In this document: positions 1 to 64,000 of the stretch, in pieces
Numbering within the stretch: position 1 is the first letter of the stretch
How the letters are laid out: the number at the start of each line of letters is the position of its first letter
Assembly: GCA_035526335.1 (NCBI GenBank)
Contig: DATLCN010000026.1
Coordinates: 14,765 to 78,764 of the forward strand
DNA length: 64,000 nt
Source: Acidimicrobiales bacterium
Lineage (GTDB): Bacteria > Actinomycetota > Acidimicrobiia > Acidimicrobiales > GCA-2861595
Reading direction: 5' to 3'
Notes under the pieces: model-generated
Database searches by the model: none
The model's input: only the letters and a program-made list of their open reading frames with translations
What the model was told of the DNA's origin: nothing
Translations under genes and position numbers: made by a program

Positions 1-369
1 CCACCTCAGATCGATGAAGTCCACCACCGCACCCCCGTGGTCGCGCAGGAAGCGGTCGGCCAGGTTCCCGGCGGCTCCCCCGGCCACCAGCCCCAGGGCG
101 ACAGCCGCGACCGGCGTCGTGGCCGCCCCTCGTCCGAACCCGACCAGGACCACCAGCACGGCGATGGCGACGACCATGAACAGCGGAGCCAGTCCCTGGC
201 CGAGCCCGAAGGCGGCACCGCTGTTGAACGACAGCTTGAATCGGAGCGTCCACACCACGTGAACCGGCCCGTCGTCGAGCGCCCGCAGCGCCCACGACTT
301 CGTGAGTTGGTCCACGGCCACCACGGCGCCGGCGGTGCCCGCGCCGAGGGCAAGGCGGGCCGAGGTCAA
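1..369 (-). CDS. lspA: lipoprotein signal peptidase II (3' end beyond the window edge)
   Basis: The frame runs off the left edge, so it is absent from the ORF track. My minus-strand translation gives ...LTKSWALRALDDGPVHVVWTLRFKLSFNSGAAFGLGQG...GLVAGGAAGNLADRFLRDHGGAVVDFIDLRW, which carries the NSGAAFG and GNxxDR/VVDF motifs of LspA. A candidate TTG start (369..367) overlaps the TGA of the upstream gene (TTGA). Confidence 0.8.
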   Translation of the reverse strand, partial: MTSARLALGAGTAGAVVAVDQLTKSWALRALDDGPVHVVWTLRFKLSFNSGAAFGLGQGLAPLFMVVAIAVLVVLVGFGRGAATTPVAAVALGLVAGGAAGNLADRFLRDHGGAVVDFIDLRW

Positions 370-1244
370 CGCCTCGACAGGCCCCCGCTCTTGCATGCGA
401 CGCAGAGACGGGCGTGGGGCAGCGCCTTGAGCCTGGCCCGGGGTATCAACTGGCCACAGCCCTCACAGATGCCATAGGAGCCGCCGTCGAGCTTTGCCAG
501 CGCGTGGTCTATCTCGTCGACCTCGACGCGGGCCTGGGCCGAGAGGGCGAGGTCGCGCTCGCGATCGACGGCGGCGGTGGCGCCCTCACCCGACTCGTCG
601 TCGAACTGGATGTCACCCGGCTCCATCTCCTGGGCCAGTTGGTCGGCCTCCGCCTTCAGGTCCGCGGCCTGGGCCACGTAGGAGATGCGCTCGTGCTCGA
701 GCAGCACCCGCTGCTCATCGAGGAACTTGTCGGCGCCGGCACCCTCGATCCGCTTGGCCGGCTTTGCCGCGCTGGCCGCCTTCTCCGCCTTCGCCGGCGG
801 CTCGGCTCTCGCGGCCTTGGCCGCCGGCTCCGCTTTCGCAGCCTTGGCTGCGCCGGACTTCTTACCGGGGGGCGCAGGAGCCTTGGCTGCTTTGGCCGGC
901 TTGGTGGCCCTGGCCGCCTTGGAGGACGAAGGAGCGGCGACGGAGGAGGGGCCCTTGCCTGCCGCACCCGACTTGGCTGCGGCCTTCGATGGTTTCGCCG
1001 CGGCTTTCGGTTCGGATTTGGCCGCGCCGGCGGCGGCGACCTTCCGGCCGGGCTGCTTGGCGGCGTCGACGGCTTTCGAAGCTCTGGGCAACGCTGAACT
1101 CCCGGATCGGCGGGTGGCGGACGGTAGCACGGGCCATGGTGACGCTGGGGCAGGCAGGCCCGGCAGAGCGACCGGTGTGGCTGGTGGGGCCTCTACCGTA
1201 GGCCGCGGGGCGGCCGGCGTGCGCGGCGAGGTCGAAAAGGTCAT
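366..1244 (-). CDS. TraR/DksA-family C4 zinc-finger protein with a long Ala/Lys/Pro-rich N-terminal region
   Basis: The C-terminus ...DEIDHALAKLDGGSYGICEGCGQLIPRARLKALPHARLCVACK has a CxxC-N17-CxxC zinc finger after a coiled-coil segment. It is preceded by about 110 aa of AKP-rich low complexity. The first ~50 codons use many rare A/T-ending codons, so the true start may be TTG 1091 or GTG 1130. Confidence 0.75.
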   Translation of the reverse strand: MTFSTSPRTPAAPRPTVEAPPATPVALPGLPAPASPWPVLPSATRRSGSSALPRASKAVDAAKQPGRKVAAAGAAKSEPKAAAKPSKAAAKSGAAGKGPSSVAAPSSSKAARATKPAKAAKAPAPPGKKSGAAKAAKAEPAAKAARAEPPAKAEKAASAAKPAKRIEGAGADKFLDEQRVLLEHERISYVAQAADLKAEADQLAQEMEPGDIQFDDESGEGATAAVDRERDLALSAQARVEVDEIDHALAKLDGGSYGICEGCGQLIPRARLKALPHARLCVACKSGGLSRR

Positions 1245-1269
1245 GGACCGGCGCTCTTAGAGTACGGCC

Positions 1270-4200
1270 ATGTTTCCGTACCCCGACGTGCCCCGGCAGC
1301 CCGACCTGCCGAGGATCGAAGAGGCGGTGCTGGCCTTCTGGGCCGCCGACGACACCTTCCGTGCGTCGGTCGAGCAGCGGGAGGCGGGCGACACTGAGTT
1401 CGTGTTCTACGACGGCCCGCCCTTCGCCAACGGCCTTCCCCACTACGGCCACCTCCTCACCGGTTACGTGAAGGACGCCGTCCCCCGATACCAGACCATG
1501 AGGGGCCGCCGGGTGGAGCGGCGCTTCGGATGGGACTGCCACGGACTGCCGGCCGAGATGGCGGCGGAGAAGGAGCTCGGTATCAGCGGGCACGTGGCCA
1601 TCAACGAGTACGGCGTCGCCCGTTTCAACGAGGCATGCCGCACCTCGGTGCTCCGCTACACCCGCGAATGGCGCTCATATGTAACCCGCCAGGCCCGGTG
1701 GGTCGACTTCGACGACGACTACAAGACCCTCGACCCCTCGTACATGGAGAGTGTCATCTGGGCCTTCAAGCAGCTTTGGGACAGGGGCCTCGTCTACGAG
1801 GGATACAAGGTACTGCCCTACTGCTGGGAATGCGAGACGCCGCTCTCCAACTTCGAGACCCGCCTGGACGACGCCTACCGCCTGCGCCAGGACCCTGCTC
1901 TGACCGTGCGGTTCGAGCTGGAGACCGGCGAGCACGCCCTGGTGTGGACGACCACGCCGTGGACACTGCCGTCCAACCTCGCCCTCGCCGTGGGCCCCGA
2001 CATCGACTACGCCGTGCTCGAGGAGGAGGGCCACCGCTACCTCATCGGAGAGGCCACTCTCGCCGCTTACGAGAAGGAGCTCGGGGGGGCCGAGCGGGTG
2101 GGATCGTTGAAAGGTGGTGACCTGGTGGGGCGGAGCTACCGGCCCCTGTTCCCCTTCTTCTCCCGGACAACCAACGCCTTCCGGGTGCTGGCCGGGGACT
2201 TCGTCGACACCGACGAGGGAACCGGTATCGTCCACCTGGCGCCGGGCTTCGGCGAGGACGACCAGCGGGTGTGCGAGGCGGCGGGCATACCGGTGGTGGT
2301 CCCGGTCGACGAGAGGGCCAGGTTCACGGCCGAGGTACCCGATTACGCGGGCCTCCAGGTCTTCGAGGCCAACGCGGCGGTGATCCGCGATCTCAAGTCG
2401 GCGGGGGCCGTCATCCGCCATGACTCCTATGAACACAGCTACCCTCACTGCTGGCGAACCGACACGCCGCTGGTCTACCGGGCCATCGGCTCGTGGTTCG
2501 TCGACGTCACCGCCGTGAAGGCCAGGGCCGTGGAGTTGAACTCGAAGATCAACTGGGTGCCCGAGCACGTCCGCGACGGTGCCTTCGGCAAGTGGCTGGA
2601 GAACGCCAGGGACTGGTCGATCAGCCGCAACCGGTTCTGGGGCTCACCCATCCCGGTCTGGAAGAGCGACGATCCGGCCCATCCCCGGATCGACGTCTAC
2701 GGCAGCCTCGACGAGCTGGCCCGCGACTTCGGCGTTCGCCCCGAGGACCTGCACCGCCCCGGCATCGACGAACTGACCAGGCCCAATCCCGATGACGCCA
2801 CAGGGCAGGCCACCATGCGCCGGGTCGAGGAGGTGCTCGACTGCTGGTTCGAGTCGGGCTCGATGCCCTACGCCCAGGTCCACCACCCGTTCGAGAACCG
2901 TGAATGGTTCGAGGCCCATTTCCCCGCCGACTTCATCGTCGAGTACGTCGGCCAGACCCGCGCCTGGTTCTACAACCTGCACGTGCTCTCCACGGCGCTG
3001 TTCGACCAGCCGGCGTTCGACACCTGCGTGGTGCACGGCGTCATCCTCGGCAACGACGGGAGGAAGGCCTCCAAACGGCTCCGCAACTACACGGACCCCG
3101 AGGAGATGTTCGCCACCTTCGGCGCCGACGCCGTCCGCTGGTTTCTCCTGTCCTCGGCCGTGCTGCGCGGCCAGGACCTCAGCCTGGCCAACGACCGCCA
3201 AGACATCGCCGAGGCGGCACGCCGCGCCATCCTCCCTCTGTGGAACGCGTGGCACTTCTTCACCCTCTACGCCAACACCGAGGCCTACAGGGCCCGGTGG
3301 CGCACCGATGCCGGCGGCGTCCTCGACCGTTACGTCCTGGCCAAGGCGGCGGAGCTGGTCGAGACGGTGACCGTGCGCATGGACGCCTACGACATCGCCG
3401 GCTCCTGTGCCGTCATCGAGGCGTTTCTCGACGCCTTGTGCAACTGGTACATCCGGCGATCCCGCGACCGGTTCTGGCAGGGCGACGTCGACGCCTTCGA
3501 CACTCTCGCCACGGTCCTCGAGGTGGCCTGCCGTGTGGCCGCGCCCCTTCTCCCCCTGATCACCGAGGACGTGTACCGCGGGCTCACCTCCGGCCGCAGC
3601 GTGCACCTCAGCGACTGGCTCGAGGACGGTGAGCTTCCCGTCGACCCCGATCTCGTGTCCACCATGGACCGAGTGCGCGAGGTCTGCTCGGCCGCCTCCT
3701 CGATCCGGAAGGCCGCCGGCCTGCGGGTCCGCCTCCCGCTCCCCCGGTTGACGGTCGCCGCGGCCGACGCCGAGACGCTGGAGCCCTACCGCCGGCTGAT
3801 CGCCGAGGAGGTCAACGTCAAGGAGGTCGTGCTTTCCGCTGACGTGGAGGCACTGGGCTCGGTGGTCCTCCAGGTGGTTCCGGGTGTCCTCGGTCCCCGC
3901 ATCGGCGGCGAGGTGCAGCGGGTCATCAAGGCGGTGCGGGCCGGGGAGTGGGAACGCTCGGGCGACGGCTCGGTGTCGGTGGCCGGAAGGGTCCTGGAGC
4001 CGGATGAGTACGTGCTTCGCCTGGTGGCGGCCGCCGAGGGAGCGGGGCGGACCCTACCGGGCGACGAGGGGTTGGTCGTACTGGACCTGGCCGTCACACC
4101 CGAACTCGAATCCGAGGGCCTTGCTCGCGACGTGGTGCGCCTCGTCAACGAAGCCCGCAAGGACGCCGGCCTGCACGTGTCCGACCGGGTACTTCTCGTG

Positions 4201-4368
4201 CTCGAGGTTCCCGACGACGTGGCTGTCGCCGTCCAGGAGCATCGTTCCCACGTCATGGCCGAGACCCTGAGCATCGAGCTCGCCTTCGGCGACCTGGTCG
4301 AAGGGCACCGCTACCAACTACCCGACGGCCGCGCCGTAGGGGTGGGCGTGACGCTGATCGAACCCTGA
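1270..4368 (+). CDS. ileS: isoleucine--tRNA ligase (long, actinobacterial/eukaryote-like type)
   Basis: 1032 aa with a HIGH-type motif (PHYGHLLTG), a KMSKS-like segment ([10 protein letters not shown]) and the WCWEC/CWR zinc-type segments of class Ia IleRS. GC3 is high throughout. Confidence 0.97.
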
Positions 4369-4408
4369 CGCCGCCCGGCGGGTCGGGGTCCCCGCCGCCG
4401 GAGCGGCA

Positions 4409-5620
4409 CTAGCGCTTCTTGGCGACCTTCTTGACCGCGGATGGCGGCCTCTTGGCCGCGGTCGCCTTCTTGGTGGCCGTCCGGGTGACGGGGCTGGGCT
4501 GCTTGACCGGCGCCGCCTTCTTTGCAGCGGCGTTCTTTACGGCGGCCTTCTTTACGGCGGCCTTCTTTACAGCGGCCTTCTTCACCGGCGTGGCCTTGAC
4601 CGGCACGGCCTTCTTGGCCGGCGCCTTCTTGGCCGGGGCCCGCTTCACCGGCACCCGGGGTGCGGCGACCGGAGGTGGTGGCGGTGGGGCGGGAACCGAG
4701 CCGTCGGCGGGCTCGAACATGTCGTCGATGCGGTCGAGGATGGCCGCCCGGTTCTTTCCCTGCTCCTCGCGCTCGGCGACCACGTCCAGCTCGTCGTCGT
4801 CGAGGTCGTCGAGCAGGGGCAGGATCTGTGCCACGGGCAGGCGGTCGTAGTCCGCGATCGGGAACGACGCATCCACAGGTGCCACGGCCGGGATGACTGC
4901 CGTGGGATCCTGGGTGTCCAGTCCGGCGTCGACGTCCTCGTCGTACCCGTCGTCGTCGACATCGACGTCGTCGACGAGGTCGTCCTCGGTCTCGGCTTCG
5001 AGACCTTTCTCCTCGTCGTCGTCGTCGGGGTCCATCACGGGCTCGGCGGTGACGGCGGCAGGGGGAGCATCCTGCTCCGTCTCCAGCTCATCCATCAGGA
5101 TGTCGATTCGGCGAAGCACGGTGGTGCGGTTCTTGCCCTGCTCCTCGCGCTCCCGGACGAGGTCGAGATCGTCGAGATCGAGCTCCTCCAGAGCGGGGAG
5201 GATCTGGCTCACGCGCAGCGTGTCGTACCCGTCGATCGGGAAGTCGTCGACAGCCACAGCGGTGGCAGCAGAAGCTGCCGGAACGGCGGCCGGCTCGGGC
5301 TCGGGCGCCGGCTGCGACCGGTAGCTCATGGCGGGCGTGGGAGGAGGTGGCGGGGACTGAGGTGTCCAGCTTCCGGGCGACGGAGCCGGCGTGAACCCCG
5401 ATGCCGAAGGGCCCCCGGCTTCCTGGCGCTTGCTCATGCGGGAAAACACCACGAGCACGATCCCCGCGATGACGCTGCACGCGATGGACAGGTATATCGG
5501 GGCGAGTGAGTTGGAGACGAAGCCGATCACGAGGGCTACGGCCCCGACCAACACCAAACCGATTGTTACAAAGAGCAACACAGAGGCACCATCCGGGTTG
5601 TCGACACGGGCGGGAGGCAT
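4409..5620 (-). CDS. membrane-anchored protein with a duplicated acidic module and a Lys/Ala-rich histone-H1-like tail; function unknown
   Basis: The N-terminus has two hydrophobic helices (VLLFVTIGLVLVGAVALVIGF, IYLSIACSVIAGIVLVVF) followed by a Pro-rich linker. Two copies of a ~45-aa module follow (YDxLxVxQILPxLxxLDxDxLDxVxEREEQGKNRxxxLxRID). The C-terminus is a KKAAV/PAKKA repeat tail. Coding-type GC3. Confidence 0.6.
   Translation of the reverse strand: MPPARVDNPDGASVLLFVTIGLVLVGAVALVIGFVSNSLAPIYLSIACSVIAGIVLVVFSRMSKRQEAGGPSASGFTPAPSPGSWTPQSPPPPPTPAMSYRSQPAPEPEPAAVPAASAATAVAVDDFPIDGYDTLRVSQILPALEELDLDDLDLVREREEQGKNRTTVLRRIDILMDELETEQDAPPAAVTAEPVMDPDDDDEEKGLEAETEDDLVDDVDVDDDGYDEDVDAGLDTQDPTAVIPAVAPVDASFPIADYDRLPVAQILPLLDDLDDDELDVVAEREEQGKNRAAILDRIDDMFEPADGSVPAPPPPPPVAAPRVPVKRAPAKKAPAKKAVPVKATPVKKAAVKKAAVKKAAVKNAAAKKAAPVKQPSPVTRTATKKATAAKRPPSAVKKVAKKR
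4511..4630. repeat. 15-bp tandem repeat array (about 8 units, 4 near-identical) encoding (K-K-A-A-V)n
   Basis: The plus strand has ...agcggcgttctttac ggcggccttctttac ggcggccttctttac agcggccttcttcac..., decaying on both sides. It lies in the 3' end of CDS 4409..5620. Confidence 0.85.
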
Positions 5621-5669
5621 CCTACGCGCGGTTGCCCGACCGCGGGCAAGGACTCCGCCGTCAGGCCCC

Positions 5670-6359
5670 TCACCAGGACTGCTGCATGCTGGCCGTCTCG
5701 GCCTGGTCGTCCTCCTGCGACGAGCCTGATTCGTCAGGTTCGTCCGACGCCTCCTCGCCGAGCGCCCGCGGAGGCTCGGCCGCGGGACTGCCCCACGTCT
5801 TTATCGAGTTGAGGTCGAGCTGATGCAGAGCGGGAGGAGGCGAAGCGCCAGGCACCGCCTGGCGCAGGTTCGCAGCTGCCTCGAGCAGGGATGACTCGAC
5901 CTTCTCGCGTTCGGTCTCCAGGTACCGCGCCAGCGCGGCGACGTCCTGGCGCAACTGTTCGCGGGATGCCTCCAGGCGACCCACGTCGGCCCAGATCTGC
6001 GACTGCGCCTCCTCGGCCAGCCGGCGGGCCTGATCCCGCGCCTCTTCGGCCATGGCCAGACCCTGGGCGTGCGCTGCCTCGATGATGCGCGCCGCCTGGT
6101 CCCTGGCCTCCTGTACGGCAAGGTCGGCCGTGCGCTGGGCCAGACCCAGAGTGCGCCTCAGGGAATCGTCCCCGTCGAAGACCTCCCGCGCCTGCTGCTC
6201 AGCCCGCAGGGCGCGCTCAGTGGCCTCCCTGAGACGCTCCTGGAGAATCTCCAGACCGGCGGCGACGCGCTCGAGGAACTCGTCCACGTCGTCCTGGTTG
6301 TATCCGCGCAGCTTCTCGCGGAACTCGACCTCGCGAATGGTGTTCGGCGAGACGTCCAT
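5670..6359 (-). CDS. divIVA: DivIVA/Wag31-family cell-pole and division protein
   Basis: MDVSPNTIREVEFREKLRGYNQDDVDEFLERVA is the canonical DivIVA N-terminal domain, followed by coiled-coil. The track ORF starts 7 codons upstream (6380) in rare codons, so I prefer ATG 6359. Confidence 0.9.
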   Translation of the reverse strand: MDVSPNTIREVEFREKLRGYNQDDVDEFLERVAAGLEILQERLREATERALRAEQQAREVFDGDDSLRRTLGLAQRTADLAVQEARDQAARIIEAAHAQGLAMAEEARDQARRLAEEAQSQIWADVGRLEASREQLRQDVAALARYLETEREKVESSLLEAAANLRQAVPGASPPPALHQLDLNSIKTWGSPAAEPPRALGEEASDEPDESGSSQEDDQAETASMQQSW

Positions 6360-6455
6360 GGCTTTCGATGCTACCGCCACCGGCTCCGAGATCCTGGGAC
6401 CGTCGACGCGAACCGGCTCCCTCGGAATTTACGGCCGCACCCGCTTGCAACAAGG

Positions 6456-6710
6456 TCAACAGACGAGAGGCAGGATCAACAGCTGCACGACCAATACGAC
6501 GATCATCGGCGAGAGGTCGATTCCTATTCCCCCTCCGCCGATCGGCGGCAGGATCCTGCGGATGGGGCCCAGGACCGGCTCGGTGACGGTGTAGAGGGTC
6601 GAGAACAACGACGACATCACGGTGCCGGGGGCGAGGGGGAAGAAGCTCAGGACGACCCTGGCGAAGATGGCTACGAGGTAGATCTGGACGGCGGCACAGA
6701 CGACTCCCAT
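6456..6710 (-). CDS. yggT: YggT-family membrane protein
   Basis: An 84-aa two-TM protein with ...ARVVLSFFP...VTEPVLGPIRRILPPIGG..IDLSPMIV, sitting in the canonical position between sepF and divIVA. Confidence 0.85.
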   Translation of the reverse strand: MGVVCAAVQIYLVAIFARVVLSFFPLAPGTVMSSLFSTLYTVTEPVLGPIRRILPPIGGGGIGIDLSPMIVVLVVQLLILPLVC

Positions 6711-6719
6711 CGGGTCGGC

Positions 6720-7280
6720 TCAGGCCCGGTACAAGCCGCGCTCCTGCAACCTTCGCTTCTCCTCGGCGGAGACCTCGACGTTGGAGGGAGTGAGCAGGAA
6801 CACGTGGTCGGCCACCTTGTCCATCGAGCCACCGAGCACATAGGCGGCACCACTGCAGAAGTCGATCATCCGCCGCGACAACTCCCTGTCGGCCGCCTGG
6901 AGGTTGACGATCACGGGCTGGCTGGCCTTCAGCCTGTCGCCGATCTCCTGGGCGTCGGGAAACCGCATCGGGGCGATCACGTGGACCTTGGGGTTCTGCG
7001 CCACCGTGATCGGGCGGACCAGCGATGGTCGCGGTGTCACCGGCGACACGGGCCCCACCGTCTCGTGCTGGGCCGGCGCCTCCCGCGGCAGCGTGCGGAT
7101 GGTGCTCGACCCGCTCACGGGCTCGTACGGCTCGGGCCCATATGCCCGCGCCGCCCTGGGCTGAGCCTGCGTCTGTTGGTGCGGCTGTTGCAGCCCGCCC
7201 TCGTCATAGTTGTCGTACTCCTCGAAGTCGTCGTCGACGAGGCCCAGATACACCATCGCCCGCCGGACCATTCCAGCCAT
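6720..7280 (-). CDS. sepF: cell division protein SepF
   Basis: The C-terminal 186 aa of track ORF 6720..8036 reads MAGMVRRAMVYLGLVDDD...VHVIAPMRFPDAQEIGDRLKASQPVIVNLQAADRELSRRMIDFCSGAAYVLGGSMDKVADHVFLLTP. ATG 7280 abuts the yggS stop. Confidence 0.9.
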   Translation of the reverse strand: MAGMVRRAMVYLGLVDDDFEEYDNYDEGGLQQPHQQTQAQPRAARAYGPEPYEPVSGSSTIRTLPREAPAQHETVGPVSPVTPRPSLVRPITVAQNPKVHVIAPMRFPDAQEIGDRLKASQPVIVNLQAADRELSRRMIDFCSGAAYVLGGSMDKVADHVFLLTPSNVEVSAEEKRRLQERGLYRA

Positions 7281-7951
7281 CACCAGCCTCCTCGTGGGTG
7301 AGAATATCGTCGCAGGTCGCGAACCCCTGGACGCGGACCGAACAGGGCGCGGCCCACGCGCACCATGGTGGACCCCGCTTCGACGGCCAGCTCCAGGTCG
7401 CCGGACATGCCTATCGAGAGCTCTTCGAGCCCGAGCGCGGCGCGCAACGACGCCAGACGCCCGAACTCGTTCCGCGACCCACTGGTCGAACCGACGGCCA
7501 TCAGCCCCCGGACGTCGAGGTCGGCCTGGCGTAGGCCGTCCACCAGCGCCTCGGTTTCCGACCACGCGCAGCCGGGCCGGCCCGGCTGCTCCGTCACGTT
7601 CACCTGAACGAGCACTGCCGCTCCGGGTGCGTGGCGCGCCACCTCGTGACCGGCCACCAGCCGGTCGACCGACTGCCACAGGTGCACGAACGGGGCCAGA
7701 GCACGAACCTTGCGCCGCTGGATGGCACCGAGGAAGTGCCACCGCGGACCTTCGTCGACCTGGGCCGCCTTGCCCAGGAGCTCCTGGGCGTAGTTCTCGC
7801 CGAGGTCTTCGATCCCCGAGTTGCGCACAGCATCGATCTGCTCGGGGCCGAAGCCCTTGGTGACCGCCACCACGGTGATCCGCCGGTGTTCTCCGCCGGC
7901 GGCGCCGATGCGACGCCGAACCTCGGCCACGCGCTCGGTTACGGCTTCCAT
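7280..7951 (-). CDS. yggS: YggS/YlmE-family pyridoxal-phosphate homeostasis protein
   Basis: [15 protein letters not shown]...ITVVAVTKGF...LGENYAQEL...WHFLGAIQRRKV...LMAVG...LSIGMSGDLELAVEAGSTMVRVGRALFG. The start is trimmed from track ORF 7280..8293. Confidence 0.9.
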   Translation of the reverse strand: MEAVTERVAEVRRRIGAAGGEHRRITVVAVTKGFGPEQIDAVRNSGIEDLGENYAQELLGKAAQVDEGPRWHFLGAIQRRKVRALAPFVHLWQSVDRLVAGHEVARHAPGAAVLVQVNVTEQPGRPGCAWSETEALVDGLRQADLDVRGLMAVGSTSGSRNEFGRLASLRAALGLEELSIGMSGDLELAVEAGSTMVRVGRALFGPRPGVRDLRRYSHPRGGW

Positions 7952-8646
7952 ACGACCATGGCCTGTCGTTGGCGCTCGCCCCTCGCGCGGTAGGAGAAGA
8001 ACCGCTCCTCGGCGCAGGCGGTGCAGACGCCGGCATCGTGGACCAGGCTGGCGCCGGCCGCGTCGAGTGCGGCCGCCACGGTGGCGGGGAGATCTAGGGC
8101 AGGGCGGCCGCTCGGGCTCTCCGAGCGGATGCTCGCGCCGAATCGATGGGTGAGCTGATCGAGCTCGGGCCCGTCGAACCCGTAGCAGCCGGCGCGGATG
8201 CACGGACCGAGGGCGGCCTCGATCACAGTCGCGCCCATGGACCTCATTTGGGCAACGGTCGCCTGGACCACTCCGGCCGCCAGGCCACGCCAACCGGCGT
8301 GCACGGCGGCGACGACACCTTCGGGACTGGCCAGGGCCACGGGGGCGCAGTCGGCCGTCATGATGGCCAGGGCCTCGGGGCCGGAGGTGACCAGAGCGTC
8401 GCCGTCCTCTCCCCTGCCACGGGCGGAACCGCCCTGGGCGAGGGCCACGACGCCGGCACCATGGAGCTGATGGAGCCAGGCGACCGGGCGGCCGGCGAAC
8501 CCGGCGAGGCGCCCGAGTGCGGCCGACCCGGCGCGGTCCGGTGCCGCGGCCATGTCGCCATCGGTGCGATCGGTCCAGAGGACGGCGGCGCCGTCGAGGA
8601 CCGAGCCGCTAGCGCAGGAACGATGGAACGTCGAACTCGTCGTCAC
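7939..8646 (-). CDS. pgeF: peptidoglycan editing factor PgeF (YfiH / laccase-domain protein)
   Basis: ...[10 protein letters not shown]...[14 protein letters not shown]...[13 protein letters not shown]...[11 protein letters not shown]...[16 protein letters not shown] carries the conserved His/Cys/His residues of YfiH. The start is uncertain: GTG 8646 overlaps the ftsZ 3' end by 38 nt, and ATG 8553 is the alternative. Confidence 0.85.
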
Positions 8647-9706
8647 CGAGGTCCAGGTCTTCGTCTGCCTCGATGGCGAATGGATCGGGACGGCCCCGCA
8701 GGCCGAGGTTGGCCGCTCCACGCGTTTCACGGTCCTGGCGCGACGGGCGGTCGTCCTCCCAGCGGTCGAAACCGGCGGCGATGACGGTCACCCGAACCTC
8801 GTCGCCCATGGAGTCGTCGATCACGCTGCCGAAGATGATGTTGGCGTCGGCATGGGCCACACCGTGGATGATCTCCGCCGCCTCGTTGACCTCGAACAGC
8901 CCGAGGTCGCTTCCGCCGGCGATGTTGAGCAGGATCCCGCGGGCCCCCTCTATGGAGGCCTCGAGCAGCGGACTGGTGATGGCGGCCCGGGCCGCGTTGA
9001 TGGCCCTGCCCTCGCCCGACGCTGTGCCGATGCCCATGATGGCGGTGCCGGCGTTGCTCATGATCATCTTGACGTCGGCGAAGTCGGTGTTGATCAGGCC
9101 GGGGGTGGTGATCAGGTCGGTGATGCCCTGCACGCCCTGGAGGAGGACCTCGTCTGCCATCTTGAACGCGTTGACCATCGAGGTCTTGTCGTTGGAGACG
9201 GTGAGCAACCGGTCGTTCGGGATGATGATGAGGGTGTCGACCTTCTCCTTGAGCCGCTGGATCCCGGCATCGGCCTGCACCGCACGGCGGCGGCCCTCGA
9301 AGGCGAAGGGACGGGTGACCACGCCGATGGTGAGGGCACCGAGGGACTTGGCCACCTCGGCCACCACGGGCGCACCGCCTGTTCCGGTGCCGCCGCCCTT
9401 GCCCGCGGTGATGAACACCATGTCGGAGCCCTTGAGGACCTCTTCGATCTCGTCGCGGTGCTCTTCGGCCGCCTGCTTGCCGACCTCGGGGTCGCTGCCG
9501 GCGCCGAGGCCGCGGGTGAGTTGGCGGCCGATGTCGAGCTTGACGTCGGCGTCGCTCATGAGGAGGGCCTGCGCGTCGGTGTTGATGGCGATGAACTCCA
9601 CGCCCTTCAAACCGGCGTCGATCATGCGGTTCACGGCGTTGACGCCGCCGCCACCGATGCCTACGACCTTGATGACGGCGATGTAATTCTGGGCTGCGCC
9701 AGCCAT
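8609..9706 (-). CDS. ftsZ: cell division GTPase FtsZ
   Basis: [17 protein letters not shown], the tubulin signature [20 protein letters not shown] and the C-terminal DVPSFLR peptide. Confidence 0.98.
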
Positions 9707-9756
9707 GAGTTCTCCTCGTCGAGTGCCGGTGTCGGATCCGGCGGAAAGAAACCAAC

Positions 9757-9775
9757 CCTCAACATGAAGTTGAGG
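9757..9775 (-). promoter_or_regulatory. perfect 7-bp stem / 5-nt loop hairpin in the low-GC ftsQ-ftsZ intergenic leader
   Basis: CCTCAAC atgaa GTTGAGG, about 50 nt upstream of the ftsZ ATG. The role is unknown (processing or stability element, or coincidence). Confidence 0.3.
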
Positions 9776-9823
9776 TGTATACTCAGGTTGTTCAGGCCCG
9801 ACGGTCGAACATTAGCCCCATTG

Positions 9824-10603
9824 TCAACGTCGGGTCAACACTGGCGCGCGAGGTACCCGAACGTCGATGACGGCGAGCCTGGCCAGGTCGACCTTCTCCA
9901 GCAAAGTCTCGAGCGCCGCGTACTTCTGGTCGAGGCCTTCGGCCGGCCCGAGCCGGACCATGCCACCAGGCGCCACAAGTTGAAGCTCCACCTCACCCCC
10001 AGGTCCGGTGGCGACATCGGCCACCCGCCGGCGGAGTGCCTCGGGAAGGCTCGCGGCGACCTCGAGGGATGCGCCGGCGGCTGGCGCTATCGATGAGCCG
10101 GGAGGGCCCACCTCGCCGACGTTGCCGATCACGGGCAGACCGGCGGGCTTGGCCGGACCGACCTCGAGGATCCGTCCGGTGACGTCGATCAGCCCCCACA
10201 GCCGGCCGCTGTCGACCGGCACCGCCGCTGCGGGAACCCTCTCCGTCACGTGGACCCGTACCGTCCCGGGCCACTGGCGCCGTGCCGTCGCATCCATGAC
10301 CCAGGGCAGCGCCTCGGCCCGCCGGACGATGCGGTCGGTATGTATCTCGACCATCAGTGGATGACCACCGAGGCCCGTCTCCCGCAACAGCACCTCCCGC
10401 GGCGTTCGCTCCGCGCCCCGAACGTCGACGTAGTCGAGGTCCAGGAGCGGTGAGCGGGTAAGGCCTGCAGCGGCGGCCAGCACGATGCCCGCGGACAAGG
10501 ACGCGGTCAGGACGTGGAGCCGGCGCCGGCCCTCCTCCCGGCGCACCTGGACACGCCGCTGGCGGATGCGGGGGTCGATCCTGGCGAAGTCCCCCGAACT
10601 CAC
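9824..10603 (-). CDS. ftsQ: cell division protein FtsQ/DivIB (POTRA domain)
   Basis: Basic N-terminus, one TM helix (VLTASLSAGIVLAAAAGL), then a POTRA-like segment (LDYVDVRGAERT...V). Canonical position between murB/murC and ftsZ, with a 4-nt overlap with murB. Confidence 0.8.
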   Translation of the reverse strand: MSSGDFARIDPRIRQRRVQVRREEGRRRLHVLTASLSAGIVLAAAAGLTRSPLLDLDYVDVRGAERTPREVLLRETGLGGHPLMVEIHTDRIVRRAEALPWVMDATARRQWPGTVRVHVTERVPAAAVPVDSGRLWGLIDVTGRILEVGPAKPAGLPVIGNVGEVGPPGSSIAPAAGASLEVAASLPEALRRRVADVATGPGGEVELQLVAPGGMVRLGPAEGLDQKYAALETLLEKVDLARLAVIDVRVPRAPVLTRR

Positions 10604-11529
10604 GTCTGGTCCTCATCGAAGCCGACCAGGCGCAACTCCGGGGTCAGCCTGACACCTGTCTCCTGCTCCACTCGGCGTTGCACCTCCCGCACCACGGCCA
10701 CGACGTCGGCAGCCGTCCCACCGTCGTCCGCCTGTACGAAGTTCGCATGTTTCGTCGATACATGCGCGGATCCCACCCGGAAACCCTTGAGCCCGGCGGC
10801 ATCCACCAGTCGGCCGGCCGAATCCCCGGGAGGATTGGTGAACACGGACCCCGCGTTCTGGCCGCCGGGCTGGTGCTCCCGGCGCCAGCGCACGATCTCT
10901 GCGACCCGTGCCTCACACTCCTGGACCCGACCGTGACCGAGGGCGAACTCGGCCAGGACCACGACGTGGGAGGCCTGCACCGTCGAGCTGCGGTAGCGGA
11001 ACTTCAGGCGTTCGGCTCCGAACTCACCGTCAGGGCCGCCGGTTAGGTCGACGAAGCGGAAGCTGGTCAGGGTCTCGCTGGTCTCGGAGCCGTGGCCGCC
11101 GGCGTTCATGCGCACGGCGCCGCCGACGGAGCCGGGCACACCCACGGCCCACTCGAGCCCGGGGAGGCCCGCAGCGGCCGTGCGCCGGGCCAGCACCGGC
11201 AGCGGGGTACCACCGCCCGCGCGGACCCGGGCTGAACCGACGTCGATCTCGATCGTGGCCAGACCCTCGCCGACCACGACGGCCAGCCCGGGGAAACCGG
11301 CATCGGACACGAGCAGGTTCGATCCCTTGCCCACCACCAGCACCGGCAGCCCGCTGGCCGCCACCGCCTCACGGGCCAGGTCGAGGTCCGCCTCCGAGTG
11401 TGCCTCGAGCCACACCGCGGCCGCGCCGCCCACGCGGTAGGTGGTCGAGGGCCCGAGAGGAACAGCGGCCCGACCGCGCTCCCCCAGTATTTCGAGCGCC
11501 GCCTTCACCTGTTCTCCCTCAGCCGCCAC
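10600..11529 (-). CDS. murB: UDP-N-acetylenolpyruvoylglucosamine reductase
   Basis: [40 protein letters not shown] and NAGSVFTNP are MurB FAD-binding and C-terminal motifs. Confidence 0.9.
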
Positions 11530-12883
11530 GGAACACCTGGTCGGCCAGTTGCGTCACGTCGCCGGCGCCGAGGGTGAGGCAGAGATCGCCCGGTCGCAGC
11601 ACACGCTCCAGATAGGGCGCCCACTCCCTGCGGTGCGGGAGGTAGGCCACCCGGGCGGAGGGGTGCGCCTCGAGCACCGCGTCCACGACCGTCCTGCCGG
11701 ACACGCCGGGGCGGGGGGCCTCGCCGGCCGGGTAGACGTCGGTGACCACGAGGACGTTCGCTTGGGAGAAGGACGAGGCGAAATCGGTACCGATGGCGGC
11801 TGTCCGGGAGAAGCGGTGGGGCTGGAAGACGCACACGACCCGGCTCCACCCGCCGTCGCCCGCCGCGGCCAGTGCAGCCTCGACCTCCGCCGGCAGGTGG
11901 GCGTAGTCGTCCACGAAGGTGACGCCCTGCCTCTCGCCGCGGAACTGGAAGCGGCGCGCCACCCCTCCGTAGCCGGCCAGCGCCCGGGCGCCGGCGGTGA
12001 ACGAGGCACCGAGCAGCAGACCCGTGACGAGCGCGGCGCAGGCGTTGCGGGCGTTGTGGAGCCCGGGCACGGGCAGGACGATCTCGCCGAGGTCCACGCC
12101 CTCCCGCTCGACCAGGAAGCGCACCCGGTTGCGGGCCCGCTCGACACCGGACATCCGGTAGTCCGCCGACTCGTGGGTGCCGTAGGTGAGGGCGCCGGTG
12201 ACCGCGGCCAACTTCCGAGCGACGGGGTCGTCGGCGCAGACCACCCGGGGGCCGGGAGTGGAGGAGAGGAACCGCTCGAAGGAGGAGACAAGGGCGTCGA
12301 ACCCGCCGTAGTGGTCGAGGTGATCCGGCTCCACGCTCGTCACCACGGCCACCTCGGGCGCCAGCTCCAGGAAGGTCCCGTCACTCTCGTCCGCCTCCAC
12401 GACCAGCCATTCGCCCTCGTCCCACACCGCGCCGGTGCCGATCTCGTTCAGCTCTCCCCCGACGATGAACGACGGTCGCAGACCGGCGCCGGAAAGGACG
12501 AGGGCCAGCATCGACGACGTGGTGGTCTTGCCATGGGTGCCGGCGACGGCGACGGTGCGGCGGGTGGCGGCGATGGCGGCCAGCAACTCGGAGCGGCGCA
12601 GAACCCGCACCCCGCGGCCGGTGGCAGCCACGACCTCGGGGTTGGCGGCGGGTACGGCGGTCGACATGGTGAGCAGGTCGATGTCGCCGACGTTGTCCGC
12701 AGAGTGTCCGACGACGATTTTCATCCCCAGAGCCCGCAGCCGGCTCAGCGGCGGCGAGTCCTTCAGGTCGCTACCCGTGACGGTGTGGCCCATGGCGGCC
12801 AGCACGGTGGCGATGGCGCTCATCCCGGCCCCGCCGATACCGACCACGTGCGCCCTCAGGGGACGCGATACGTCAACCGGCAC
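11519..12883 (-). CDS. murC: UDP-N-acetylmuramate--L-alanine ligase
   Basis: HVVGIGGAGMSAIA, the P-loop VAGTHGKTTTSSM, EADESDGTF and DDYAHLP. GTG start 12883 overlaps the murG stop. The track ORF 11519..13684 is over-extended. Confidence 0.93.
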   Translation of the reverse strand: MPVDVSRPLRAHVVGIGGAGMSAIATVLAAMGHTVTGSDLKDSPPLSRLRALGMKIVVGHSADNVGDIDLLTMSTAVPAANPEVVAATGRGVRVLRRSELLAAIAATRRTVAVAGTHGKTTTSSMLALVLSGAGLRPSFIVGGELNEIGTGAVWDEGEWLVVEADESDGTFLELAPEVAVVTSVEPDHLDHYGGFDALVSSFERFLSSTPGPRVVCADDPVARKLAAVTGALTYGTHESADYRMSGVERARNRVRFLVEREGVDLGEIVLPVPGLHNARNACAALVTGLLLGASFTAGARALAGYGGVARRFQFRGERQGVTFVDDYAHLPAEVEAALAAAGDGGWSRVVCVFQPHRFSRTAAIGTDFASSFSQANVLVVTDVYPAGEAPRPGVSGRTVVDAVLEAHPSARVAYLPHRREWAPYLERVLRPGDLCLTLGAGDVTQLADQVFRGG

Positions 12884-14006
12884 GGGCGTGACGCTCCATG
12901 AGCGATGCCACCTCGTCGGCCGCTCCGGGGCGGGCGAGGGCACGGCCGGCGACCTCCATGGCCTGGCGGACGCTGGCGTCGTCGAGCAGAGGCCCCACCT
13001 CGGCCACGAGCCGCTCGGGCGTGAGCTCGCCATCGGGCACGAGCACGGCCGCTCCCGCTGCCACGAGTGCAGAGGCGTTGGCCGTCTGATGGTCGTGGGG
13101 TGCGATGGGAAGGGGGACGAAGACCGCCGGAAGGCCGACGGCGGCCAGCTCGGCCACCGAAGAGCCGCCGGCGCGGCAGACGGCGACGTCAGCCGCGGTG
13201 AGGAGGAGGGGCATGCGCTCCTCGTACTCCACCGCCCGGTACACGAGGGCGCCCCCGGCCTCGGGCGGTGCCGCCGGCGGGACGAAACTCCCCCAGTCCC
13301 GGGTGCCGACCACGTGGTACACGGTGAGGTCGGCCCGCGCCGCCCACGCCTCGGCCATCCCCCTCGCCGCTTCGTTGATGCGCCGGGCACCGAGCGAGCC
13401 GCCGAACACGGCCACCACCATCCGGCCGGCGGGGACCCCCAGCGCCTCTCTGGCCGCGGCGCGCCCGGCCGGCGACCGGTCCACGGCCGCCACCTCGGCC
13501 CGGACCGGGTTGCCGGTGGTGACGGCGCGCGGAAGCGGCGTGCCCTCGAACGAGGTGGCGCTGACCCGCGCGAAGCGGGCGGCAAGACGGTTGGCCAGAC
13601 CAGGCACCGCGTTCTGCTCATGGACGACCATCGGTACGCGCAGCATGAACGCGGCCAGGGCACACGGGACGCTGGCGTAACCACCGACCACGAGGACCAC
13701 CCGGGGCCGGCGCCTGGCCAAAAGCGCCAGCGCCCGCACCGCGGCGCGGACGATGCCCAGGATGGCCAGCCCGCTGGACACGCTCAGGCGACGGGCGACG
13801 CCACGGCCGGGGAGCAGGGTGATCTCGAAGCCGGCCGCCGGCACCAGGCGGGCCTCGATGCCACGGGAGGAGCCCACGAAGCCGATGCTGCCGGCGGCAT
13901 GACCCCGCGCCACAAGGGCCCGTCCGACGGCCAGGGCGGGCAGGACATGTCCCGCGGTACCGCCTCCGGCGATCATGGCCCAGGTCGCCCGGCGCGGCCG
14001 GCCCAT
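12873..14006 (-). CDS. murG: undecaprenyldiphospho-muramoylpentapeptide beta-N-acetylglucosaminyltransferase
   Basis: IAGGGTAGHVLPALAV, MVVHEQNAVPG, FGGSLGARRIN and CRAGGSSVAELAAVGLPAVFVP. ATG 14006 overlaps the ftsW stop (ATGA). Confidence 0.93.
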   Translation of the reverse strand: MGRPRRATWAMIAGGGTAGHVLPALAVGRALVARGHAAGSIGFVGSSRGIEARLVPAAGFEITLLPGRGVARRLSVSSGLAILGIVRAAVRALALLARRRPRVVLVVGGYASVPCALAAFMLRVPMVVHEQNAVPGLANRLAARFARVSATSFEGTPLPRAVTTGNPVRAEVAAVDRSPAGRAAAREALGVPAGRMVVAVFGGSLGARRINEAARGMAEAWAARADLTVYHVVGTRDWGSFVPPAAPPEAGGALVYRAVEYEERMPLLLTAADVAVCRAGGSSVAELAAVGLPAVFVPLPIAPHDHQTANASALVAAGAAVLVPDGELTPERLVAEVGPLLDDASVRQAMEVAGRALARPGAADEVASLMERHARAG

Positions 14007-15271
14007 CACCGGGGGTTGGAGGCCGACCGGCGCGCCCGCGCCTTGGCCGGGGCCATCTCCCGTTCCTGGGCGGCGACGTTGAGGAGCATGCCGACGGCGG
14101 CGAGGAGGATCACCAGCGAGGAGCCGCCGAACGACACGAAGGGCAGAGGAACGCCCGTTACGGGGACCAGGCCGATCACGGCCCCGATGTTGATGAAGGC
14201 CTGGCCCACGACCCACGCCGTGATGCCGGCGGCCAGCAGCGTGCCGAACCGGTCGGGCGCCCGCAGAGCGGTGCGGATTCCGAGCACGGCGAAGCCGGCG
14301 AAGAGGGCCAGGACGAAGAGGGTTCCGATCAGGCCGAGCTCCTCGCCGATGATGGCAAAGATGAAGTCGGTGTGGGCGTTGGGAAGGAACCCCCACTTGG
14401 CCCGGCTGGCACCCACGCCGACGCCGCTCCACTGGCCGCTGCCGAGGCCGACCAGCGACTGGACCACCTGATAGCCGCTGTTGCTGGCGTCGGCCCACGG
14501 GTTCAGGAACGACACCATCCTGGCCCGCCGGTAGGGCTCGGTCAGGCCCACCACCAGCGCCACCCCGACCGCGCCGGCGCCGAGAGCGGCCATGGCCCGT
14601 AAAGGCGTTCCGGACACGTAGAGCATCCCGAGCACGATGAATCCCATGACGAGGGCGGTGCCCATGTCGGGCTGGCGCATCACGAGCAGGCCGACGACGG
14701 CGAGTACGCCGAGGACCACCCTGACCGTGACCCTGTCGACGGGGGCCCGCCCGGCCCGACCCAGGTAGTCGGCCACGAACACGAGGACCGCCAACTTGGC
14801 CAGTTCCGAGGGTTGGATCCTCCAGCCCGACGTGCCGAGCCATCGGGTGGATCCGCCGGCGGTGATACCGACGCCGGGCACGAGGACGAGGGCCAGCAGG
14901 CCGAGCGAGGCGAGCAGCATGGGCAGAGCCAGTCGTCGCCAGCGGTGGTAGTCGACGCGGGCGGTGACGACGAGGGCGCCCACCCCGACGGCGAGCCACA
15001 GCACCTGGCGCCCGAAGAAGAGCCACGAGGTGCCGTACTCCCGCAGGGCGAGCACCGACGAGGCGCTCAGGACCATCACCAGGCCGATGAGGCACAACAC
15101 GCCCACGATGGCGGCGAGCACCGCCGCGGGTGTGGGTCCATGGGACTTGTGGCCGGGCGCGGGTCCACGCGAAGTCGCCCCCGCAGCGGGCGCGGTTCCC
15201 CGTCGGGTCCGGGACGCCGGCGAGGGCGCGCTGCGGGTCCGGCCCGTGGTCGAGGGCGTGCGCCCCGTCAT
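14006..15271 (-). CDS. ftsW: FtsW/RodA/SpoVE-family peptidoglycan glycosyltransferase
   Basis: A polytopic membrane protein with ...QPSELAKLAVVLF..., LPNAHTDFIFAIIGEELGLIG and VPVTGVPLPFVSFGGSSL. Confidence 0.9.
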   Translation of the reverse strand: MTGRTPSTTGRTRSAPSPASRTRRGTAPAAGATSRGPAPGHKSHGPTPAAVLAAIVGVLCLIGLVMVLSASSVLALREYGTSWLFFGRQVLWLAVGVGALVVTARVDYHRWRRLALPMLLASLGLLALVLVPGVGITAGGSTRWLGTSGWRIQPSELAKLAVLVFVADYLGRAGRAPVDRVTVRVVLGVLAVVGLLVMRQPDMGTALVMGFIVLGMLYVSGTPLRAMAALGAGAVGVALVVGLTEPYRRARMVSFLNPWADASNSGYQVVQSLVGLGSGQWSGVGVGASRAKWGFLPNAHTDFIFAIIGEELGLIGTLFVLALFAGFAVLGIRTALRAPDRFGTLLAAGITAWVVGQAFINIGAVIGLVPVTGVPLPFVSFGGSSLVILLAAVGMLLNVAAQEREMAPAKARARRSASNPR

Positions 15272-16566
15272 TTCGCCGTCAACCTCCTGACCTCTTCGCT
15301 GAAGTCCGCCCCGCGCGCGCCGTAATTGGCGTACCAGTCCTGGGACGCGCAGGCCGGCGACAGCAGCACGACGTCACCGGGCCTGGCCGCCTCGGCTGCC
15401 GACGCCACCGCCGCCCGCATCGAGGACGCGGCGGTCACCGGCACGACCCCGGCAAAGGCGGACTCGACCTCCGCGGCCGCCTCCCCGATGGCGACCACCG
15501 CACGCAGATGGTGGGCCCCCTGGCCCAGGACGCCGAGGTCGAGGCCCTTGTTGCGGCCGCCGGCGATGAGCACGACGGAGTCGAAGCCCTCGAGGGCAGC
15601 CAGCACAGCGGACGGGGTGGTGGCCTTCGAGTCGTCGTACCAGCTCACCCCTCCAGCCTCGCCCACCAGCGTCACGCGATGGGGGAGCCCCGCGAATTCG
15701 GCCAGCACGGCGGCGCAGGCCCCGACCTCGGCGCCGGCGGCCATCGCCGTGGCCGTGGCCGCCAGCGCATTGGCCACGTCGTGGGGAAGGCGCCGGCGAA
15801 GGTGCTCCACCCTGATGATGGCGCCCTGCGGACCCCTCAGCTCGCCGTTCGCGACCCGGAAGTCCGAGGAGGAGGTGGTACCGAACGTGAGGAGGCGGCC
15901 GGCCGAGGAGGCGGCGGCGTCCATCACCTCGGCATCGTCGGCGTTGGCCACCGCCACGTCGCCCCCGCCCTGACGGGCCCAGATGCGGGACTTGGCCGCC
16001 TTGTAGTGGACCATGTCCGGGTGCCAGTCCAGGTGGTCCTCGGCCAGGTTCAGCCAGGTGCCGACATGCGGGCGGAACCCGTCGGTCCAGTGGAGCTGGA
16101 AGGAGGAGACCTCGGCCACCATCACCTCGACGTCTTCGGCCACCGCGTCGACGAGGGGAAGGCCGATGTTGCCCGCGGCCACTGCGCTACGACCGCTGCG
16201 AACCAGCATCGCCGCGACCATCGTCGTCACCGTCGTTTTGCCGTTGGTCCCCGTGACGGCGACGATCCGCTTGTCGCCGGCCGACCGCCATGCCAGTTCC
16301 ACCTCGCTCACGATGGCGACGCCGGCGGCGCCGGCACGGACGAGCGCGGGATGATGGGGGGGAACGCCCGGGCTTGGCACCACCAGGTCGGCACCGTCCA
16401 CGTCGGTCTCGGCACCGAGGCCGATCCCCAGCGACCCCGCCTGCCCGACCGACTTCCGGAGCGGCCCGTCCTCGATCGCGACGACCGTCCATCCCTGGGC
16501 GGCGAGGTGCCGCGCCACCGAACGTCCGGTCACACCCATGCCGATGATCACCGCCCGAGGCGCCAA
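15268..16566 (-). CDS. murD: UDP-N-acetylmuramoylalanine--D-glutamate ligase
   Basis: VIIGMGVTGRSVARHL and VAVTGTNGKTTVTTM. The start is set to TTG 16566 (GTG 16551 is the alternative), just downstream of the mraY stop. The track ORF is over-extended. Confidence 0.9.
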   Translation of the reverse strand: MAPRAVIIGMGVTGRSVARHLAAQGWTVVAIEDGPLRKSVGQAGSLGIGLGAETDVDGADLVVPSPGVPPHHPALVRAGAAGVAIVSEVELAWRSAGDKRIVAVTGTNGKTTVTTMVAAMLVRSGRSAVAAGNIGLPLVDAVAEDVEVMVAEVSSFQLHWTDGFRPHVGTWLNLAEDHLDWHPDMVHYKAAKSRIWARQGGGDVAVANADDAEVMDAAASSAGRLLTFGTTSSSDFRVANGELRGPQGAIIRVEHLRRRLPHDVANALAATATAMAAGAEVGACAAVLAEFAGLPHRVTLVGEAGGVSWYDDSKATTPSAVLAALEGFDSVVLIAGGRNKGLDLGVLGQGAHHLRAVVAIGEAAAEVESAFAGVVPVTAASSMRAAVASAAEAARPGDVVLLSPACASQDWYANYGARGADFSEEVRRLTAK

Positions 16567-16577
16567 ACCCGCCGTCC

Positions 16578-17612
16578 TCAGTCCAGGACACCGAGGGAGA
16601 TGAAGTCGGCGTAGAAGAGCCCGAGGGCCAGGGCGGTGCACAGGCCGGCCAGTATCCAGAAGCGGATGATCACCGTGGTCTCGGGCCAGCCGGCCATCTC
16701 GAAGTGGTGGTGGATGGGCGCCATGCGGAAGACCCGCCGGTGGAAGATCCGGAAACTGGCGACCTGCACGATCACCGACAACGTCTCGAGCACGTAGAGG
16801 CCGCCGATCACCGGAAGCAGCAGCTGGACGTTCATGACCAGAGCCAACGCGCCGAGGCCGGCGCCGATGGCCAACGACCCGGTGTCGCCCATGAATATGC
16901 GGGCGGGAGCGGCGTTCCACCACAGGAAGCCCGCGCAGGCGCCGGTCAACGAGATGGACATGAGGGCGAGGTCCAGGGCCTGCGGCACCTGGTACACGTC
17001 GAAATGGCGGAACTGCCAGAACCCGATGATGGCGAGGGCGGAGAACGAGAAGGTCGCCGAGCCGGCGGCCAGGCCGTCGAGGCCGTCGGTGAGGTTCACG
17101 GCGTTGGACGTGCCGATCAGGACGATGACGGCCCAGACGACCCAGCCGGCGGTGCCGAGGTCGATGCCGATGGAGTCGAACCGCGTGAAGGAGAGGTCGG
17201 TCTTCACGTCCGCCAGCTTCAGGGCCAGCAGGGCGAAGCCACCCGCCACCACGAGCTGGCCGGCGATCTTGGCCCGCTTGTTGAGGCCCAGACTTCTCTG
17301 GTGGCGAACCTTGATCCAGTCGTCGCCGAGGCCGACCAGGCCGGCGCCGGCAACGGCCACGGCCACCAGCAGCCCGCCACGGGTGAAGATGGCCCCAGAG
17401 CGCAGGTGGCCGGCCAGATAGCCGGCGAGGGCGCCGATGACGATCATGAGGCCGCCCATGGTCGGCGTGCCTGCCTTTGTGATGTGGCCCTGGGGACCGT
17501 CCTCCCGGATGTGCTGGCCGATGCCCTGGGCCTGGAGCCAGCGGATGAACACCGGCGTGGCGGTGAGGGCCACCAGCAGGGCAACACCGCCGGCGAGCAG
17601 GAGCGCGATCAC
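16578..17612 (-). CDS. mraY: phospho-N-acetylmuramoyl-pentapeptide transferase
   Basis: KAGTPTMGG, NAVNLTDGLDGLA and FMGDTGSLAIG...MAPIHHHFE. Confidence 0.95.
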   Translation of the reverse strand: MIALLLAGGVALLVALTATPVFIRWLQAQGIGQHIREDGPQGHITKAGTPTMGGLMIVIGALAGYLAGHLRSGAIFTRGGLLVAVAVAGAGLVGLGDDWIKVRHQRSLGLNKRAKIAGQLVVAGGFALLALKLADVKTDLSFTRFDSIGIDLGTAGWVVWAVIVLIGTSNAVNLTDGLDGLAAGSATFSFSALAIIGFWQFRHFDVYQVPQALDLALMSISLTGACAGFLWWNAAPARIFMGDTGSLAIGAGLGALALVMNVQLLLPVIGGLYVLETLSVIVQVASFRIFHRRVFRMAPIHHHFEMAGWPETTVIIRFWILAGLCTALALGLFYADFISLGVLD

Positions 17613-19075
17613 GGGGCGACCCTCTTCACCGCTGCTTCCCGTGCCACCTCACGGTCGTCGAAGGGAAAGGTCCGGTCCCCCACCGTCTGGCCCGTCTCGT
17701 GTCCCTTGCCGGCCACGACCACCACGTCGCCCGGGGCGGCGGTGGCGACGGCTTGCCCGATCGCCGAGCGCCGGTCCGGCTCCACCACCAGCGCGGACTC
17801 GAAGGCGGTGCCCACACCGCTGCGGACCTGGTCGATGATGGCCGACGGGTCCTCGTCACGAGGGTTGTCGGAGGTCAGAACCGCCCTGTCGGCCAGGCGG
17901 GCGGCCACCTCGCCCATGAGCGGCCTCTTCCCGGGATCCCGTCCTCCACCGCAGCCGAACACGACCGTGAGGCGGCCGGTGCCCGCCATGGTGCGGGCCG
18001 CCGTGAGCACCTGCTCGAGGGCGTCGGGCGTGTGCGCGTAATCCACCACGACGGCAAACGGCTGGCCAGCGTCGATCCGCTCGAAGCGACCCGGCACCCG
18101 GTCCACCGCGCTCAGCCCGGCGGCCACCGTCTCGGCCGGAACGCCCATCTCCCGCGCCATCGTCGCCGCGCAGAGGGCGTTGGCCACGTTGAAGCGCCCA
18201 CCCACCGAGAGACGGACATGGTGGCCGGCCCAGCCGAAGCTGCTCGTGGCCGTGTCCGGATCGACGACCAGATCCGAGGCGTCGGCCAGGCTGAACGGGA
18301 CCAGGCGCAGCCCGTCCCGCTGCAGGAGGCGCTGACCGTAGGGGTCGTCGGCGTTGACCACGCCGACCTCCGCCCGTCCGGCGTCGAACAGCGAGGCCTT
18401 GGCGTGGAAGTAGGTCTCCATGTCGCCGTGGTAGTCGAGGTGGTCCTGGGTCAGGTTGGTGAACCCGACGGCGGCGAAGTGGACCGAATCGGCCCGGTGC
18501 TGGGCGAGGCCGTGGGACGAGACCTCGATGGCCACGGCCCGACGGCCGGCGCCGAGCTCGGCGGCCAGCCGGGCGTGGAGCTCCGGAGCCTCCGGCGTGG
18601 TGCGCAGCGCGCCGATGGTGCCGACCACCGCGGTGCTCCAGCCGTGGGTCTCGAGCACCGACCGGAGCATGAATGCGGTGGTTGTCTTCCCGTTGGTGCC
18701 GGTGATGCCCGCCACCAGCAGGGAGCGCGAGGGATGACCGTGGAGTGCGGCGGCGGCCGCGGCCAGGGCGACCCGGGCGTCGGCCACTACGAGCTGGACC
18801 ACCTCGGGGCCGAGATCCAGCGCCCGCTCGCAGACGACGGCGACGGCACCCGCAGCGACGGCGGCAGCGGCGTGATGGTGGCCGTCGGTGGCGGTCCCCC
18901 GGATGCAGAAGAACAGCGCACCGGATGCCGCGGCCCTCGAATCAGCCGTGACTCCTGTCACCACAACTCCACCCGGATCACCGATGACGTCGAGGACCTC
19001 GACCTCCTCGACGAGGTGGTCGAGGCGCGCCGGCGCCGGCGGAGGGCCCCTCAGGGCGGAGGAAACGGCGGGCAC
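17609..19075 (-). CDS. murE: UDP-N-acetylmuramoyl-L-alanyl-D-glutamate--2,6-diaminopimelate ligase
   Basis: GITGTNGKTTTAFM, VDYAHTPDALE and the DAP-recognition motif SDNPRDEDP. These identify MurE rather than MurF. Confidence 0.9.
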   Translation of the reverse strand: MPAVSSALRGPPPAPARLDHLVEEVEVLDVIGDPGGVVVTGVTADSRAAASGALFFCIRGTATDGHHHAAAAVAAGAVAVVCERALDLGPEVVQLVVADARVALAAAAAALHGHPSRSLLVAGITGTNGKTTTAFMLRSVLETHGWSTAVVGTIGALRTTPEAPELHARLAAELGAGRRAVAIEVSSHGLAQHRADSVHFAAVGFTNLTQDHLDYHGDMETYFHAKASLFDAGRAEVGVVNADDPYGQRLLQRDGLRLVPFSLADASDLVVDPDTATSSFGWAGHHVRLSVGGRFNVANALCAATMAREMGVPAETVAAGLSAVDRVPGRFERIDAGQPFAVVVDYAHTPDALEQVLTAARTMAGTGRLTVVFGCGGGRDPGKRPLMGEVAARLADRAVLTSDNPRDEDPSAIIDQVRSGVGTAFESALVVEPDRRSAIGQAVATAAPGDVVVVAGKGHETGQTVGDRTFPFDDREVAREAAVKRVAP

Positions 19076-19084
19076 GGGCCGACC

Positions 19085-21163
19085 TTACGGCGCGGTGTCT
19101 GGGGAGCCCGGCGCCGGGTTGGGCGGCGCTTCCGGCTTCTTGGCCGCCGGTCGCGTGGCTTGTGCCGGCGCCGGTGACACCCCACCGACCTCACCGACGG
19201 TGCGGGCGTTGTCCGGTGACGCCTTGGGTACGGCAGCCGCCGCGGTCGGCACTGCGGCCGCCGGCGGAGGCAGCACCTGGAACTGGCGCAGGGCGTAGCG
19301 GGCCACCTGGGCGAACACCGGCGCGGCCACCAGCCCACCGAAGATCGGAGTGGGCTCGTCGAGGATGACGATGGCGCTCAGCTCGGGGCGCTCGGAGGGG
19401 ACGAAGCCGACGAAGCTCGAGACATAGGCGCCGGCCTTGTAGCCCCGGATGCCCTCGAGCGGCTTCCGCGCCGTGCCCGTCTTGCCGGCCACGGTGTAGC
19501 CGTCGACGGCGGCGAGCGTTCCCGTGCCGACGCGGACCACCTCGTTGAGCATGGCCGTCATCTGCTGCGCGGTGCGGGCCGAGACCACCCGGTGCCGGGC
19601 CGAGGGGGGCGTCGGGTGGCGCCGGCCCTCGCTGTCCACGGTGGCCTTGATCAGCTTCGGAGCCACGTAGGTGCCGGCGTTGGCGACGGTGTTGTAGGCG
19701 GCCAGCATCTGCATCCCGGTGACGGCCAGCCCCTGGCCGATGGCCACGGTGCCGATGGACGTGCCCGACCACTTCTTGGGGTCGAGCAGGATTCCGGCCG
19801 ATTCACCGGGGAACCCCAGACCGGTCTTGGAGCCGAGGCCGAAAGCGCGGACGTAGCGGTCGATCTTCTGCTTGCCCAGTTGCTGGGCGATCATGATCGA
19901 CCCGACGTTGGAGGAGTTGGCGACGATCTCGGTAACCGACCACCGCTCCACCGGATGGGGGTCGTGCTCGGAGAAGACGTGGTCCGCCACCTTGATCGTG
20001 CTCGGCACCACCAGCGAGTCCTCCGGATGGATGATGCCCTCCTCGATGGCCCCCGAGATCGTGATCACCTTGTTGACCGAACCGGGCTCGAAGACGTTGG
20101 TGACGGCCATGTTCTTGGTGGCCTGCCGGGGTGGTCCACCCTTGGGGTCGGCCGTGAGATTGGCCAGGGCCAGAACCTCGCCGGTGCGGGTCTGCATGAC
20201 GATCGCCATCCCTCCCTTGGCGTTGGACTTGACGATCTCGGCGGACAGCGCCCGCTCGGCCTCGTACTGGACGGCACGGTCCAGGGTCAGCACGAGGTCG
20301 TCGCCCTTGACCGGCGACGCCAGCTTGCGCACACCGCCCGGTATGTCCCGACCCTTCGGGTCCCGCTCCACCACCGTCTGGCCCGGCCGTCCCGCCAGTT
20401 GCTCCTCGAACTGGCGCTCCAGGCCCGCCAGCCCGTCGTTGTCGGTGCCCACCCGACCCACCACGGGTGCGGCAAGGTCGCCGGCGGGCAGGAACCGCTC
20501 GGGCTCCGGTATGAGGCTGACGCCGGGTAGCTGCAGCGCCTTGACCTGGGCGGCCACGTTGTCGTCGACCTTGCGGGAGAGGTACACGAACGCCTTGTCC
20601 TCGGTGAGCAGGGCCTGGAGTACCGGGGCCTTTCTGCCCAGCAGTGGCGCCAGCGCGTCGGCGACGGCCATGGGGTCGTTGACCAGACGGGGGTTGGCCA
20701 CGACGGTCGTCTGGCTGATGCTGAGGGCGAGGTCCCGGCCGTGGCGATCGAACAGCGAGCCTCGCTCGGCCGGGAGGTCGACGGTGCGGATGCGCTGGGT
20801 CTCCCCGAAAGCGGTGTAGCGCTTGGCCGAGAAGCCCTGGACCTGGACGAGACGGGCACTGAGTGCCCCGAACACGACGAGCATCGCGACCAGGACACCG
20901 ATCAGCCGGCGCCGGGGACCGGAGGTTCGGCGTCGGGCCGGGGTGCGGCGGGGTGCCGGGGGCGCTGCCCGGGGTGCCGGCCGGGATCGACTGGAGCTCT
21001 TCGGGCTGGGCGGCGCCGGCGGCACGGCGCGGGTCCGCCCGGAGGACCTTCTGTTCGCGGGCAGGGCCGGCCGGCCGGCGCGGGTCGTGCGGGCTCGGCC
21101 GGAGGAGACACGCTGTGCCTGCAGAACCGGCGGCCTCGGCCGCCGCCTGGACCCTACGGTCAC
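19085..21163 (-). CDS. ftsI: class B penicillin-binding protein (FtsI-type transpeptidase)
   Basis: SxxK (GSVNK), SxN (NSSNVG) and KTGT (AGKTGTA) motifs. It has a long Arg/Pro-rich cytoplasmic N-terminus, one TM helix and a Pro/Ala-rich C-terminal tail. The GTG start overlaps the ftsL stop. Confidence 0.9.
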   Translation of the reverse strand: MTVGSRRRPRPPVLQAQRVSSGRARTTRAGRPALPANRRSSGRTRAVPPAPPSPKSSSRSRPAPRAAPPAPRRTPARRRTSGPRRRLIGVLVAMLVVFGALSARLVQVQGFSAKRYTAFGETQRIRTVDLPAERGSLFDRHGRDLALSISQTTVVANPRLVNDPMAVADALAPLLGRKAPVLQALLTEDKAFVYLSRKVDDNVAAQVKALQLPGVSLIPEPERFLPAGDLAAPVVGRVGTDNDGLAGLERQFEEQLAGRPGQTVVERDPKGRDIPGGVRKLASPVKGDDLVLTLDRAVQYEAERALSAEIVKSNAKGGMAIVMQTRTGEVLALANLTADPKGGPPRQATKNMAVTNVFEPGSVNKVITISGAIEEGIIHPEDSLVVPSTIKVADHVFSEHDPHPVERWSVTEIVANSSNVGSIMIAQQLGKQKIDRYVRAFGLGSKTGLGFPGESAGILLDPKKWSGTSIGTVAIGQGLAVTGMQMLAAYNTVANAGTYVAPKLIKATVDSEGRRHPTPPSARHRVVSARTAQQMTAMLNEVVRVGTGTLAAVDGYTVAGKTGTARKPLEGIRGYKAGAYVSSFVGFVPSERPELSAIVILDEPTPIFGGLVAAPVFAQVARYALRQFQVLPPPAAAVPTAAAAVPKASPDNARTVGEVGGVSPAPAQATRPAAKKPEAPPNPAPGSPDTAP

Positions 21164-21663
21164 CGGCCGCTCGCGAGGGAACGCTTGACGCGTGAGTAGT
21201 CGTCCTCCTCGGCGGCGGAGCCCTGGTCCCTGTCGTCGGAGCCGTCGGCGGGGGCCGACACCGCTCCGGTGGGAGACAGGTAGGTGACGCTCGGGGGAGG
21301 CACCATCCCCAGGCGCTCCTGGGCGGCGGCGACGATGCGGGACGGGGACTCGAGCTCGGCGACCTTCAGTCGCAGCCGTTCGTACCGGGACTGCTCGCTG
21401 GCGGCGCGGGCCCGGAGGACGTCCAGACGGAACTGTCCCTGGGTCAACATCACGTGCGAAGCCACCAGTCCGAAGAGGCTCACGAGCACGCCCACAGAAA
21501 CGAGCAGGGTGACGAGCCTGGCCCGGCGAGGACGCCGGCGGGGCGCCGGCAGGACCACCCGGAGCGGCGGCTTCGTACCCTCCTCGGACGGCGACCGGCG
21601 ATGGGGTACGGACGGCGGCGCCGGCGGCGCGGCGGCCTGGCGACTGGACACCGGAGCCGTCAC
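21160..21663 (-). CDS. ftsL: FtsL-like septum-formation initiator (single-pass membrane, coiled-coil)
   Basis: Basic N-terminus, TM helix LVTLLVSVGVLVSLFGLVA, then a coiled-coil (RLDVLRARAASEQSRYERLRLKVAELESPSRI). Canonical position between rsmH and ftsI. Confidence 0.6.
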   Translation of the reverse strand: MTAPVSSRQAAAPPAPPSVPHRRSPSEEGTKPPLRVVLPAPRRRPRRARLVTLLVSVGVLVSLFGLVASHVMLTQGQFRLDVLRARAASEQSRYERLRLKVAELESPSRIVAAAQERLGMVPPPSVTYLSPTGAVSAPADGSDDRDQGSAAEEDDYSRVKRSLASGR

Positions 21664-21736
21664 CGGTGCACCCGCCGGCCCCGGTGACGGACTTTCAACG
21701 TCACGACGATCACGCCGGCCGCGCCGGTCGGGTCCC

Positions 21737-22669
21737 TCACGGCAGGCGCTCGCAGACCCGGAGACGGGCGCTCTCGGCCCGGCGGTTGGCCGCCACCTCG
21801 GCGGGAGACGGCTTGCGTGAACCCCTGGTCAGGAGCTTCACCAGGGGTTCGGCCCCGCAGACGCAGGGAAGGGTGGGCGGGCACACGCAACCACCGGAAG
21901 CGGCGCGGGCGAAGCGCTCCTTGACGATCCTGTCCTCGCCGGAGTGGTAGGCGAGCACGACGCAGCGGCCATGGGGGACCAGCAGCGCCACCGCTGCGTC
22001 CAGGGCCGGGCCCAGGACGTCGAGCTCGTCGTTCACCGCGATGCGGACGGCCTGGAACACGCGCCGGGCGGGATGACCGCCGGTTCGTCTCGCCGCTGCG
22101 GGGATGGCGTCACGTACGACCTCGGCCAGCTCGACCGTCGTCGTCAGGGGACGCCGTTCGACGATGCGCCCGGCGATCCTCCGGGCGAACCGGCGCTCAC
22201 CACTCTCGGCGATCAGCCTGGCCAGCTCGTGCTCGGTGGCGCCGTTGACCACGTCGGCCGCCGTCCGGCCGGTGGAGCGGTCCATCCGCATGTCGAGGGG
22301 GGCATCGAGGCGGTAGGAGAAGCCGCGCCCGGCCTGGTCCAACTGCGGGGAGCTGACGCCGAGGTCGAACAGCACGCCGCTGACCCGTACACCGAGCCGC
22401 TCCGCCACGTCGGCGATGCGGTCGAAGCGGGCATGTTCGAGCCCGACCACACGATCCCCGTGCTCGTCCAGCGTCGAGGCCGCGGCCTCTAGGGCCGCCT
22501 CGTCACGGTCGATGCCCAACAGGCGGATGTGCGGGTGGGCCCGTAGAAGGGCGCGGGCATGGCCCCCTCCTCCCAACGTGGCGTCTACCACCACGCCGGC
22601 GGGAACGGGCGCCATCAAGGAGACGATCTCCTCGACCATCACCGGACGGTGCTCGAATGCCCGGCTCAT
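21737..22669 (-). CDS. rsmH: 16S rRNA (cytosine1402-N4)-methyltransferase
   Basis: HRPVMVEEIV, DATLGGGGHA, FDLGVSSPQLD and SYHSGEDRIVK-type (AYHSGEDRIVK) motifs. ATG 22669 is preceded by a GGGAGG SD. The track ORF 21737..23227 is over-extended. Confidence 0.95.
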   Translation of the reverse strand: MSRAFEHRPVMVEEIVSLMAPVPAGVVVDATLGGGGHARALLRAHPHIRLLGIDRDEAALEAAASTLDEHGDRVVGLEHARFDRIADVAERLGVRVSGVLFDLGVSSPQLDQAGRGFSYRLDAPLDMRMDRSTGRTAADVVNGATEHELARLIAESGERRFARRIAGRIVERRPLTTTVELAEVVRDAIPAAARRTGGHPARRVFQAVRIAVNDELDVLGPALDAAVALLVPHGRCVVLAYHSGEDRIVKERFARAASGGCVCPPTLPCVCGAEPLVKLLTRGSRKPSPAEVAANRRAESARLRVCERLP

Positions 22670-22788
22670 CCGCAGCCTCCCGACCGGGGCAATGGCACCG
22701 GGGGCGGAGAGGTGGTCATCGACCTCACCAGTCGAGAGGCAGCGCATGGGCCGGGCATGTGTCGCGGTCGCGGTCGCGTTCGGGTCCC

Positions 22789-23208
22789 CTACTCGTCGTC
22801 TTCCTCGGTCAGCCGGCGCTCGGCGGCGGCCACCTTCTCGACCCAGACCTCGGGGTTCCAGAGCTCGACCCGGTCCATGGCTCCGTTCACCAGAACCGCA
22901 TCCACGAGCCGGGCGTACTCCCGGAGGTACGGGGCGATGGCCAGCCGGCCCTGGCGGTCGACGTCGACCTCCTCGGTGCCCGCCGCCCACAGCCGGGCCA
23001 GGTTGCGCTCGTCCCGGCTCCCGTTCTGGGCCTCCTCCATGAGCTTGGACTGCGCCTCGAAGGCCTCCGTCGTCCAGAGCGCCAGGCACCGCCCGCGGAA
23101 CTTGGTGAGGAAGGCACCCCGCTCGAAGGACTGGCGGAACTTCGCCGGAAGGATGACCCGACCCTTGGGGTCCAGCGAGTGCTCGTGGCGCCCGAAGAAC
23201 CTGGCCAT
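22789..23208 (-). CDS. mraZ: transcriptional regulator MraZ
   Basis: MARFFGRHEHSLDPKGRVILPAKFR ... DRQGRLAIAPYLREYA shows the two DxxxR SpoVT/AbrB-like repeats. Confidence 0.95.
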   Translation of the reverse strand: MARFFGRHEHSLDPKGRVILPAKFRQSFERGAFLTKFRGRCLALWTTEAFEAQSKLMEEAQNGSRDERNLARLWAAGTEEVDVDRQGRLAIAPYLREYARLVDAVLVNGAMDRVELWNPEVWVEKVAAAERRLTEEDDE

Positions 23209-23262
23209 GTGCGATCGTGCTCCTCACCGTTGGCTCCCTCTGGAGCGATGAAGGGGAACGCC

Positions 23263-23288
23263 CTCCCCTTCACTCCACTTCGCTCCAC
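23263..23288 (-). promoter_or_regulatory. candidate MraZ operator: three direct hexamer repeats at 10-bp phasing (GTGGAG-N4-GTGGAG-N4-GGGGAG)
   Basis: The minus strand reads ctGTGGAGcgaaGTGGAGtgaaGGGGAGggc, starting inside the -10. MraZ operators described in other bacteria are direct repeats of a G-rich motif spaced about one helical turn apart. The third repeat is part of an 8-bp-stem hairpin (23250..23271, GAAGGGGA/TCCCCTTC). Confidence 0.5.
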
Positions 23289-23315
23289 AGTAAACCCCTT
23301 GCCTCCCTGAGTCAA
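23287..23315 (-). promoter_or_regulatory. candidate dcw/mraZ promoter (-35 TTGACT, 17-nt spacer, -10 TACTGT)
   Basis: The minus strand reads TTGACTcagggaggcaaggggttTACTGT, about 80 nt upstream of the mraZ ATG. Confidence 0.5.
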
Positions 23316-23923
23316 GCGGTTTGTCCTCCAGCCGGGAGATGACCCACCACCGCCTGCTCAAGCTGATCGGCCGGGATGCCGGCGACCGCGGCGGCGAAGA
23401 GGCGGGCGTCGGCCTCGAACCGGGAGCGGGAGGTGGCGTCGAGGGCCAGCAGGGCGGCCATGGCGTGCGGGTCCCAGACCCGCGGGATGGCACACTGGAA
23501 AAAGGAGCCCGAGCGGACCCGGCGCTGCGAGATGCCGACCACCTTGGCGCCGGCGGCGGTCACCTCACCGGGTCCGATGCCGGCGAAGCAGACCATCCTC
23601 GACCATCTGGAGGAGAGCAGGCCCCCGCGGTGGACGGCGAGCCCGGGGACACCGAGACTGTCAAGCGCCGCGGCGAGAACATCACCGAGCCACCAGAAGG
23701 CCCGGCCGACATCGGCCTGCCACAGCGGGTCCGACGACGGGACGACGACATCGGCCCAGACCATTCGTCGAGGCTCTACCAGCACCGCGCCGCCCCCGCT
23801 ACGCCGGCGGACGACGTCGACGCCGGCAGCGGCAGCGGCCGCTGAGTCCGCGTCGGTGGACGGCTGGGTCGATCCCAGCACCAGCGCCGGCCGGTCCACC
23901 TCGCAGAACGTGACGGACCTCAC
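23312..23923 (-). CDS. biotin/lipoate A/B protein ligase-family (LplA/LipB-like) protein
   Basis: PALVLGSTQ ... VVRRRSGGGAVLVEP ... KVVGISQRR resembles the RRxxGGGAV and K..G.aQ core of the BPL/LplA/LipB catalytic fold. The start is uncertain: the frame is open back to the stop of the upstream HNH gene. Confidence 0.5.
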   Translation of the reverse strand: MRSVTFCEVDRPALVLGSTQPSTDADSAAAAAAGVDVVRRRSGGGAVLVEPRRMVWADVVVPSSDPLWQADVGRAFWWLGDVLAAALDSLGVPGLAVHRGGLLSSRWSRMVCFAGIGPGEVTAAGAKVVGISQRRVRSGSFFQCAIPRVWDPHAMAALLALDATSRSRFEADARLFAAAVAGIPADQLEQAVVGHLPAGGQTA

Positions 23924-24022
23924 CGACCAGTCGATGGTCCGGCCGTGGAGATCCGCCGCCGGCGCCCTCAGATGGGCGATGGACCAGGCCGGCGCCGGCC
24001 GGTCGACGATCTCGGACCGCTC

Positions 24023-24529
24023 TCAGGCCGACAGGGTGGTGAGCCCGAGGTACGGCTCCCAGTCGGGACGGGGACTACCGCCGGCGGCCAGGACCCACGC
24101 GCCCTCGCGGGGAGCGGCGGGAGCGCGCCGGAGGGTGAGGCTGGTCTCGTGCAGGAAGCGGTCCTCCTTGCGCGTGTTGCAGGGCCGGCAGGCGGCCACC
24201 ACGTTCTCCCAGGTGTGGAGGCCGCCCTTGCTGCGGGGCACGACGTGGTCGATGTTCTCGGCCGCACCGCCGCAGTACTGGCAGCTGTGGCCGTCGCGAG
24301 CGAACACGGCGCGGCGATTCAGGGCGACGCGCGTCTGGTACGGGACCCTCACGAAGTAGGACAAACGGATCACCGACGGCTCTGGAAAGACGGCCCGCTC
24401 GGAGCGGAACACGGCGTCGCCGGCAGTGAGCATCTCCGCCTTCTCCGACAGGACCAGCACGAGCGCCCGGCGGCCGGGCACGACACAGAGCGGCTCATAC
24501 GTCGCGTTGAGAAGAAGCGCTCTGGACAC
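24023..24529 (-). CDS. HNH endonuclease (stand-alone, conserved actinobacterial type)
   Basis: RDGHSCQYCGG...IDHVVPRSKGGLHTWENVVAACRPCNTRK is an HNH motif with Cys4 zinc ligands. Confidence 0.8.
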   Translation of the reverse strand: MSRALLLNATYEPLCVVPGRRALVLVLSEKAEMLTAGDAVFRSERAVFPEPSVIRLSYFVRVPYQTRVALNRRAVFARDGHSCQYCGGAAENIDHVVPRSKGGLHTWENVVAACRPCNTRKEDRFLHETSLTLRRAPAAPREGAWVLAAGGSPRPDWEPYLGLTTLSA

Positions 24530-24580
24530 GGCCGGGCTCTAACCGCCCGAAGGCGCTGGTGGCAGGCCCATTACGGAACT

Positions 24581-24823
24581 TTACCGCAGGCTCCGCAGGC
24601 CGCTCCGGCACCATTCGAGGTAGGCCACCACGTCGCGGGCGCCCGGTTCGGCGGCGCTGTCGCCGTACATCGTCTCCATTCGGAAGGCCAAATACGCGGG
24701 GTCCGGGAGAGGCAGGAAGGGCCGCCGGCGCCACCAACCGCTCGGCGCCATGGCGAGGGTCTGGCGGGCGGCCGTGGTCCACAGATCGGGGCGGCGGGCG
24801 AGCGCCGGGAGAACCCGCACCAT
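24581..24823 (-). CDS. small conserved-looking hypothetical protein (80 aa)
   Basis: MVRVLPALARRPDLWTTAARQ...PDPAYLAFRMETMYGD...VVAYLEWCR. Coding-type GC3, located immediately downstream of the ROK kinase. The upstream part of track ORF 24581..24991 overlaps the ROK gene and was trimmed. Confidence 0.4.
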   Translation of the reverse strand: MVRVLPALARRPDLWTTAARQTLAMAPSGWWRRRPFLPLPDPAYLAFRMETMYGDSAAEPGARDVVAYLEWCRSGLRSLR

Positions 24824-24878
24824 CGTGAGGCGGCGTCCGGTCTTTCGCCCGGACGACCCGCCCCCCGGGCCTTGGGCG

Positions 24879-25769
24879 CTACTCAACCGGGGCACCGGTT
24901 CCGCTGCGGGCGAGGCCCTCGAAGCCGACCCTGGCCGCGCCCACCAGGCCGGCGTCCGCACCCAGCGCGGCAGGCACGACGCGGGTGCCACGGGAGAAGG
25001 CGAGGCGGGCGGAGCGGTCCACTTCGGCCTGGGCGGCGGTGAAGAAGGGCTCGCCGAAACCGAGGGCGACCGAGCCGGCGATCACCGCCAGGCGCAGATC
25101 CAGCAGATTCGCCACCGATGCGACGGCGCGGCCGACGAGGCTCCCTGTCCGCACCACCACCTCCGGTCCGGCCTCCGCCGGGTGCCGCCCGGTCACCGCG
25201 GCGATGGAGGGTCCCGACGCCTCCGCCTCCAGGCATCCCCTGGCCCCGCAGGCGCAGATCCGGCCGACGACCGGCTCGACGATCACGTGCCCTATGTGGC
25301 CGGCGTTACCGCCGGCGCCGTCGAGCAGGCGACCGCCGGAGACGATGCCCCCGCCGACGCCGGTCGAGACCACCATGGCGACGTAGTCGGCCACCCCGCG
25401 GGCGGCGCCCATCCATCCTTCGCCGAGGGCCAGCGCCTTGGCGTCGTTGTCGAGATGGACGGGGAGGCCAGTGGCCGAGGCCAGCCGGCGGCGCAGGGGA
25501 AAGTCCACCCACGCCCGGATGTTCAGCGGCGACACCTTCTCGCCTCCCGCGGGGCCGAACGTCATCGGCCCTCCGCATCCAACACCGCAGGCCACCTCGT
25601 CACCCTGCCGCACCTCTTCGACCGCACCGATGACCGCGGCGAACAGTGCTTCGGCGTCACCCTTCACCGTCGGTATGCGGACGGCCCGCGCCACCTCGCC
25701 GCCCTCACCGACGACGGCCGCCGCCAGCTTCGTGCCGCCGATGTCGAGGGCCAGGACGCGCCGCACCAT
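24879..25769 (-). CDS. ROK-family sugar kinase (glucokinase-like)
   Basis: LALDIGGTKLAAAVV, LDNDAKALALGE, VSTGVGGGIV and the zinc motif GHIGHVIVEP..GRICACGARGCLE. Confidence 0.85.
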   Translation of the reverse strand: MVRRVLALDIGGTKLAAAVVGEGGEVARAVRIPTVKGDAEALFAAVIGAVEEVRQGDEVACGVGCGGPMTFGPAGGEKVSPLNIRAWVDFPLRRRLASATGLPVHLDNDAKALALGEGWMGAARGVADYVAMVVSTGVGGGIVSGGRLLDGAGGNAGHIGHVIVEPVVGRICACGARGCLEAEASGPSIAAVTGRHPAEAGPEVVVRTGSLVGRAVASVANLLDLRLAVIAGSVALGFGEPFFTAAQAEVDRSARLAFSRGTRVVPAALGADAGLVGAARVGFEGLARSGTGAPVE

Positions 25770-25799
25770 CGGACGGTACCTGCCGTAGGGTTCGCGACC

Positions 25800-26780
25800 G
25801 TGGCGAGGCAGCGGGTGGGCGCGATCACGACGAGCTTCGCCGGCACCTTCGAGGGCATCGTCGCCAACGTCGAGCAGGTCATCCAGGGCAAGGGAGAGGC
25901 CATCCGTCTGGCCGTCTGCTGCCTCGTCGCCGAGGGTCACCTCCTGATCGAGGACGTCCCGGGCGTGGGGAAGACCACGCTGGCCAAGGCCATCGCCGCC
26001 TCCCTGGGATGCTCGTGGCACCGGATCCAGTTCACACCCGACCTGCTGCCCTCCGACGTCACCGGCGTAACCGTGTACAGCCGCAGCAACGGCAGCTTCG
26101 AGTTCCGCCCGGGCGGGATCTTCGCCAACATCGTTCTGGGTGACGAGATCAACCGGGCGTCACCCAAGACGCAGTCGGCCCTTCTCGAGGCGATGCAGGA
26201 GGGGCAGGTCACCGTGGATGCCACCACCTACGCCCTCCCCACGCCGTTCATGGTCATCGCCACTCAGAACCCGGTCGAGCACGAGGGGACGTACCCGCTC
26301 CCCGAGAGCCAGCTCGACCGCTTCCTCATGCGGATCCCCATGGGATACCCCGATCGGGCCAGCGAGATCGAGATGCTCGACACCCATGGCGGGCTCTCCA
26401 CGACCGAGGTCGAGGACCTGGCCCCGGTGGTGAGCCTGGAGGCGGTGGAGGCAATGACCGCCGCGGCCAAGGCGATCCACGTGGCGCCTGGGATCAAGGG
26501 CTACCTGGTCGACCTGGCCGACGCCACCCGCCGGCACCCCGGTCTCGCGCTGGGTATCTCGCCCCGGGCCACTCTGGCCCTGCAGGGTGCGGCGAGAGCA
26601 CGGGCCGCTTCGCTCGACCGCGGGTACGTGGTGCCGGACGACATCAAGGCGCTGGCCGGGCCCGTGCTCGGGCACCGCCTCGTGATCAGAGCAGAAGCGG
26701 CGATGGGGGGTACATCGGCCTCCGAGGTGCTGGCCCAGGTGCTCGGGTCGGTGCCCGTGCCCGCCGGTCGGGCGGGTTGA
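25800..26780 (+). CDS. moxR: MoxR-family AAA+ ATPase
   Basis: HLLIEDVPGVGKTTLAKAIA (Walker A), ANIVLGDEINRASPKTQSALLEAM (Walker B/sensor) and VIATQNPVEHEGTYPLPESQLDRF. GTG 25800 was chosen. The rest of track ORF 24750..26780 is antisense to the ROK gene. Confidence 0.9.
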   Translation: MARQRVGAITTSFAGTFEGIVANVEQVIQGKGEAIRLAVCCLVAEGHLLIEDVPGVGKTTLAKAIAASLGCSWHRIQFTPDLLPSDVTGVTVYSRSNGSFEFRPGGIFANIVLGDEINRASPKTQSALLEAMQEGQVTVDATTYALPTPFMVIATQNPVEHEGTYPLPESQLDRFLMRIPMGYPDRASEIEMLDTHGGLSTTEVEDLAPVVSLEAVEAMTAAAKAIHVAPGIKGYLVDLADATRRHPGLALGISPRATLALQGAARARAASLDRGYVVPDDIKALAGPVLGHRLVIRAEAAMGGTSASEVLAQVLGSVPVPAGRAG

Positions 26781-26798
26781 GCCGGTCGGGCGGGTTGA
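26763..26798. repeat. perfect 18-bp tandem duplication spanning the moxR stop codon
   Basis: GCCGGTCGGGCGGGTTGA x2 (26763..26780 and 26781..26798). The first copy ends with the moxR TGA. Confidence 0.9.
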
Positions 26799-26835
26799 GA
26801 ACCGGCGCCCCGACGCGTCGCACCGCCCCCACGGT

Positions 26836-28116
26836 GTGCCCGTAGCCATGCTGACCCGTCGGGGCTGGCTGTTGCTGCTCGGGGCAGCGGTCTTGGCCAT
26901 GGTCGGCCGGCTGCTCGGGCTGGTCGAGCTGTTCATGCTGGCGGCCTCGGCCGTGGCCATGGTGGCGGGCGCCGCCCTGTACGTGAGAGTCAGGTCCTTC
27001 TCCGTAGAGGCCACCCGCGAGCTGCGACCGCCACGGGTCCCCGCCGGCACCGACAGCCGGGTCGAGCTGCGCGTCCGCAACCGGGGCCGGCGGCGCTCGC
27101 CGGTGCTCGCGGCGGGGGACCCCTTCGACGGTGGGAGGCGCCTGGCCCACTTCCTTCTGGCACCGCTGGATCCCGGCGAGGCGGCGAAGGCCGCCTACCG
27201 GCTACCCACCGGGAAGCGCGGCATCTACGACCTGGGCCCTCTCACCCTCGAGCTCTCCGATCCCTTCGGACTGGCCCGGCGCTGCGTGGTGGCGGCGCCC
27301 GTCACCTCCCTGACCGTCTTCCCGAGGGTGGATCCCATCGACGCCCCTGCGCCGACCCGGGGGCACGACGTGTTCGCCTCGGCCAACCACCCGACGGCTC
27401 TCGCCTCCTCCGGGGAGGACTTCTACGCGCTGCGGGAGTACGAGGTGGGTGACGATTTGCGGCGGGTGCACTGGAAGTCCAGCGCCAAGTTGGACCAGCT
27501 CATGATCCGCCAGGACGAGGTGCCCTGGCAGGGGCGGGCGACGGTGGTGCTCGACCTGAACCCGCTGGCCCACACGCCCGATTCGTTGGAGGTGGCGGTT
27601 TCGGCCGCCGCGAGCATCGTCACCGCCTGCTGGCGGCGGCGGTCGGTGGTGCGTTTGGTGTCGACCGACGGCGTGGATTCCGGACCGGGTTCGGCGCCCT
27701 CCCACCTCGAGGCCATGCTCGAGCACCTGGCCGGCGCCGGCCTCGATGGCGGAGCGGCCGGCACCGGGCCGGCCCACCTGCCTCGGTCCCTCGGTGCCGT
27801 CCTCGCCTCGTTGCGGCGGGAGGGCGACGGCGCCGCCGTGGCCGTCGTGACCACCTCCCAGGCGCCGGACTCCGGTATCGACACCGTGCGCCGGATACGC
27901 AGCCGGTTCGGCTCCGTGACCCTGGTGGTGATCGAAACCGGTGCCGGCCAGACCGGCCGTCCCGTGGCCGGGCTCTCCTCCGTCGTGCGGGTGACCCCTA
28001 CGGTGCCTTTCGCCGCCGCCTGGGCGGAATCCCCCGCCGGTCGCGGCGGAAGGCGGCGCACGGCTGCGACACGGCGCAGGCCGGCCCCGCCCACCATCGC
28101 CAAAGGCGCCCCTTGA
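26836..28116 (+). CDS. DUF58-domain protein (vWA-like partner of MoxR)
   Basis: Two N-terminal TM helices, then ...DPFGLARR..., GEDFYALREYEVGDDLRRVHWKSSAKLDQLMIR, the DUF58 signature. Confidence 0.85.
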   Translation: MPVAMLTRRGWLLLLGAAVLAMVGRLLGLVELFMLAASAVAMVAGAALYVRVRSFSVEATRELRPPRVPAGTDSRVELRVRNRGRRRSPVLAAGDPFDGGRRLAHFLLAPLDPGEAAKAAYRLPTGKRGIYDLGPLTLELSDPFGLARRCVVAAPVTSLTVFPRVDPIDAPAPTRGHDVFASANHPTALASSGEDFYALREYEVGDDLRRVHWKSSAKLDQLMIRQDEVPWQGRATVVLDLNPLAHTPDSLEVAVSAAASIVTACWRRRSVVRLVSTDGVDSGPGSAPSHLEAMLEHLAGAGLDGGAAGTGPAHLPRSLGAVLASLRREGDGAAVAVVTTSQAPDSGIDTVRRIRSRFGSVTLVVIETGAGQTGRPVAGLSSVVRVTPTVPFAAAWAESPAGRGGRRRTAATRRRPAPPTIAKGAP

Positions 28117-30353
28117 CGCCGGAGGCCCACCCGACCGGGATGGCGACGCTGGCGCTCACCGCGCTGACGGCGGCCGCTGCCGCCGGAATGGGCCGCCTCT
28201 TCGCCGGCCACGCCTACCTGGTGCCGTTCCTGGCCGCAGCCCTCGTCACCCACGCCCTGATGTGGCTGGGCCGCCGTGCGGGAGCACCCCTGTCGGTCAC
28301 GGCCGCGGTGGCCCTGGCGGTGGCCGCGCTGTCGGTGGGCTGGTTCGTCCTGCCCGGGACCACCATTTTCGGGCTACCCGGAGCAGCGACCCTCGATGCG
28401 GCCCGCACCGCGCTGGGCGAGGCGTGGGGCCAGTTCGCGGAGGTCGTCGCGCCGGCGCCGGTCACCGACGGGTTCCTGGTGGCGGGAATGGCCGCCATAG
28501 CGGTGACCGCGGTGCTGGCCGATTGGGCCGCCTTCCGCATGTCCGCCCTCTTCGAGGCGGTCCTGCCTTCCTTCACCCTGTTCATCTTCACCGCCACCCT
28601 GGGGAGCTCGCAGCGCAGGGAGCTGCTCGTCGGGCTGTACGTGGCGGCACTCCTGCTGTTCCTCCTGGTCCACCAGGCGGGGCTGCTCGCCGCTTCCTCC
28701 TCGTGGTTCGCCAGCCGATCCCGTGAGGGCGCCGGCACCCTGCTCCGGCGAGGAGCGGCACTCGGCGTCGTCACCGTGATCGCCGGGCTCGTCGTGGGTC
28801 CCGCCATTCCCGGCGCCGACCGGCCACCGGTGCTGGCGTGGCGGGACCGCGACCTGATCGGCGACAGCCGGCGGACGACCGTCAGCCCGCTGGTGGATAT
28901 CCGCGGCCGGCTGGTGAACCAGTCGACGGCTTTGCTGTTCACCGTCCGCTCCACCCACCGGGCCTACTGGCGCCTCACGTCACTCGACACCTTCGACGGG
29001 CAGATCTGGTCGTCCGACGCCAGCCATCGCCCCGTCCGGCGCACACTGCCCCGGGGGCCGGCATCCGCCGGCAGAACGGACCGCGTCGTCCAGGAGTTCG
29101 TCATCACCACGCTCTCGTCGCTCTGGCTCCCGGCCGCCTACCGGCCGGAGCGGGTCGCCGGCATCGACGACGTCAGCTACAACGAGCAGCTGGGCAGCCT
29201 CATCACCGACGAGGACACGACCAACGGCCTCACCTACCGGGTGGAGTCGGCCGTACCCGTCTTCTCCGCCACCGGGCTGAGCCAGGCCGCGGGCCAGCTC
29301 ACCGGCGAACGGGCGGAACGGTTCCGCCACCTCCCGTCCCTCTCGCCCAGGGTGCTGGCCCTGGCCCGGGCGGTCACATCCGGAGCGGGGAAGCTCACGC
29401 CCTACGCCCGCGCGCTGGCTCTCCAGAACTTCTTCCGCAGCGGCGCGTTCACCTACGACCTCGACGTCGAGGCCGGTCATGGACGCGAGGCCCTCGACAA
29501 CTTCCTCTTCCGCACCCACCGCGGCTACTGCGAGCAGTTCGCCGGCGCCTACGCGGTACTGGCCCGCGCCGCCGGGCTTCCGGCCCGCGTGGCGGTCGGA
29601 TTCACCCCCGGCGAACCAGGTCCCGATGGTGTCTTTCTCGTGCGCGGCCTCAACGCCCACGCCTGGCCGGAGGTGTACCTGGCCGGCGCCGGCTGGGTGG
29701 CCTTCGAGCCGACGCCGGGGCGGGGGGCCCCCGGCGCCGAGTCCTACACCGGGCTGCCCGAGGCCCAGGCCCGTCCCGAGAGCCCGTCCACCGCCACGAC
29801 GGCCGTGCCGGGCACCACGGCGGCTCCGGGTTCAGCCACGACCGCCACGGCGACCACCGCCACGACCGCCGCGCCGGCCGCTGGTGCCAGGCACGGCCGC
29901 TCCTTCCCGGACAACCCCGTGCTGCGCTACGGGCTCCTGGCCCTGGTGATGGCCGCGGCACCTGTGATCGCCGTGCCCGCCGCGAAGTCCCTTCGCCGCC
30001 GGCGGCGCCGGCAGGCGGCAGCCACCGGAGCAGACCGCGTCCTGGTGGCATGGGCCGAGGCGAACGAATCGCTGGCCGGGGCCGGAGCCCGGCGTGAACC
30101 GTCCGACACACTCCACGAGCACGCGGTGAGGGCGGCTGCCACCGTCGCCCTTCCCACTCCCGCCGCCGGCGCCCTGCGGGAGTTGGCCGGTGACGCCACC
30201 GCCGCCAGTTACTCCTCGCGCGACGTCGGCGCTGAGGTGGCGGCCAGGGCCCAGGCGTCGGCTGCCCTGGTGGAAGCAGCGGTGAGGAGCGGAGCGAGGC
30301 CGGTGCAGCGGGTGGGGCGGGCCATCGACCCTCGGCCCCTCGTCCGCTCATGA
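28113..30353 (+). CDS. transglutaminase-domain membrane protein (TgpA-like)
   Basis: Polytopic N-terminus, then a transglutaminase core (HRGYCEQFAGAYAVLARAAGLPARV...GLNAHAWPEVYL...GWVAFEPTPG) with the Cys-His-Asp triad context. A Thr/Ala-rich linker and a further TM helix follow. The start overlaps the DUF58 stop. Confidence 0.85.
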   Translation: MTPEAHPTGMATLALTALTAAAAAGMGRLFAGHAYLVPFLAAALVTHALMWLGRRAGAPLSVTAAVALAVAALSVGWFVLPGTTIFGLPGAATLDAARTALGEAWGQFAEVVAPAPVTDGFLVAGMAAIAVTAVLADWAAFRMSALFEAVLPSFTLFIFTATLGSSQRRELLVGLYVAALLLFLLVHQAGLLAASSSWFASRSREGAGTLLRRGAALGVVTVIAGLVVGPAIPGADRPPVLAWRDRDLIGDSRRTTVSPLVDIRGRLVNQSTALLFTVRSTHRAYWRLTSLDTFDGQIWSSDASHRPVRRTLPRGPASAGRTDRVVQEFVITTLSSLWLPAAYRPERVAGIDDVSYNEQLGSLITDEDTTNGLTYRVESAVPVFSATGLSQAAGQLTGERAERFRHLPSLSPRVLALARAVTSGAGKLTPYARALALQNFFRSGAFTYDLDVEAGHGREALDNFLFRTHRGYCEQFAGAYAVLARAAGLPARVAVGFTPGEPGPDGVFLVRGLNAHAWPEVYLAGAGWVAFEPTPGRGAPGAESYTGLPEAQARPESPSTATTAVPGTTAAPGSATTATATTATTAAPAAGARHGRSFPDNPVLRYGLLALVMAAAPVIAVPAAKSLRRRRRRQAAATGADRVLVAWAEANESLAGAGARREPSDTLHEHAVRAAATVALPTPAAGALRELAGDATAASYSSRDVGAEVAARAQASAALVEAAVRSGARPVQRVGRAIDPRPLVRS

Positions 30354-30408
30354 GCGACTTACCGTGCGTCGTGGCCCGCCGGCAGCCGCTCCGCTCAGCT
30401 GGTTCGGT

Positions 30409-30786
30409 TCAGGTGTCGTCCCTCTTGAAACGCTGACGCAGGCGCTGGCGGGTGTCGCCCAGCACGCTCGGGAAGCCGTGCTCGCGGACGGTGCGGCTGA
30501 CGTCCTTCCATCCGGCCCGCCCCATCTTGCGCAGGTTGGCCTCGAAGACCAGCGCGGAGCCCAGCATCAGCAGGAAACCGAAGAACCCCACGAAGAGGTT
30601 GGACGCGAAAGAGGCGACCAACAGCACCAGGCCGGCGAAGAATCCGAGGGCGGCCCACTTGCAGTTGCGGCCGGCGTGGCGATAGAGCGAAGTCTCGGAG
30701 ACGCCCTTGGCGAAAGCAGGATCGTGCTCGTAGAAGCTGCGCTCGATCTCATGGAGGATGCGCTGCTCGTCTTCCGATAGGGGCAA
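30409..30786 (-). CDS. DUF3040-domain membrane protein
   Basis: From TTG 30786 the protein reads MPLSEDEQRILHEIERSFYEHDPAFAK..., the canonical DUF3040 N-terminus, followed by two TM helices. Confidence 0.75.
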   Translation of the reverse strand: MPLSEDEQRILHEIERSFYEHDPAFAKGVSETSLYRHAGRNCKWAALGFFAGLVLLVASFASNLFVGFFGFLLMLGSALVFEANLRKMGRAGWKDVSRTVREHGFPSVLGDTRQRLRQRFKRDDT

Positions 30787-30997
30787 CTCCGGGACCCTTC
30801 TGCGCCACTGAATCCGACGTCCCATCTTCGCGCACCGCGCCAAGGTCAACAACGCGAGAGCGCGTCCGGAACACGGGGGACAAACGGCGTCCGGGCCCTG
30901 ACCGGCGGCCGGGCCGGGCCGGGATCGTGCAGAACCTCTACCGACGCGTAGAAGGAGCCCACGCCGGCGTGGAGGATCGACCTCTCCGGACCCGTCG

Positions 30998-33900
30998 TCA
31001 CAGGACCTTCGGCACCTGATCGGTGAGGCGCCGGCGCCGGGCGGCCACCGCGCCGCCGGCCACGAGCAGCGCGAGGCCGATCAGGCTCAGCACGGGCCCC
31101 GGGCCGAGCCCCGACCGGCCGCTGGATCGGTGCCGCGGAGCGGGCAGGGGCCGGATGGTCCCTCCGCGGGCATGAGGCTCGAGGACCCGGAAGATTCCCC
31201 ACAGGCCCGCCTCACGGTAGGGCTCGCGATGGTCACCCCAGAGGTAGTCGCCGGCCCGGTGGCCGCGGCCGCCGGCGCCGCCCTCCAGATTCGCCGTCAC
31301 CACGTCGAGGCCACCGAGCGGCACCGAGCTCAGCATGTTGGTGCCTCGCCGTCCCGGTTCCATGGCCCAGCGGTGGCCCTCGACGCTGAACACCTGTGAC
31401 TGCTCGCTCCACGGCGCCAGGGCGTGGATGCGCACCGGATCGCCGGCGAAGGCCTCCAGGAGCGGGGTGGACGGCAGCGGCCGCCCCGTGGTGGAGGACG
31501 AGTACACGGTGGCCGCATCGGGATCGGAGTTCAAGCGGCCCTTGAGTGGCTCGTTCCGGTAGTTCACGCCGACGGTTCCCTGCACGTTGGTCGTGTAGGG
31601 CATCCGGTGCGTGCCGATCGACGCATCCTCGTCCTGGAACAGCAGGGTGAAGTCGCGGTAGGCCGGCCCTGAAGGAGGCTGCACCACCACGTTCCACCCG
31701 GAGCGACCGCCCATGTCGGTCCCCGACGCCGCGTCCCGGTAGGTGGAGCCGGCCGGCCCGACGACGATGGCGCCGTACAGGCCGAGTGCCGAGTTGGCCA
31801 CCACGTCCCCGCCGTCGCGCACCACCGACACCGTTTCACCGACCTCCGGCGAGGCGTAGAACGTGGAGGTGCGGACCTCACCCGGTGCCACCGTCTGGTC
31901 CGGATTGAACCCGGCGGCCACACCTCCGGATTCCAGGGGGTCCGAAGCGAGGAGGTCGCAGCGCAGGGAGACGGATCCGGTGGCGACGGCGTTTCGGAGA
32001 TGCAGCTTCAGGCACTCGCCCACCCCCACGTGCAGCACGAGGGGTTCCGCGGGACGCTGGCCGCTGCGCACGGCCCTGGCGTCCTGGGCGAGGACGAAGA
32101 GGCGGCCGGGTCTGCCCCCCAGCATGGGCAGAGGCGCCTCAATGGCCACGACGTCGAACTCCCGCACGGGGGCGGCCGGCGGGCAGACCGCCGCCGGCGG
32201 ACGGGGCGGAACCTCGTGTCCCGGGAGGGGCAGGAGGGCGGGACCGCTGTCGGGCGCAGCCTCCGATGCCCGATTGCCGGGCAGGCTTCTGGCGCCGCCA
32301 CCCGGGGCGGCGTCACCCTGGCGCCCGGGCAGCACGCGCAGGAGCCCCCAGCTGCCCTCGCGCAGCTTCACCGACCGACCGTTCCCGTAGATGTAGTCAC
32401 CCGGCATCCGTTGCGGTCCTCCCGCCGCTGGCACCACCAGGTCGTAGCGCTCGGAGATGCCGAGATGGACGGTGCTCACCGGTGGGGAGCGCTGGCTCTG
32501 GGGCTCCTTGCGGAACCAGTGCCCGTCCAGGTGCCAGGTGTGCACCTCGTTGCTCGCGCTGACCAGGCTGCGCACGACCACCGGATCACCGACGTTGGCC
32601 TCGATGACCGGCGTTGCCGGGTCGCCGTGGGTGCGGCTGCTGAACACCATGGCCGGGTCGCCCTTACGACGGTCGAGGGGCTCGGCCCGGAGGTTGAGGG
32701 CGCTGCCCGTGGAGCGCCCCACGTGATTGACGGCGCTGTCGTCCTGGACGAAGGAGACCAGCTCGCGGAAGCTCCCCTTGACGTCGGCCGAGACGCGGGC
32801 GTCGGTGTGGATGTCGGCGATGGCGCCGCTGCGGATCTCCTCGCCGGTCCGGGGGTCGTGGTAGGTCGAGCCGGGCGGCTCGGACACCAGCGCGCCGAAC
32901 AGACCACGCCGCCAGGTGCCGATGGCGTTGACGTGGTCGTGGAAGTAGGCGGTGCCGAACTGCGTGTCGTCGTACCACCGGTACCGGACGAACTCGGTGC
33001 TCACGATCTCGCCCGCGGCGTGGTCGAACTCCAGCGGCTTGGAGAGGGTGACGAGGGCCCCTTCGACGGCGGTGACGGCCACCGCCTCGAACCTCTCGCC
33101 GCCGCCCATGCCGATACCGACCACCACACCGGGCTGAAGCCTCGAAGCGTCGGCCATCCTGAGCATGGCGGCGCCCGCCACGGCCGGCCGGGCCAGAGGC
33201 GCCCCCTCCAGTTGGAACGGCCGCACCGACTGCTCGAAGTTGAACCCGGAGACGACGCCGTCGCTGGCCTGGACGTCGAACTGCACGAAGTGGATGTGGG
33301 CGTTGACCTTGGAGAACCCATGGCTCTCAGGTGTGTCGGTCAGCCGGCTGGTGAGGACGACGTCGACGCAGTCCTCGCCGGCATTCGCACGAATGGCGAG
33401 CGGCCGGCGAAGGTCGGGATCGGTACGTGCCGCCGCCTCCTGCTCCTTGAGCACGAAGAGCAGCCCACCGGCGTCGACGATGCGCTCCTCCTCGTTCACC
33501 GGGATGGCGGCCTCGACGGCCTGGAGGTCGAATTTCTTCGAGTGCGACCCCGCCGGGCAGAGGCTTCCCTTGCCGTTGGCGCCCGGGACGGGAGGATCGG
33601 TGCCGTCGTGGTCCGGCTCGAGGAACGGCGAGGGCCCGTGGTTCGGCGCGAAGGGCGGACGTTTTCCCAGATGGGGGCGGAGGAACGGGAAGGCCAGCTT
33701 CCCTGTCCGGGGGTCGAAACGCAGCGGCGGCCGCTGACCGGGCGCCGGCGACCGGTAGCCGGGCCAGGCCTGGTCCGTCTCCGGTTCCCCCAGGTAGGTG
33801 TCGCCCTGCCGGCTCCAGTCGTGCACTGCCGCGTCGTAGCCGCGGGGCTGGCCCTGAGGTGGGAGCTGGCGCTCCACCCATCGCTTCATCTCGCTCTGGG

Positions 33901-35383
33901 CGATGGTGAACGGTCCGTTGGCAGACACGACGGCGGCACCCACGAGCTTTTCGGAGGTGACGGCCGGCAGTACGTGGCCCTGCCGCTCCGGCAGCTCCCG
34001 CAACGGCGGCAGGGCGTCGGTGGACGCTGAGCCGTTCTGCAGTGTGTTGTAGGTGCGCCACAGGCCCCACATGCCGGCGAAGTAGTGCTCGGCCACGTGG
34101 CAGTGGTAGAGGAAGTCGCCCACCGAACCCTGGCAGCCGCCACTCCCGCACTCGGGGACCACGTCGAACGTCTCGGAGGGGCCGAGGCTCTGGCTGTCGG
34201 TGCGCTCGGTGGACTTTGGCAGCAACGGCGGCCTCTTGTCCTCACCGGAGTCGAAGCGGGTGTCCTCGACGCCTGGCTGGCGCGGCCACCGGGTGGCACC
34301 ACCGTGGACGTGGTGGACGTGGAAGACCTCGGACCCACCGTGGACCACCCGCTGCTTGGTGGGATCGCCCAGATAGGCCCTCATCATCGGCGTGGCCGGG
34401 TCCCCGAAGGCGTAGGAGCTGTAGGCGACGGCCTCGTCGAAGGTGCCCGCACCGACAGGAGCTCTGGCCACCTGGAGGGCCAGACGATGGCCGAACGGCT
34501 CACTGCGGTAGTTGAGGGCCCGTCCGCCGGGTCGGTAAGCGCTGGTGACCGGGTCGACCAGGGGGATGCGGCGGTCGGCCGCGTCGAGCAACTGGTAGTT
34601 CTCGTGGCCGATCTCGTGGTAGTAGAGGGCGAACTCCCGGAAATCGCTGCCCGCGCCGGAGCGGATGACGGCGTCCCATCCGCTGCGCAGCGGCGCTCCT
34701 GTCCTGGGGTCGAGCCAACGGGACCCGGGCGGCTCCACCACGATCGAGCCGAACAGCCCGTGGCTGGTCTGGGCCCGGGTGTCGCCGTGGCTGTGGAGGT
34801 GGTGGGTGCCCTCCGGCTCCCCGGGATCCACCATCCACTCGTAGGTGACGGTCCGGCCCGGGCGGGCGACGGCGGCCGGATTGGTGGCGATGGCCGGCCC
34901 GCCTGATCCCGCCACGCGGAGGTCGGCTCCGTGCACGTGCAGACTGGCCGCCTCTGCGCCGGCAAGAGCGTTGCGCAGCGTGACCCGGAGGCACTCGCCC
35001 GGCAGCACCCGCAGAGTCAGCGGCTGGATGGCGTCCCCCTGGAGGCCGGCGGTGACGGCGGGCTCGCCACCGCCCGCTCGGGCGGCGGCGTTGACCGCCT
35101 CTTCAGCCCGCACCCGCCCGAGGTCCTCCTCGAGCACGAACATGCGACCCTCCGGGTCGTGGTCGAGGTAGCGGTTCACCGTGACGTCGACCGCGATGGC
35201 GGCGACGTCGTAGTCCCGCACGGGCACGGCCCGCCCACACGCCCCTTCCGGTGGGCCCGACTCCCGGCCGTCGGCAGGCGCGGTCAGCCCGAGCACCAGC
35301 AGGACGGTCGCCATGAGGGCGGTGACGCGGACCCGCTCCCGGCGAAAAGACCGGGAGCGGGTCGCCGTTGCTTGGAACCGCAT
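30998..35383 (-). CDS. giant (1461 aa) multicopper oxidase-like protein with three tandem MCO-like modules, an RR-containing signal peptide and a C-terminal TM anchor
   Basis: Module 1 has the full MCO ligand set: SLHVHG, HHLHSHGD...GLFG, FHVHHVHGG and YHCHVAEHYFAGMWG. Module 2 has AHIHF, YFHDHVN...GLFG and HTWHLDGH but no Cys motif. Module 3 retains only remnants (GHRW, GDYLWGDH...GLWG). The N-terminus is RSFRRERVRVTALMATVLLVLGLTAPA and the C-terminus is VLSLIGLALLVAGGAVAARRRR. Confidence 0.85.
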   Translation of the reverse strand: MRFQATATRSRSFRRERVRVTALMATVLLVLGLTAPADGRESGPPEGACGRAVPVRDYDVAAIAVDVTVNRYLDHDPEGRMFVLEEDLGRVRAEEAVNAAARAGGGEPAVTAGLQGDAIQPLTLRVLPGECLRVTLRNALAGAEAASLHVHGADLRVAGSGGPAIATNPAAVARPGRTVTYEWMVDPGEPEGTHHLHSHGDTRAQTSHGLFGSIVVEPPGSRWLDPRTGAPLRSGWDAVIRSGAGSDFREFALYYHEIGHENYQLLDAADRRIPLVDPVTSAYRPGGRALNYRSEPFGHRLALQVARAPVGAGTFDEAVAYSSYAFGDPATPMMRAYLGDPTKQRVVHGGSEVFHVHHVHGGATRWPRQPGVEDTRFDSGEDKRPPLLPKSTERTDSQSLGPSETFDVVPECGSGGCQGSVGDFLYHCHVAEHYFAGMWGLWRTYNTLQNGSASTDALPPLRELPERQGHVLPAVTSEKLVGAAVVSANGPFTIAQSEMKRWVERQLPPQGQPRGYDAAVHDWSRQGDTYLGEPETDQAWPGYRSPAPGQRPPLRFDPRTGKLAFPFLRPHLGKRPPFAPNHGPSPFLEPDHDGTDPPVPGANGKGSLCPAGSHSKKFDLQAVEAAIPVNEEERIVDAGGLLFVLKEQEAAARTDPDLRRPLAIRANAGEDCVDVVLTSRLTDTPESHGFSKVNAHIHFVQFDVQASDGVVSGFNFEQSVRPFQLEGAPLARPAVAGAAMLRMADASRLQPGVVVGIGMGGGERFEAVAVTAVEGALVTLSKPLEFDHAAGEIVSTEFVRYRWYDDTQFGTAYFHDHVNAIGTWRRGLFGALVSEPPGSTYHDPRTGEEIRSGAIADIHTDARVSADVKGSFRELVSFVQDDSAVNHVGRSTGSALNLRAEPLDRRKGDPAMVFSSRTHGDPATPVIEANVGDPVVVRSLVSASNEVHTWHLDGHWFRKEPQSQRSPPVSTVHLGISERYDLVVPAAGGPQRMPGDYIYGNGRSVKLREGSWGLLRVLPGRQGDAAPGGGARSLPGNRASEAAPDSGPALLPLPGHEVPPRPPAAVCPPAAPVREFDVVAIEAPLPMLGGRPGRLFVLAQDARAVRSGQRPAEPLVLHVGVGECLKLHLRNAVATGSVSLRCDLLASDPLESGGVAAGFNPDQTVAPGEVRTSTFYASPEVGETVSVVRDGGDVVANSALGLYGAIVVGPAGSTYRDAASGTDMGGRSGWNVVVQPPSGPAYRDFTLLFQDEDASIGTHRMPYTTNVQGTVGVNYRNEPLKGRLNSDPDAATVYSSSTTGRPLPSTPLLEAFAGDPVRIHALAPWSEQSQVFSVEGHRWAMEPGRRGTNMLSSVPLGGLDVVTANLEGGAGGRGHRAGDYLWGDHREPYREAGLWGIFRVLEPHARGGTIRPLPAPRHRSSGRSGLGPGPVLSLIGLALLVAGGAVAARRRRLTDQVPKVL

Positions 35384-35385
35384 GC

Positions 35386-36633
35386 TCAGGTGACCTTGAC
35401 GGTGCCTTCCATGTCCGGGTGGATCAGGCAGATGTACTTGAAGGTACCTGCTTCGGTGAAGGTGCGGGTGTAGACGAGCTGCGCCTCCGACAGCGGGAGC
35501 CCGCTGCTCATGAAGCCCTTGCCGTCGTACTTGCCACCGTCGACCTTGACCTGGGGCGGCGGACCCTCGTGTCCCTCGCCCTCTCCCTCCGCCGCCTTGG
35601 GCGGATCGGGGATCTTCGGGCTGTTGGCCGGGGCGAAGGACTTCACGTTGGCGCTGATGGTGCCGTCATCGGCCCTGAGTATGAAGGGGCGGGCATCCTC
35701 GGGGGCGTTGAAGGCGATGGTGTGGAACCCGTTCACCGTCCAGGTGACCGAGTCGCCCTTCTTGACGGTTAGTGCCGCGGGGAAGACGTTGATGCCCTCT
35801 GTGGGAACCTGGTCCTCCTCCTCGGGGAAGGCGCCCGCCTCCGCCTTCTTCGGGTCGGTCATGATGGCGACCTTGTCGGCGGCCGGCTTGGCCTTGGCCA
35901 CCAGGTCACCCAGTTCCTTCTCGCCGGCCGCCTTCACGTCATCGGCGCTCGGCACGTCGGCGCCCTTGGCCACGACTGTGACCTCTTCGGACATCTCGGT
36001 GCCATGAACGGCGCAGGCGAACACGTAGGTGCCGGGCTTCAGGTCGTCCGCCAGCTTGACCTTGAACGTGTCCTCGTTGGCCAGGAAGCCGCTGTTCACG
36101 AACCGCTCCTTGCCGGTGAAGGTGTCCGGCAGCTCCTGCTGTTCCTTGGAGCAGGCCTCGGTGGTGGGCGGGTCCTCGGTGGCGCTGAAGCACGGCTGCA
36201 GACCGGCCTGCACGAAGAGGTCGTCCGCCCCCTTCGACTCCTCGTTGAAGGTCCCGGGAAGCTTCTTGAACAGGGCGTCCAGCTCCGGCGGCGGCGGGCC
36301 CTCCTGCTTGGGGTCCGCCTTCTCCGCCTTCTCCGCCGCCTTGGCCACCTCGCTGACGAGGGTGCCGCCCATGACCGTGTGGACGGCGCCGGTGAACTCG
36401 CCGGTGAACTCGATGCTGTCGCCGGGTCTGGCCGTCAGCTTGGTGGGGAAGTACGAGATCCACGAGACGTTGGGCTCGCTCTTGGCGTCCACCCGCACCG
36501 GGAACGTCTGGGGCCCTGAGGACTTCTCGGTGGTGGTGTCGCTGGGGATGACGCCACCGTTGTCGTCGTCGTCGCCGCATGCGGCGGCGAGAACCGCCAC
36601 CACGATCATCGCTGTGGCCAATCGTCTTCTCAT
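35386..36633 (-). CDS. lipoprotein with tandem cupredoxin (blue-copper) domains
   Basis: ATG 36633 is preceded by AAGGGAG. The signal peptide plus lipobox is MRRRLATAMIVVAVLAAAC. There are two type-1 Cu ligand sets, FACAVHGTEM and (GFHTIAF)...YICLIHPDMEG, plus an N-terminal cupredoxin-like domain without Cys. The stop lies 2 nt before the MCO start. Confidence 0.8.
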   Translation of the reverse strand: MRRRLATAMIVVAVLAAACGDDDDNGGVIPSDTTTEKSSGPQTFPVRVDAKSEPNVSWISYFPTKLTARPGDSIEFTGEFTGAVHTVMGGTLVSEVAKAAEKAEKADPKQEGPPPPELDALFKKLPGTFNEESKGADDLFVQAGLQPCFSATEDPPTTEACSKEQQELPDTFTGKERFVNSGFLANEDTFKVKLADDLKPGTYVFACAVHGTEMSEEVTVVAKGADVPSADDVKAAGEKELGDLVAKAKPAADKVAIMTDPKKAEAGAFPEEEDQVPTEGINVFPAALTVKKGDSVTWTVNGFHTIAFNAPEDARPFILRADDGTISANVKSFAPANSPKIPDPPKAAEGEGEGHEGPPPQVKVDGGKYDGKGFMSSGLPLSEAQLVYTRTFTEAGTFKYICLIHPDMEGTVKVT

Positions 36634-36779
36634 CCGCACTCCCTTTGGGATCAGCACCGGGCCCACCCCGGCTGGCGCGGGACAGTAGCTGATGGAGGTC
36701 CTCGGGGGAAGCATCCCGTCTGTATTTGTTTCACGATGCTGACGGCGTGACCTGCCCCAGGTTTCCCTACGATGCGGCA

Positions 36780-37109
36780 GTGCCGACAGCCGAGACGGAC
36801 GACCACGATCGGCCTCTTTCCGCCCTCCCGTCACCAGGAGCCCGTGTCGTGGCGTTCGCCGCCATCCTGGTGGGAGGACTGTGCGGAGCGCTCATCGGGT
36901 CGTCGTTCGTGGCACTCCAGTGCGAGCGGGGCTGTGACACCAACCGCGGCGTGGGGGCCATCGTCGGTGGGCTCATGGCCGCCGCTGGTGTGGCCGTGGT
37001 CGCCGTGCTCGTGCTCCGGGCCATGGGCGAGTGGAGCCGGGTCAACGACGGCGACGGCCCAGGTGGTGCCGGCGCGGCCGATGCCGGCGCGGGACCGCTC
37101 AGCCGGTGA
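36780..37109 (+). CDS. small hypothetical two-TM membrane protein
   Basis: Hydrophobic segments VVAFAAILVGGLCGALIG and AIVGGLMAAAGVAVVAVLVL. The start is uncertain (TTG 36726, GTG 36747 or GTG 36780). No recognisable family. Confidence 0.35.
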   Translation: MPTAETDDHDRPLSALPSPGARVVAFAAILVGGLCGALIGSSFVALQCERGCDTNRGVGAIVGGLMAAAGVAVVAVLVLRAMGEWSRVNDGDGPGGAGAADAGAGPLSR

Positions 37110-37818
37110 GGCGCAGCCGGCGGAAGCCCTCGGCGTAGCGCACGCCCGCGGCCCGCCCGGCGTCCTCGGCCCGCTGGCGGACCACCTGGCGGAGCCACTC
37201 TCCCGTCTCGGACAGCTGGCTCTCGTGGCACAGCAGCGCCTCCGCCTTCACCTCCACGAAGTCGGAGATGTCGACCAGGACGTCGGGCTCCAGTGTGCCC
37301 GAGAGGAAGACGGCTTCCACGTGGTGCGGTGGGCCCTGGTCGGGGAAGTAGTGGGGGCTGGCGGCGGCAGGCACCACCGCGTCGAGCGTCGCCCAGCCGA
37401 CCTCACGGTGGTCCCGGTGGTTGAAGTACCGGCCACCGAAGAACACGGCGGTGGGATCCGGGCAGGCCACCACATCGGGCCGCAGGAGGCGGATGAGCCG
37501 CACGAGCTGGGCCCTGAACCGGGCGTCGTTGTCGATCTCCCCGTCCGGATGGCCGAGCAGGTGGTGTCCGGCCAGCCCCAGTACCCCGCTGGCCGCGGCA
37601 GCCTCGAGGGTCCGGCGCCCGGCCAGCTCGGCGGGGTCGGCGGCCGGGTCGGAGGAGCCCTTGTCGCCCGAGGTGCAGATCACCACGTGGACCTCGGCTC
37701 CCGCCGCCGCCCACCGGGCCATGGTGCCCCCGCAGGAGACGTCGGCGTCGTCGGGATGGGCGTACACGGCCATCGCCCGGGCCGGCGCGTCCTCCACCAT
37801 CTCCACCGGCTCGGCCAT
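37099..37818 (-). CDS. PIG-L/LmbE-family N-acetylglucosaminyl deacetylase
   Basis: AMAVYAHPDDADVSCGGTMA ... HRDH ... ALLCHESQ, which includes the AHPDD zinc-binding motif of the PIG-L family. Confidence 0.8.
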   Translation of the reverse strand: MAEPVEMVEDAPARAMAVYAHPDDADVSCGGTMARWAAAGAEVHVVICTSGDKGSSDPAADPAELAGRRTLEAAAASGVLGLAGHHLLGHPDGEIDNDARFRAQLVRLIRLLRPDVVACPDPTAVFFGGRYFNHRDHREVGWATLDAVVPAAASPHYFPDQGPPHHVEAVFLSGTLEPDVLVDISDFVEVKAEALLCHESQLSETGEWLRQVVRQRAEDAGRAAGVRYAEGFRRLRLTG

Positions 37819-37831
37819 CTCCCGCCGAACT

Positions 37832-38875
37832 CTAGGGGGCTGTCGCCAGCGCCTTGACCGCCCGCTCCACACCGGCGTCGTCGACGTCGTGGTGGGTGAC
37901 CAGGCGGAGAACGCCCGGCGCGATCGCGCCGGCCAGGACGCCCTCGGCCCGCAGGTGTCCGATCACCGCCGGCGGGTCGGGATGGCACCACGTCACGATG
38001 TTGGTGAGGGGCCGGGCTTCGCCGGCGACCGGCCTCGGATCACCGCCGTCGTCGGGCCAGCGGTCAACCACGGCCTCGGCCAGCCGCCGGGCCCGCTCGT
38101 GGTCCTCGACCAGTCGTTGCACCATGGTGCGGAGAGCGACAAGACCGGCGGCGGCCATGACGCCGGCCTGGCGCATCCCCCCGCCCATGCGCTGGCGCTC
38201 GACGCGGGCATCGGCCATGACCTCTGCCGGGCCCCCGAGCATCGAGCCCACCGGAGCGCAGAGGCCCTTGGAGAGGCAGCACATCACGGTGGTCGCCGCC
38301 GCGCAGTACTCCGCCGCCGGCGTTCCGGTGGCGACCTCGGCGTTGAACAACCGGGCACCGTCGATGTGGAGCGGCAGGTTGGCCGCGGCCCGGCGCACGG
38401 CCCGCAACTCGTCGATGGACCATGCGGTGCCGCCCGCCGCCATGTGGGTGTTCTCGACGCACACCAGCCCGGGGCGGGTCTCGTCGTCCTCGGCCGATCG
38501 AGCCGCCTCGACCGCCCACGCCACGTACACGGGCAGGATCGTGCCCTGCTCGTCCGGCACGCCGTGGAACCGGGCCACGTGCCCACCCCCCGCCCCCTGC
38601 TCGTAGAGCACGACGTGCTGGCGGGCCCCCGCGATCACGGTGGTGCCCGGCTCGGTGAGCACCCGGAGCGCTATCTGGTTGCCCATCACCCCACTGGGCA
38701 CGAAGAGCGCCGCCTCCACCCCGACCCGCTCCGCGAAGGCATCCTGCAGCGCGTTGACGGTCGGGTCCTCCCCGTACACGTCGTCGCCCACCTCGGCGCC
38801 GGCCATGGCCCGGCGCATCTCGGGAGTGGGGCGGGTGACGGTGTCCGATCGCAGGTCCACGAATCCACCGTCCAC
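37832..38875 (-). CDS. ltaE: low-specificity L-threonine aldolase (beta-eliminating lyase fold)
   Basis: [34 protein letters not shown]...ENTH...[12 protein letters not shown] (PLP lysine). GTG 38875 is preferred over the track start 38911, which would overlap the divergent IMPase gene. Confidence 0.85.
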
Positions 38876-38896
38876 GCCACAGGGTAGACACTTCGG

Positions 38897-39712
38897 GTGC
38901 CAGACCTGCATGACCTGTCAGAGCCGCCTGCGGGACCGGAGCCCTCCGGGCTGGCCGACCTCGCAATTGAGGCCGCCCACGCCGCCGGCGCCCTCCTTCT
39001 CGACGGCGCTTCCCGCCTGCGCACCCTGGTCGAGACCAAGACGACCGCCACCGACATGGTCACCGAGATGGACAGGGCGAGCGAGGACCTCATCGCCGGC
39101 CTCATCCTCGGCGCCCGGCCCGGTGACGCCTTCCTGGGCGAGGAGGGCACCGTCGGCAGCGGCACCACCGGCGTGCGTTGGGTGGTCGACCCGCTCGACG
39201 GAACGACCAACTACCTCTACGGATTCCCCTCGTGGGCCGTGTCCATCGGTGCCGAGATCGACGACGAGCCGGCGGTGGGCGTGGTGTTCGATCCCTTCCA
39301 CGCCGAGACCTATCGCGCCGTGCGGGGCCAGGGCGCGTGGTGCAACGGGGAGCCGATACATGTGTCGGGGGCTCCCGACCTGGCCACGGCGATGGTCGCC
39401 ACGGGGTTCGGCTACGACGCGGCCATGCGGGCCCAGCAGGCACAGATCGTGGCCCGCCTGCTCCCGTCGGTGCGGGACATGCGCCGGGCCGGTGCGGCCT
39501 CCGTCGACCTCTGCTGGCTGGCCCGGGGCCGGGTGGACATCTACTACGAGCGCGGCCTGCAGCCCTGGGACCGCGCCGCCGGCGCCCTGGTGGCCAGCGA
39601 GGCGGGTGCGGCGGTGGAGACTCTGGAGAACGGCACCATCGTGGCCACGTCGCCGCGGCTGATGGGCCCTTTCCTCGAGCTGCTCCTCTCCGCCGGCGGC
39701 GGCGCCCCCTAG
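38897..39712 (+). CDS. inositol monophosphatase-family protein
   Basis: [18 protein letters not shown] and [10 protein letters not shown] are IMPase/SuhB-family motifs. Confidence 0.85.
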
Positions 39713-39720
39713 TTCGGCCC

Positions 39721-40752
39721 CTACCCGAAGAAGGGCTGGGCGACGTGGCCGAGCAGGGCCCGGTCCACCGTCTTGAGCTCGCCCACGGCGTCGGCCAGGG
39801 ACACCAGGACGATGTCGCCGGCCTGGAGGGCCACCATCTGGCCGAAGGCGCCCTCGTGGACCGCCTCGCTGGCGGCGATCCCGAAGCGGGTGGCCAGGAC
39901 CCGGTCGAAGGCGGTGGGAGTGCCGCCCCGCTGGATGTGCCCGAGGATGGTGACGCGGGTCTCGAAGCCGGTGCGGTTCTCGATCTCGGTGGCCACCAGG
40001 TTGCCCACCCCGCCCAGGCGGACGTGGCCGAACTGGTCGACCTCGCCCGTCTGCAGGGCGAGGGTTCCCTCCTTGGGAGCGGCACCCTCGGCCACCACGA
40101 CGATGGTGGCGTAGCGGCCTCGGCCGTGGCGGGCCTTGATGCGCTCGGCCACCTCGGCGATGTCGAAAGGCTCCTCGGGAATGAGGATCTCCGCCGCGCC
40201 GCCGGCGATGCCGGCGTAGGTGGCGATCCACCCCGCGTGACGGCCCATCACCTCGCACACCATCACCCGGTCGTGGGACTCGGCGGTGGTGTGGAGCCGG
40301 TCGATGGCGTCGACGCAGATCTGTACGGCGGTGTGGAAGCCGAAAGTGAGCTCGGTGGCGGACAGGTCGTTGTCGATGGTCTTGGGGACCCCGACGACGT
40401 CGATGCCCTCCTTCCACAACTTGTGGGCCACGCCCAGGGTGTCCTCGCCGCCGATGGCCACCAGGGCGTCGATCTCCTGGGAGGCCAGGTTCGCCTTCAC
40501 CGCCTCGACGCCGCCGTCGACCTTGTAGGGGTTAGTCCTCGACGAACCGAGGATGGTGCCGCCCCTAGGGAGTATTCCGCGACAACGCTCCACATCGAGG
40601 GGTAGCGTCTTCCCCTCGATGACGCCCCGCCAGCCGTCGGTGAACCCGACGAGCTCATCGCCGAAGTGGCGCTCACCCTTGCGCACGAGAGCCCGGATGA
40701 CGGCGTTCAGCCCCGGGCAGTCGCCCCCACCGGTCAGTACTCCTACGCGCAT
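39721..40752 (-). CDS. pfkA: 6-phosphofructokinase (ATP- or PPi-dependent, actinobacterial type)
   Basis: MRVGVLTGGGDCPGLNAVIR, IGGEDTL, PKTIDNDL, MGRHAGW and GHIQRGG. ATG 40752 is preferred; the track start GTG 40761 is the alternative. Confidence 0.9.
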   Translation of the reverse strand: MRVGVLTGGGDCPGLNAVIRALVRKGERHFGDELVGFTDGWRGVIEGKTLPLDVERCRGILPRGGTILGSSRTNPYKVDGGVEAVKANLASQEIDALVAIGGEDTLGVAHKLWKEGIDVVGVPKTIDNDLSATELTFGFHTAVQICVDAIDRLHTTAESHDRVMVCEVMGRHAGWIATYAGIAGGAAEILIPEEPFDIAEVAERIKARHGRGRYATIVVVAEGAAPKEGTLALQTGEVDQFGHVRLGGVGNLVATEIENRTGFETRVTILGHIQRGGTPTAFDRVLATRFGIAASEAVHEGAFGQMVALQAGDIVLVSLADAVGELKTVDRALLGHVAQPFFG

Positions 40753-40818
40753 GGCCTCCACCTCTCGCTGGCGAGGAACAACTCAAGCCTGCCCGTACCC
40801 CGCCGAGGAACTCTACTG

Positions 40819-41982
40819 ATGCGCGCCGGTGACCAAACCACGCACGCGGCGCGTCCCGGTTCACGGTTCGCCGACGCCTCCCGCCGGCCCTCGGCCGCGC
40901 AACCGGTCTCTTCCCGGCCCCGGCGTGGCACCCGGCCCCGGCGTGGCACCCTGGCCCTGCTCTCCGCGGGCCTGTCGCTGGTCACGATGGTCCCCACCGC
41001 GGCGGGCGCCGCGTCCACGGCGACGGCGGCCGACAAGGCCCGGGAGCGCCGCAGCGCCCTCCTGCTCCAGGCAGCCGAGCTCACCGACCGGCTGGAGGAT
41101 GTCCAGGCCGGCGTGGTGGCCGCGCAGATGCAGCGCTCCAGGGCCGCCGGTGCGCTGGCCCGGCTCCGCATCCGGATGAGGGCCCGCGCCGTGAACGCCT
41201 ACATGACCGGCACCGGCGCCGCCGTCGCCGCCATGGCCGCCCCCCGTGCCTACCTCGAGGTGGCGGCGGCCAAGGAACGACGTCTCGTGTCCGGCTACCA
41301 GGCGGCGGCCAGCGAAGCCGGCGTCCGTCAGAGGCGGGCCGAATCGGTGCGCGGTGACCTACGCCAGGCGACGGCACAGCTGAGCGCCATCGAGGCCGAG
41401 CTGGATGCGGTGATCGCCGTCGACGACGCACGTCGGGCCGAAGAGCAACGGCGGGCGGACAACGCCCGCCGCGCCGCCCTGGCCAGGCAGGCTGCGGCGC
41501 GGGCGCGGGCGCGGGTCGTCCTGCCCTCGGGCGGCACCGCCTCGCCGGGCGGCTATGCGCCGAGCCCACTGGACCCCGACGCCCTCCTCATGCGCCACAA
41601 GCTGGCAACCGAGCGCCAGCTCGCCCTCATGCGCCGGATCGCCTTCGGGCCCGTCGCCGCCGGTGCTCCCCTGCCGAACGGGCTACGCCCGACAGGCGGC
41701 CGGGTGGACGGCTTGGCCTCGTGGTACGGCCCCGGCTTCAACGGGAGACCCACCGCCAGTGGCGCCATCTACGACCAGGAGGGTTGGACGGTGGCGAGCA
41801 AGGAACTGCCGCTCGGGACCTGGCTGGTGGTCCGCCGCGGTGAGCAGCGCGTGCTGCTGCTGGTCAACGACCGTGGTCCCTACGTCGAGGGTCGGGTGCT
41901 CGACCTCAGCGCGGCGGCGGCACGAACCCTCGGAGCCGGCGGCGTGTTCCCGGTGTCGGCCGAGGTGGTGGCTGCGGGCTGA
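40819..41982 (+). CDS. RlpA-family (DPBB double-psi beta-barrel) protein with an N-terminal coiled-coil region
   Basis: The C-terminus reads GLASWYGPGFNGRPTASGAIYDQEGWTVASKELPLGTWLVVR...VNDRGPYVEGRVLDLS. The N-terminus has a basic tail, a TM/signal segment and a long coiled-coil. ATG 40819 was chosen; the upstream part of the track ORF overlaps pfkA. Confidence 0.8.
   Translation: MRAGDQTTHAARPGSRFADASRRPSAAQPVSSRPRRGTRPRRGTLALLSAGLSLVTMVPTAAGAASTATAADKARERRSALLLQAAELTDRLEDVQAGVVAAQMQRSRAAGALARLRIRMRARAVNAYMTGTGAAVAAMAAPRAYLEVAAAKERRLVSGYQAAASEAGVRQRRAESVRGDLRQATAQLSAIEAELDAVIAVDDARRAEEQRRADNARRAALARQAAARARARVVLPSGGTASPGGYAPSPLDPDALLMRHKLATERQLALMRRIAFGPVAAGAPLPNGLRPTGGRVDGLASWYGPGFNGRPTASGAIYDQEGWTVASKELPLGTWLVVRRGEQRVLLLVNDRGPYVEGRVLDLSAAAARTLGAGGVFPVSAEVVAAG
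40913..40948. repeat. perfect 18-bp tandem duplication inside the RlpA-like gene (encodes RPRRGT x2)
   Basis: CCCGGCCCCGGCGTGGCA x2 (40913..40930 and 40931..40948). Confidence 0.9.
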
Positions 41983-42029
41983 GAGGGCAACCTGACGGGG
42001 GTGCTGGCCTGAGCGCAGGCGGGTGGCGG

Positions 42030-42518
42030 CTAGGCCGCCGGCGGGTCCGGCCGGCGCTTGGGCTCGGTGGACTTGGTGAGCAGGCCGACCTCGCGCTCGA
42101 AGTCACCGACGTCCTCGAAACCCTTGTAGACGCTGGCAAAGCGGAGATATGCGACATCGTCCAGCATGCGAAGCCGGTCGAGCACGGCTAGACCGACCTG
42201 CTGGCTCGTGAGCTCCTGGGTGCCCTCGAGGCGCAGGGCATCTTCTACCTCGACGGCCAGCGAGTCCAGCTGCTCGGTGACCACAGGGCGGTTCTTGGTG
42301 GCCGCCCTCAGCCCGGCCACGATCTTGGCCCGCTCGAAGGGCTCGCGCAGCCCGGAGCGCTTCAACACGACCATCGACAGCTCCTCTATGCGCTCGAAGG
42401 TGGTGAAGCGCTGCCCGCACGCCAGGCACTCGCGCCGCCGGCGGATGGCCGCACCCTCGTCGGCCATACGGGAGTCGACGACCTTGTCGTCGCTGGTCGA
42501 GCACGACGGGCAACGCAC
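42030..42518 (-). CDS. nrdR: ribonucleotide reductase transcriptional repressor NrdR
   Basis: From GTG 42518 the protein reads (M)RCPSCSTSDDKVVDSR...RRRECLACGQRFTTFE (zinc ribbon), followed by an ATP-cone. Confidence 0.95.
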   Translation of the reverse strand: MRCPSCSTSDDKVVDSRMADEGAAIRRRRECLACGQRFTTFERIEELSMVVLKRSGLREPFERAKIVAGLRAATKNRPVVTEQLDSLAVEVEDALRLEGTQELTSQQVGLAVLDRLRMLDDVAYLRFASVYKGFEDVGDFEREVGLLTKSTEPKRRPDPPAA

Positions 42519-42560
42519 CCCACAAAGATACGGCACAAGTCGGATCAGCGAGATGGGCCT

Positions 42561-42908
42561 CTACGGCAGAGGTATGCGCTGGCCCGGACGCAGTCCCCCG
42601 CCGGCGGTGTGGGCGAGCCGGTCGACCAGAGGCCGCAGGTCGCCATCCGGCTGAAGGCCCCTGGCCACCGACCACAAGGTGTCGCCCGGCTGCACCACGT
42701 AGGACCTCGAGGCGACCGGGGCGAAACCGCTCGCCGCGGGCAAGCCCGCGGCCGGTACGGAGCCGGGGCTGGGGGCGGTCCGGGAGGCCGACCCGCCCAG
42801 CACGCCGGCGAGGGACAACCACGCCGCCAGCAGCAGCACGGTGAGCAGGGTCCCTGCCAGCGTGTGCCGGCGGTGCGGCTCCAGGATCGGATGTGGGGTG
42901 CGGTTCAT
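42561..42908 (-). CDS. LysM-domain membrane protein (ChiZ/Rv2719c-like position)
   Basis: MNRTPHP..., TM helix LAGTLLTVLLLAAWLSLAGVL, then a LysM-like segment (YVVQPGDTLWSVARGL). It sits between nrdR and a divergent lexA, as does the mycobacterial SOS-induced chiZ. Confidence 0.7.
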   Translation of the reverse strand: MNRTPHPILEPHRRHTLAGTLLTVLLLAAWLSLAGVLGGSASRTAPSPGSVPAAGLPAASGFAPVASRSYVVQPGDTLWSVARGLQPDGDLRPLVDRLAHTAGGGLRPGQRIPLP

Positions 42909-42965
42909 CTGGTTGCCCGTCTCTCGGATCTCACGCCACCAGACTGCCCGGTGGGTGTGACAACC

Positions 42966-42977
42966 AAACGTATGTTC
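42966..42977. promoter_or_regulatory. SOS-box-like site A (AAACgtatGTTC = GAACatacGTTT on the other strand)
   Basis: Lies in the lexA / LysM-gene divergent intergenic region. Fits the Gram-positive/actinobacterial GAAC-N4-GTTC Cheo-box pattern with one mismatch. The extended form GAACAnAyGTTTG is shared with site B and the recA site. Confidence 0.55.
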
Positions 42978-43005
42978 CCCGACGCCACCTGTCAAGGCCG
43001 ATGAC

Positions 43006-43017
43006 GAACAGATGTTT
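43006..43017. promoter_or_regulatory. SOS-box-like site B (GAACagatGTTT)
   Basis: The context is cGAACAGATGTTTGc, nearly identical to the recA-upstream site cGAACAGACGTTTGg. Confidence 0.6.
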
Positions 43018-43044
43018 GCGGACTCCGACCATAGCCGATAGTCT

Positions 43045-43056
43045 GAACGCACGTTC
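43045..43056. promoter_or_regulatory. SOS box C (perfect GAACgcacGTTC, extended to ctGAACGCACGTTCGAg)
   Basis: A perfect palindromic GAAC-N4-GTTC that ends 15 nt upstream of the lexA ATG, the classical autoregulation position. Confidence 0.7.
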
Positions 43057-43071
43057 GAGAAAGGGGCCGAC

Positions 43072-43749
43072 ATGGCCGGCACGCCAGGCACACCAGACAC
43101 CACCGAGCAGCGGGGCCAGGGCGAGGTGCTCACCGGGAAGCGCCGGGAGATCCTCGATTTCATCGCCGGCGAGCTGAAGCAGCGGGGTTACCCGCCTTCG
43201 GTGAGGGAGATCGGCGAGGCCGTCGGGCTGGCCTCCTCCTCCACCGTCCACGCCCATCTGGCCACGCTCCAGCGCCAGGGCTTCCTTCGGCGCGACCCCA
43301 CCAAGCCGAGGGCCATCGAGGTCCGCTACGACCAGGCCTCCGGCGCCGCCATCGAGCGCCGGCCCACCCAGCACGTCCCTCTCGTGGGCGATGTCGCCGC
43401 CGGCGCCAACGTGCTGGCCCAGGAGAACGTGGAGGAGCTCCTGCCCCTCCCCGCCGATTTCACCGGCGAGGGACCGCTGTTCATGCTGCGGGTACGGGGG
43501 GATTCGATGATCGACGCCGGCATTCTCGAGGGGGACTACGTCGTGGTCCACCAGCAGCCGGAGGCCAGCAAGGGCGACATCGTCGTGGCCGGCATCCCCG
43601 GCGAGGAGGCCACCGTGAAGACGTTCACCCGCAAGGGCGCCAAGGTCGTGCTGGTACCGGCGAATCCGCTGCTGTCACCTATGGAGCTCGACGCGGGAGA
43701 GGTGACCATCTACGGCAAGGTCGTCACCGTGATGCGCCGGCTCCGCTGA
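43072..43749 (+). CDS. lexA: SOS repressor LexA
   Basis: A winged-helix N-terminus (YPPSVREIGEAVGLASSSTVHAHL), the cleavage site VAAG, and the S24 peptidase core (RVRGDSMIDAGI ... VKTF) with the Ser/Lys dyad. Confidence 0.95.
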   Translation: MAGTPGTPDTTEQRGQGEVLTGKRREILDFIAGELKQRGYPPSVREIGEAVGLASSSTVHAHLATLQRQGFLRRDPTKPRAIEVRYDQASGAAIERRPTQHVPLVGDVAAGANVLAQENVEELLPLPADFTGEGPLFMLRVRGDSMIDAGILEGDYVVVHQQPEASKGDIVVAGIPGEEATVKTFTRKGAKVVLVPANPLLSPMELDAGEVTIYGKVVTVMRRLR

Positions 43750-43798
43750 TAACCACCTACCTGAGCACCGAACGCGGTGGGAGGCGGAAAGAGGGACA

Positions 43799-45148
43799 AT
43801 GGGCGCCATGCCCCCGCGCTTCCGGCTCCTCGTCTCCGCCGTCCTGACCCTCGCGCTGATGGTCGTCGCCCGGCCGGCGACCGCCATCGCCGACCCGCGG
43901 CTCCCCGAACAGTGGGGGCTGGCCGCCATCGGCGCCCCCGCCGCGTGGTCCGTGGGTACGGGCAATGGCGTCACCATCGCCGTTGTCGACACCGGCGCCG
44001 ACTTCGGGCACGAGGACCTGGGGCCGAAGCTCCTCCCCGGCCGCAACTTCGTCGAGCCGGGCGCGCCGCCCCAGGACGACCAGGGCCACGGCAGTCACGT
44101 GGCCGGCATCGCGGCCGCGGCCACCGGCAACGGAGTGGGCGTCGCCGGCGTGGCCCCGGGAGCCAGGATCCTGCCGGTCAAGGTGCTCGACTCGGGCGGG
44201 AGCGGTTCGGTGGCCGTGATCTCCGATGGCATCCGCTGGGCGGCCGCGAACGGGGCGCAGGTCATCAACCTGTCCCTCGGCCCCAATGCCGTTCTCGCCA
44301 CCCTCTTCGGATCCGGCTTGGAGGACGCGGTCAACGATGCCTGGAACATGGGCTCGGTGGTCGTCATCGCGGCCGGCAACGACTTCCTCTTCAGCTCGTC
44401 CTACTCCACCGTCAACGCCGTCATCGTCACCTCAACCACCCGTGAGGACCGGCTGGCCAGCTCCTACGCCAGCGCCGTCGGTTCGGCCAAGTGGGGCATC
44501 GCCGCGCCCGGTGGGGCGGGCGGATCCAGCGCCGCCGACGACATCCTGTCGTCCTACTGGAGGGCGGGAGCGAGAAACTCCTATGAGTTCCTCGCCGGCA
44601 CCTCCATGGCCACGCCCCACGTGGCCGGCGCCGCCGCCGTGCTCCGCGGTCTGGGTCTGAGCCCACAGCAGACGGTGGACCGGCTGCTGGCCACGGCCAA
44701 GGACCTCGGATCGCCGGGCCGGGACAGCACCTACGGCGCCGGCCGCCTCGACCTCGCCGCGGCCGTCGCCGCGGTCGCCCCCCCTGCGGTGCCCCCGGCC
44801 ACCACTCCGCCCGGCCGTGTCGCCAGCCCGGCACCCGCCCCGGCACCCAAGACCCCGGCGGCGCCAGTGGCTCCCAGGCCCGCACCCACGCCTGTGGGCG
44901 TCCAGCAGCCCGCCACCACGGTGCCGTCGCCGGCAGAGGTGGCGGCCCCTGCCACCGGCACCCCCGCTTCGCCGCCGGCGCCGGCAGAGGTGGCCGCACC
45001 GCTGCCGGGCAGCCAGAAGCGAGCCTCCTCCAACACCGGAGACCATGACGACGGGCGCCCTTGGCTTCCCCTTGGAGGCGCCACTGTCACCCTGGCCGGC
45101 TCGGGCTTGGCTCTGCTCTGGGTTCAGCGACGCTTCGGCTGGGCCTGA
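43799..45148 (+). CDS. S8 (subtilisin-family) serine protease with signal peptide, Pro-rich stalk and C-terminal TM anchor
   Basis: Catalytic triad contexts VAVVDTGAD, GHGSHVAGI and GTSMATPHVAG. The C-terminus is ...ATVTLAGSGLALLWVQRRFGWA. Confidence 0.85.
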   Translation: MGAMPPRFRLLVSAVLTLALMVVARPATAIADPRLPEQWGLAAIGAPAAWSVGTGNGVTIAVVDTGADFGHEDLGPKLLPGRNFVEPGAPPQDDQGHGSHVAGIAAAATGNGVGVAGVAPGARILPVKVLDSGGSGSVAVISDGIRWAAANGAQVINLSLGPNAVLATLFGSGLEDAVNDAWNMGSVVVIAAGNDFLFSSSYSTVNAVIVTSTTREDRLASSYASAVGSAKWGIAAPGGAGGSSAADDILSSYWRAGARNSYEFLAGTSMATPHVAGAAAVLRGLGLSPQQTVDRLLATAKDLGSPGRDSTYGAGRLDLAAAVAAVAPPAVPPATTPPGRVASPAPAPAPKTPAAPVAPRPAPTPVGVQQPATTVPSPAEVAAPATGTPASPPAPAEVAAPLPGSQKRASSNTGDHDDGRPWLPLGGATVTLAGSGLALLWVQRRFGWA

Positions 45149-46254
45149 TCGGCCCGTAGTTCCACCGGACTCAACCCGGGTACCGTGGTCACCAGCGCCA
45201 CCAGTGCCGCGTACACCTTGTCCAGCTCCCAACGCTCTACCCGCTCGTCGGCGGCATGGGCGAGGGAAGGATCACCCGGGCCGAAGTTGGTCGCCGGCAC
45301 ACCCCGGGCGGCGAAGAACGAGACGTCGGTCCAACCCAGCTTCGCCCTCGGAGTGGTTTTGGCGGCGGTGACGAGGTGCGCCAGTAGGGGGTGGGTCAGT
45401 CCGGGCAGCGCGCCCTGGGCGGCGTCGACCAGCTCGACCCTGTCGCCATGGTCCTCGTCGACCGCGTCCCCCAGCAGCTCGCGCACGTGAGCCACGGCGT
45501 CCTCCACCGACCGATCGGGAGCGAAGCGGTGGTTGAGCACCACCCGCGCCTCGTCGGGCACCACGTTGCCGGCCACTCCGCCCTCGACGTGGACGGCCTG
45601 GATGGCCTCGGCGAACTCGCAGCCGTCGAGCACGGGGCGCCGGCCCGTGTAGGAAGCGCAATGGTCGAGTACCGGAGCGAGCCGGTGGATGGCGTTGCGT
45701 CCCTTCCACGGTCTCGCCGTGTGGGCCCGTTGCCCGGCCAGGGTCAGCTCCAGCCGGAGAGTTCCCTGGCATCCTGCTTCGATGGCTGCCGCGGTGGGTT
45801 CACCGAGCACGGCCGCATCGGCCTCCAGCAGGTCCGGGCGCTCGCCGGCGAGGGTACGCAGGCCGCTGAACCGGGACGCCACCTCCTCGCACTCGTAGAA
45901 CACGTAGGTGAGATCGAGAGCCGGCTCGGCGATGGTGCGGGCCAGTTCCAGGAAGACGGCGCAGCCGGCTTTCATGTCGGCCGCCCCTAGCCCCCAGCAG
46001 ACGTCGCCCACGATGCGGGCCTTCTCGTTCCCGTTGGCCGGCACCGTGTCGAGGTGGCCGGCGAGGACGAGACGGCTCGAGCGTCCGAGGTGGGTCCGGG
46101 CCACGACGTTGTCAGCGACCCGTTCCACCTCGAGCCACGGCACCGCCCCCAGGACCGCCTCCACGTGATCGGCCAGCGCCTTCTCGTGGTGGCTCACTGA
46201 CGGGATGTCGACCAATTGGGCGGTGAGCGCGAGCAGGTCTGCCACAGGCGTCAC
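45124..46254 (-). CDS. dapE: succinyl-diaminopimelate desuccinylase (M20 peptidase)
   Basis: LVDIPSVSHHE, LAGHLDTVP and GLGAADMKAG. The GTG start overlaps the dapD stop (GTGA). Confidence 0.85.
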   Translation of the reverse strand: MTPVADLLALTAQLVDIPSVSHHEKALADHVEAVLGAVPWLEVERVADNVVARTHLGRSSRLVLAGHLDTVPANGNEKARIVGDVCWGLGAADMKAGCAVFLELARTIAEPALDLTYVFYECEEVASRFSGLRTLAGERPDLLEADAAVLGEPTAAAIEAGCQGTLRLELTLAGQRAHTARPWKGRNAIHRLAPVLDHCASYTGRRPVLDGCEFAEAIQAVHVEGGVAGNVVPDEARVVLNHRFAPDRSVEDAVAHVRELLGDAVDEDHGDRVELVDAAQGALPGLTHPLLAHLVTAAKTTPRAKLGWTDVSFFAARGVPATNFGPGDPSLAHAADERVERWELDKVYAALVALVTTVPGLSPVELRADQAQPKRR

Positions 46255-47078
46255 GTGGTGGCGCCGTGCTCGCGCAGGAGCGCCTCCAGCTTGAGCTTGT
46301 CGTGCTGCTCGCCCTCGGCGAGGGTCTTGAGGACCAGTACGCAGGGAAGCCCGTACTCGCCGCCGGCGAACTGCTTGCGCCGGGTGCCGGCGATGGCCAC
46401 GGCGCGGTCCGGGATCGTGCCCCTCCCGACCTCCTCCCCTGTCTCCACGTCGATCACCGGAATCGACGACGAGAGGATGACGCCGGCGCCGACCTTGGCG
46501 CCCCGTCCGACGCGCGCGCCCTCCACGATCATGCAGCGACTGCCGATGAAGGCGTCGTCACCGATCATGACCGGTGCCGCCTGGGGCGGCTCCAGCACAC
46601 CCCCGATCCCGACCCCACCCGAGAGGTGGACGTTGGCGCCGACCTGGGCACAGGACCCGACAGTGGCCCAGGTGTCGACCATGGAGTTGGCACCCACCCG
46701 GGCTCCGATGTTCACGTAGCCCGGCATCAGGGTGACGCCGCGCTCGAGGAACGAACCCCAACGGGCCGAGCCACCCGGGACCACCCGCACGCCCGCCGCC
46801 GCGTAGCCGTGCTTGAGCGGGATGCGGTCGGCGTACTCGAAGGGCCCGACCTCGGTGGTCTCCATGGCCGAGAGCCGGAACAGCAGCAGGATGGCCTGCT
46901 TGAGCCACCGGTTGACGACCACCTCCCCGGTGGCGGGGTCGAGCTCCGCCACCCGGACCTGGCCGCTGTCGAGCAGGTGGATGGCTTCGTGCACAGCCTT
47001 GGTGGCGTCGGCGTCACCGGGAGCCAGCTCCTCCCGGCGCGCCCACAACTCCTCGATCGTCGCTCGCAGCTCGGCCAT
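46251..47078 (-). CDS. dapD: 2,3,4,5-tetrahydropyridine-2,6-dicarboxylate N-succinyltransferase
   Basis: Left-handed beta-helix hexapeptide repeats (GYVNIGARVGANSMVDTWATVGSCAQVGANVHLSGGVGIGGVLEP...IGDDAFIGSRCMIVEGARVG) with a DapD-type N-terminal domain. Confidence 0.9.
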   Translation of the reverse strand: MAELRATIEELWARREELAPGDADATKAVHEAIHLLDSGQVRVAELDPATGEVVVNRWLKQAILLLFRLSAMETTEVGPFEYADRIPLKHGYAAAGVRVVPGGSARWGSFLERGVTLMPGYVNIGARVGANSMVDTWATVGSCAQVGANVHLSGGVGIGGVLEPPQAAPVMIGDDAFIGSRCMIVEGARVGRGAKVGAGVILSSSIPVIDVETGEEVGRGTIPDRAVAIAGTRRKQFAGGEYGLPCVLVLKTLAEGEQHDKLKLEALLREHGATT

Positions 47079-47104
47079 GCGCCGAGGCTAGCGACGGGTC
47101 CGAC

Positions 47105-48010
47105 TCAGCCGCCGCACTCCTCGAAGCCGTACTCCTCGAACGGCTCCTCGGTGGCCTCGAAGCCTCTGTTCACGTCCTTGAAGGCGGCGTTGTAGGCCGT
47201 CTTGTCGCCGGCCTCGGCCGCGGCCAGGAGCTTTTCGATGGCCGGGTTCACCGCGTCGAGGCTGTCGATCAGTTCCTTCACCTTGGCTTCGTCGCCTGGG
47301 GGCGGAGTGAGGGCCCGCAGCTTGGCCACCTGATCGCGCTGGGAGGGGAGGATGACCTTGAGCGCCGTGGCCGCCTCGGGCAACTTGGCCGAGAAGACGG
47401 GGCCGAGCTTGGGCTCGACGATCTCGTCGGCCGCCTTGCACACCGCATCGCCCTGGTCCACGAAGGCCTGCTGCTCCGGAGTGAGCGGCGTCGCCGGGCC
47501 CTTGCCCTTGCCCTTGCCCTCGTCCTCGTCCTCGTCCTCGTCCTCCTCACCGCACACCTTGAACCCGTAGTCGCGGGAAGCCTTGTCCAGCGCCTCGAAC
47601 TCATCGAAGTTCTCGAAGAAGGTCTCCTTGAACTTCTCCTCGTCGCCGGCCTTGGCGTGCTCGGCTGCGGTGGAGATGGTGGTTCCGAGCTTCTTGACTC
47701 GGGCGTTGATCTTTTCGATGACGGCGGCGTCGGCCTCGGGGCCCTCCAGGTCGGTGAAGTCGGCCACGAACTTCTCGGTCGCCTCGGCGACCTTCGGTAG
47801 CTCGGACTTGGCCACGGCCATGTCGACATCGGGGAACTCGGCGAAGATCTTGTCGAACGTCGGATCCCCCTCCTCGTCGATGGCCTTGCACAGGGCGTCG
47901 CCCTTGGCGATGTACTCGGCCTTGGACAACTCCTCGTCACTGCCGCAGGCCGCCAGCACCATCGCTGCGGCCAGGCTGACGGCAATCGGTCCGATCGATC
48001 TCTTCCTCAT
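47105..48010 (-). CDS. acidic lipoprotein with an internal two-domain duplication; function unknown
   Basis: From ATG 48010 the protein reads MRKRSIGPIAVSLAAAMVLAAC (lipobox). Two similar ~130-aa halves each begin ...GDA(L/V)CKA.DE... and end ...YGF(K/E)(V/E)CG. They are joined by EEDEDEDEDEGKGKGKG. Confidence 0.6.
   Translation of the reverse strand: MRKRSIGPIAVSLAAAMVLAACGSDEELSKAEYIAKGDALCKAIDEEGDPTFDKIFAEFPDVDMAVAKSELPKVAEATEKFVADFTDLEGPEADAAVIEKINARVKKLGTTISTAAEHAKAGDEEKFKETFFENFDEFEALDKASRDYGFKVCGEEDEDEDEDEGKGKGKGPATPLTPEQQAFVDQGDAVCKAADEIVEPKLGPVFSAKLPEAATALKVILPSQRDQVAKLRALTPPPGDEAKVKELIDSLDAVNPAIEKLLAAAEAGDKTAYNAAFKDVNRGFEATEEPFEEYGFEECGG
47499..47544. repeat. two abutting hexanucleotide microsatellites, (CCCTTG)3 and (CGTCCT)4
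   Basis: They encode the EEDEDEDEDEGKGKGKG linker between the two halves of the lipoprotein at 47105..48010. Confidence 0.85.
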
Positions 48011-48116
48011 GGTTCCCCCATCGCTGAACATCGCCGCGCCGTCTGCGCGCGGGCGGGACCCTAGCCATCAGGGCCGGCCGAGTAAAGGACATGTTGATCA
48101 AAGGACAGGCACCGAG

Positions 48117-48518
48117 GTGGAGGCGGGCGATGCGCCGGTGGTGACGCTGCTCGACGCCGGCGCCGAGCCCCAGAAGAAGCTGCGCCTGGCCCTCGTGAAG
48201 GGCGCCACCCTGAGGGCTTCGTTGACTTTGAAGTTCGGCTTCGAGCTGGAGGCCCAGGGCAAGCCCCTGCCGCCCAACGCCATCCCGCCCATCCGGGTCG
48301 ACCTCGGTGCCACCGTGAACGACCTCGAGGAGAACGGCGACGCCGAGGTCGGGTTCTCCTATGAGCGCATCGACGTCGTCGACGACGGCAGCGTCGACAA
48401 GGCGGTGATCGAGCAGGTTCGCAACAGCGGCCTCGACAAGCTGGCCAACCTGACCGGCACGACCACGATCAGCCCTCGCGGCGTGGCCGTGGACAGCGGG
48501 CTCGGCGTCCCCGAGGAC
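48117..48518 (+). pseudogene. possible gene remnant: ~134 codons of coding-quality sequence with no stop before it runs antisense into dapC
   Basis: GTG 48117, then VEAGDAPVVTLLDAGAEPQKKLRLALVKGATLRASLTLKFGFELEAQGKPLPP...GTTTISPRGVAVDSGLGVPED with high GC3. Beyond about 48519 the same frame is the third-position-matched shadow of the aminotransferase gene. No signal peptide or start context is evident. Confidence 0.3.
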
Positions 48519-49772
48519 TCAGCCCGCTTTGGCCAGGCGCTCGGCGACCAGGGCCAGGCGCTCGACCGGCTGGACGAGGGCGACGCGTACATGGCCGGCG
48601 CCGGCGGCGCCGTAGAGGTCTCCAGGGCTCACCAGGCAGCCACCGTCGCGGGCGAGACGCTCAGCGAATCCCCAAGCGTCACCGTCGGGGGCCGGCGCCC
48701 ACAGGTAGAACCCGCCCTCCGGCTCCGGCGCTTGGACACCGATGTCGCCGAGAATGCCGGCGAAGACCTGGATGCGCTCCCGGTACAGACCACGCTGGGC
48801 CTCGACGTGGTCATCGTCGCCCAGGGCGACGGCGCCGGCAGCCTGTACCGGCCCCGGCACCAGCATCCCGACGTGCTTGCGCACCTCGGAGAGGTACTGC
48901 GTGATGTCTGCGTCGCCAGCGTAGAAGCCGGCTCTCAGGCCGGCGAGGTTCGATCGCTTCGACAGCGAGTGAACAGCGACGACGCCTTCCCTCCCGTGTT
49001 CCAGGATCGTCCGGCGGGTTGATTCCGGCTTTCCTTCTTCGTGACGGACGCCGGGGGCGGCCGGTTCTGTGGAGCCTTCATCGAATCCTGACCCTGGCTC
49101 GGTTACCTCATGGGGGACCCCGCGGATGGGCACTCTTCGGGCAGTTGCGTCTGTGGCGCCCCAAATGAACTCGACGTAGCACTCGTCGCTGAACACGGGC
49201 ACGCCGTGGGCCCGGCCCCAGGCGGCGGCGGCGGCGACGTCTTCGACCTGGCCGGCCGGGTTGCCAGGGGTGTTGACCCAGAGACAGAGGGCCCGGGCGG
49301 CGTCGGCTGCATCGATGGCCGACAGTTCCAGGCGCCAGTGCTCGTCCACCGGAACGGTGACGGCTCGGCACCCGGCGAGGGTCGCCCCCATGGCGTAGCT
49401 CGGGTACGACACGGAGGGATAGAGCACGGTGTCCAGGTCGGGGCGGCGCAGGTTGAGCCAGTGGGGAAGGGTGGTGACGAACTCTTTGGTGCCCACGCAG
49501 GCATAGATGGCCGCCGGCTCGACCGTCACGCCGAGCCGTCGCTGCATCCACCCGGAGGCGGCCTCGCGGTAGCCGGCGTTCCCCACGGAGGCCGGGTAGC
49601 CCCGCTCGGCGTTGGAGCTCGACAGGGCAGCCACCACGGCCGGCGGGGGCGCATCGTTGGGAGTTCCGATGGAGAGGTCGACCATGCCGCCTTCATGGGC
49701 CTGCGCCAGCTTCTGGGCGCCGGCCAGCCGTTCGTACGGGTAGACCGGCGGCTGGAAGGGCTCGGGGCTCAT
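48519..49772 (-). CDS. dapC: succinyldiaminopimelate aminotransferase-like class I/II aminotransferase
   Basis: VNTPGNPAGQ, SDECY and HSLSKRSNLAGLRAGF (PLP lysine). Sits in the dap gene neighbourhood. Contains an atypical ~45-aa insertion (see findings). Confidence 0.8.
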   Translation of the reverse strand: MSPEPFQPPVYPYERLAGAQKLAQAHEGGMVDLSIGTPNDAPPPAVVAALSSSNAERGYPASVGNAGYREAASGWMQRRLGVTVEPAAIYACVGTKEFVTTLPHWLNLRRPDLDTVLYPSVSYPSYAMGATLAGCRAVTVPVDEHWRLELSAIDAADAARALCLWVNTPGNPAGQVEDVAAAAAWGRAHGVPVFSDECYVEFIWGATDATARRVPIRGVPHEVTEPGSGFDEGSTEPAAPGVRHEEGKPESTRRTILEHGREGVVAVHSLSKRSNLAGLRAGFYAGDADITQYLSEVRKHVGMLVPGPVQAAGAVALGDDDHVEAQRGLYRERIQVFAGILGDIGVQAPEPEGGFYLWAPAPDGDAWGFAERLARDGGCLVSPGDLYGAAGAGHVRVALVQPVERLALVAERLAKAG

Positions 49773-51028
49773 GAGACGAGGAACTCGCGGAAGCGGGCCG
49801 CGCCGGCGCCGTCCAGGCGGGCCCGGAAGCGGGTCGACTCCTCCTCCTGCTGTTCGACGAGGACCTCGCCCTCCCGGTGCAGGGCGGCCACCACGTCACC
49901 CCGAGCGAAGGGGACCACCAGCTCGACCACCTTGGAGGCGGCGCGGAGGCGGTCTCCTATGGCGACGAGCAGCTGGTCCACGCCGGCGCCGGTGGTGGCG
50001 GACAGGGCCACCGACCCGGGGTGATCACCGGAGAGGCGCTTGGCTTCATCGGTTAGGTCGGACTTGTTGAACGCCAGCAGCTCGGGAACGCCGCCGGCGC
50101 CGATATCGTCCAGCACACCGCGTACAGCGTCCACCTGCTCCTCCACGTTCGGCGCGGCCGAATCCACCACGTGCACGAGCAGGTCGGACTCCGACACCAC
50201 CTCGAGCGTGGAACGGAAGGCCTCCACCAACTGATGGGGCAGCTTGCGGACGAATCCCACGGTGTCGGAGAGCAGTACCGCCTCCCCGCCCGGGAGGTCG
50301 AGGCGCCGGGTGCGGGGGTCGAGGGTGGCGAACAGCCGGTTTTCCACGAGAACTCCCGCGTCGGTCAGATGGTTGAGCAGCGTGGACTTGCCGGCGTTGG
50401 TGTAACCGACCAGCGAGACGCCAGGGAGGCGGCTGCGCCGGCGGCCCTTGCGTTGGAGCCGGCGGTTCTTGGTCAGCTCCTTGAGTTCGGCCTCGAGGCT
50501 GGTGATGCGGCGCATCAGGCGCCGGCGGTCGACCTCCAGCTGGGTCTCACCGGGGCCCCTGGTGCCGATGCCACCGGCCTGCTGGGAAAGCGCAGTCCCC
50601 CGCCCACGCAGGCGGGGCAGGCGGTAGCGGAGCAGGGCCAGCTCCACCTGGGCCTTTCCCTCGGGGGTGGAGGCGTTCTGGGCGAAGATGTCGAGGATCA
50701 CCGCGGTGCGGTCGATGGCCGTGCGGCCGAGGATCTTTTCGAGGTTGCGCTGCTGGGCCGGGCTCAGCTCGTCGTCGAAGACGACCGTGTCGGAGTCCTC
50801 GGTCAGCGACATTTCGGCCAGCTCGGCCGCCTTGCCCTTGCCGACGTAGGTGGCCGGGTCGGGAGCGTTGCGGCGCTGGATGGTGCGGGCGACCACGTCG
50901 GCGCCGGCGGTGCCGACCAGCTGGGCCAGCTCGTCGAGGTGGGCCTCGACCTCCTCGAGCCTGGTGTGGCCGAGGGCCACGCCGACCAGGATGATCTTCT
51001 CCCGGAACGAGCGCTCGATGAGGGTCAC
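49769..51028 (-). CDS. hflX: GTPase HflX
   Basis: An HflX N-terminal domain (YVGKGKAAEL...DDELSPAQQRNLE), GPGETQLEVDRR, and G motifs GYTNAGKSTL, DTVGF and NKSD. GTG 51028 overlaps the dapF stop (GTGA). The track ORF is over-extended. Confidence 0.92.
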   Translation of the reverse strand: MTLIERSFREKIILVGVALGHTRLEEVEAHLDELAQLVGTAGADVVARTIQRRNAPDPATYVGKGKAAELAEMSLTEDSDTVVFDDELSPAQQRNLEKILGRTAIDRTAVILDIFAQNASTPEGKAQVELALLRYRLPRLRGRGTALSQQAGGIGTRGPGETQLEVDRRRLMRRITSLEAELKELTKNRRLQRKGRRRSRLPGVSLVGYTNAGKSTLLNHLTDAGVLVENRLFATLDPRTRRLDLPGGEAVLLSDTVGFVRKLPHQLVEAFRSTLEVVSESDLLVHVVDSAAPNVEEQVDAVRGVLDDIGAGGVPELLAFNKSDLTDEAKRLSGDHPGSVALSATTGAGVDQLLVAIGDRLRAASKVVELVVPFARGDVVAALHREGEVLVEQQEEESTRFRARLDGAGAARFREFLVS

Positions 51029-52032
51029 GGCCAGTCCACCTCGATCCGGGCGATGAGTTGGGTGGGACCGCTGAGGATCACCGAGCCGGGCGGCGCCGGG
51101 TCGGCGGCGCCGGACGACGGGTCCACAGTTTCGCCTTCCGGGCTCAGTTCGAAGCCAGCGGTGCCGGCGCCGGGTCGAAGCTCGGTGCCGGCGCCGGCGC
51201 CGGCGCCGGCGGGCCGGTGCACGGTGAGGTTGTCCGGTCGAAGTTCGATGTCCCCGTCGCCGCCGGGCTGGTGCACGGTGAGGTTGTCCGGTCGAAGTTC
51301 GATGTCCGCGTCGCCGCCGGGCTGGTGCACGGTGACATTGGAGCCGACGAGTCCCCAGCTGTACGCCGCCGTGGCCGCCGCGCAGGCGCCGGTGCCACAG
51401 GCCAGAGTCTCCCCGACGCCGCGCTCCCAGACACGCATCGTCAGCTCGTCCTGGCCAGGACCGACGGCGACGAACTCGACGTTCACTCCCCCCGGGGTCA
51501 GCGCCTCCATCTGCGGCCCCAGCTCGCCGATTTCGAGCTGGCGGGGATCTGGTCCGAGCAGGACCAGGTGGGGGTTGCCCAGGTCCACCGTCCGGACCCG
51601 CCGCCCCAGGCACTCCTGGGGCTGGTCCGGCCCCAGGGTGGCCGGGCCCATGTCCACGCTCACCCGGCGGATCCCGGACCCTGTCTCGTCCTCCACGGTC
51701 ACCTGTCGCAAGCCGCCACCGGTGGCGATGGTGAGCTGCGGACCCTTACCCAGGCCGGCGTCGACGACGGCCTGGGCGAGACAGCGGATCCCGTTCCCGC
51801 TCATCTCGGCCATGCCTCCGTCGGCGTTGCGCAGCGTCATGGTGATGTCCGCATGGGCCGGTCCGGTGCGGGCATGGATCATCCCGTCGGCACCGATCCC
51901 CCGGTGACGGTCGCAGAGGGAGCGGGCCATCTCGAGCCCGAAGTCCACCTGGGCGTCCGGGTCGAGAAGGACGAGGAAGTCGTTGCCAAGGGCGTGGTGC
52001 TTGGTGAGGTGCAGAATGGTCGATGCCGTCAT
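51025..52032 (-). CDS. dapF: diaminopimelate epimerase (with an in-frame tandem repeat near the C-terminus)
   Basis: LTKHHALGNDFLVL, MSGNGIRC (first catalytic Cys), ERGVGETLACGTGACAA (second catalytic Cys). ATG 52032 overlaps the miaA stop (ATGA). Confidence 0.9.
   Translation of the reverse strand: MTASTILHLTKHHALGNDFLVLLDPDAQVDFGLEMARSLCDRHRGIGADGMIHARTGPAHADITMTLRNADGGMAEMSGNGIRCLAQAVVDAGLGKGPQLTIATGGGLRQVTVEDETGSGIRRVSVDMGPATLGPDQPQECLGRRVRTVDLGNPHLVLLGPDPRQLEIGELGPQMEALTPGGVNVEFVAVGPGQDELTMRVWERGVGETLACGTGACAAATAAYSWGLVGSNVTVHQPGGDADIELRPDNLTVHQPGGDGDIELRPDNLTVHRPAGAGAGAGTELRPGAGTAGFELSPEGETVDPSSGAADPAPPGSVILSGPTQLIARIEVDWP
51217..51324. repeat. 54-bp tandem repeat x2 (53/54 identical) inside dapF, with degenerate further copies and a (GCCGGC)n tract on the low-coordinate side
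   Basis: Units 51217..51270 and 51271..51324 both read gtgcacggtgaggttgtccggtcgaagttcgatgtcc(c/g)cgtcgccgccgggctg. A partial copy starts at 51325. The region 51150..51216 holds tcgaagctcggtgccggcgccggcgccggcgccggc. Confidence 0.9.
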
Positions 52033-53075
52033 GGGTGGCTCCAGTCTCCCAGCAGGGCAGGGAGAAGGGCGAACGGGTCGCTGGCAGTGCCGTACCAGGT
52101 GATCCGCGGATCCCGCCGGAACCACATGCGCTGGCGCCGCGAAAAGGCGCACGTTCGACGGATCGTCTTCTCGACGGCTTCGTCGAGGCTGCACTCACCG
52201 GCCAGGTGAGCCAGGATTTCCCGGTACCCGAGGGCCTGGCCGGCCGTCCGCGACAGACCACTCTGCCGGACCCGGGAGCCGGCGCCGGTGGCAACCTGTT
52301 CAGTTTCGGGCGGTGCCCCGGCAGCGTCAGCAGCCCGATCGGCAGGGATGGTCGGGCCACGGTCGCTGCCGGCCTGCGCGGCGAGAGCGCGAACCTCCTC
52401 GAGCAGGCCGCTGTGGAGGATCGCTTGCACCCGCGCCTCGACCCGGGCGGCGATGACGGGGCGGGGCAGCCAGACGCCGGCCATTCGGAACCTCGGCGCC
52501 GGCGGGTGGGCGTCGAGGCCCGGGCCGAAGGAGGAGAACGGCCGGCCCGACCCGATCGTCACCTCGAGCGCCCGCACGACTCGCCGGCGGTTGGACGGCT
52601 CCATCCGCGCTGCTGCAGGTGGGTCCAGTTCGGCCAGACGGCGGTAGAGGCCGGCGGTGTCGCCCTCGGCCTCGATCTCGGCCCGCATCTCGGGCCACTG
52701 GCCAGGCATGTCGAGCCCGTCCACCACCGCCCGCAGGTACAGCCCCGTGCCGCCGACCAGCAGGGCCCGGTGACCTCTGGCCTCGATCGCGGCCAGGGCC
52801 TCGCCGGCAGCGACCTGGAAATCCGACACGGAGAATTCGTGGCTGGGGTCGGCCAGGTCGATCAGGTGGTGGGGCACCTCGGCCTGCTCCACAGCCGTGG
52901 GCTTTGCCGTGCCCACGTCCATTCCCCGGTACACCTGCATCGAGTCGACCGACACCAGCTCCACCGCCGGCCCCGGCAGCCGGCGGGCCAGCCCCAGCGC
53001 CAGCGCGGACTTGCCTGACGCCGTAGGCCCGACGAGCACCAGATGGCGGCCATGGTACTCACCTTGCGAGGACAT
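52029..53075 (-). CDS. miaA: tRNA dimethylallyltransferase
   Basis: LVLVGPTASGKSALAL, DSMQVYRGMDVGTAKP, LVGGTGLY and QALGYRE. ATG 53075 was chosen; the track ORF 52029..54698 is over-extended. Confidence 0.92.
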   Translation of the reverse strand: MSSQGEYHGRHLVLVGPTASGKSALALGLARRLPGPAVELVSVDSMQVYRGMDVGTAKPTAVEQAEVPHHLIDLADPSHEFSVSDFQVAAGEALAAIEARGHRALLVGGTGLYLRAVVDGLDMPGQWPEMRAEIEAEGDTAGLYRRLAELDPPAAARMEPSNRRRVVRALEVTIGSGRPFSSFGPGLDAHPPAPRFRMAGVWLPRPVIAARVEARVQAILHSGLLEEVRALAAQAGSDRGPTIPADRAADAAGAPPETEQVATGAGSRVRQSGLSRTAGQALGYREILAHLAGECSLDEAVEKTIRRTCAFSRRQRMWFRRDPRITWYGTASDPFALLPALLGDWSHP

Positions 53076-53077
53076 GG

Positions 53078-53209
53078 CAGGCTGTCGCAAAATCAACGTC
53101 AGATACGGCTGCGGGATGTCAAGCGGACTTGTTTCGACGGCGACAGCGTTTTGTGGAAACGGTTCTTGCCGACGAAACCAGCAAGCCGACGGGATTCTGC
53201 GACAGCTTG
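53078..53209 (-). promoter_or_regulatory. structured low-GC leader upstream of miaA with nested inverted repeats and a thrice-used 8-mer
   Basis: The outer arms 53078..53094 and 53193..53209 match at 15 of 17 positions. The inner arms are GTTTCGACGG (53131..53140) and CCGACGAAAC (53169..53178). GCGACAGC occurs at 53140..53147 and 53199..53206, and its complement GCTGTCGC at 53081..53088, 5 nt from the miaA ATG. Confidence 0.35.
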
Positions 53210-53254
53210 ATAGGGGCCGTTTTCCGCTCTGTATGCACTCGCAATTGAGGTGGG

Positions 53255-54730
53255 TCAGCCGGCGGCGACGGGGATCCTGGTGCGATGGCGTGGCCGGGCC
53301 GTGACCTCCTGCAGCTCCCCGGTCAGGTGGTGAGGCGCGGCGGCGGTGACGAGCACGGTGGCGAAAGTGCCAGGCGCCAAGGCGAGGAGGGCGGGGTTGG
53401 GGCCCCGCCCGGGCGGATAGGCACCGACGGCGCCGGGCGGGGATGGGGACCCCGCCTCGGCGAGGAGGGCGGGGTTGGGGCCCCGCCCGGGCGGATAGGC
53501 ACAGTGCAGGAGCTTGTTCTGGCGGGTGCGGCCGGTGAGGACGGCGGGGTCCCTCTTGCTCGGGCCCTCCACCAGGATCTCCTCCACCCGGCCGATCCGG
53601 GCCTGGTGCTTGAGCAGGGCGGAGCGCTCGACGACCACCTTCAGCCTCGCGAAGCGCTCGGCCACCACCTCGGCGGGGACGAACCGGTCCGCCATGGAAG
53701 CGGCCTCGGTGCCGGGCCTGGGCGAGAAGACGAAGGTGTAGGCGCTGTCGTACCCGGCCGCCGCCACCACCTCGAGCGTCCGCTCGAAGTCGTCGTCGGA
53801 CTCGCCGGGGAACCCCACGATGAGGTCGGTGGTGACGGCCAGATCGGGAACCCCAGCACGAGCCGCGGCCAGCTTCTCCAGGTAACGCTCGGCCGTGTAG
53901 CCACGATGCATGGCCGCCAGCGTGCGGTTGCTGCCGGACTGGAGGGGCAGGTGGAGGTGTTCGCAGACGGCCGGCGCCGCCGCCATGGCCTCGATGGTGT
54001 CGGGACGGAGGTCCTTCGGGTGGGGGCTGGTGAAGCGGACCCGGCGGATGCCGTCGACTGACGCCACCGCCTCCAGGAGCTCGGCGAACAGCGGCCCGCG
54101 ACGGGTGATGTCGCGACCGTAGGAGTTGACGTTCTGACCGAGGAGGGTGACCTCTACCGTGCCGGCCGCGGCCAGCGCCTCGACCTCGGCCACGACCTCG
54201 TTCAGCGGCCGGCTGATCTCCTTGCCCCGGACAGCGGGAACGATGCAGAAGGCGCAACTGTTGTCGCAACCGATCTGGATGGTGACCCACGCCGAGTAGG
54301 GCAGGTCCCGGCGGGCGGGCAGAGCCGACGGAAAGGCCTCGGACTCCTCCAGGATCTCCATCACGGGCCCTTCGTTGCTGGCCCGCCGGAGCAGGTCCGC
54401 CACGCTGCCCACGTTGTGGGTGCCGAACACCACGTCGGTGTGCGGGGCGCGGGCCTGGATGTGCTCCCTGTCCTTCTGGGCCAGACAGCCGGCCACCGCG
54501 ATCTGCATGTCCGGCCGGCGCTCCTTGAGCGACTTGAGCTGGCCGAGGTGGCCGTAGAGCTTGTTGTCGGCGTTCTCCCGGATGCAGCAGGTGTTGAGCA
54601 CCACCACGTCGGCCGCCTCGAGATCGTCGGTGGCCGACAGGCCGTCGGCCTCCAGCAGCCCGGCGATGCGCTCGGAGTCGTGGACGTTCATCTGGCACCC
54701 GAAGGTGCGGATCAGGTACTTGCGGGTCAT
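53255..54730 (-). CDS. miaB: tRNA-2-methylthio-N6-dimethylallyladenosine synthase (radical SAM methylthiotransferase)
   Basis: YLIRTFGCQMNVHDSE, NTCCIRE, the radical-SAM motif IGCDNSCAFCIVP, and a TRAM-like C-terminus interrupted by a repeat. ATG 54730 was chosen. Confidence 0.93.
   Translation of the reverse strand: MTRKYLIRTFGCQMNVHDSERIAGLLEADGLSATDDLEAADVVVLNTCCIRENADNKLYGHLGQLKSLKERRPDMQIAVAGCLAQKDREHIQARAPHTDVVFGTHNVGSVADLLRRASNEGPVMEILEESEAFPSALPARRDLPYSAWVTIQIGCDNSCAFCIVPAVRGKEISRPLNEVVAEVEALAAAGTVEVTLLGQNVNSYGRDITRRGPLFAELLEAVASVDGIRRVRFTSPHPKDLRPDTIEAMAAAPAVCEHLHLPLQSGSNRTLAAMHRGYTAERYLEKLAAARAGVPDLAVTTDLIVGFPGESDDDFERTLEVVAAAGYDSAYTFVFSPRPGTEAASMADRFVPAEVVAERFARLKVVVERSALLKHQARIGRVEEILVEGPSKRDPAVLTGRTRQNKLLHCAYPPGRGPNPALLAEAGSPSPPGAVGAYPPGRGPNPALLALAPGTFATVLVTAAAPHHLTGELQEVTARPRHRTRIPVAAG
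53381..53502. repeat. 44-bp perfect direct repeat x2 separated by 34 bp, inside miaB
   Basis: GGCGAGGAGGGCGGGGTTGGGGCCCCGCCCGGGCGGATAGGCAC occurs at 53381..53424 and 53459..53502. Each copy contains the 12-bp palindrome CCGCCCGGGCGG and GGGGCCCC. The period is 78 bp, or 26 codons. Confidence 0.9.
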
Positions 54731-54768
54731 CTCCCGCCCAAAGCTACCGGCCGCCGGCCCGCCTCCCC

Positions 54769-55173
54769 TCAGGTCAGGGAGTTGTTCGGACCGGCACCCT
54801 GGCCCGCCGACCGCGAACGCTCCATGCGGGTGATGCTGACCTCGTCGGCGAGGTCCGGCACAGGCCTCAGCGCCACCCGGTCCCGGACGTCGACCACGGT
54901 GGGAACCCGGCGCTGGCGGTCCTCGACGAGGAGCCGGATGGCGGTACGGCGCTCGCCCTCGATCTCGATGTCGGCGAAGCTGGGCACGCACACGAGATCG
55001 ACGCCCGATGGGGCGAGGAACCCCCTGGCGATGGCGATGGCCTTGACGGCCTGGTTGAGGGCGCCGGCGCCCACCACCTGTACCTCGACGGCGCCGGCCT
55101 GGCGCACCACGCCGGCGAGGGCGCCGGCACAGGAGTTCGGATTGGACTTGCTGCTCACCTTGAGTACTTCCAT
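54769..55173 (-). CDS. spoVS: SpoVS-family protein with a ~48-aa C-terminal extension
   Basis: MEVLKVSSKSNPNSCAGALAGVVRQAGAVEVQVVGAGALNQAVKAIAIARGFLAPSGVDLVCVPSFADIEIEGERRTAIRL is near-colinear with the 86-aa Bacillus SpoVS as I recall it. Confidence 0.85.
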   Translation of the reverse strand: MEVLKVSSKSNPNSCAGALAGVVRQAGAVEVQVVGAGALNQAVKAIAIARGFLAPSGVDLVCVPSFADIEIEGERRTAIRLLVEDRQRRVPTVVDVRDRVALRPVPDLADEVSITRMERSRSAGQGAGPNNSLT

Positions 55174-55288
55174 GACTGCTCCCCGGCTAGATGCTGCGAC
55201 GGTCGATAGGACACCTTCTGGACCAAGGGTTCGACAGACCGGGGCACCATACCTTCCCGCGGACGAAGAAAATCCGGGTCCGGGAGAA

Positions 55289-55318
55289 GGCGGGTGGGAG
55301 TGCCGGCGACCGCCCGCC
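55289..55318 (-). terminator. possible recA terminator hairpin
   Basis: The minus-strand RNA GGCGGGCGG-ucgccggcacuc-CCACCCGCC (9-bp stem, one mismatch) starts right after the recA stop. It is followed by a pyrimidine-rich UUCUCCC and a later AUUUUCUU tract rather than a clean U-run. Confidence 0.35.
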
Positions 55319-56404
55319 TCAGTCGTTGACCATGATCGGCTCGTCGTCGCCGGCGCCCTGGCCCAGGGGGACATCCACGCCCGGGCCGATCTGCTCAGCG
55401 CTGTCGCCTTCGCCGGCATCGCCGCCGATGCCCGACTGGCGGCGGATCCGCTCGTTGAGCTCCACCATGATCTCAGGGTTGTCGAGCAGGAACTGCTTTG
55501 CGTTCTCCCGCCCCTGCCCCAGCTGCTCGCCCTCGTAGGTGTACCAGGCCCCTGACTTCTTGGCGATGCCCATGTCGACGGCGATGTCGAGCACCGAACC
55601 CTCCCTGCTGATCCCCTTGCCGAACTGGATGTCGAACTCGGCCTGCTTGAACGGGGAAGCGCACTTGTTCTTGACCACCTTCACCCGCACCCGGTTCCCC
55701 ACGACCTCGGCGCCGTCCTTGATGGACTCGATGCGGCGGATGTCGAGGCGCACCGAGCTGTAGAACTTCAGCGCCTTGCCCCCCGGGGTGGTCTCAGGCG
55801 ATCCGAACATCACACCTATTTTCTCTCTGAGCTGATTGATGAAGATGGCGACGGTGTTCGAGCGGTTGAGGGTGGCGGTGATCTTGCGCAGGGCCTGGGA
55901 CATGAGGCGGGCCTGGAGGCCCATGTGGGAGTCGCCCATGTCGCCCTCGATCTCGGCTCGGGGGGTGAGGGCGGCGACGGAGTCGATCACCAGGACGTCG
56001 AGGGCACCGGAGCGGATGAGCATGTCGGCGATCTCCAGGGCCTGCTCACCGGTGTCGGGCTGGGAGATGAGCAACTCGTCCACGTTGACGCCGATGGCGC
56101 CGGCGTACACCGGGTCCATGGCGTGCTCGGCGTCGATGTAGGCGCAGATGCCGCCGTTGCGCTGGGCCTCGGCCACCACGTGCATGGCCAGGGTGGACTT
56201 GCCGGACGACTCCGGGCCGTAGATCTCCACGACCCGCCCGCGGGGGAGGCCGCCCACGCCGAGGGCCAGGTCGAGGGCCATGGCCCCGGTGGGAATGGAC
56301 TCGATGCCCATGTGGGTCTTGTCGCCCATTCGCATGATGGACCCCTTGCCGAACTGCTTGTCGATCTGGCCCAGCGCCATCTCGAGTGCCTTGTCTCTTT
56401 CCAT
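55319..56404 (-). CDS. recA: recombinase RecA
   Basis: [18 protein letters not shown], the Walker A motif [21 protein letters not shown] and [31 protein letters not shown] 56404 follows AGAGAGGGG; the track start 56425 is less likely. Confidence 0.98.
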
Positions 56405-56500
56405 GGGTAGAACCCCTCTCTTCACGGTCGTTTCCTCTGTTCTGGTTCGAGGCCCACCCTACGGAGAGGGTGTGACAAGTGACACCGGCGTACTTTCACG

Positions 56501-56529
56501 AGTGTAATCCCAAACGTCTGTTCGTTCAA
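56501..56529 (-). promoter_or_regulatory. candidate recA promoter (-35 TTGAAC, 17-nt spacer, -10 TACACT)
   Basis: The minus strand reads cTTGAACgaacagacgtttgggatTACACTcg. The -35 overlaps the thpR stop codon and the SOS-like box occupies the spacer. Confidence 0.5.
56512..56523. promoter_or_regulatory. SOS-box-like site upstream of recA (GAACagacGTTT on the minus strand)
   Basis: Lies within the 17-nt spacer of the candidate recA promoter, about 110 nt upstream of the recA ATG. Confidence 0.6.
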
Positions 56530-57044
56530 GGACCCTGGAGCGCAAGACGGCGGACGATGTCGTAGCGGGCCCGACCTTGACGGCCGGCGCCGAGACGGCT
56601 GGCCACCAGCGTGATCTCGGGGACCGCCCAGGTGCCGGCGATGGAGGCCCCCGCCAGGGAGCGAAGGTCGACGCCACGGGGATGGCGAGCCCGGGCCAGC
56701 GTGATGTGGCCGGCGAATGGCCGGTCTTCGGGCGGATGCCCGATCCCTCCGGTCGCGGCAACGGTAGCCGCGGCCACCGCGTCCAGTCCAGAAACGGGGA
56801 CATGGAGAACGCGCCGGCCGAAACGGCCGGTGGCGGGGCCCATTCCGGCGACCGCCGGGGTGCCGGCGCCGATGGTGTCGAAGGCCCAGGCCGCCTCGTC
56901 CTCGTCGACCTCGCCGAGGAAACGCAGGGTCACGTGCCACTGGTCCGGCCCGGTCCAGCGCAGCCCCTCCACCTCTGGCCGCGGCAGTCCGGCGAGGCTC
57001 GCCACCACCTCGGGCGGCGGCCAGACGGCGACGAAGGCTCGCAT
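56526..57044 (-). CDS. thpR: RNA 2',3'-cyclic phosphodiesterase (2H family, ThpR/LigT)
   Basis: Two HxTx motifs, WHVTLRF and GHITLAR. ATG 57044 gives MRAFVAVWPP. Confidence 0.8.
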   Translation of the reverse strand: MRAFVAVWPPPEVVASLAGLPRPEVEGLRWTGPDQWHVTLRFLGEVDEDEAAWAFDTIGAGTPAVAGMGPATGRFGRRVLHVPVSGLDAVAAATVAATGGIGHPPEDRPFAGHITLARARHPRGVDLRSLAGASIAGTWAVPEITLVASRLGAGRQGRARYDIVRRLALQGP

Positions 57045-57135
57045 GTCCCTCAGCCGGCGAGATCGACGGCCAGGACCGGAGCCGGCTCCCCGACAGCCGG
57101 TCGCCCCGCCCACCGGACCGGAGCCGGCGACACGC

Positions 57136-58383
57136 TCACGGGGACGACTGACGCTCCAGAAGCCGCCGGCGCAGCAGGTCCAGCATCGTTATCACCGCGA
57201 GTTCCCTTATGTGCCGGCGGTCCCCCGGCAGGCGGCGGTGCACCACCTCGGTACGGCCGTCCATGCACAGGCCGAAGAAGACGGTCCCGACCGGCATGCC
57301 GTCCTGGGTGGCCGGCCCGGCCACTCCGGTGACGGAAAGGGCCACATCGGCCTCCAGCACCCGGCATGCTCCCTGGGCCATGGCCGCCGCGGCCTCCTTG
57401 GAGACGACGGGGCCCTCGGGCACGTCCAGCAGCCCGAACTTCACCTGCGAGTCGTAGGACACCACTCCACCGCGGAACCACCTGCTGGAACCCTCCACCT
57501 CCACCAGGCGCGACGCCACCAGCCCACCCGTCATGGACTCGGCCAGGCCCAGCGTCATCCCACACTCCTCCAGCAGTGCGCCCACCCGGTCCTCCATGGT
57601 CTGGTCGTCCACCCCGAACACCAGCGGCCCGAGCATGCGCCGCACCTCGGCATCCTCGGCGTCGAGCAGTGCCTCCGCCTCGTCCCGGGTGGACGCACGC
57701 GCCGTGATCCGCACGCCGATCCCCTTCACCCCGCCGGCGAGGAAGGCGAGCGTCGGGTTGCCCGCGGCGTCGAGCGCCTCCACACGTGGCGCCAGCCGCT
57801 CGGCCAGCACCGACTCGGGCAGGCCCCAGGTTCGCAGCACCCGCGAGACGATGGTCGAAGGAGGCCCGGCCCGGCGCTGAAGGTCCGGGAGAACGGCGCG
57901 ACCCACCATCTCCTTCAGCTCGTGTGGCACGCCCGGAACGGCGTACAAGACCTTCTCGCCGACTGGACAGATGAGACCGGGCGCCGTCCCCTGGTCCTGG
58001 CGGATGCTCACCGCCCCCTCGGGAACGTCGGCTTGGCGTTCGTTGCTCGGGGACATCTCGCGCCCGCGCCGGGCGAACCGCCGGCGGAGCGATTCCACCA
58101 GATCCGGGTCACGTCTGAGCTGCACGCCCATGACCTCGGCGATGGCTTCGCGCGAGATGTCGTCGTGGGTCGGGCCGAGGCCCCCGCACACGACCACGGC
58201 CTCACTCCGCTCCAACGCCACCCGCACCGCGGTGACGATCCGCTCGACGTTGTCGCCCACGACGGTGCGGAAGTACGACTCGATGCCGGCGGCGGCCAGC
58301 CGTTGCCCGAGCCAGGCCGAGTTCGTGTCGACCACGTCCCCCAGCAGCAACTCGGTTCCTACGGCGACGACCTCACACCGCAC
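57136..58383 (-). CDS. cinA: CinA-family competence/damage-inducible protein (MoCF-like domain plus nicotinamide-nucleotide amidase domain)
   Basis: VAVGTELLLGDVVDTNSAWL, GGLGPTHDDI and the C-terminal ESMTGGL...VTGVAGP. Confidence 0.9.
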   Translation of the reverse strand: MRCEVVAVGTELLLGDVVDTNSAWLGQRLAAAGIESYFRTVVGDNVERIVTAVRVALERSEAVVVCGGLGPTHDDISREAIAEVMGVQLRRDPDLVESLRRRFARRGREMSPSNERQADVPEGAVSIRQDQGTAPGLICPVGEKVLYAVPGVPHELKEMVGRAVLPDLQRRAGPPSTIVSRVLRTWGLPESVLAERLAPRVEALDAAGNPTLAFLAGGVKGIGVRITARASTRDEAEALLDAEDAEVRRMLGPLVFGVDDQTMEDRVGALLEECGMTLGLAESMTGGLVASRLVEVEGSSRWFRGGVVSYDSQVKFGLLDVPEGPVVSKEAAAAMAQGACRVLEADVALSVTGVAGPATQDGMPVGTVFFGLCMDGRTEVVHRRLPGDRRHIRELAVITMLDLLRRRLLERQSSP

Positions 58384-58981
58384 GGCTGCCGTGACCCGCC
58401 GCCTCTGCTGCGGCGACGACCCGCTGGGCGTCCAGGAGGTACTGGCAGCCCGTGAACAAGGTCAGGGCGGCAGCGGCCCACAGCGCGGTGACGGCTGCGG
58501 ACGGATGGCCGGACGTGGCCGGGAGGAGCACGAGAGCCACGGCCACCTGCTGGACGACGGTCTTCACCTTGGCCCACCACCGGGCCGGAATCGATATCCC
58601 GCGCTTGCCCATCCACGTCCGGTAGAGGCTGACCGCGACCTCCCGCACGGCGATGAGCGTGACGGGCGGCCACCAGAAGACGCCGTCCACGACGAGTGCG
58701 GACATGGCTCCGAGGATGAGGCACTTGTCGGCCAGCGGGTCGAGGAAGGCACCGGAACGGGTGATGCCCTGCCGGCGGGCGAGGTAACCGTCCACCCAGT
58801 CGGTCCCCGACAGCACGACCCAGAAGGCGACCGCGGGCCAGGACGCCCCGCCCGCGAGGATCACCGTGATCAGAATGGGCGTGACCAGGATCCTGGCGAT
58901 GGTCACCGCGTTGGCGGGCGTGGCCAGCGCGCCGGGACCGAAGCCGGTTCCGGCCCTGGCCGGTGCCGATTCCGTGGTCAC
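58373..58981 (-). CDS. pgsA: CDP-diacylglycerol--glycerol-3-phosphate 3-phosphatidyltransferase
   Basis: The CDP-alcohol phosphatidyltransferase motif DWVDGYLARRQGITRSGAFLDPLADK. Confidence 0.9.
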   Translation of the reverse strand: MTTESAPARAGTGFGPGALATPANAVTIARILVTPILITVILAGGASWPAVAFWVVLSGTDWVDGYLARRQGITRSGAFLDPLADKCLILGAMSALVVDGVFWWPPVTLIAVREVAVSLYRTWMGKRGISIPARWWAKVKTVVQQVAVALVLLPATSGHPSAAVTALWAAAALTLFTGCQYLLDAQRVVAAAEAAGHGSRAV

Positions 58982-58983
58982 GT

Positions 58984-60222
58984 TCAGACCGCCTCCGCGT
59001 CGAGGTCCGGGCCCTCGGCTCCTGTGACGAGCACCTTGACCACCTCGCCGACAGGAAGCGTCTCCGGGATGCGCACGACCCCGTCGATGTCAGGCGCCTC
59101 CCGCGAGCTACGCCCGATCCCCGGCCGGTCCACCAGAACCTCCACCACGGTCCCGATGAGCATCTCGCGCCGCCGGGCGGTGATGGTGTCCTGGACCTCG
59201 GTCAGCTCCCGGAGCCGCTCCGCGACCAGGTCGGGCTCGACCTGGCCATCGAGGCCGGCGGCGTAGGTGCCCTCCTCGGCGGAGTACGAGAAGAACCCGC
59301 ACCAGTCGAGCTGCGCCGCGTGGAGGAAGGACAGCAGAAGGTCGTGGTCGGCCTCGGACTCACCGGGGTACCCGACGATGAAGTTGGAACGGAAGGCGGC
59401 ATCGGGCCAGCGCTCACGGATCTCGGCGATCCGGCGCAGGAAGCGGGCCCCGTCACCCCACCGGCACATCCGCTTCAGCAACGGACGCGAGACGTGCTGG
59501 AGGGACAGGTCGAAGTACGGGATGCCTGTGTCCCCTATGGCGTCGATCAACCCGTCGGTGAGGTCCGAGGGGTACAGGTACAGAAGCCGGGTACGCGCCT
59601 TTTCCGCCACCGCCCGCACCAGGCCGACGATTGCGCCGGCACCCATTCCCTCCACGTCCTTGCCGTAAGAAGCGAGGTCCTGGGCGACCAGGACGATCTC
59701 CCTGGCGCAGAGGGAGTCGACCTCCTCGAGAATCGCCTCGACCGGGCGCGAGCGCTGCGGCCCACGGAACGAGGGGATGGCGCAGAACCCGCACTTGCGG
59801 TCGCAGCCCTCGGCGATCTTCACGTAGGCCCAGGGCGCCGTCGCCGGCGGCCGAGGCAGGTTGAGCAGGTCGAGACGCGGTGCGGCGGCCCGCCGGCGCA
59901 GCGTCACAGGCACGCCGAACCCGGCGACCAGGTCGACCTCGGGAAGGGCTGCAGCCAGTTCGTCGCCGTAGCGCTCGGCCATGCACCCCGTGACCACCAG
60001 CCTGGCCCCGGGCGCCCTGGCGCCGGCCAGGGCGAGCACCGTCTCCACCGACTCCTGGCGGGCGGTCTCGATGAACGCACAGGTGTTGACCACGACGATG
60101 TCGGCCTCCGCCGGCGACATGGCCGCGAGCATCCCTTCGGCGTGCAGGGTCCCCGTCAGCTTGTCCGAGTCCACCTGGTTCTTCGGGCAGCCCAGGGTCT
60201 CCACCCAATAGCGACCCGTCAC
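58984..60222 (-). CDS. rimO: ribosomal protein S12 methylthiotransferase
   Basis: WVETLGCPKNQVDSD, NTCAFIE, the radical-SAM motif EGCDRKCGFCAIP, and a TRAM C-terminus. GTG 60222 is preferred because codons upstream (gta, agg, cga, tgt, aga) look non-coding and would overlap the divergent Nfu gene. Confidence 0.9.
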   Translation of the reverse strand: MTGRYWVETLGCPKNQVDSDKLTGTLHAEGMLAAMSPAEADIVVVNTCAFIETARQESVETVLALAGARAPGARLVVTGCMAERYGDELAAALPEVDLVAGFGVPVTLRRRAAAPRLDLLNLPRPPATAPWAYVKIAEGCDRKCGFCAIPSFRGPQRSRPVEAILEEVDSLCAREIVLVAQDLASYGKDVEGMGAGAIVGLVRAVAEKARTRLLYLYPSDLTDGLIDAIGDTGIPYFDLSLQHVSRPLLKRMCRWGDGARFLRRIAEIRERWPDAAFRSNFIVGYPGESEADHDLLLSFLHAAQLDWCGFFSYSAEEGTYAAGLDGQVEPDLVAERLRELTEVQDTITARRREMLIGTVVEVLVDRPGIGRSSREAPDIDGVVRIPETLPVGEVVKVLVTGAEGPDLDAEAV

Positions 60223-60281
60223 GATCCTGAATCTACAGCGGCCGACCGCGATCGCCGTGGGTCGCCTGGTTACCATCAACC

Positions 60282-60539
60282 ATGGCCAACGCGACCCCCC
60301 AGCCGTCCCCAAACCCGAACGCGCTGCGCTTCCAGCTCGACACCACCCTGGCCACGACCCTCAGCTTCAGCAACGCCACGGCAGCCGAGGCTGATCCGTT
60401 CGCGAAGCAGGTGTTCTCGGCCGAGGGCGTGGCGTCCATCTTCGGCGTCAACGACTTCGTCACCGTGACCCGCTCTGCCGGCGCCGACTGGGATCCCATA
60501 ATCGCCGTCGTCCAGTCCGCCGCGGCAGAGCACCTATAG
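60282..60539 (+). CDS. Nfu/NifU N-terminal-domain (Nfu_N) protein
   Basis: ATPQPSPNPNALRFQLD ... GVASIFGVNDFVTVTRSAGADW resembles the scaffold-protein Nfu_N domain. Confidence 0.7.
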   Translation: MANATPQPSPNPNALRFQLDTTLATTLSFSNATAAEADPFAKQVFSAEGVASIFGVNDFVTVTRSAGADWDPIIAVVQSAAAEHL

Positions 60540-60590
60540 AGCGACATCTTGTGTCGATCTGAGCCGGAGATTCTCAAAGGAGGCCGGAGA

Positions 60591-62792
60591 GTGCCGAAGA
60601 ATGGCAAGATGCCAACTGCGCCGGCCACTTCCCCCGAACCCTGGGCTCCGCCTGCTCCCCCACCGGAGCCGGTGACCCGCGACGAGCTTCGGCGCGAGGC
60701 GCGGGTGGTGGGCCTCCGCGATTTTCAGTCGCCCTCCTTCGAGGCCGTCGACCGCCGGCGGGTGCAGCTGTGGGCGCTCTCCACCCTGTTGCTGATCCTG
60801 CTGTCGTCATCGGTGGTCATCTCCACATGGGCGCCTCAGCTTGCGGGAGCGGAGCAGCCGCGTCTGGCACTGCGTCTGTCCGTCCTCTTCCTGACCATCG
60901 GATTCGCCGTCTACTCCTTCGAGAAGGAGGCCCACCTCCGGCGGCTGAGCCGCCTGCTGTTCGACGAGCGGCTTCTCACGACGGCGCTGTCCAACCGGCT
61001 TCACGAGCTGTCGCTCCTGCTCGAGGCCGGCCGGGCGATGAACTCGGTCCTCGAGCTCCCTCAGGTTCTCTCGGCCATCCTCCAGAGCGCTCTCGAGCTG
61101 CTGCGGGGATCCAACGGTTCGCTGATGCTCATCGAACACGACGACGAGCTGCACACCGTGACCGCGGTCGGGAACGACGGGGCCCAACAGGCCCGGGTCA
61201 AGCTGGGTGAGGGAATCGCCGGCGCCGTAGCCGCCACCATGCAGCCCCTCCTGGTGAACGGTCAGCCGGACTCGTCGCGGTTCCCGGGACTGCAGGCGAG
61301 GAAGAAAGGTGTGAGCAGCGCCATGTGCGTCCCCCTCATCCACCACGACAACGCACTCGGGGTGCTCAACGTCAACGCTGACGAGACTCGGATCTTCTCG
61401 GAGTACGACCTCCGGGCGCTCAGCCTCTTCGCCGAGCAGGCAGCCAGCACCATCGCCAAGGCCCGCCTGTTCGAGACCCAGCGGCAGCAGGCCGAGCAGC
61501 TGGCCCACATCGCTTTCCACGATCCGCTCACCGGGTTGGCCAACCGGGTGCTCTTCGTCGACCGCGCGGCCCAGGCCCTGAGCCGGGCCAAGCGTCATCC
61601 GGCGGCCGTGGCGGTGCTGTTCGTGGACCTCGACCGCTTCAAGCTGGTCAACGACAGTCTGGGCCACGCCGCCGGCGACGAGCTGCTCGCTGCCGCGGCT
61701 GGCCGCCTGAAGGCCGTCGTCCGCCCGACCGACACGCTGGCCCGCTTCGGGGGCGACGAGTTCGTCGTCCTGTGCGAGGGGCTGGCCGGGGAGATCGAAG
61801 CCGTGGGCGTGGCCGCCCGCATCGAGGAGGCCTTCTCGGAGCCGTTCCAGCTCACCGCCGGCCAGGCGAGGGTGACCGCCAGCGTCGGGATCGCGCTCGC
61901 CAGCGACCCCAAAGATGAGCCCGAGGCCCTGGTCCGTGACGCGGACACGGCGATGTACAGGGCAAAGCAGCGGGGCCGGGCCGGCCACGAGGTCTTCAGC
62001 GCAGCCATGCGGGCGGAGAAGACCGGCAAGCTCCAAGTGGAGAACTGCCTGCGACGGGCCGTGGAGCAGGATCGCATCGTCGCCGTCTTCCAGCCCATCG
62101 TCGACCTCCGAGCCGGCAACAGGATCGTGGGCGCCGAAGCGCTGCTGCGACTGAACGACGCGGACCGGGGCATCCTCCTCCCGGCCGAGTTCCTGGATGT
62201 GGCCGAGGAGAGTGGCCTGATCGTTCCGCTCGGCGCCTGGATGCTCCGCGAATCGTGCGCTCAGGCCGCGAGGTGCGGCGCCGGGCCGTCGGCCTCCGGC
62301 CCGCAGGCGACCGTGAACGTGAACCTGTCGGCTGTCCAGCTCGCGACCCGGGACCTGGCCGACCAGGTGGCCCAGGTCCTTCAGGACACCGGCCTGATGC
62401 CGGGCGACCTCCATCTGGAGATCACCGAGACGGCGCTGACGGAGCTGTCGCCGGACACGCTCGCCATGTTGGAGACCGTCACCGGGTCGGGAGTCCACCT
62501 CGGTATCGACGACTTCGGCACCGGCTACTCCTCTTTGACCTACCTGCGCCGGTTCCCGGTGGATTTCGTGAAGATCGACCAGTCCTTCGTCGACGGGCTC
62601 ATGACCGACGCCGAGGATCTGGCCATCGTCGAGTCGGTGATCCGTCTGGCAGGGGGCCTCGGTCTCACCAGCGTTGCCGAGGGGGTCGAGAGCGCTGAGC
62701 AGGCTCTGCGGCTCCTCGAGCTCGGCTGCGATCTGGCCCAGGGTTACGTCTTCGGTCGCCCGGCCAGCACCTTCGCCGCCGCCGTTCTGTAG
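60591..62792 (+). CDS. membrane-associated GAF-GGDEF-EAL c-di-GMP turnover protein
   Basis: GTG 60591 is preceded by AAGGAGG. Two TM helices and a GAF-like region are followed by a GGDEF domain (DPLTGLANR...RFGGDEFVV) and an EAL domain (QPIV...VGAEALLRL...EITE...DDFGTGYSSL...KIDQSF). Confidence 0.9.
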   Translation: MPKNGKMPTAPATSPEPWAPPAPPPEPVTRDELRREARVVGLRDFQSPSFEAVDRRRVQLWALSTLLLILLSSSVVISTWAPQLAGAEQPRLALRLSVLFLTIGFAVYSFEKEAHLRRLSRLLFDERLLTTALSNRLHELSLLLEAGRAMNSVLELPQVLSAILQSALELLRGSNGSLMLIEHDDELHTVTAVGNDGAQQARVKLGEGIAGAVAATMQPLLVNGQPDSSRFPGLQARKKGVSSAMCVPLIHHDNALGVLNVNADETRIFSEYDLRALSLFAEQAASTIAKARLFETQRQQAEQLAHIAFHDPLTGLANRVLFVDRAAQALSRAKRHPAAVAVLFVDLDRFKLVNDSLGHAAGDELLAAAAGRLKAVVRPTDTLARFGGDEFVVLCEGLAGEIEAVGVAARIEEAFSEPFQLTAGQARVTASVGIALASDPKDEPEALVRDADTAMYRAKQRGRAGHEVFSAAMRAEKTGKLQVENCLRRAVEQDRIVAVFQPIVDLRAGNRIVGAEALLRLNDADRGILLPAEFLDVAEESGLIVPLGAWMLRESCAQAARCGAGPSASGPQATVNVNLSAVQLATRDLADQVAQVLQDTGLMPGDLHLEITETALTELSPDTLAMLETVTGSGVHLGIDDFGTGYSSLTYLRRFPVDFVKIDQSFVDGLMTDAEDLAIVESVIRLAGGLGLTSVAEGVESAEQALRLLELGCDLAQGYVFGRPASTFAAAVL

Positions 62793-62795
62793 GTC

Positions 62796-63152
62796 TCAGC
62801 CGGGGGGATGCGTTGCCGTCACGGTCGTGGAGATGCCGCCGCGTACCTGCCATTCGGTCGTGACGATCATCCGGCGGGGTGAGACAGCGGCGACCAGGTC
62901 ATCGAGAACCCGGTTGGTGACGTCCTCGTGGAAAGCACCTTCGTCCCGGAAGCTCCACAGGTAGAGCTTGAGCGACTTCAGCTCCACGATGCTCTCGCCC
63001 GGGACGTACACGATCGTTACGGTGGCGAAGTCGGGCTGACCGGTGCGGGGACAGACACAGGTGAACTCGGGGGTGCTGCAGCGCACCTCGTAGTCGCGGC
63101 CTGGATGAGGATTGGGAAGAGCTACAAGTTCACGCGAAGGACTGCTGGGCAC
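62796..63152 (-). CDS. queF: NADPH-dependent 7-cyano-7-deazaguanine (preQ0) reductase, type I
   Basis: [13 protein letters not shown] (catalytic Cys) and the QueF motif [16 protein letters not shown] start at 63152. Confidence 0.9.
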
Positions 63153-63305
63153 TCAGCCGTTCTTGCCGAGCATCCGGTTCATCTTGGTTCCGCAAACCGG
63201 GCAGGAGCCCTGGGCGGCGCGACGGCCATTGGCCATCTCGACGGCCTCGCCGTCGAACTCACGCTTCTCCCGACATTTCACGCAGTAACCCTCGTAGGTT
63301 GCCAT
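63153..63305 (-). CDS. small zinc-ribbon protein (50 aa; DUF5679-like)
   Basis: Not in the ORF track, presumably because it is short. My translation is MATYEGYCVKCREKREFDGEAVEMANGRRAAQGSCPVCGTKMNRMLGKNG, with CxxC-N23-CxxC and coding-type GC3. Its stop abuts the queF start. Confidence 0.6.
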   Translation of the reverse strand: MATYEGYCVKCREKREFDGEAVEMANGRRAAQGSCPVCGTKMNRMLGKNG

Positions 63306-63314
63306 GCCGCGACC

Positions 63315-64000
63315 CTAGTGCAGCACTGTCAGCCCTTCGTGGTCCGCCTGGAGCAAAAGCGCCCGTCCGGCCACTCCTGCGTCGGCCAGAAGCTTCTCTC
63401 CGACGGCGTGCAGACGCGGGGCCTCGTCCTTCGCGCAAAAAGCCAGGAGGCTGGGGCCGGCGCCCGACCAGCAGGACGCCATTGCCCCGGCATCGGCCAG
63501 CCCCTCGAGCAGAGCGGCCGCCTCGGGGAACAGCGGCGCCCGCGCCGGCTGGTGGAGGCGATCCTCGGTGGCCTCCGGGCGCAGCAGCGTCCGGTCGGCA
63601 AGTCCGGCCAGAAGGAGCCCCATGCGGCCGAGGTTGAAGGCGGCATCGCCGTGCGGCACGTGACTCGCCAGAGCGGCACGAGCCTGTTTCGTCGGCAGCC
63701 CGCGTGATGGCACGAGCACTACGAACGACATGCCGGCGTCGAGCGGGAAACGATTCGCGACCGCCGTCGTTCCGATCGTGGTGGCACTCACCAGTCCGCC
63801 GAGCACGGACGCCGAGGCATTGTCCGGATGACCGTCGTACCGGGCGGCCACGGCCAGCGGGTCGGCAGCGCCGGCCGCCGCGGCAGCGGCGGCGGCAAGA
63901 GCGGCCGAAGATCCCAGGCCCCTGCCGACGGGAATGTCCGAGCGGACCGTGATGGCGAGCCGGTCGTGCCCGCGGACGGAAATGGCGATGCGGGCCGCGA
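63315..64000 (-). CDS. thrB: homoserine kinase (5' end beyond the window edge)
   Basis: My translation upstream of the track ORF gives ...IPVGRGLGSSAALAAAAA (GHMP kinase motif II). This is followed by GHPDNASASVLGGL and SGAGPSLLAF. Confidence 0.9.
   Translation of the reverse strand, partial: AARIAISVRGHDRLAITVRSDIPVGRGLGSSAALAAAAAAAAGAADPLAVAARYDGHPDNASASVLGGLVSATTIGTTAVANRFPLDAGMSFVVLVPSRGLPTKQARAALASHVPHGDAAFNLGRMGLLLAGLADRTLLRPEATEDRLHQPARAPLFPEAAALLEGLADAGAMASCWSGAGPSLLAFCAKDEAPRLHAVGEKLLADAGVAGRALLLQADHEGLTVLH

Follow-up and report, generated by a model that had tools for sequence, protein, structure and literature searches.

Two adjacent genes from an uncultured soil member of the Acidimicrobiales encode a lipoprotein with two blue-copper (cupredoxin) domains and a six-domain multicopper oxidase (MCO) related to MnxG. 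Tentatively, we read the pair as an extracytoplasmic MnxG-type metal oxidase, its metal then probably being Mn(II), with a blue-copper relay in place of MnxE/F. The reading builds on homology, copper ligand sets, export and anchor signals, and a conserved linkage of the two genes. Its parts differ in strength: the larger protein is very probably an O2-reducing oxidase of the MnxG family, and the di-cupredoxin is likely to be its functional redox partner, while Mn(II) is a possible but somewhat doubtful substrate. The initial annotation had proposed an exported two-gene copper redox module, which the ligand sets and export signals bear out, and had held that the substrate could not be read from the sequence, with which we agree.

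The genes lie in tandem on the minus strand, gene 1 (415 aa) upstream and gene 2 (the MCO, 1461 aa) downstream. The sequence and translations showed both ORFs as first described, 2 nt apart (Table 1), a spacing that suggests co-transcription and translational coupling. GC3 was ~0.88 in both ORFs, the level of real genes, and GC was 71% in the window (the whole stretch of 64,000 nucleotides analysed). Around the pair, the window has housekeeping genes: the dcw cell-division cluster and genes of glycolysis. Both proteins were 100% identical to NCBI entries from an Acidimicrobiales MAG, gene 1 to a "hypothetical protein" (P0121) and gene 2 to a "multicopper oxidase domain-containing protein" (P0001). 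In a literature search, no paper describing a di-cupredoxin/MnxG-like MCO pairing was found, in line with the earlier remark that it was not recognised as a characterised system.

Table 1 Features of the gene pair, in window positions, with the basis of each assignment.
Feature	Position	Strand	Basis
Ribosome-binding site AAGGGAG, 5 nt 5' of gene 1 ATG	36639..36645	(-)	read from sequence
Gene 1, di-cupredoxin lipoprotein, 415 aa	35386..36633 incl. stop codon	(-)	translation
Gene 1 signal peptide and lipobox (MRRRLATAMIVVAVLAAAC; …VLAAAC, Cys19 predicted lipidated)	36577..36633	(-)	sequence, homologues
Gene 1 cupredoxin domain 1, aa 43-220	35974..36507	(-)	AlphaFold2, alignment A2, Foldseek
Gene 1 inter-domain long helix, aa 230-256	35866..35946	(-)	AlphaFold2, regional pLDDT >95
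Gene 1 cupredoxin domain 2, aa 264-414	35392..35844	(-)	alignment A2, AlphaFold2, amicyanin matches
2-nt spacer GC, gene 1 stop (TGA) to gene 2 ATG	35384..35385	(-)	sequence
Gene 2, MnxG-like six-domain MCO, 1461 aa	30998..35383 incl. stop codon	(-)	translation
Gene 2 N-terminal signal-like region, RSFRRERVRV then hydrophobic TALMATVLLVLGLTAPA	35270..35383	(-)	sequence
Gene 2 module 1, domains 1-2, aa 49-450	34034..35239	(-)	alignments A1, A3, MnxG alignment
Domain 1 HVH	34931-34939	(-)	invariant in A1, A3, distant clade
Domain 1 HSH	34787-34795	(-)	invariant in A1, A3, distant clade
Domain 2 L3 motif HVHHVH	34304-34321	(-)	invariant in A1, A3, distant clade
Domain 2 L4 motif HCHVAEHYFAGM, holds type-1 Cu Cys428	34070-34105	(-)	invariant in A1, A3, distant clade
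Gene 2 Pro-rich inter-module segment, aa 451-605	33569..34033	(-)	conservation
Gene 2 module 2, domains 3-4, aa 606-1020	32324..33568	(-)	alignments
Domain 3 HIH	33290-33298	(-)	alignments
Beta-rich 74-aa insertion in domain 3, aa 724-797	32993..33214	(-)	MnxG alignment, model
Domain 3 HDH	32933-32941	(-)	alignments
Domain 4 HTWHLDGH	32519-32542	(-)	alignments
Gene 2 module 3, domains 5-6, aa 1065-1405	31169..32191	(-)	alignments
Gene 2 C-terminal hydrophobic helix then RRRR, aa 1431-1452, predicted tail anchor	31028..31093	(-)	sequence

The gene 1 protein scored above the Pfam Copper-bind cut-off (32 bits vs 21.2). Three cupredoxin-like domains had been proposed for it; the AlphaFold2 model (pLDDT 90, pTM 0.85) has two, joined by a long helix and each carrying a long insertion of 90-110 aa. 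The two complete type-1 copper ligand sets named in the same proposal are real and conserved (alignment A2): H85, C207, H210 and M214 in domain 1, and the invariant H304, C402, H405 and M408 in domain 2, with an amicyanin-like C-x2-H-x2-M loop. Domain 1 is interrupted by a helical insertion at aa 91-145, contains the invariant pair C148/C161, and matched plastocyanin and auracyanin in Foldseek. A PDB sequence search matched domain 2 to amicyanin and returned no relatives of the protein except single blue-copper domains. The predicted lipobox (LAAAC) is present; its Cys19 is nearly invariant (alignment A2), and a lipobox occurs in 84 of 110 homologues.

Pfam Cu-oxidase_3 and Cu-oxidase_2 identified the gene 2 protein as an MCO. 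Together with the internal repeat, they agree with the large enzyme first described, with six cupredoxin domains in three tandem two-domain modules. A single full complement of ligands for type-1 and trinuclear copper is present, with the HIH and HDH of domain 3 as the probable partners of domain 2 in a trinuclear cluster that we infer between these two domains. All copper ligands of gene 2 are invariant in both sets of aligned relatives (13 and 33 sequences) and in the clade at 43-47% identity, and at ligand level the alignments show conserved copper sites in both genes. Module 3, which aligns to all three MnxG modules, is without a Cys-containing type-1 motif; H1337 and H1385 are conserved there, and H1320 mostly. 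The Pro-rich segment is the most conserved part of the family, with H571 and H582 invariant, and is partly common to MnxG. Each module has a conserved Cys pair (49/131, 609/672 and 1067/1124), and one homologue loses all three together, which fits extracytoplasmic disulfides.

Export signals are present on both proteins. For gene 2, a Tat-like signal had been claimed, and an RR with a hydrophobic stretch is indeed there, but as a Tat signal it is doubtful: RRERV is replaced by CRER in orthologues at 84% identity, and only 50 of 120 homologues have RR within the first 45 residues. A hydrophobic N-terminal segment occurs in 83 of the 120. The C-terminal hydrophobic helix and RRRR were found as described, with a comparable helix and basic tail in 65 of 120 homologues; from these features, membrane tethering of the oxidase is plausible. 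Among the Chloroflexota homologues, many have a lipobox at the N terminus and lack the C-terminal anchor.

MnxG had been suggested as a comparator, rightly. The gene 2 protein matched Bacillus MnxG (PDB 9bxa_A) over its full length (388 bits, E = 8.6e-115, 5-6 collinear stretches, identity about 22-35%). The predicted MCO structure is of low quality (pLDDT 63); with aa 45-1060 of the model, Foldseek placed 9bxa_A first (E = 5e-47), ahead of ceruloplasmin and of coagulation factors V and VIII. In domain 2, the ligands of L3 and L4 pair one-to-one with those of MnxG. Opposite H433 stands an Ala, because 9bxa is an H340A mutant of the type-1 copper site. Two traits conserved across the gene 2 family are absent in Bacillus MnxG: extra His clusters in domains 1, 4 and 6, and the insertion in domain 3 (pLDDT ~64-94), across which the alignment passes from MnxG residue 557 to 558. 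These traits suggest that the chemistry of the oxidase may differ from that of MnxG. Membership in the NCBIfam MnxG equivalog NF041487 was ruled out (119 bits vs a cut-off of 3100).

An ordinary CueO-like function had been considered earlier, and the closest characterised relative is not CueO-like. In such a copper homeostasis role, the MCO would be a cuprous oxidase resembling CueO or PcoA, and gene 1 would handle copper as do PcoC, CopC or CopI. The Pco and Cop systems are known pairs of an MCO and a cupredoxin-fold partner, and four loci (L024, L026, L029 and L057) have a gene for a putative YtkA-like copper chaperone close to the pair. We nevertheless consider this role very unlikely. The matches to the CueO and CopA models are weak, confined to the N-terminal domain and far under the cut-offs (29.8 bits vs 525 and 25.5 vs 479), and the oxidase has six domains, not three. 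Its partner has full Cys-containing type-1 electron-transfer sites instead of Met/His copper-trafficking sites. In the window, where the context is housekeeping, and in the loci of relatives, no CopB, CopD, P-type ATPase or CsoR/CopY gene is conserved near the pair.

After MnxG and ceruloplasmin, two-domain laccases gave the best matches in sequence and structure, and the hosts are soil and groundwater heterotrophs. Both facts would suit a laccase-like oxidase of organics such as phenolics, humics or pigments, with the di-cupredoxin as mediator. The similarity, however, is confined to single cupredoxin domains at ~30 bits, and tethering both proteins to the membrane would be odd for polymeric substrates. 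Laccases are not known to need a protein partner. A laccase-like role seems hardly probable to us.

The linkage of the two genes was followed in MCO relatives with identities of 52% or more. These span Actinomycetota, Chloroflexota, Dormibacterota and Rokubacteria and gave 35 loci with sufficient flanking sequence. In 29 of them the di-cupredoxin gene directly adjoins the MCO gene, and in three more it lies at most 2.3 kb away, so the pair is conserved as neighbours, as the earlier proposal required. It occurs in three gene orders, with differing other neighbours, in several phyla; a few MCO loci (L031, L041) have no di-cupredoxin gene. Gene 1 had been described as a dedicated carrier; paralogues that exist away from any MCO, also in a MAG that carries the pair, make it less dedicated than supposed.

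These lone paralogues would fit a general membrane-surface carrier, and with it a different account of the pair. The di-cupredoxin could take up electrons from the respiratory chain or another extracytoplasmic dehydrogenase at the surface of the membrane and be the physiological reductant of an alternative terminal oxidase that has no metal substrate. Electron flow from a blue-copper protein through an MCO type-1 site to O2 is the thermodynamically natural direction, both proteins are predicted at the membrane, and fused-cupredoxin NirK and MCO enzymes (9cck, 6hbe, 2dv6) are among the structural neighbours of the gene 1 model. We regard such a cupredoxin oxidase as rather unlikely. A six-domain enzyme of 1461 aa with extra His clusters and insertions would be elaborate for oxidising a small protein, its closest characterised relatives oxidise metals, and no quinol-oxidising or dehydrogenase partner is conserved beside the pair in the loci examined.

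A more distant MCO clade, with Nitrospirota (including Manganitrophaceae), Methylomirabilis and Proteobacteria, is without the di-cupredoxin; three of its loci (L068, L070, L075) have two di-haem CCP/MauG genes 3' of the MCO instead. The Manganitrophaceae MCOs (L073, L079, L080) and other Nitrospirota homologues are 43% identical to the gene 2 protein over the full length and keep all its His and Cys ligand sets and the domain 3 insertion. Unlike in the gene pair, no di-cupredoxin adjoins the MCO in the loci examined in these groups, and tandem MCO copies occur there. "Two novel MCOs" were reported for Candidatus Manganitrophaceae (PMC9040806), and "MnxG" of Nitrospirota/Nitrospinae in metagenomes and metaproteomes (PMC9040806, PMC9477243); like the gene 2 protein, all are uncharacterised.

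According to Yu et al. 2022, lithotrophic use of the Manganitrophaceae MCOs would need a periplasmic electron carrier (PMC9040806). By extension, the pair could serve energy-conserving lithotrophy: the MCO would oxidise Mn(II) or Fe(II), perhaps at those extra His clusters that have no type-1 copper, and the electrons, as in rusticyanin-based oxidation, would pass by way of the di-cupredoxin into the respiratory chain and not straight to O2. A conserved carrier-like protein with two type-1 sites, genetically linked to the MCO, is compatible with this, as are the di-haem proteins in the equivalent position in the distant clade and the conserved His sets beyond the canonical site. We still judge it improbable. 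The canonical type-1 and trinuclear O2 site is fully conserved, and intramolecular transfer to O2 would compete with the exit route. Moreover, the Manganitrophaceae homologues themselves have no di-cupredoxin, and the pair has no linked respiratory genes. Soil Acidimicrobiales, SAR202 and the other host lineages are not known to be lithotrophic Mn oxidisers.

For the MnxG-type metal oxidase with a blue-copper relay, we propose the following mechanism. Both proteins would be exported and stay fixed to the outside of the cytoplasmic membrane, the lipoprotein through its lipid anchor and the oxidase through its C-terminal tail anchor. Single electrons would enter the oxidase at the type-1 copper of domain 2 (H355/C428/H433/M438) and cross the H427-C428-H429 bridge to the trinuclear cluster, formed by domain 2 (H358, H360, H427, H429) and domain 3 (H696, H698, H815, H817), where O2 would be reduced to water. 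By homology with its sole relatives of characterised biochemistry, which oxidise metals, the reductant would most likely be a metal cation, with Mn(II) the first candidate. The lipoprotein, with its two type-1 copper centres, would take the accessory place of MnxE/F, docking to the oxidase as a relay of single electrons and most probably feeding its type-1 site; both the physical complex and this direction of electron flow are our suggestion. "Replacing MnxE/F" is meant as an analogy only, because the gene 1 protein is unrelated in sequence to PDB entries beyond single blue-copper domains. Homology suggests a role of the pair in metal oxidation or extracellular electron transfer; for these MCO genes, a preprint on sand-filter metagenomes states that function is poorly predicted by homology (10.1101/2024.12.25.630300).

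Among known systems, the Mnx complex of Bacillus sp. PL-12 (MnxG + MnxE3F3), which oxidises Mn(II) to MnO2, is homologous to the gene 2 protein over its whole length. Shared are the three two-domain modules, the type-1 site (HCH…H…M) and L3 in domain 2, the HxH pairs (HIH, HDH) in domain 3, and a small accessory gene, redox or copper-binding, directly 5' of the oxidase gene. Bacillus MnxG depends on the copper-binding proteins MnxE and MnxF (PMC5622069); here, a 415-aa lipoprotein is the partner, and its two cupredoxin domains carry type-1 copper sites. The gene 2 protein is also ~240 aa longer than Bacillus MnxG, has two extra invariant HxH pairs in domain 1 (HFQ in MnxG) and the 74-aa domain 3 insertion, and has a signal at its N terminus and a predicted tail anchor at its C terminus, while Bacillus MnxG belongs to the spore coat. 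MnxG of Pseudomonas putida GB-1 (NF041487) belongs to the same broad family of large multi-domain MCOs, and its model matches in six stretches, but far below its cut-off, and it has 1894 positions against 1461 aa here.

Ceruloplasmin and the A domains of factors V and VIII also have six domains by triplication of a two-domain unit (Foldseek probability 1.0), at ~10% sequence identity to the gene 2 protein. Ceruloplasmin has type-1 copper in domains 2, 4 and 6 and its trinuclear site between domains 1 and 6. In the gene 2 protein, by contrast, only domain 2 has a Cys-containing type-1 site, and the trinuclear partners are probably in domain 3.

The gene 1 protein shares the cupredoxin fold and the His…Cys-x2-His-x2/3-Met type-1 site with amicyanin, plastocyanin, auracyanin and halocyanin, of which auracyanin and halocyanin are also membrane-tethered. 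It scored under the blue-copper equivalog cut-offs (e.g., plastocyanin, 42.5 vs 87.85) and, unlike these single-domain carriers, it combines in one lipoprotein two domains with long insertions and a long joining helix. Its top whole-chain structural neighbours included the Nitrosopumilus MCO (9cck) and the Hyphomicrobium NirK (2dv6), in which, as in the gene pair, a blue-copper domain is tied to a multicopper enzyme. The fused cupredoxin domain of such enzymes is a built-in electron donor or entry module. There, the carrier is single and fused; here, it is a separate two-site lipoprotein beside a six-domain oxidase.

Two genes on the minus strand encode a di-cupredoxin lipoprotein (gene 1) and, downstream, a large multicopper oxidase (MCO; gene 2). 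Only 2 nt, GC, separate the gene 1 stop codon from the ATG of gene 2. A ribosome-binding site, AAGGGAG, was found 5 nt 5' of the gene 1 ATG. GC3 was ~0.88 in both ORFs, as in other real genes of the window, which has a GC content of ~71%. Both products were identical to proteins predicted in an NCBI Acidimicrobiales MAG, where they are named 'hypothetical protein' (gene 1) and 'multicopper oxidase domain-containing protein' (gene 2). The ORFs, the ribosome-binding site, GC3 and the identical NCBI proteins all bear out the coordinates, the spacing and the gene calls of the initial annotation.

An Rfam scan of positions 30000-38000 at E ≤1 gave no match, and thus no riboswitch or leader to account for the 465-nt region 5' of gene 1. 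Promoter scanning found no sigma-70-like site and terminator-like matches stayed at chance level, two results that are uninformative for an actinobacterium with 71% GC. The pair is flanked by housekeeping genes in the window, with the HNH endonuclease gene as an odd insertion in otherwise housekeeping DNA. In the product of the small ORF 5' of gene 1, a conserved C-x3-C (LQCERGCD) lies between two predicted membrane helices. A protein with 69-72% identity is encoded in the same place, 5' of the cupredoxin gene, at two loci from related Acidimicrobiales MAGs (L004 and L005). Pfam gave no match for the product of the small ORF, which did not turn up at more distant loci; it could act as a small membrane partner, or come from a conserved gene unrelated to the pair.

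Features of the gene pair, its surroundings and related loci. Positions refer to the window, or to a related MCO-encoding locus where a handle (L and number) is given; residues refer to the protein product.
Feature	Position	Strand	Residues	Remarks
One side of the pair				dcw cell-division cluster, MraZ, DUF3040, MoxR-associated DUF58/transglutaminase pair
dcw cluster, typical actinobacterial	8609-23208	-		FtsZ, FtsW, MraY, MurF, PBP, MraZ
HNH endonuclease gene	24023-24529	-	168 aa	between dcw/MraZ region and DUF58-transglutaminase genes
DUF3040 gene	30409-30852	-		just 3' of the MCO gene, same strand, 145 nt apart
Gene 2 (MCO)	30998-35383	-	1461 aa
Gene 2, His cluster, domain 1	34787-34939	-	149-199	extra His cluster
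Gene 2, domain 2 motif HVHHVH		-	355-360	invariant in aligned relatives
Gene 2, domain 2 motif HCHVAEHYFAGM		-	427-438	invariant in aligned relatives
Gene 2, domain 3 motifs HIH and HDH		-	696-698 and 815-817	invariant in aligned relatives
Gene 2, domain 3 insertion	32993-33214	-	724-797	beta-rich, 74 aa
Gene 2, His cluster, domain 4	32519-32542	-	948-955	extra His cluster
Gene 2, His cluster, domain 6	31229-31426	-	1320-1385	extra His cluster
Gene 1 (di-cupredoxin lipoprotein)	35386-36834	-	415 aa	ORF; ATG at 36633; N-terminus MRRRLATAMIVVAVLAAAC
Gene 1, domain 1		-	43-220	helical insertion aa 91-145; invariant Cys148/Cys161 pair
Gene 1, long helix after domain 1		-	230-256	AlphaFold2 model
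Gene 1, domain 2		-	264-414	long loop insertion
Small ORF	36726-37109	+		divergent from gene 1; overlaps PIG-L gene 3' end by ~10 nt
Other side of the pair				PIG-L, beta-eliminating lyase, inositol monophosphatase, PFK, NrdR, LexA
Di-haem cytochrome c peroxidase/MauG genes	L068:4982-7449; L070:10683-13250; L075:10505-13011			two tandem genes
YtkA-like gene	L024:3619-4506			homologues in L026, L029, L057
Dehalococcoidia family	L038:11628-12776		~380 aa	paralogues in L028, L033, L036, L039, L049, L052, L055; no Pfam match
Manganitrophaceae locus	L080:6001-16400			tblastn matches run well past the first MCO gene

Pfam recognised Cu-oxidase_3 in the gene 2 protein at residues 113-219 (PF07732, 46.1 bits, cut-off 21) and Cu-oxidase_2 at residues 917-960 (PF07731, 30.1 bits, cut-off 20.4). 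The best curated-family match was NCBIfam NF041487, the equivalog model for MnxG of the Pseudomonas type, with 119.1 bits and thus below the cut-off of 3100. Among solved structures, phmmer matched chain A of 9bxa (1227 aa), the MnxG of Bacillus sp. PL-12, with E = 8.6e-115 and 388 bits, in collinear stretches over query residues 56-1130 plus internal repeats. Off-diagonal matches to the same chain showed three repeated modules (domains 1-2, 3-4 and 5-6). The next solved structures were two-domain laccases (~E = 1e-6); a laccase-type role is one of the less likely readings. The structure model of residues 45-1060, of mediocre quality (pLDDT 63), tentatively points to the six-domain MCO fold class, as Foldseek returned 9bxa_A first (E = 5e-47), then ceruloplasmin and coagulation factors V and VIII. 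Its homology and ligand pattern assign the predicted protein to the six-domain MCO family of the MnxG type. A conserved Cys opens each module and is co-conserved with a Cys in the module's first domain (49/131, 609/672 and 1067/1124); all three pairs are absent together in one Pirellulaceae homologue. We read these as one predicted disulfide per module, as would suit a protein outside the cytoplasm.

The canonical copper ligands (H355-x-x-H358-x-H360, H427-C428-H429…H433…M438, H696-x-H698 and H815-x-H817) were invariant in alignments with 13 and 33 relatives, a complete predicted ligand set for an O2-reducing MCO, with a type-1 site and eight trinuclear-site His. They match MnxG one-to-one, with type-1 ligands in domain 2 and trinuclear ligands from domains 2 and 3 as in MnxG at the sequence level. 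Our statements on the MnxG structure rest on alignments and on the PDB title of 9bxa (Mnx H340A). The Ala opposite H433 in that entry comes from the H340A mutation in its type-1 copper site. Domain 1 holds a second, also invariant set of HxH pairs (H149/H151 and H197/H199), in contrast to Bacillus MnxG, which has H-F-Q there in the alignment. Since MnxG has the domain 3 pairs only, we infer that the functional trinuclear cluster would lie between domains 2 and 3. Relatives with as little as 43% identity still keep the domain 1 pairs, the domain 4 residues H948/H951/H955 and the domain 6 residues H1337/H1385, and most of them also H1320 in domain 6. These extra His clusters may bind further metal at the two remaining pseudo-threefold interfaces. 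The insertion in domain 3 is common to the whole family (74-105 aa), without a Pfam match; it is a family-specific feature with no counterpart in Bacillus MnxG. Within the MCO family, conservation is highest in the Pro-rich segment that links modules 1 and 2 (aa 451-605).

The initial annotation had set its proposal against an ordinary function in CueO-like copper detoxification, a less likely role by our results. The gene 2 protein did not reach the cut-offs of the CueO (29.8 vs 525) and CopA (25.5 vs 479) models. These two and the ascorbate oxidase model each matched only one of its domains, with ~25-30 bits. No copB/C/D, copper ATPase or copper-sensing regulator gene was found around the pair in the window, and none was conserved across 81 related loci.

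Both proteins carry predicted export and anchor signals. At its N-terminus the gene 2 protein has a basic region and then a hydrophobic stretch; its C-terminus carries the previously noted hydrophobic helix and RRRR. Among 120 MCO homologues, an N-terminal hydrophobic segment was present in 83, and a comparable C-terminal helix with a basic tail in 65. Of the proposed Tat-like signal, RR and a hydrophobic stretch are present, but RR occurs near the N-terminus in only 50/120 homologues, and CRER replaces RRER in orthologues with 84% identity. With SFRRERV set against the Tat consensus S/T-R-R-x-F-L-K, a Tat route is possible but unsupported. Many Chloroflexota homologues have a lipobox at the start and no C-terminal anchor. 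With a tail anchor in some proteins and a lipobox in others, membrane tethering looks like a conserved property of the MCO family, reached in two ways. A sortase-type C-terminal sorting signal was ruled out, as no LPxTG-like motif precedes the helix.

The gene 1 protein is a predicted lipoprotein, as first annotated, with the lipobox VLAAAC and a nearly invariant Cys19; a lipobox was found in 84 of 110 homologues. Its AlphaFold2 model, built with 28 homologues (pLDDT 90, pTM 0.85), shows two cupredoxin domains, which rules out the three proposed initially. Foldseek matched the Greek-key cupredoxin fold to plastocyanin and auracyanin with probability 1.0 and target-normalised TM-scores of 0.5-0.73 (single-domain). 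Over the whole chain, the matches were to MCO and NirK enzymes that carry fused cupredoxin domains. Both of the type-1 ligand sets recognised earlier were present in the alignment of 28 sequences, giving two predicted type-1 copper electron-transfer sites. The set of domain 1 is H85, C207-x2-H210-x3-M214, with Asp in place of H210 in 3/28 sequences, and that of domain 2, H304, C402-x2-H405-x2-M408, is invariant. The protein remained below the cut-offs of the named equivalogs plastocyanin (42.5 vs 87.85), amicyanin (35.7 vs 110.2) and halocyanin (21.8 vs 93.8). Sequence matches in the PDB at E ≤1 were mainly amicyanin, plastocyanin and NirK; besides blue-copper domains there were chance matches only, and no Mnx accessory chain. 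The family counts 363 representatives in a 50%-identity library at E ≤1e-30.

A genome scan for MCO relatives gave 80 loci, in which neighbours were detected by tblastn with gene 1 and by ORF clustering, and MCO boundaries were set from collinear HSPs. MCOs with at least 52% identity came from Acidimicrobiales and other Actinomycetota, Chloroflexota (including Dehalococcoidia and SAR202), Dormibacterota, Limnocylindria and Rokubacteria. Adjacency was counted for the 35 loci with such an MCO and at least 1.5 kb on both sides. A di-cupredoxin gene lay ≤1 kb from the MCO gene in 29 of them and ≤2.3 kb away in three more, so the two genes are conserved as neighbours. Tblastn found no di-cupredoxin in the other three; in one of these, a weak member of the family lies 15 nt upstream. 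Where the two genes shared a strand, the di-cupredoxin gene lay upstream at 34 loci and downstream at 8; at 5 loci it was downstream and convergent, and the remaining neighbours varied between lineages. This varied order and context argues that the linkage is maintained, and not merely inherited. Two independent gene-context look-ups agreed with conserved linkage. Some loci have two di-cupredoxin copies. The linkage is asymmetric, as di-cupredoxin paralogues also occur far from any MCO, for example in a MAG that also holds the pair. The carrier described at first as 'dedicated' is linked to the MCO, but its family is not confined to this setting.

Beyond the di-cupredoxin, synteny was lineage-specific only, such as the ABC transporter genes in Dehalococcoidia. 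Also in Dehalococcoidia, genes for a family of ~380-aa proteins follow just past the MCO and cupredoxin genes, about seven to a locus. A YtkA-like gene, encoding a putative extracytoplasmic copper chaperone, was found near the pair at some Limnocylindria and Chloroflexota loci (4 loci); its product may be involved in copper loading.

MCOs with 43-47% identity came from Nitrospirota (including Candidatus Manganitrophaceae), Methylomirabilis, Proteobacteria, Trueperaceae and Pirellulaceae. None of the 14 loci with such an MCO had a di-cupredoxin gene. In three of these 14, two tandem di-haem CCP/MauG genes directly follow the MCO gene; the hosts of loci of this type are Methylomirabilis and MAGs labelled Rhodospirillaceae and Enterobacteriaceae. 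The di-haem pair may be the haem-based equivalent of the di-cupredoxin, and the presence of a different redox protein beside the MCO in other lineages supports the idea of a lineage-specific redox partner. Two MnxG-like genes lie close together on Nitrospirota contig CAZOFJ010000005.1 (L078/L081). With the extended matches at the Manganitrophaceae locus L080, this fits the earlier report of 'two novel MCOs' in Candidatus Manganitrophaceae.

We infer that both proteins would cooperate on the outer face of the membrane, where the MCO would reduce O2 between domains 2 and 3, fed by the type-1 copper of domain 2. Its reductant would be a metal ion, with Mn(II) as the leading candidate by homology. 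The di-cupredoxin would be a one-electron relay, in the accessory role that MnxE/F hold in Bacillus. In the main rival explanation, the MCO is a cupredoxin-oxidising terminal oxidase, and electron flow from a cupredoxin via the type-1 site to O2 is indeed the natural direction for an MCO. With electron flow in the reverse direction, a further explanation would make the di-cupredoxin an extracytoplasmic carrier that takes electrons from Mn(II) or Fe(II) from an MnxG-type oxidase to the respiratory chain, and not only to O2; the His clusters of domains 1, 4 and 6 would then be metal-oxidation or exit sites. The 'two novel MCOs' of Manganitrophaceae would support lithotrophy only if electrons reach a periplasmic carrier, not O2 (Yu et al. 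2022, PMC9040806). We consider this respiratory role quite improbable for the di-cupredoxin, since Manganitrophaceae genomes are without it and the predicted O2-reducing site is intact here.

If the di-cupredoxin were such a carrier, MCO-based metal oxidation would be energy-conserving, and abundant uncultured Actinomycetota, Chloroflexota and SAR202 would be cryptic metal lithotrophs or mixotrophs. The pair offers two defined proteins to express and assay, and it makes testable the old question whether this oxidation can be joined to an electron-transport chain via a dedicated carrier. The anatomy of the pair is clear and its lineages are environmentally abundant; its function is read from homology only, and such genes should not simply be taken as 'Mn oxidase'.

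Large 'MnxG-like' oxidases are frequent metagenome marker genes for manganese oxidation. To our knowledge, the Bacillus enzyme is the only one among them that is understood; Pseudomonas MnxG has genetic support. For Actinobacteria, 29 'BaMnxG homologs' have been listed (bioRxiv 2022.11.10.515945), and Nitrospinae MnxG is among the abundant oxidoreductases of ocean metaproteomes (PMC9477243). MnxG genes were also found in Nitrospira MAGs, with the warning that homology predicts function poorly for these MCO genes (preprint 10.1101/2024.12.25.630300). Our literature search found no paper on the di-cupredoxin partner or on its pairing with the MCO. The present analysis delimits a large uncharacterised branch of the MnxG family, carried by Actinomycetota and Chloroflexota of soil, groundwater and the deep ocean.

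CueO/PcoA-type copper-resistance MCOs have three domains and ~500 aa, whereas the gene 2 protein has 1461 aa. Set beside Bacillus Mnx, it shows collinear full-length homology, by phmmer, to MnxG, a Mn(II) oxidase. MnxE and MnxF, copper-binding proteins with possible redox activity (PMC5622069), are not encoded alongside gene 2, and the upstream gene encodes the di-cupredoxin instead. As the NCBIfam equivalog threshold was missed and MnxE/F are absent, we class the module, from sequence, as a widespread and uncharacterised MnxG-like clade, which differs from the Bacillus enzyme by its extra conserved His clusters and by a distinct conserved partner with two predicted blue-copper sites in place of MnxE/F.
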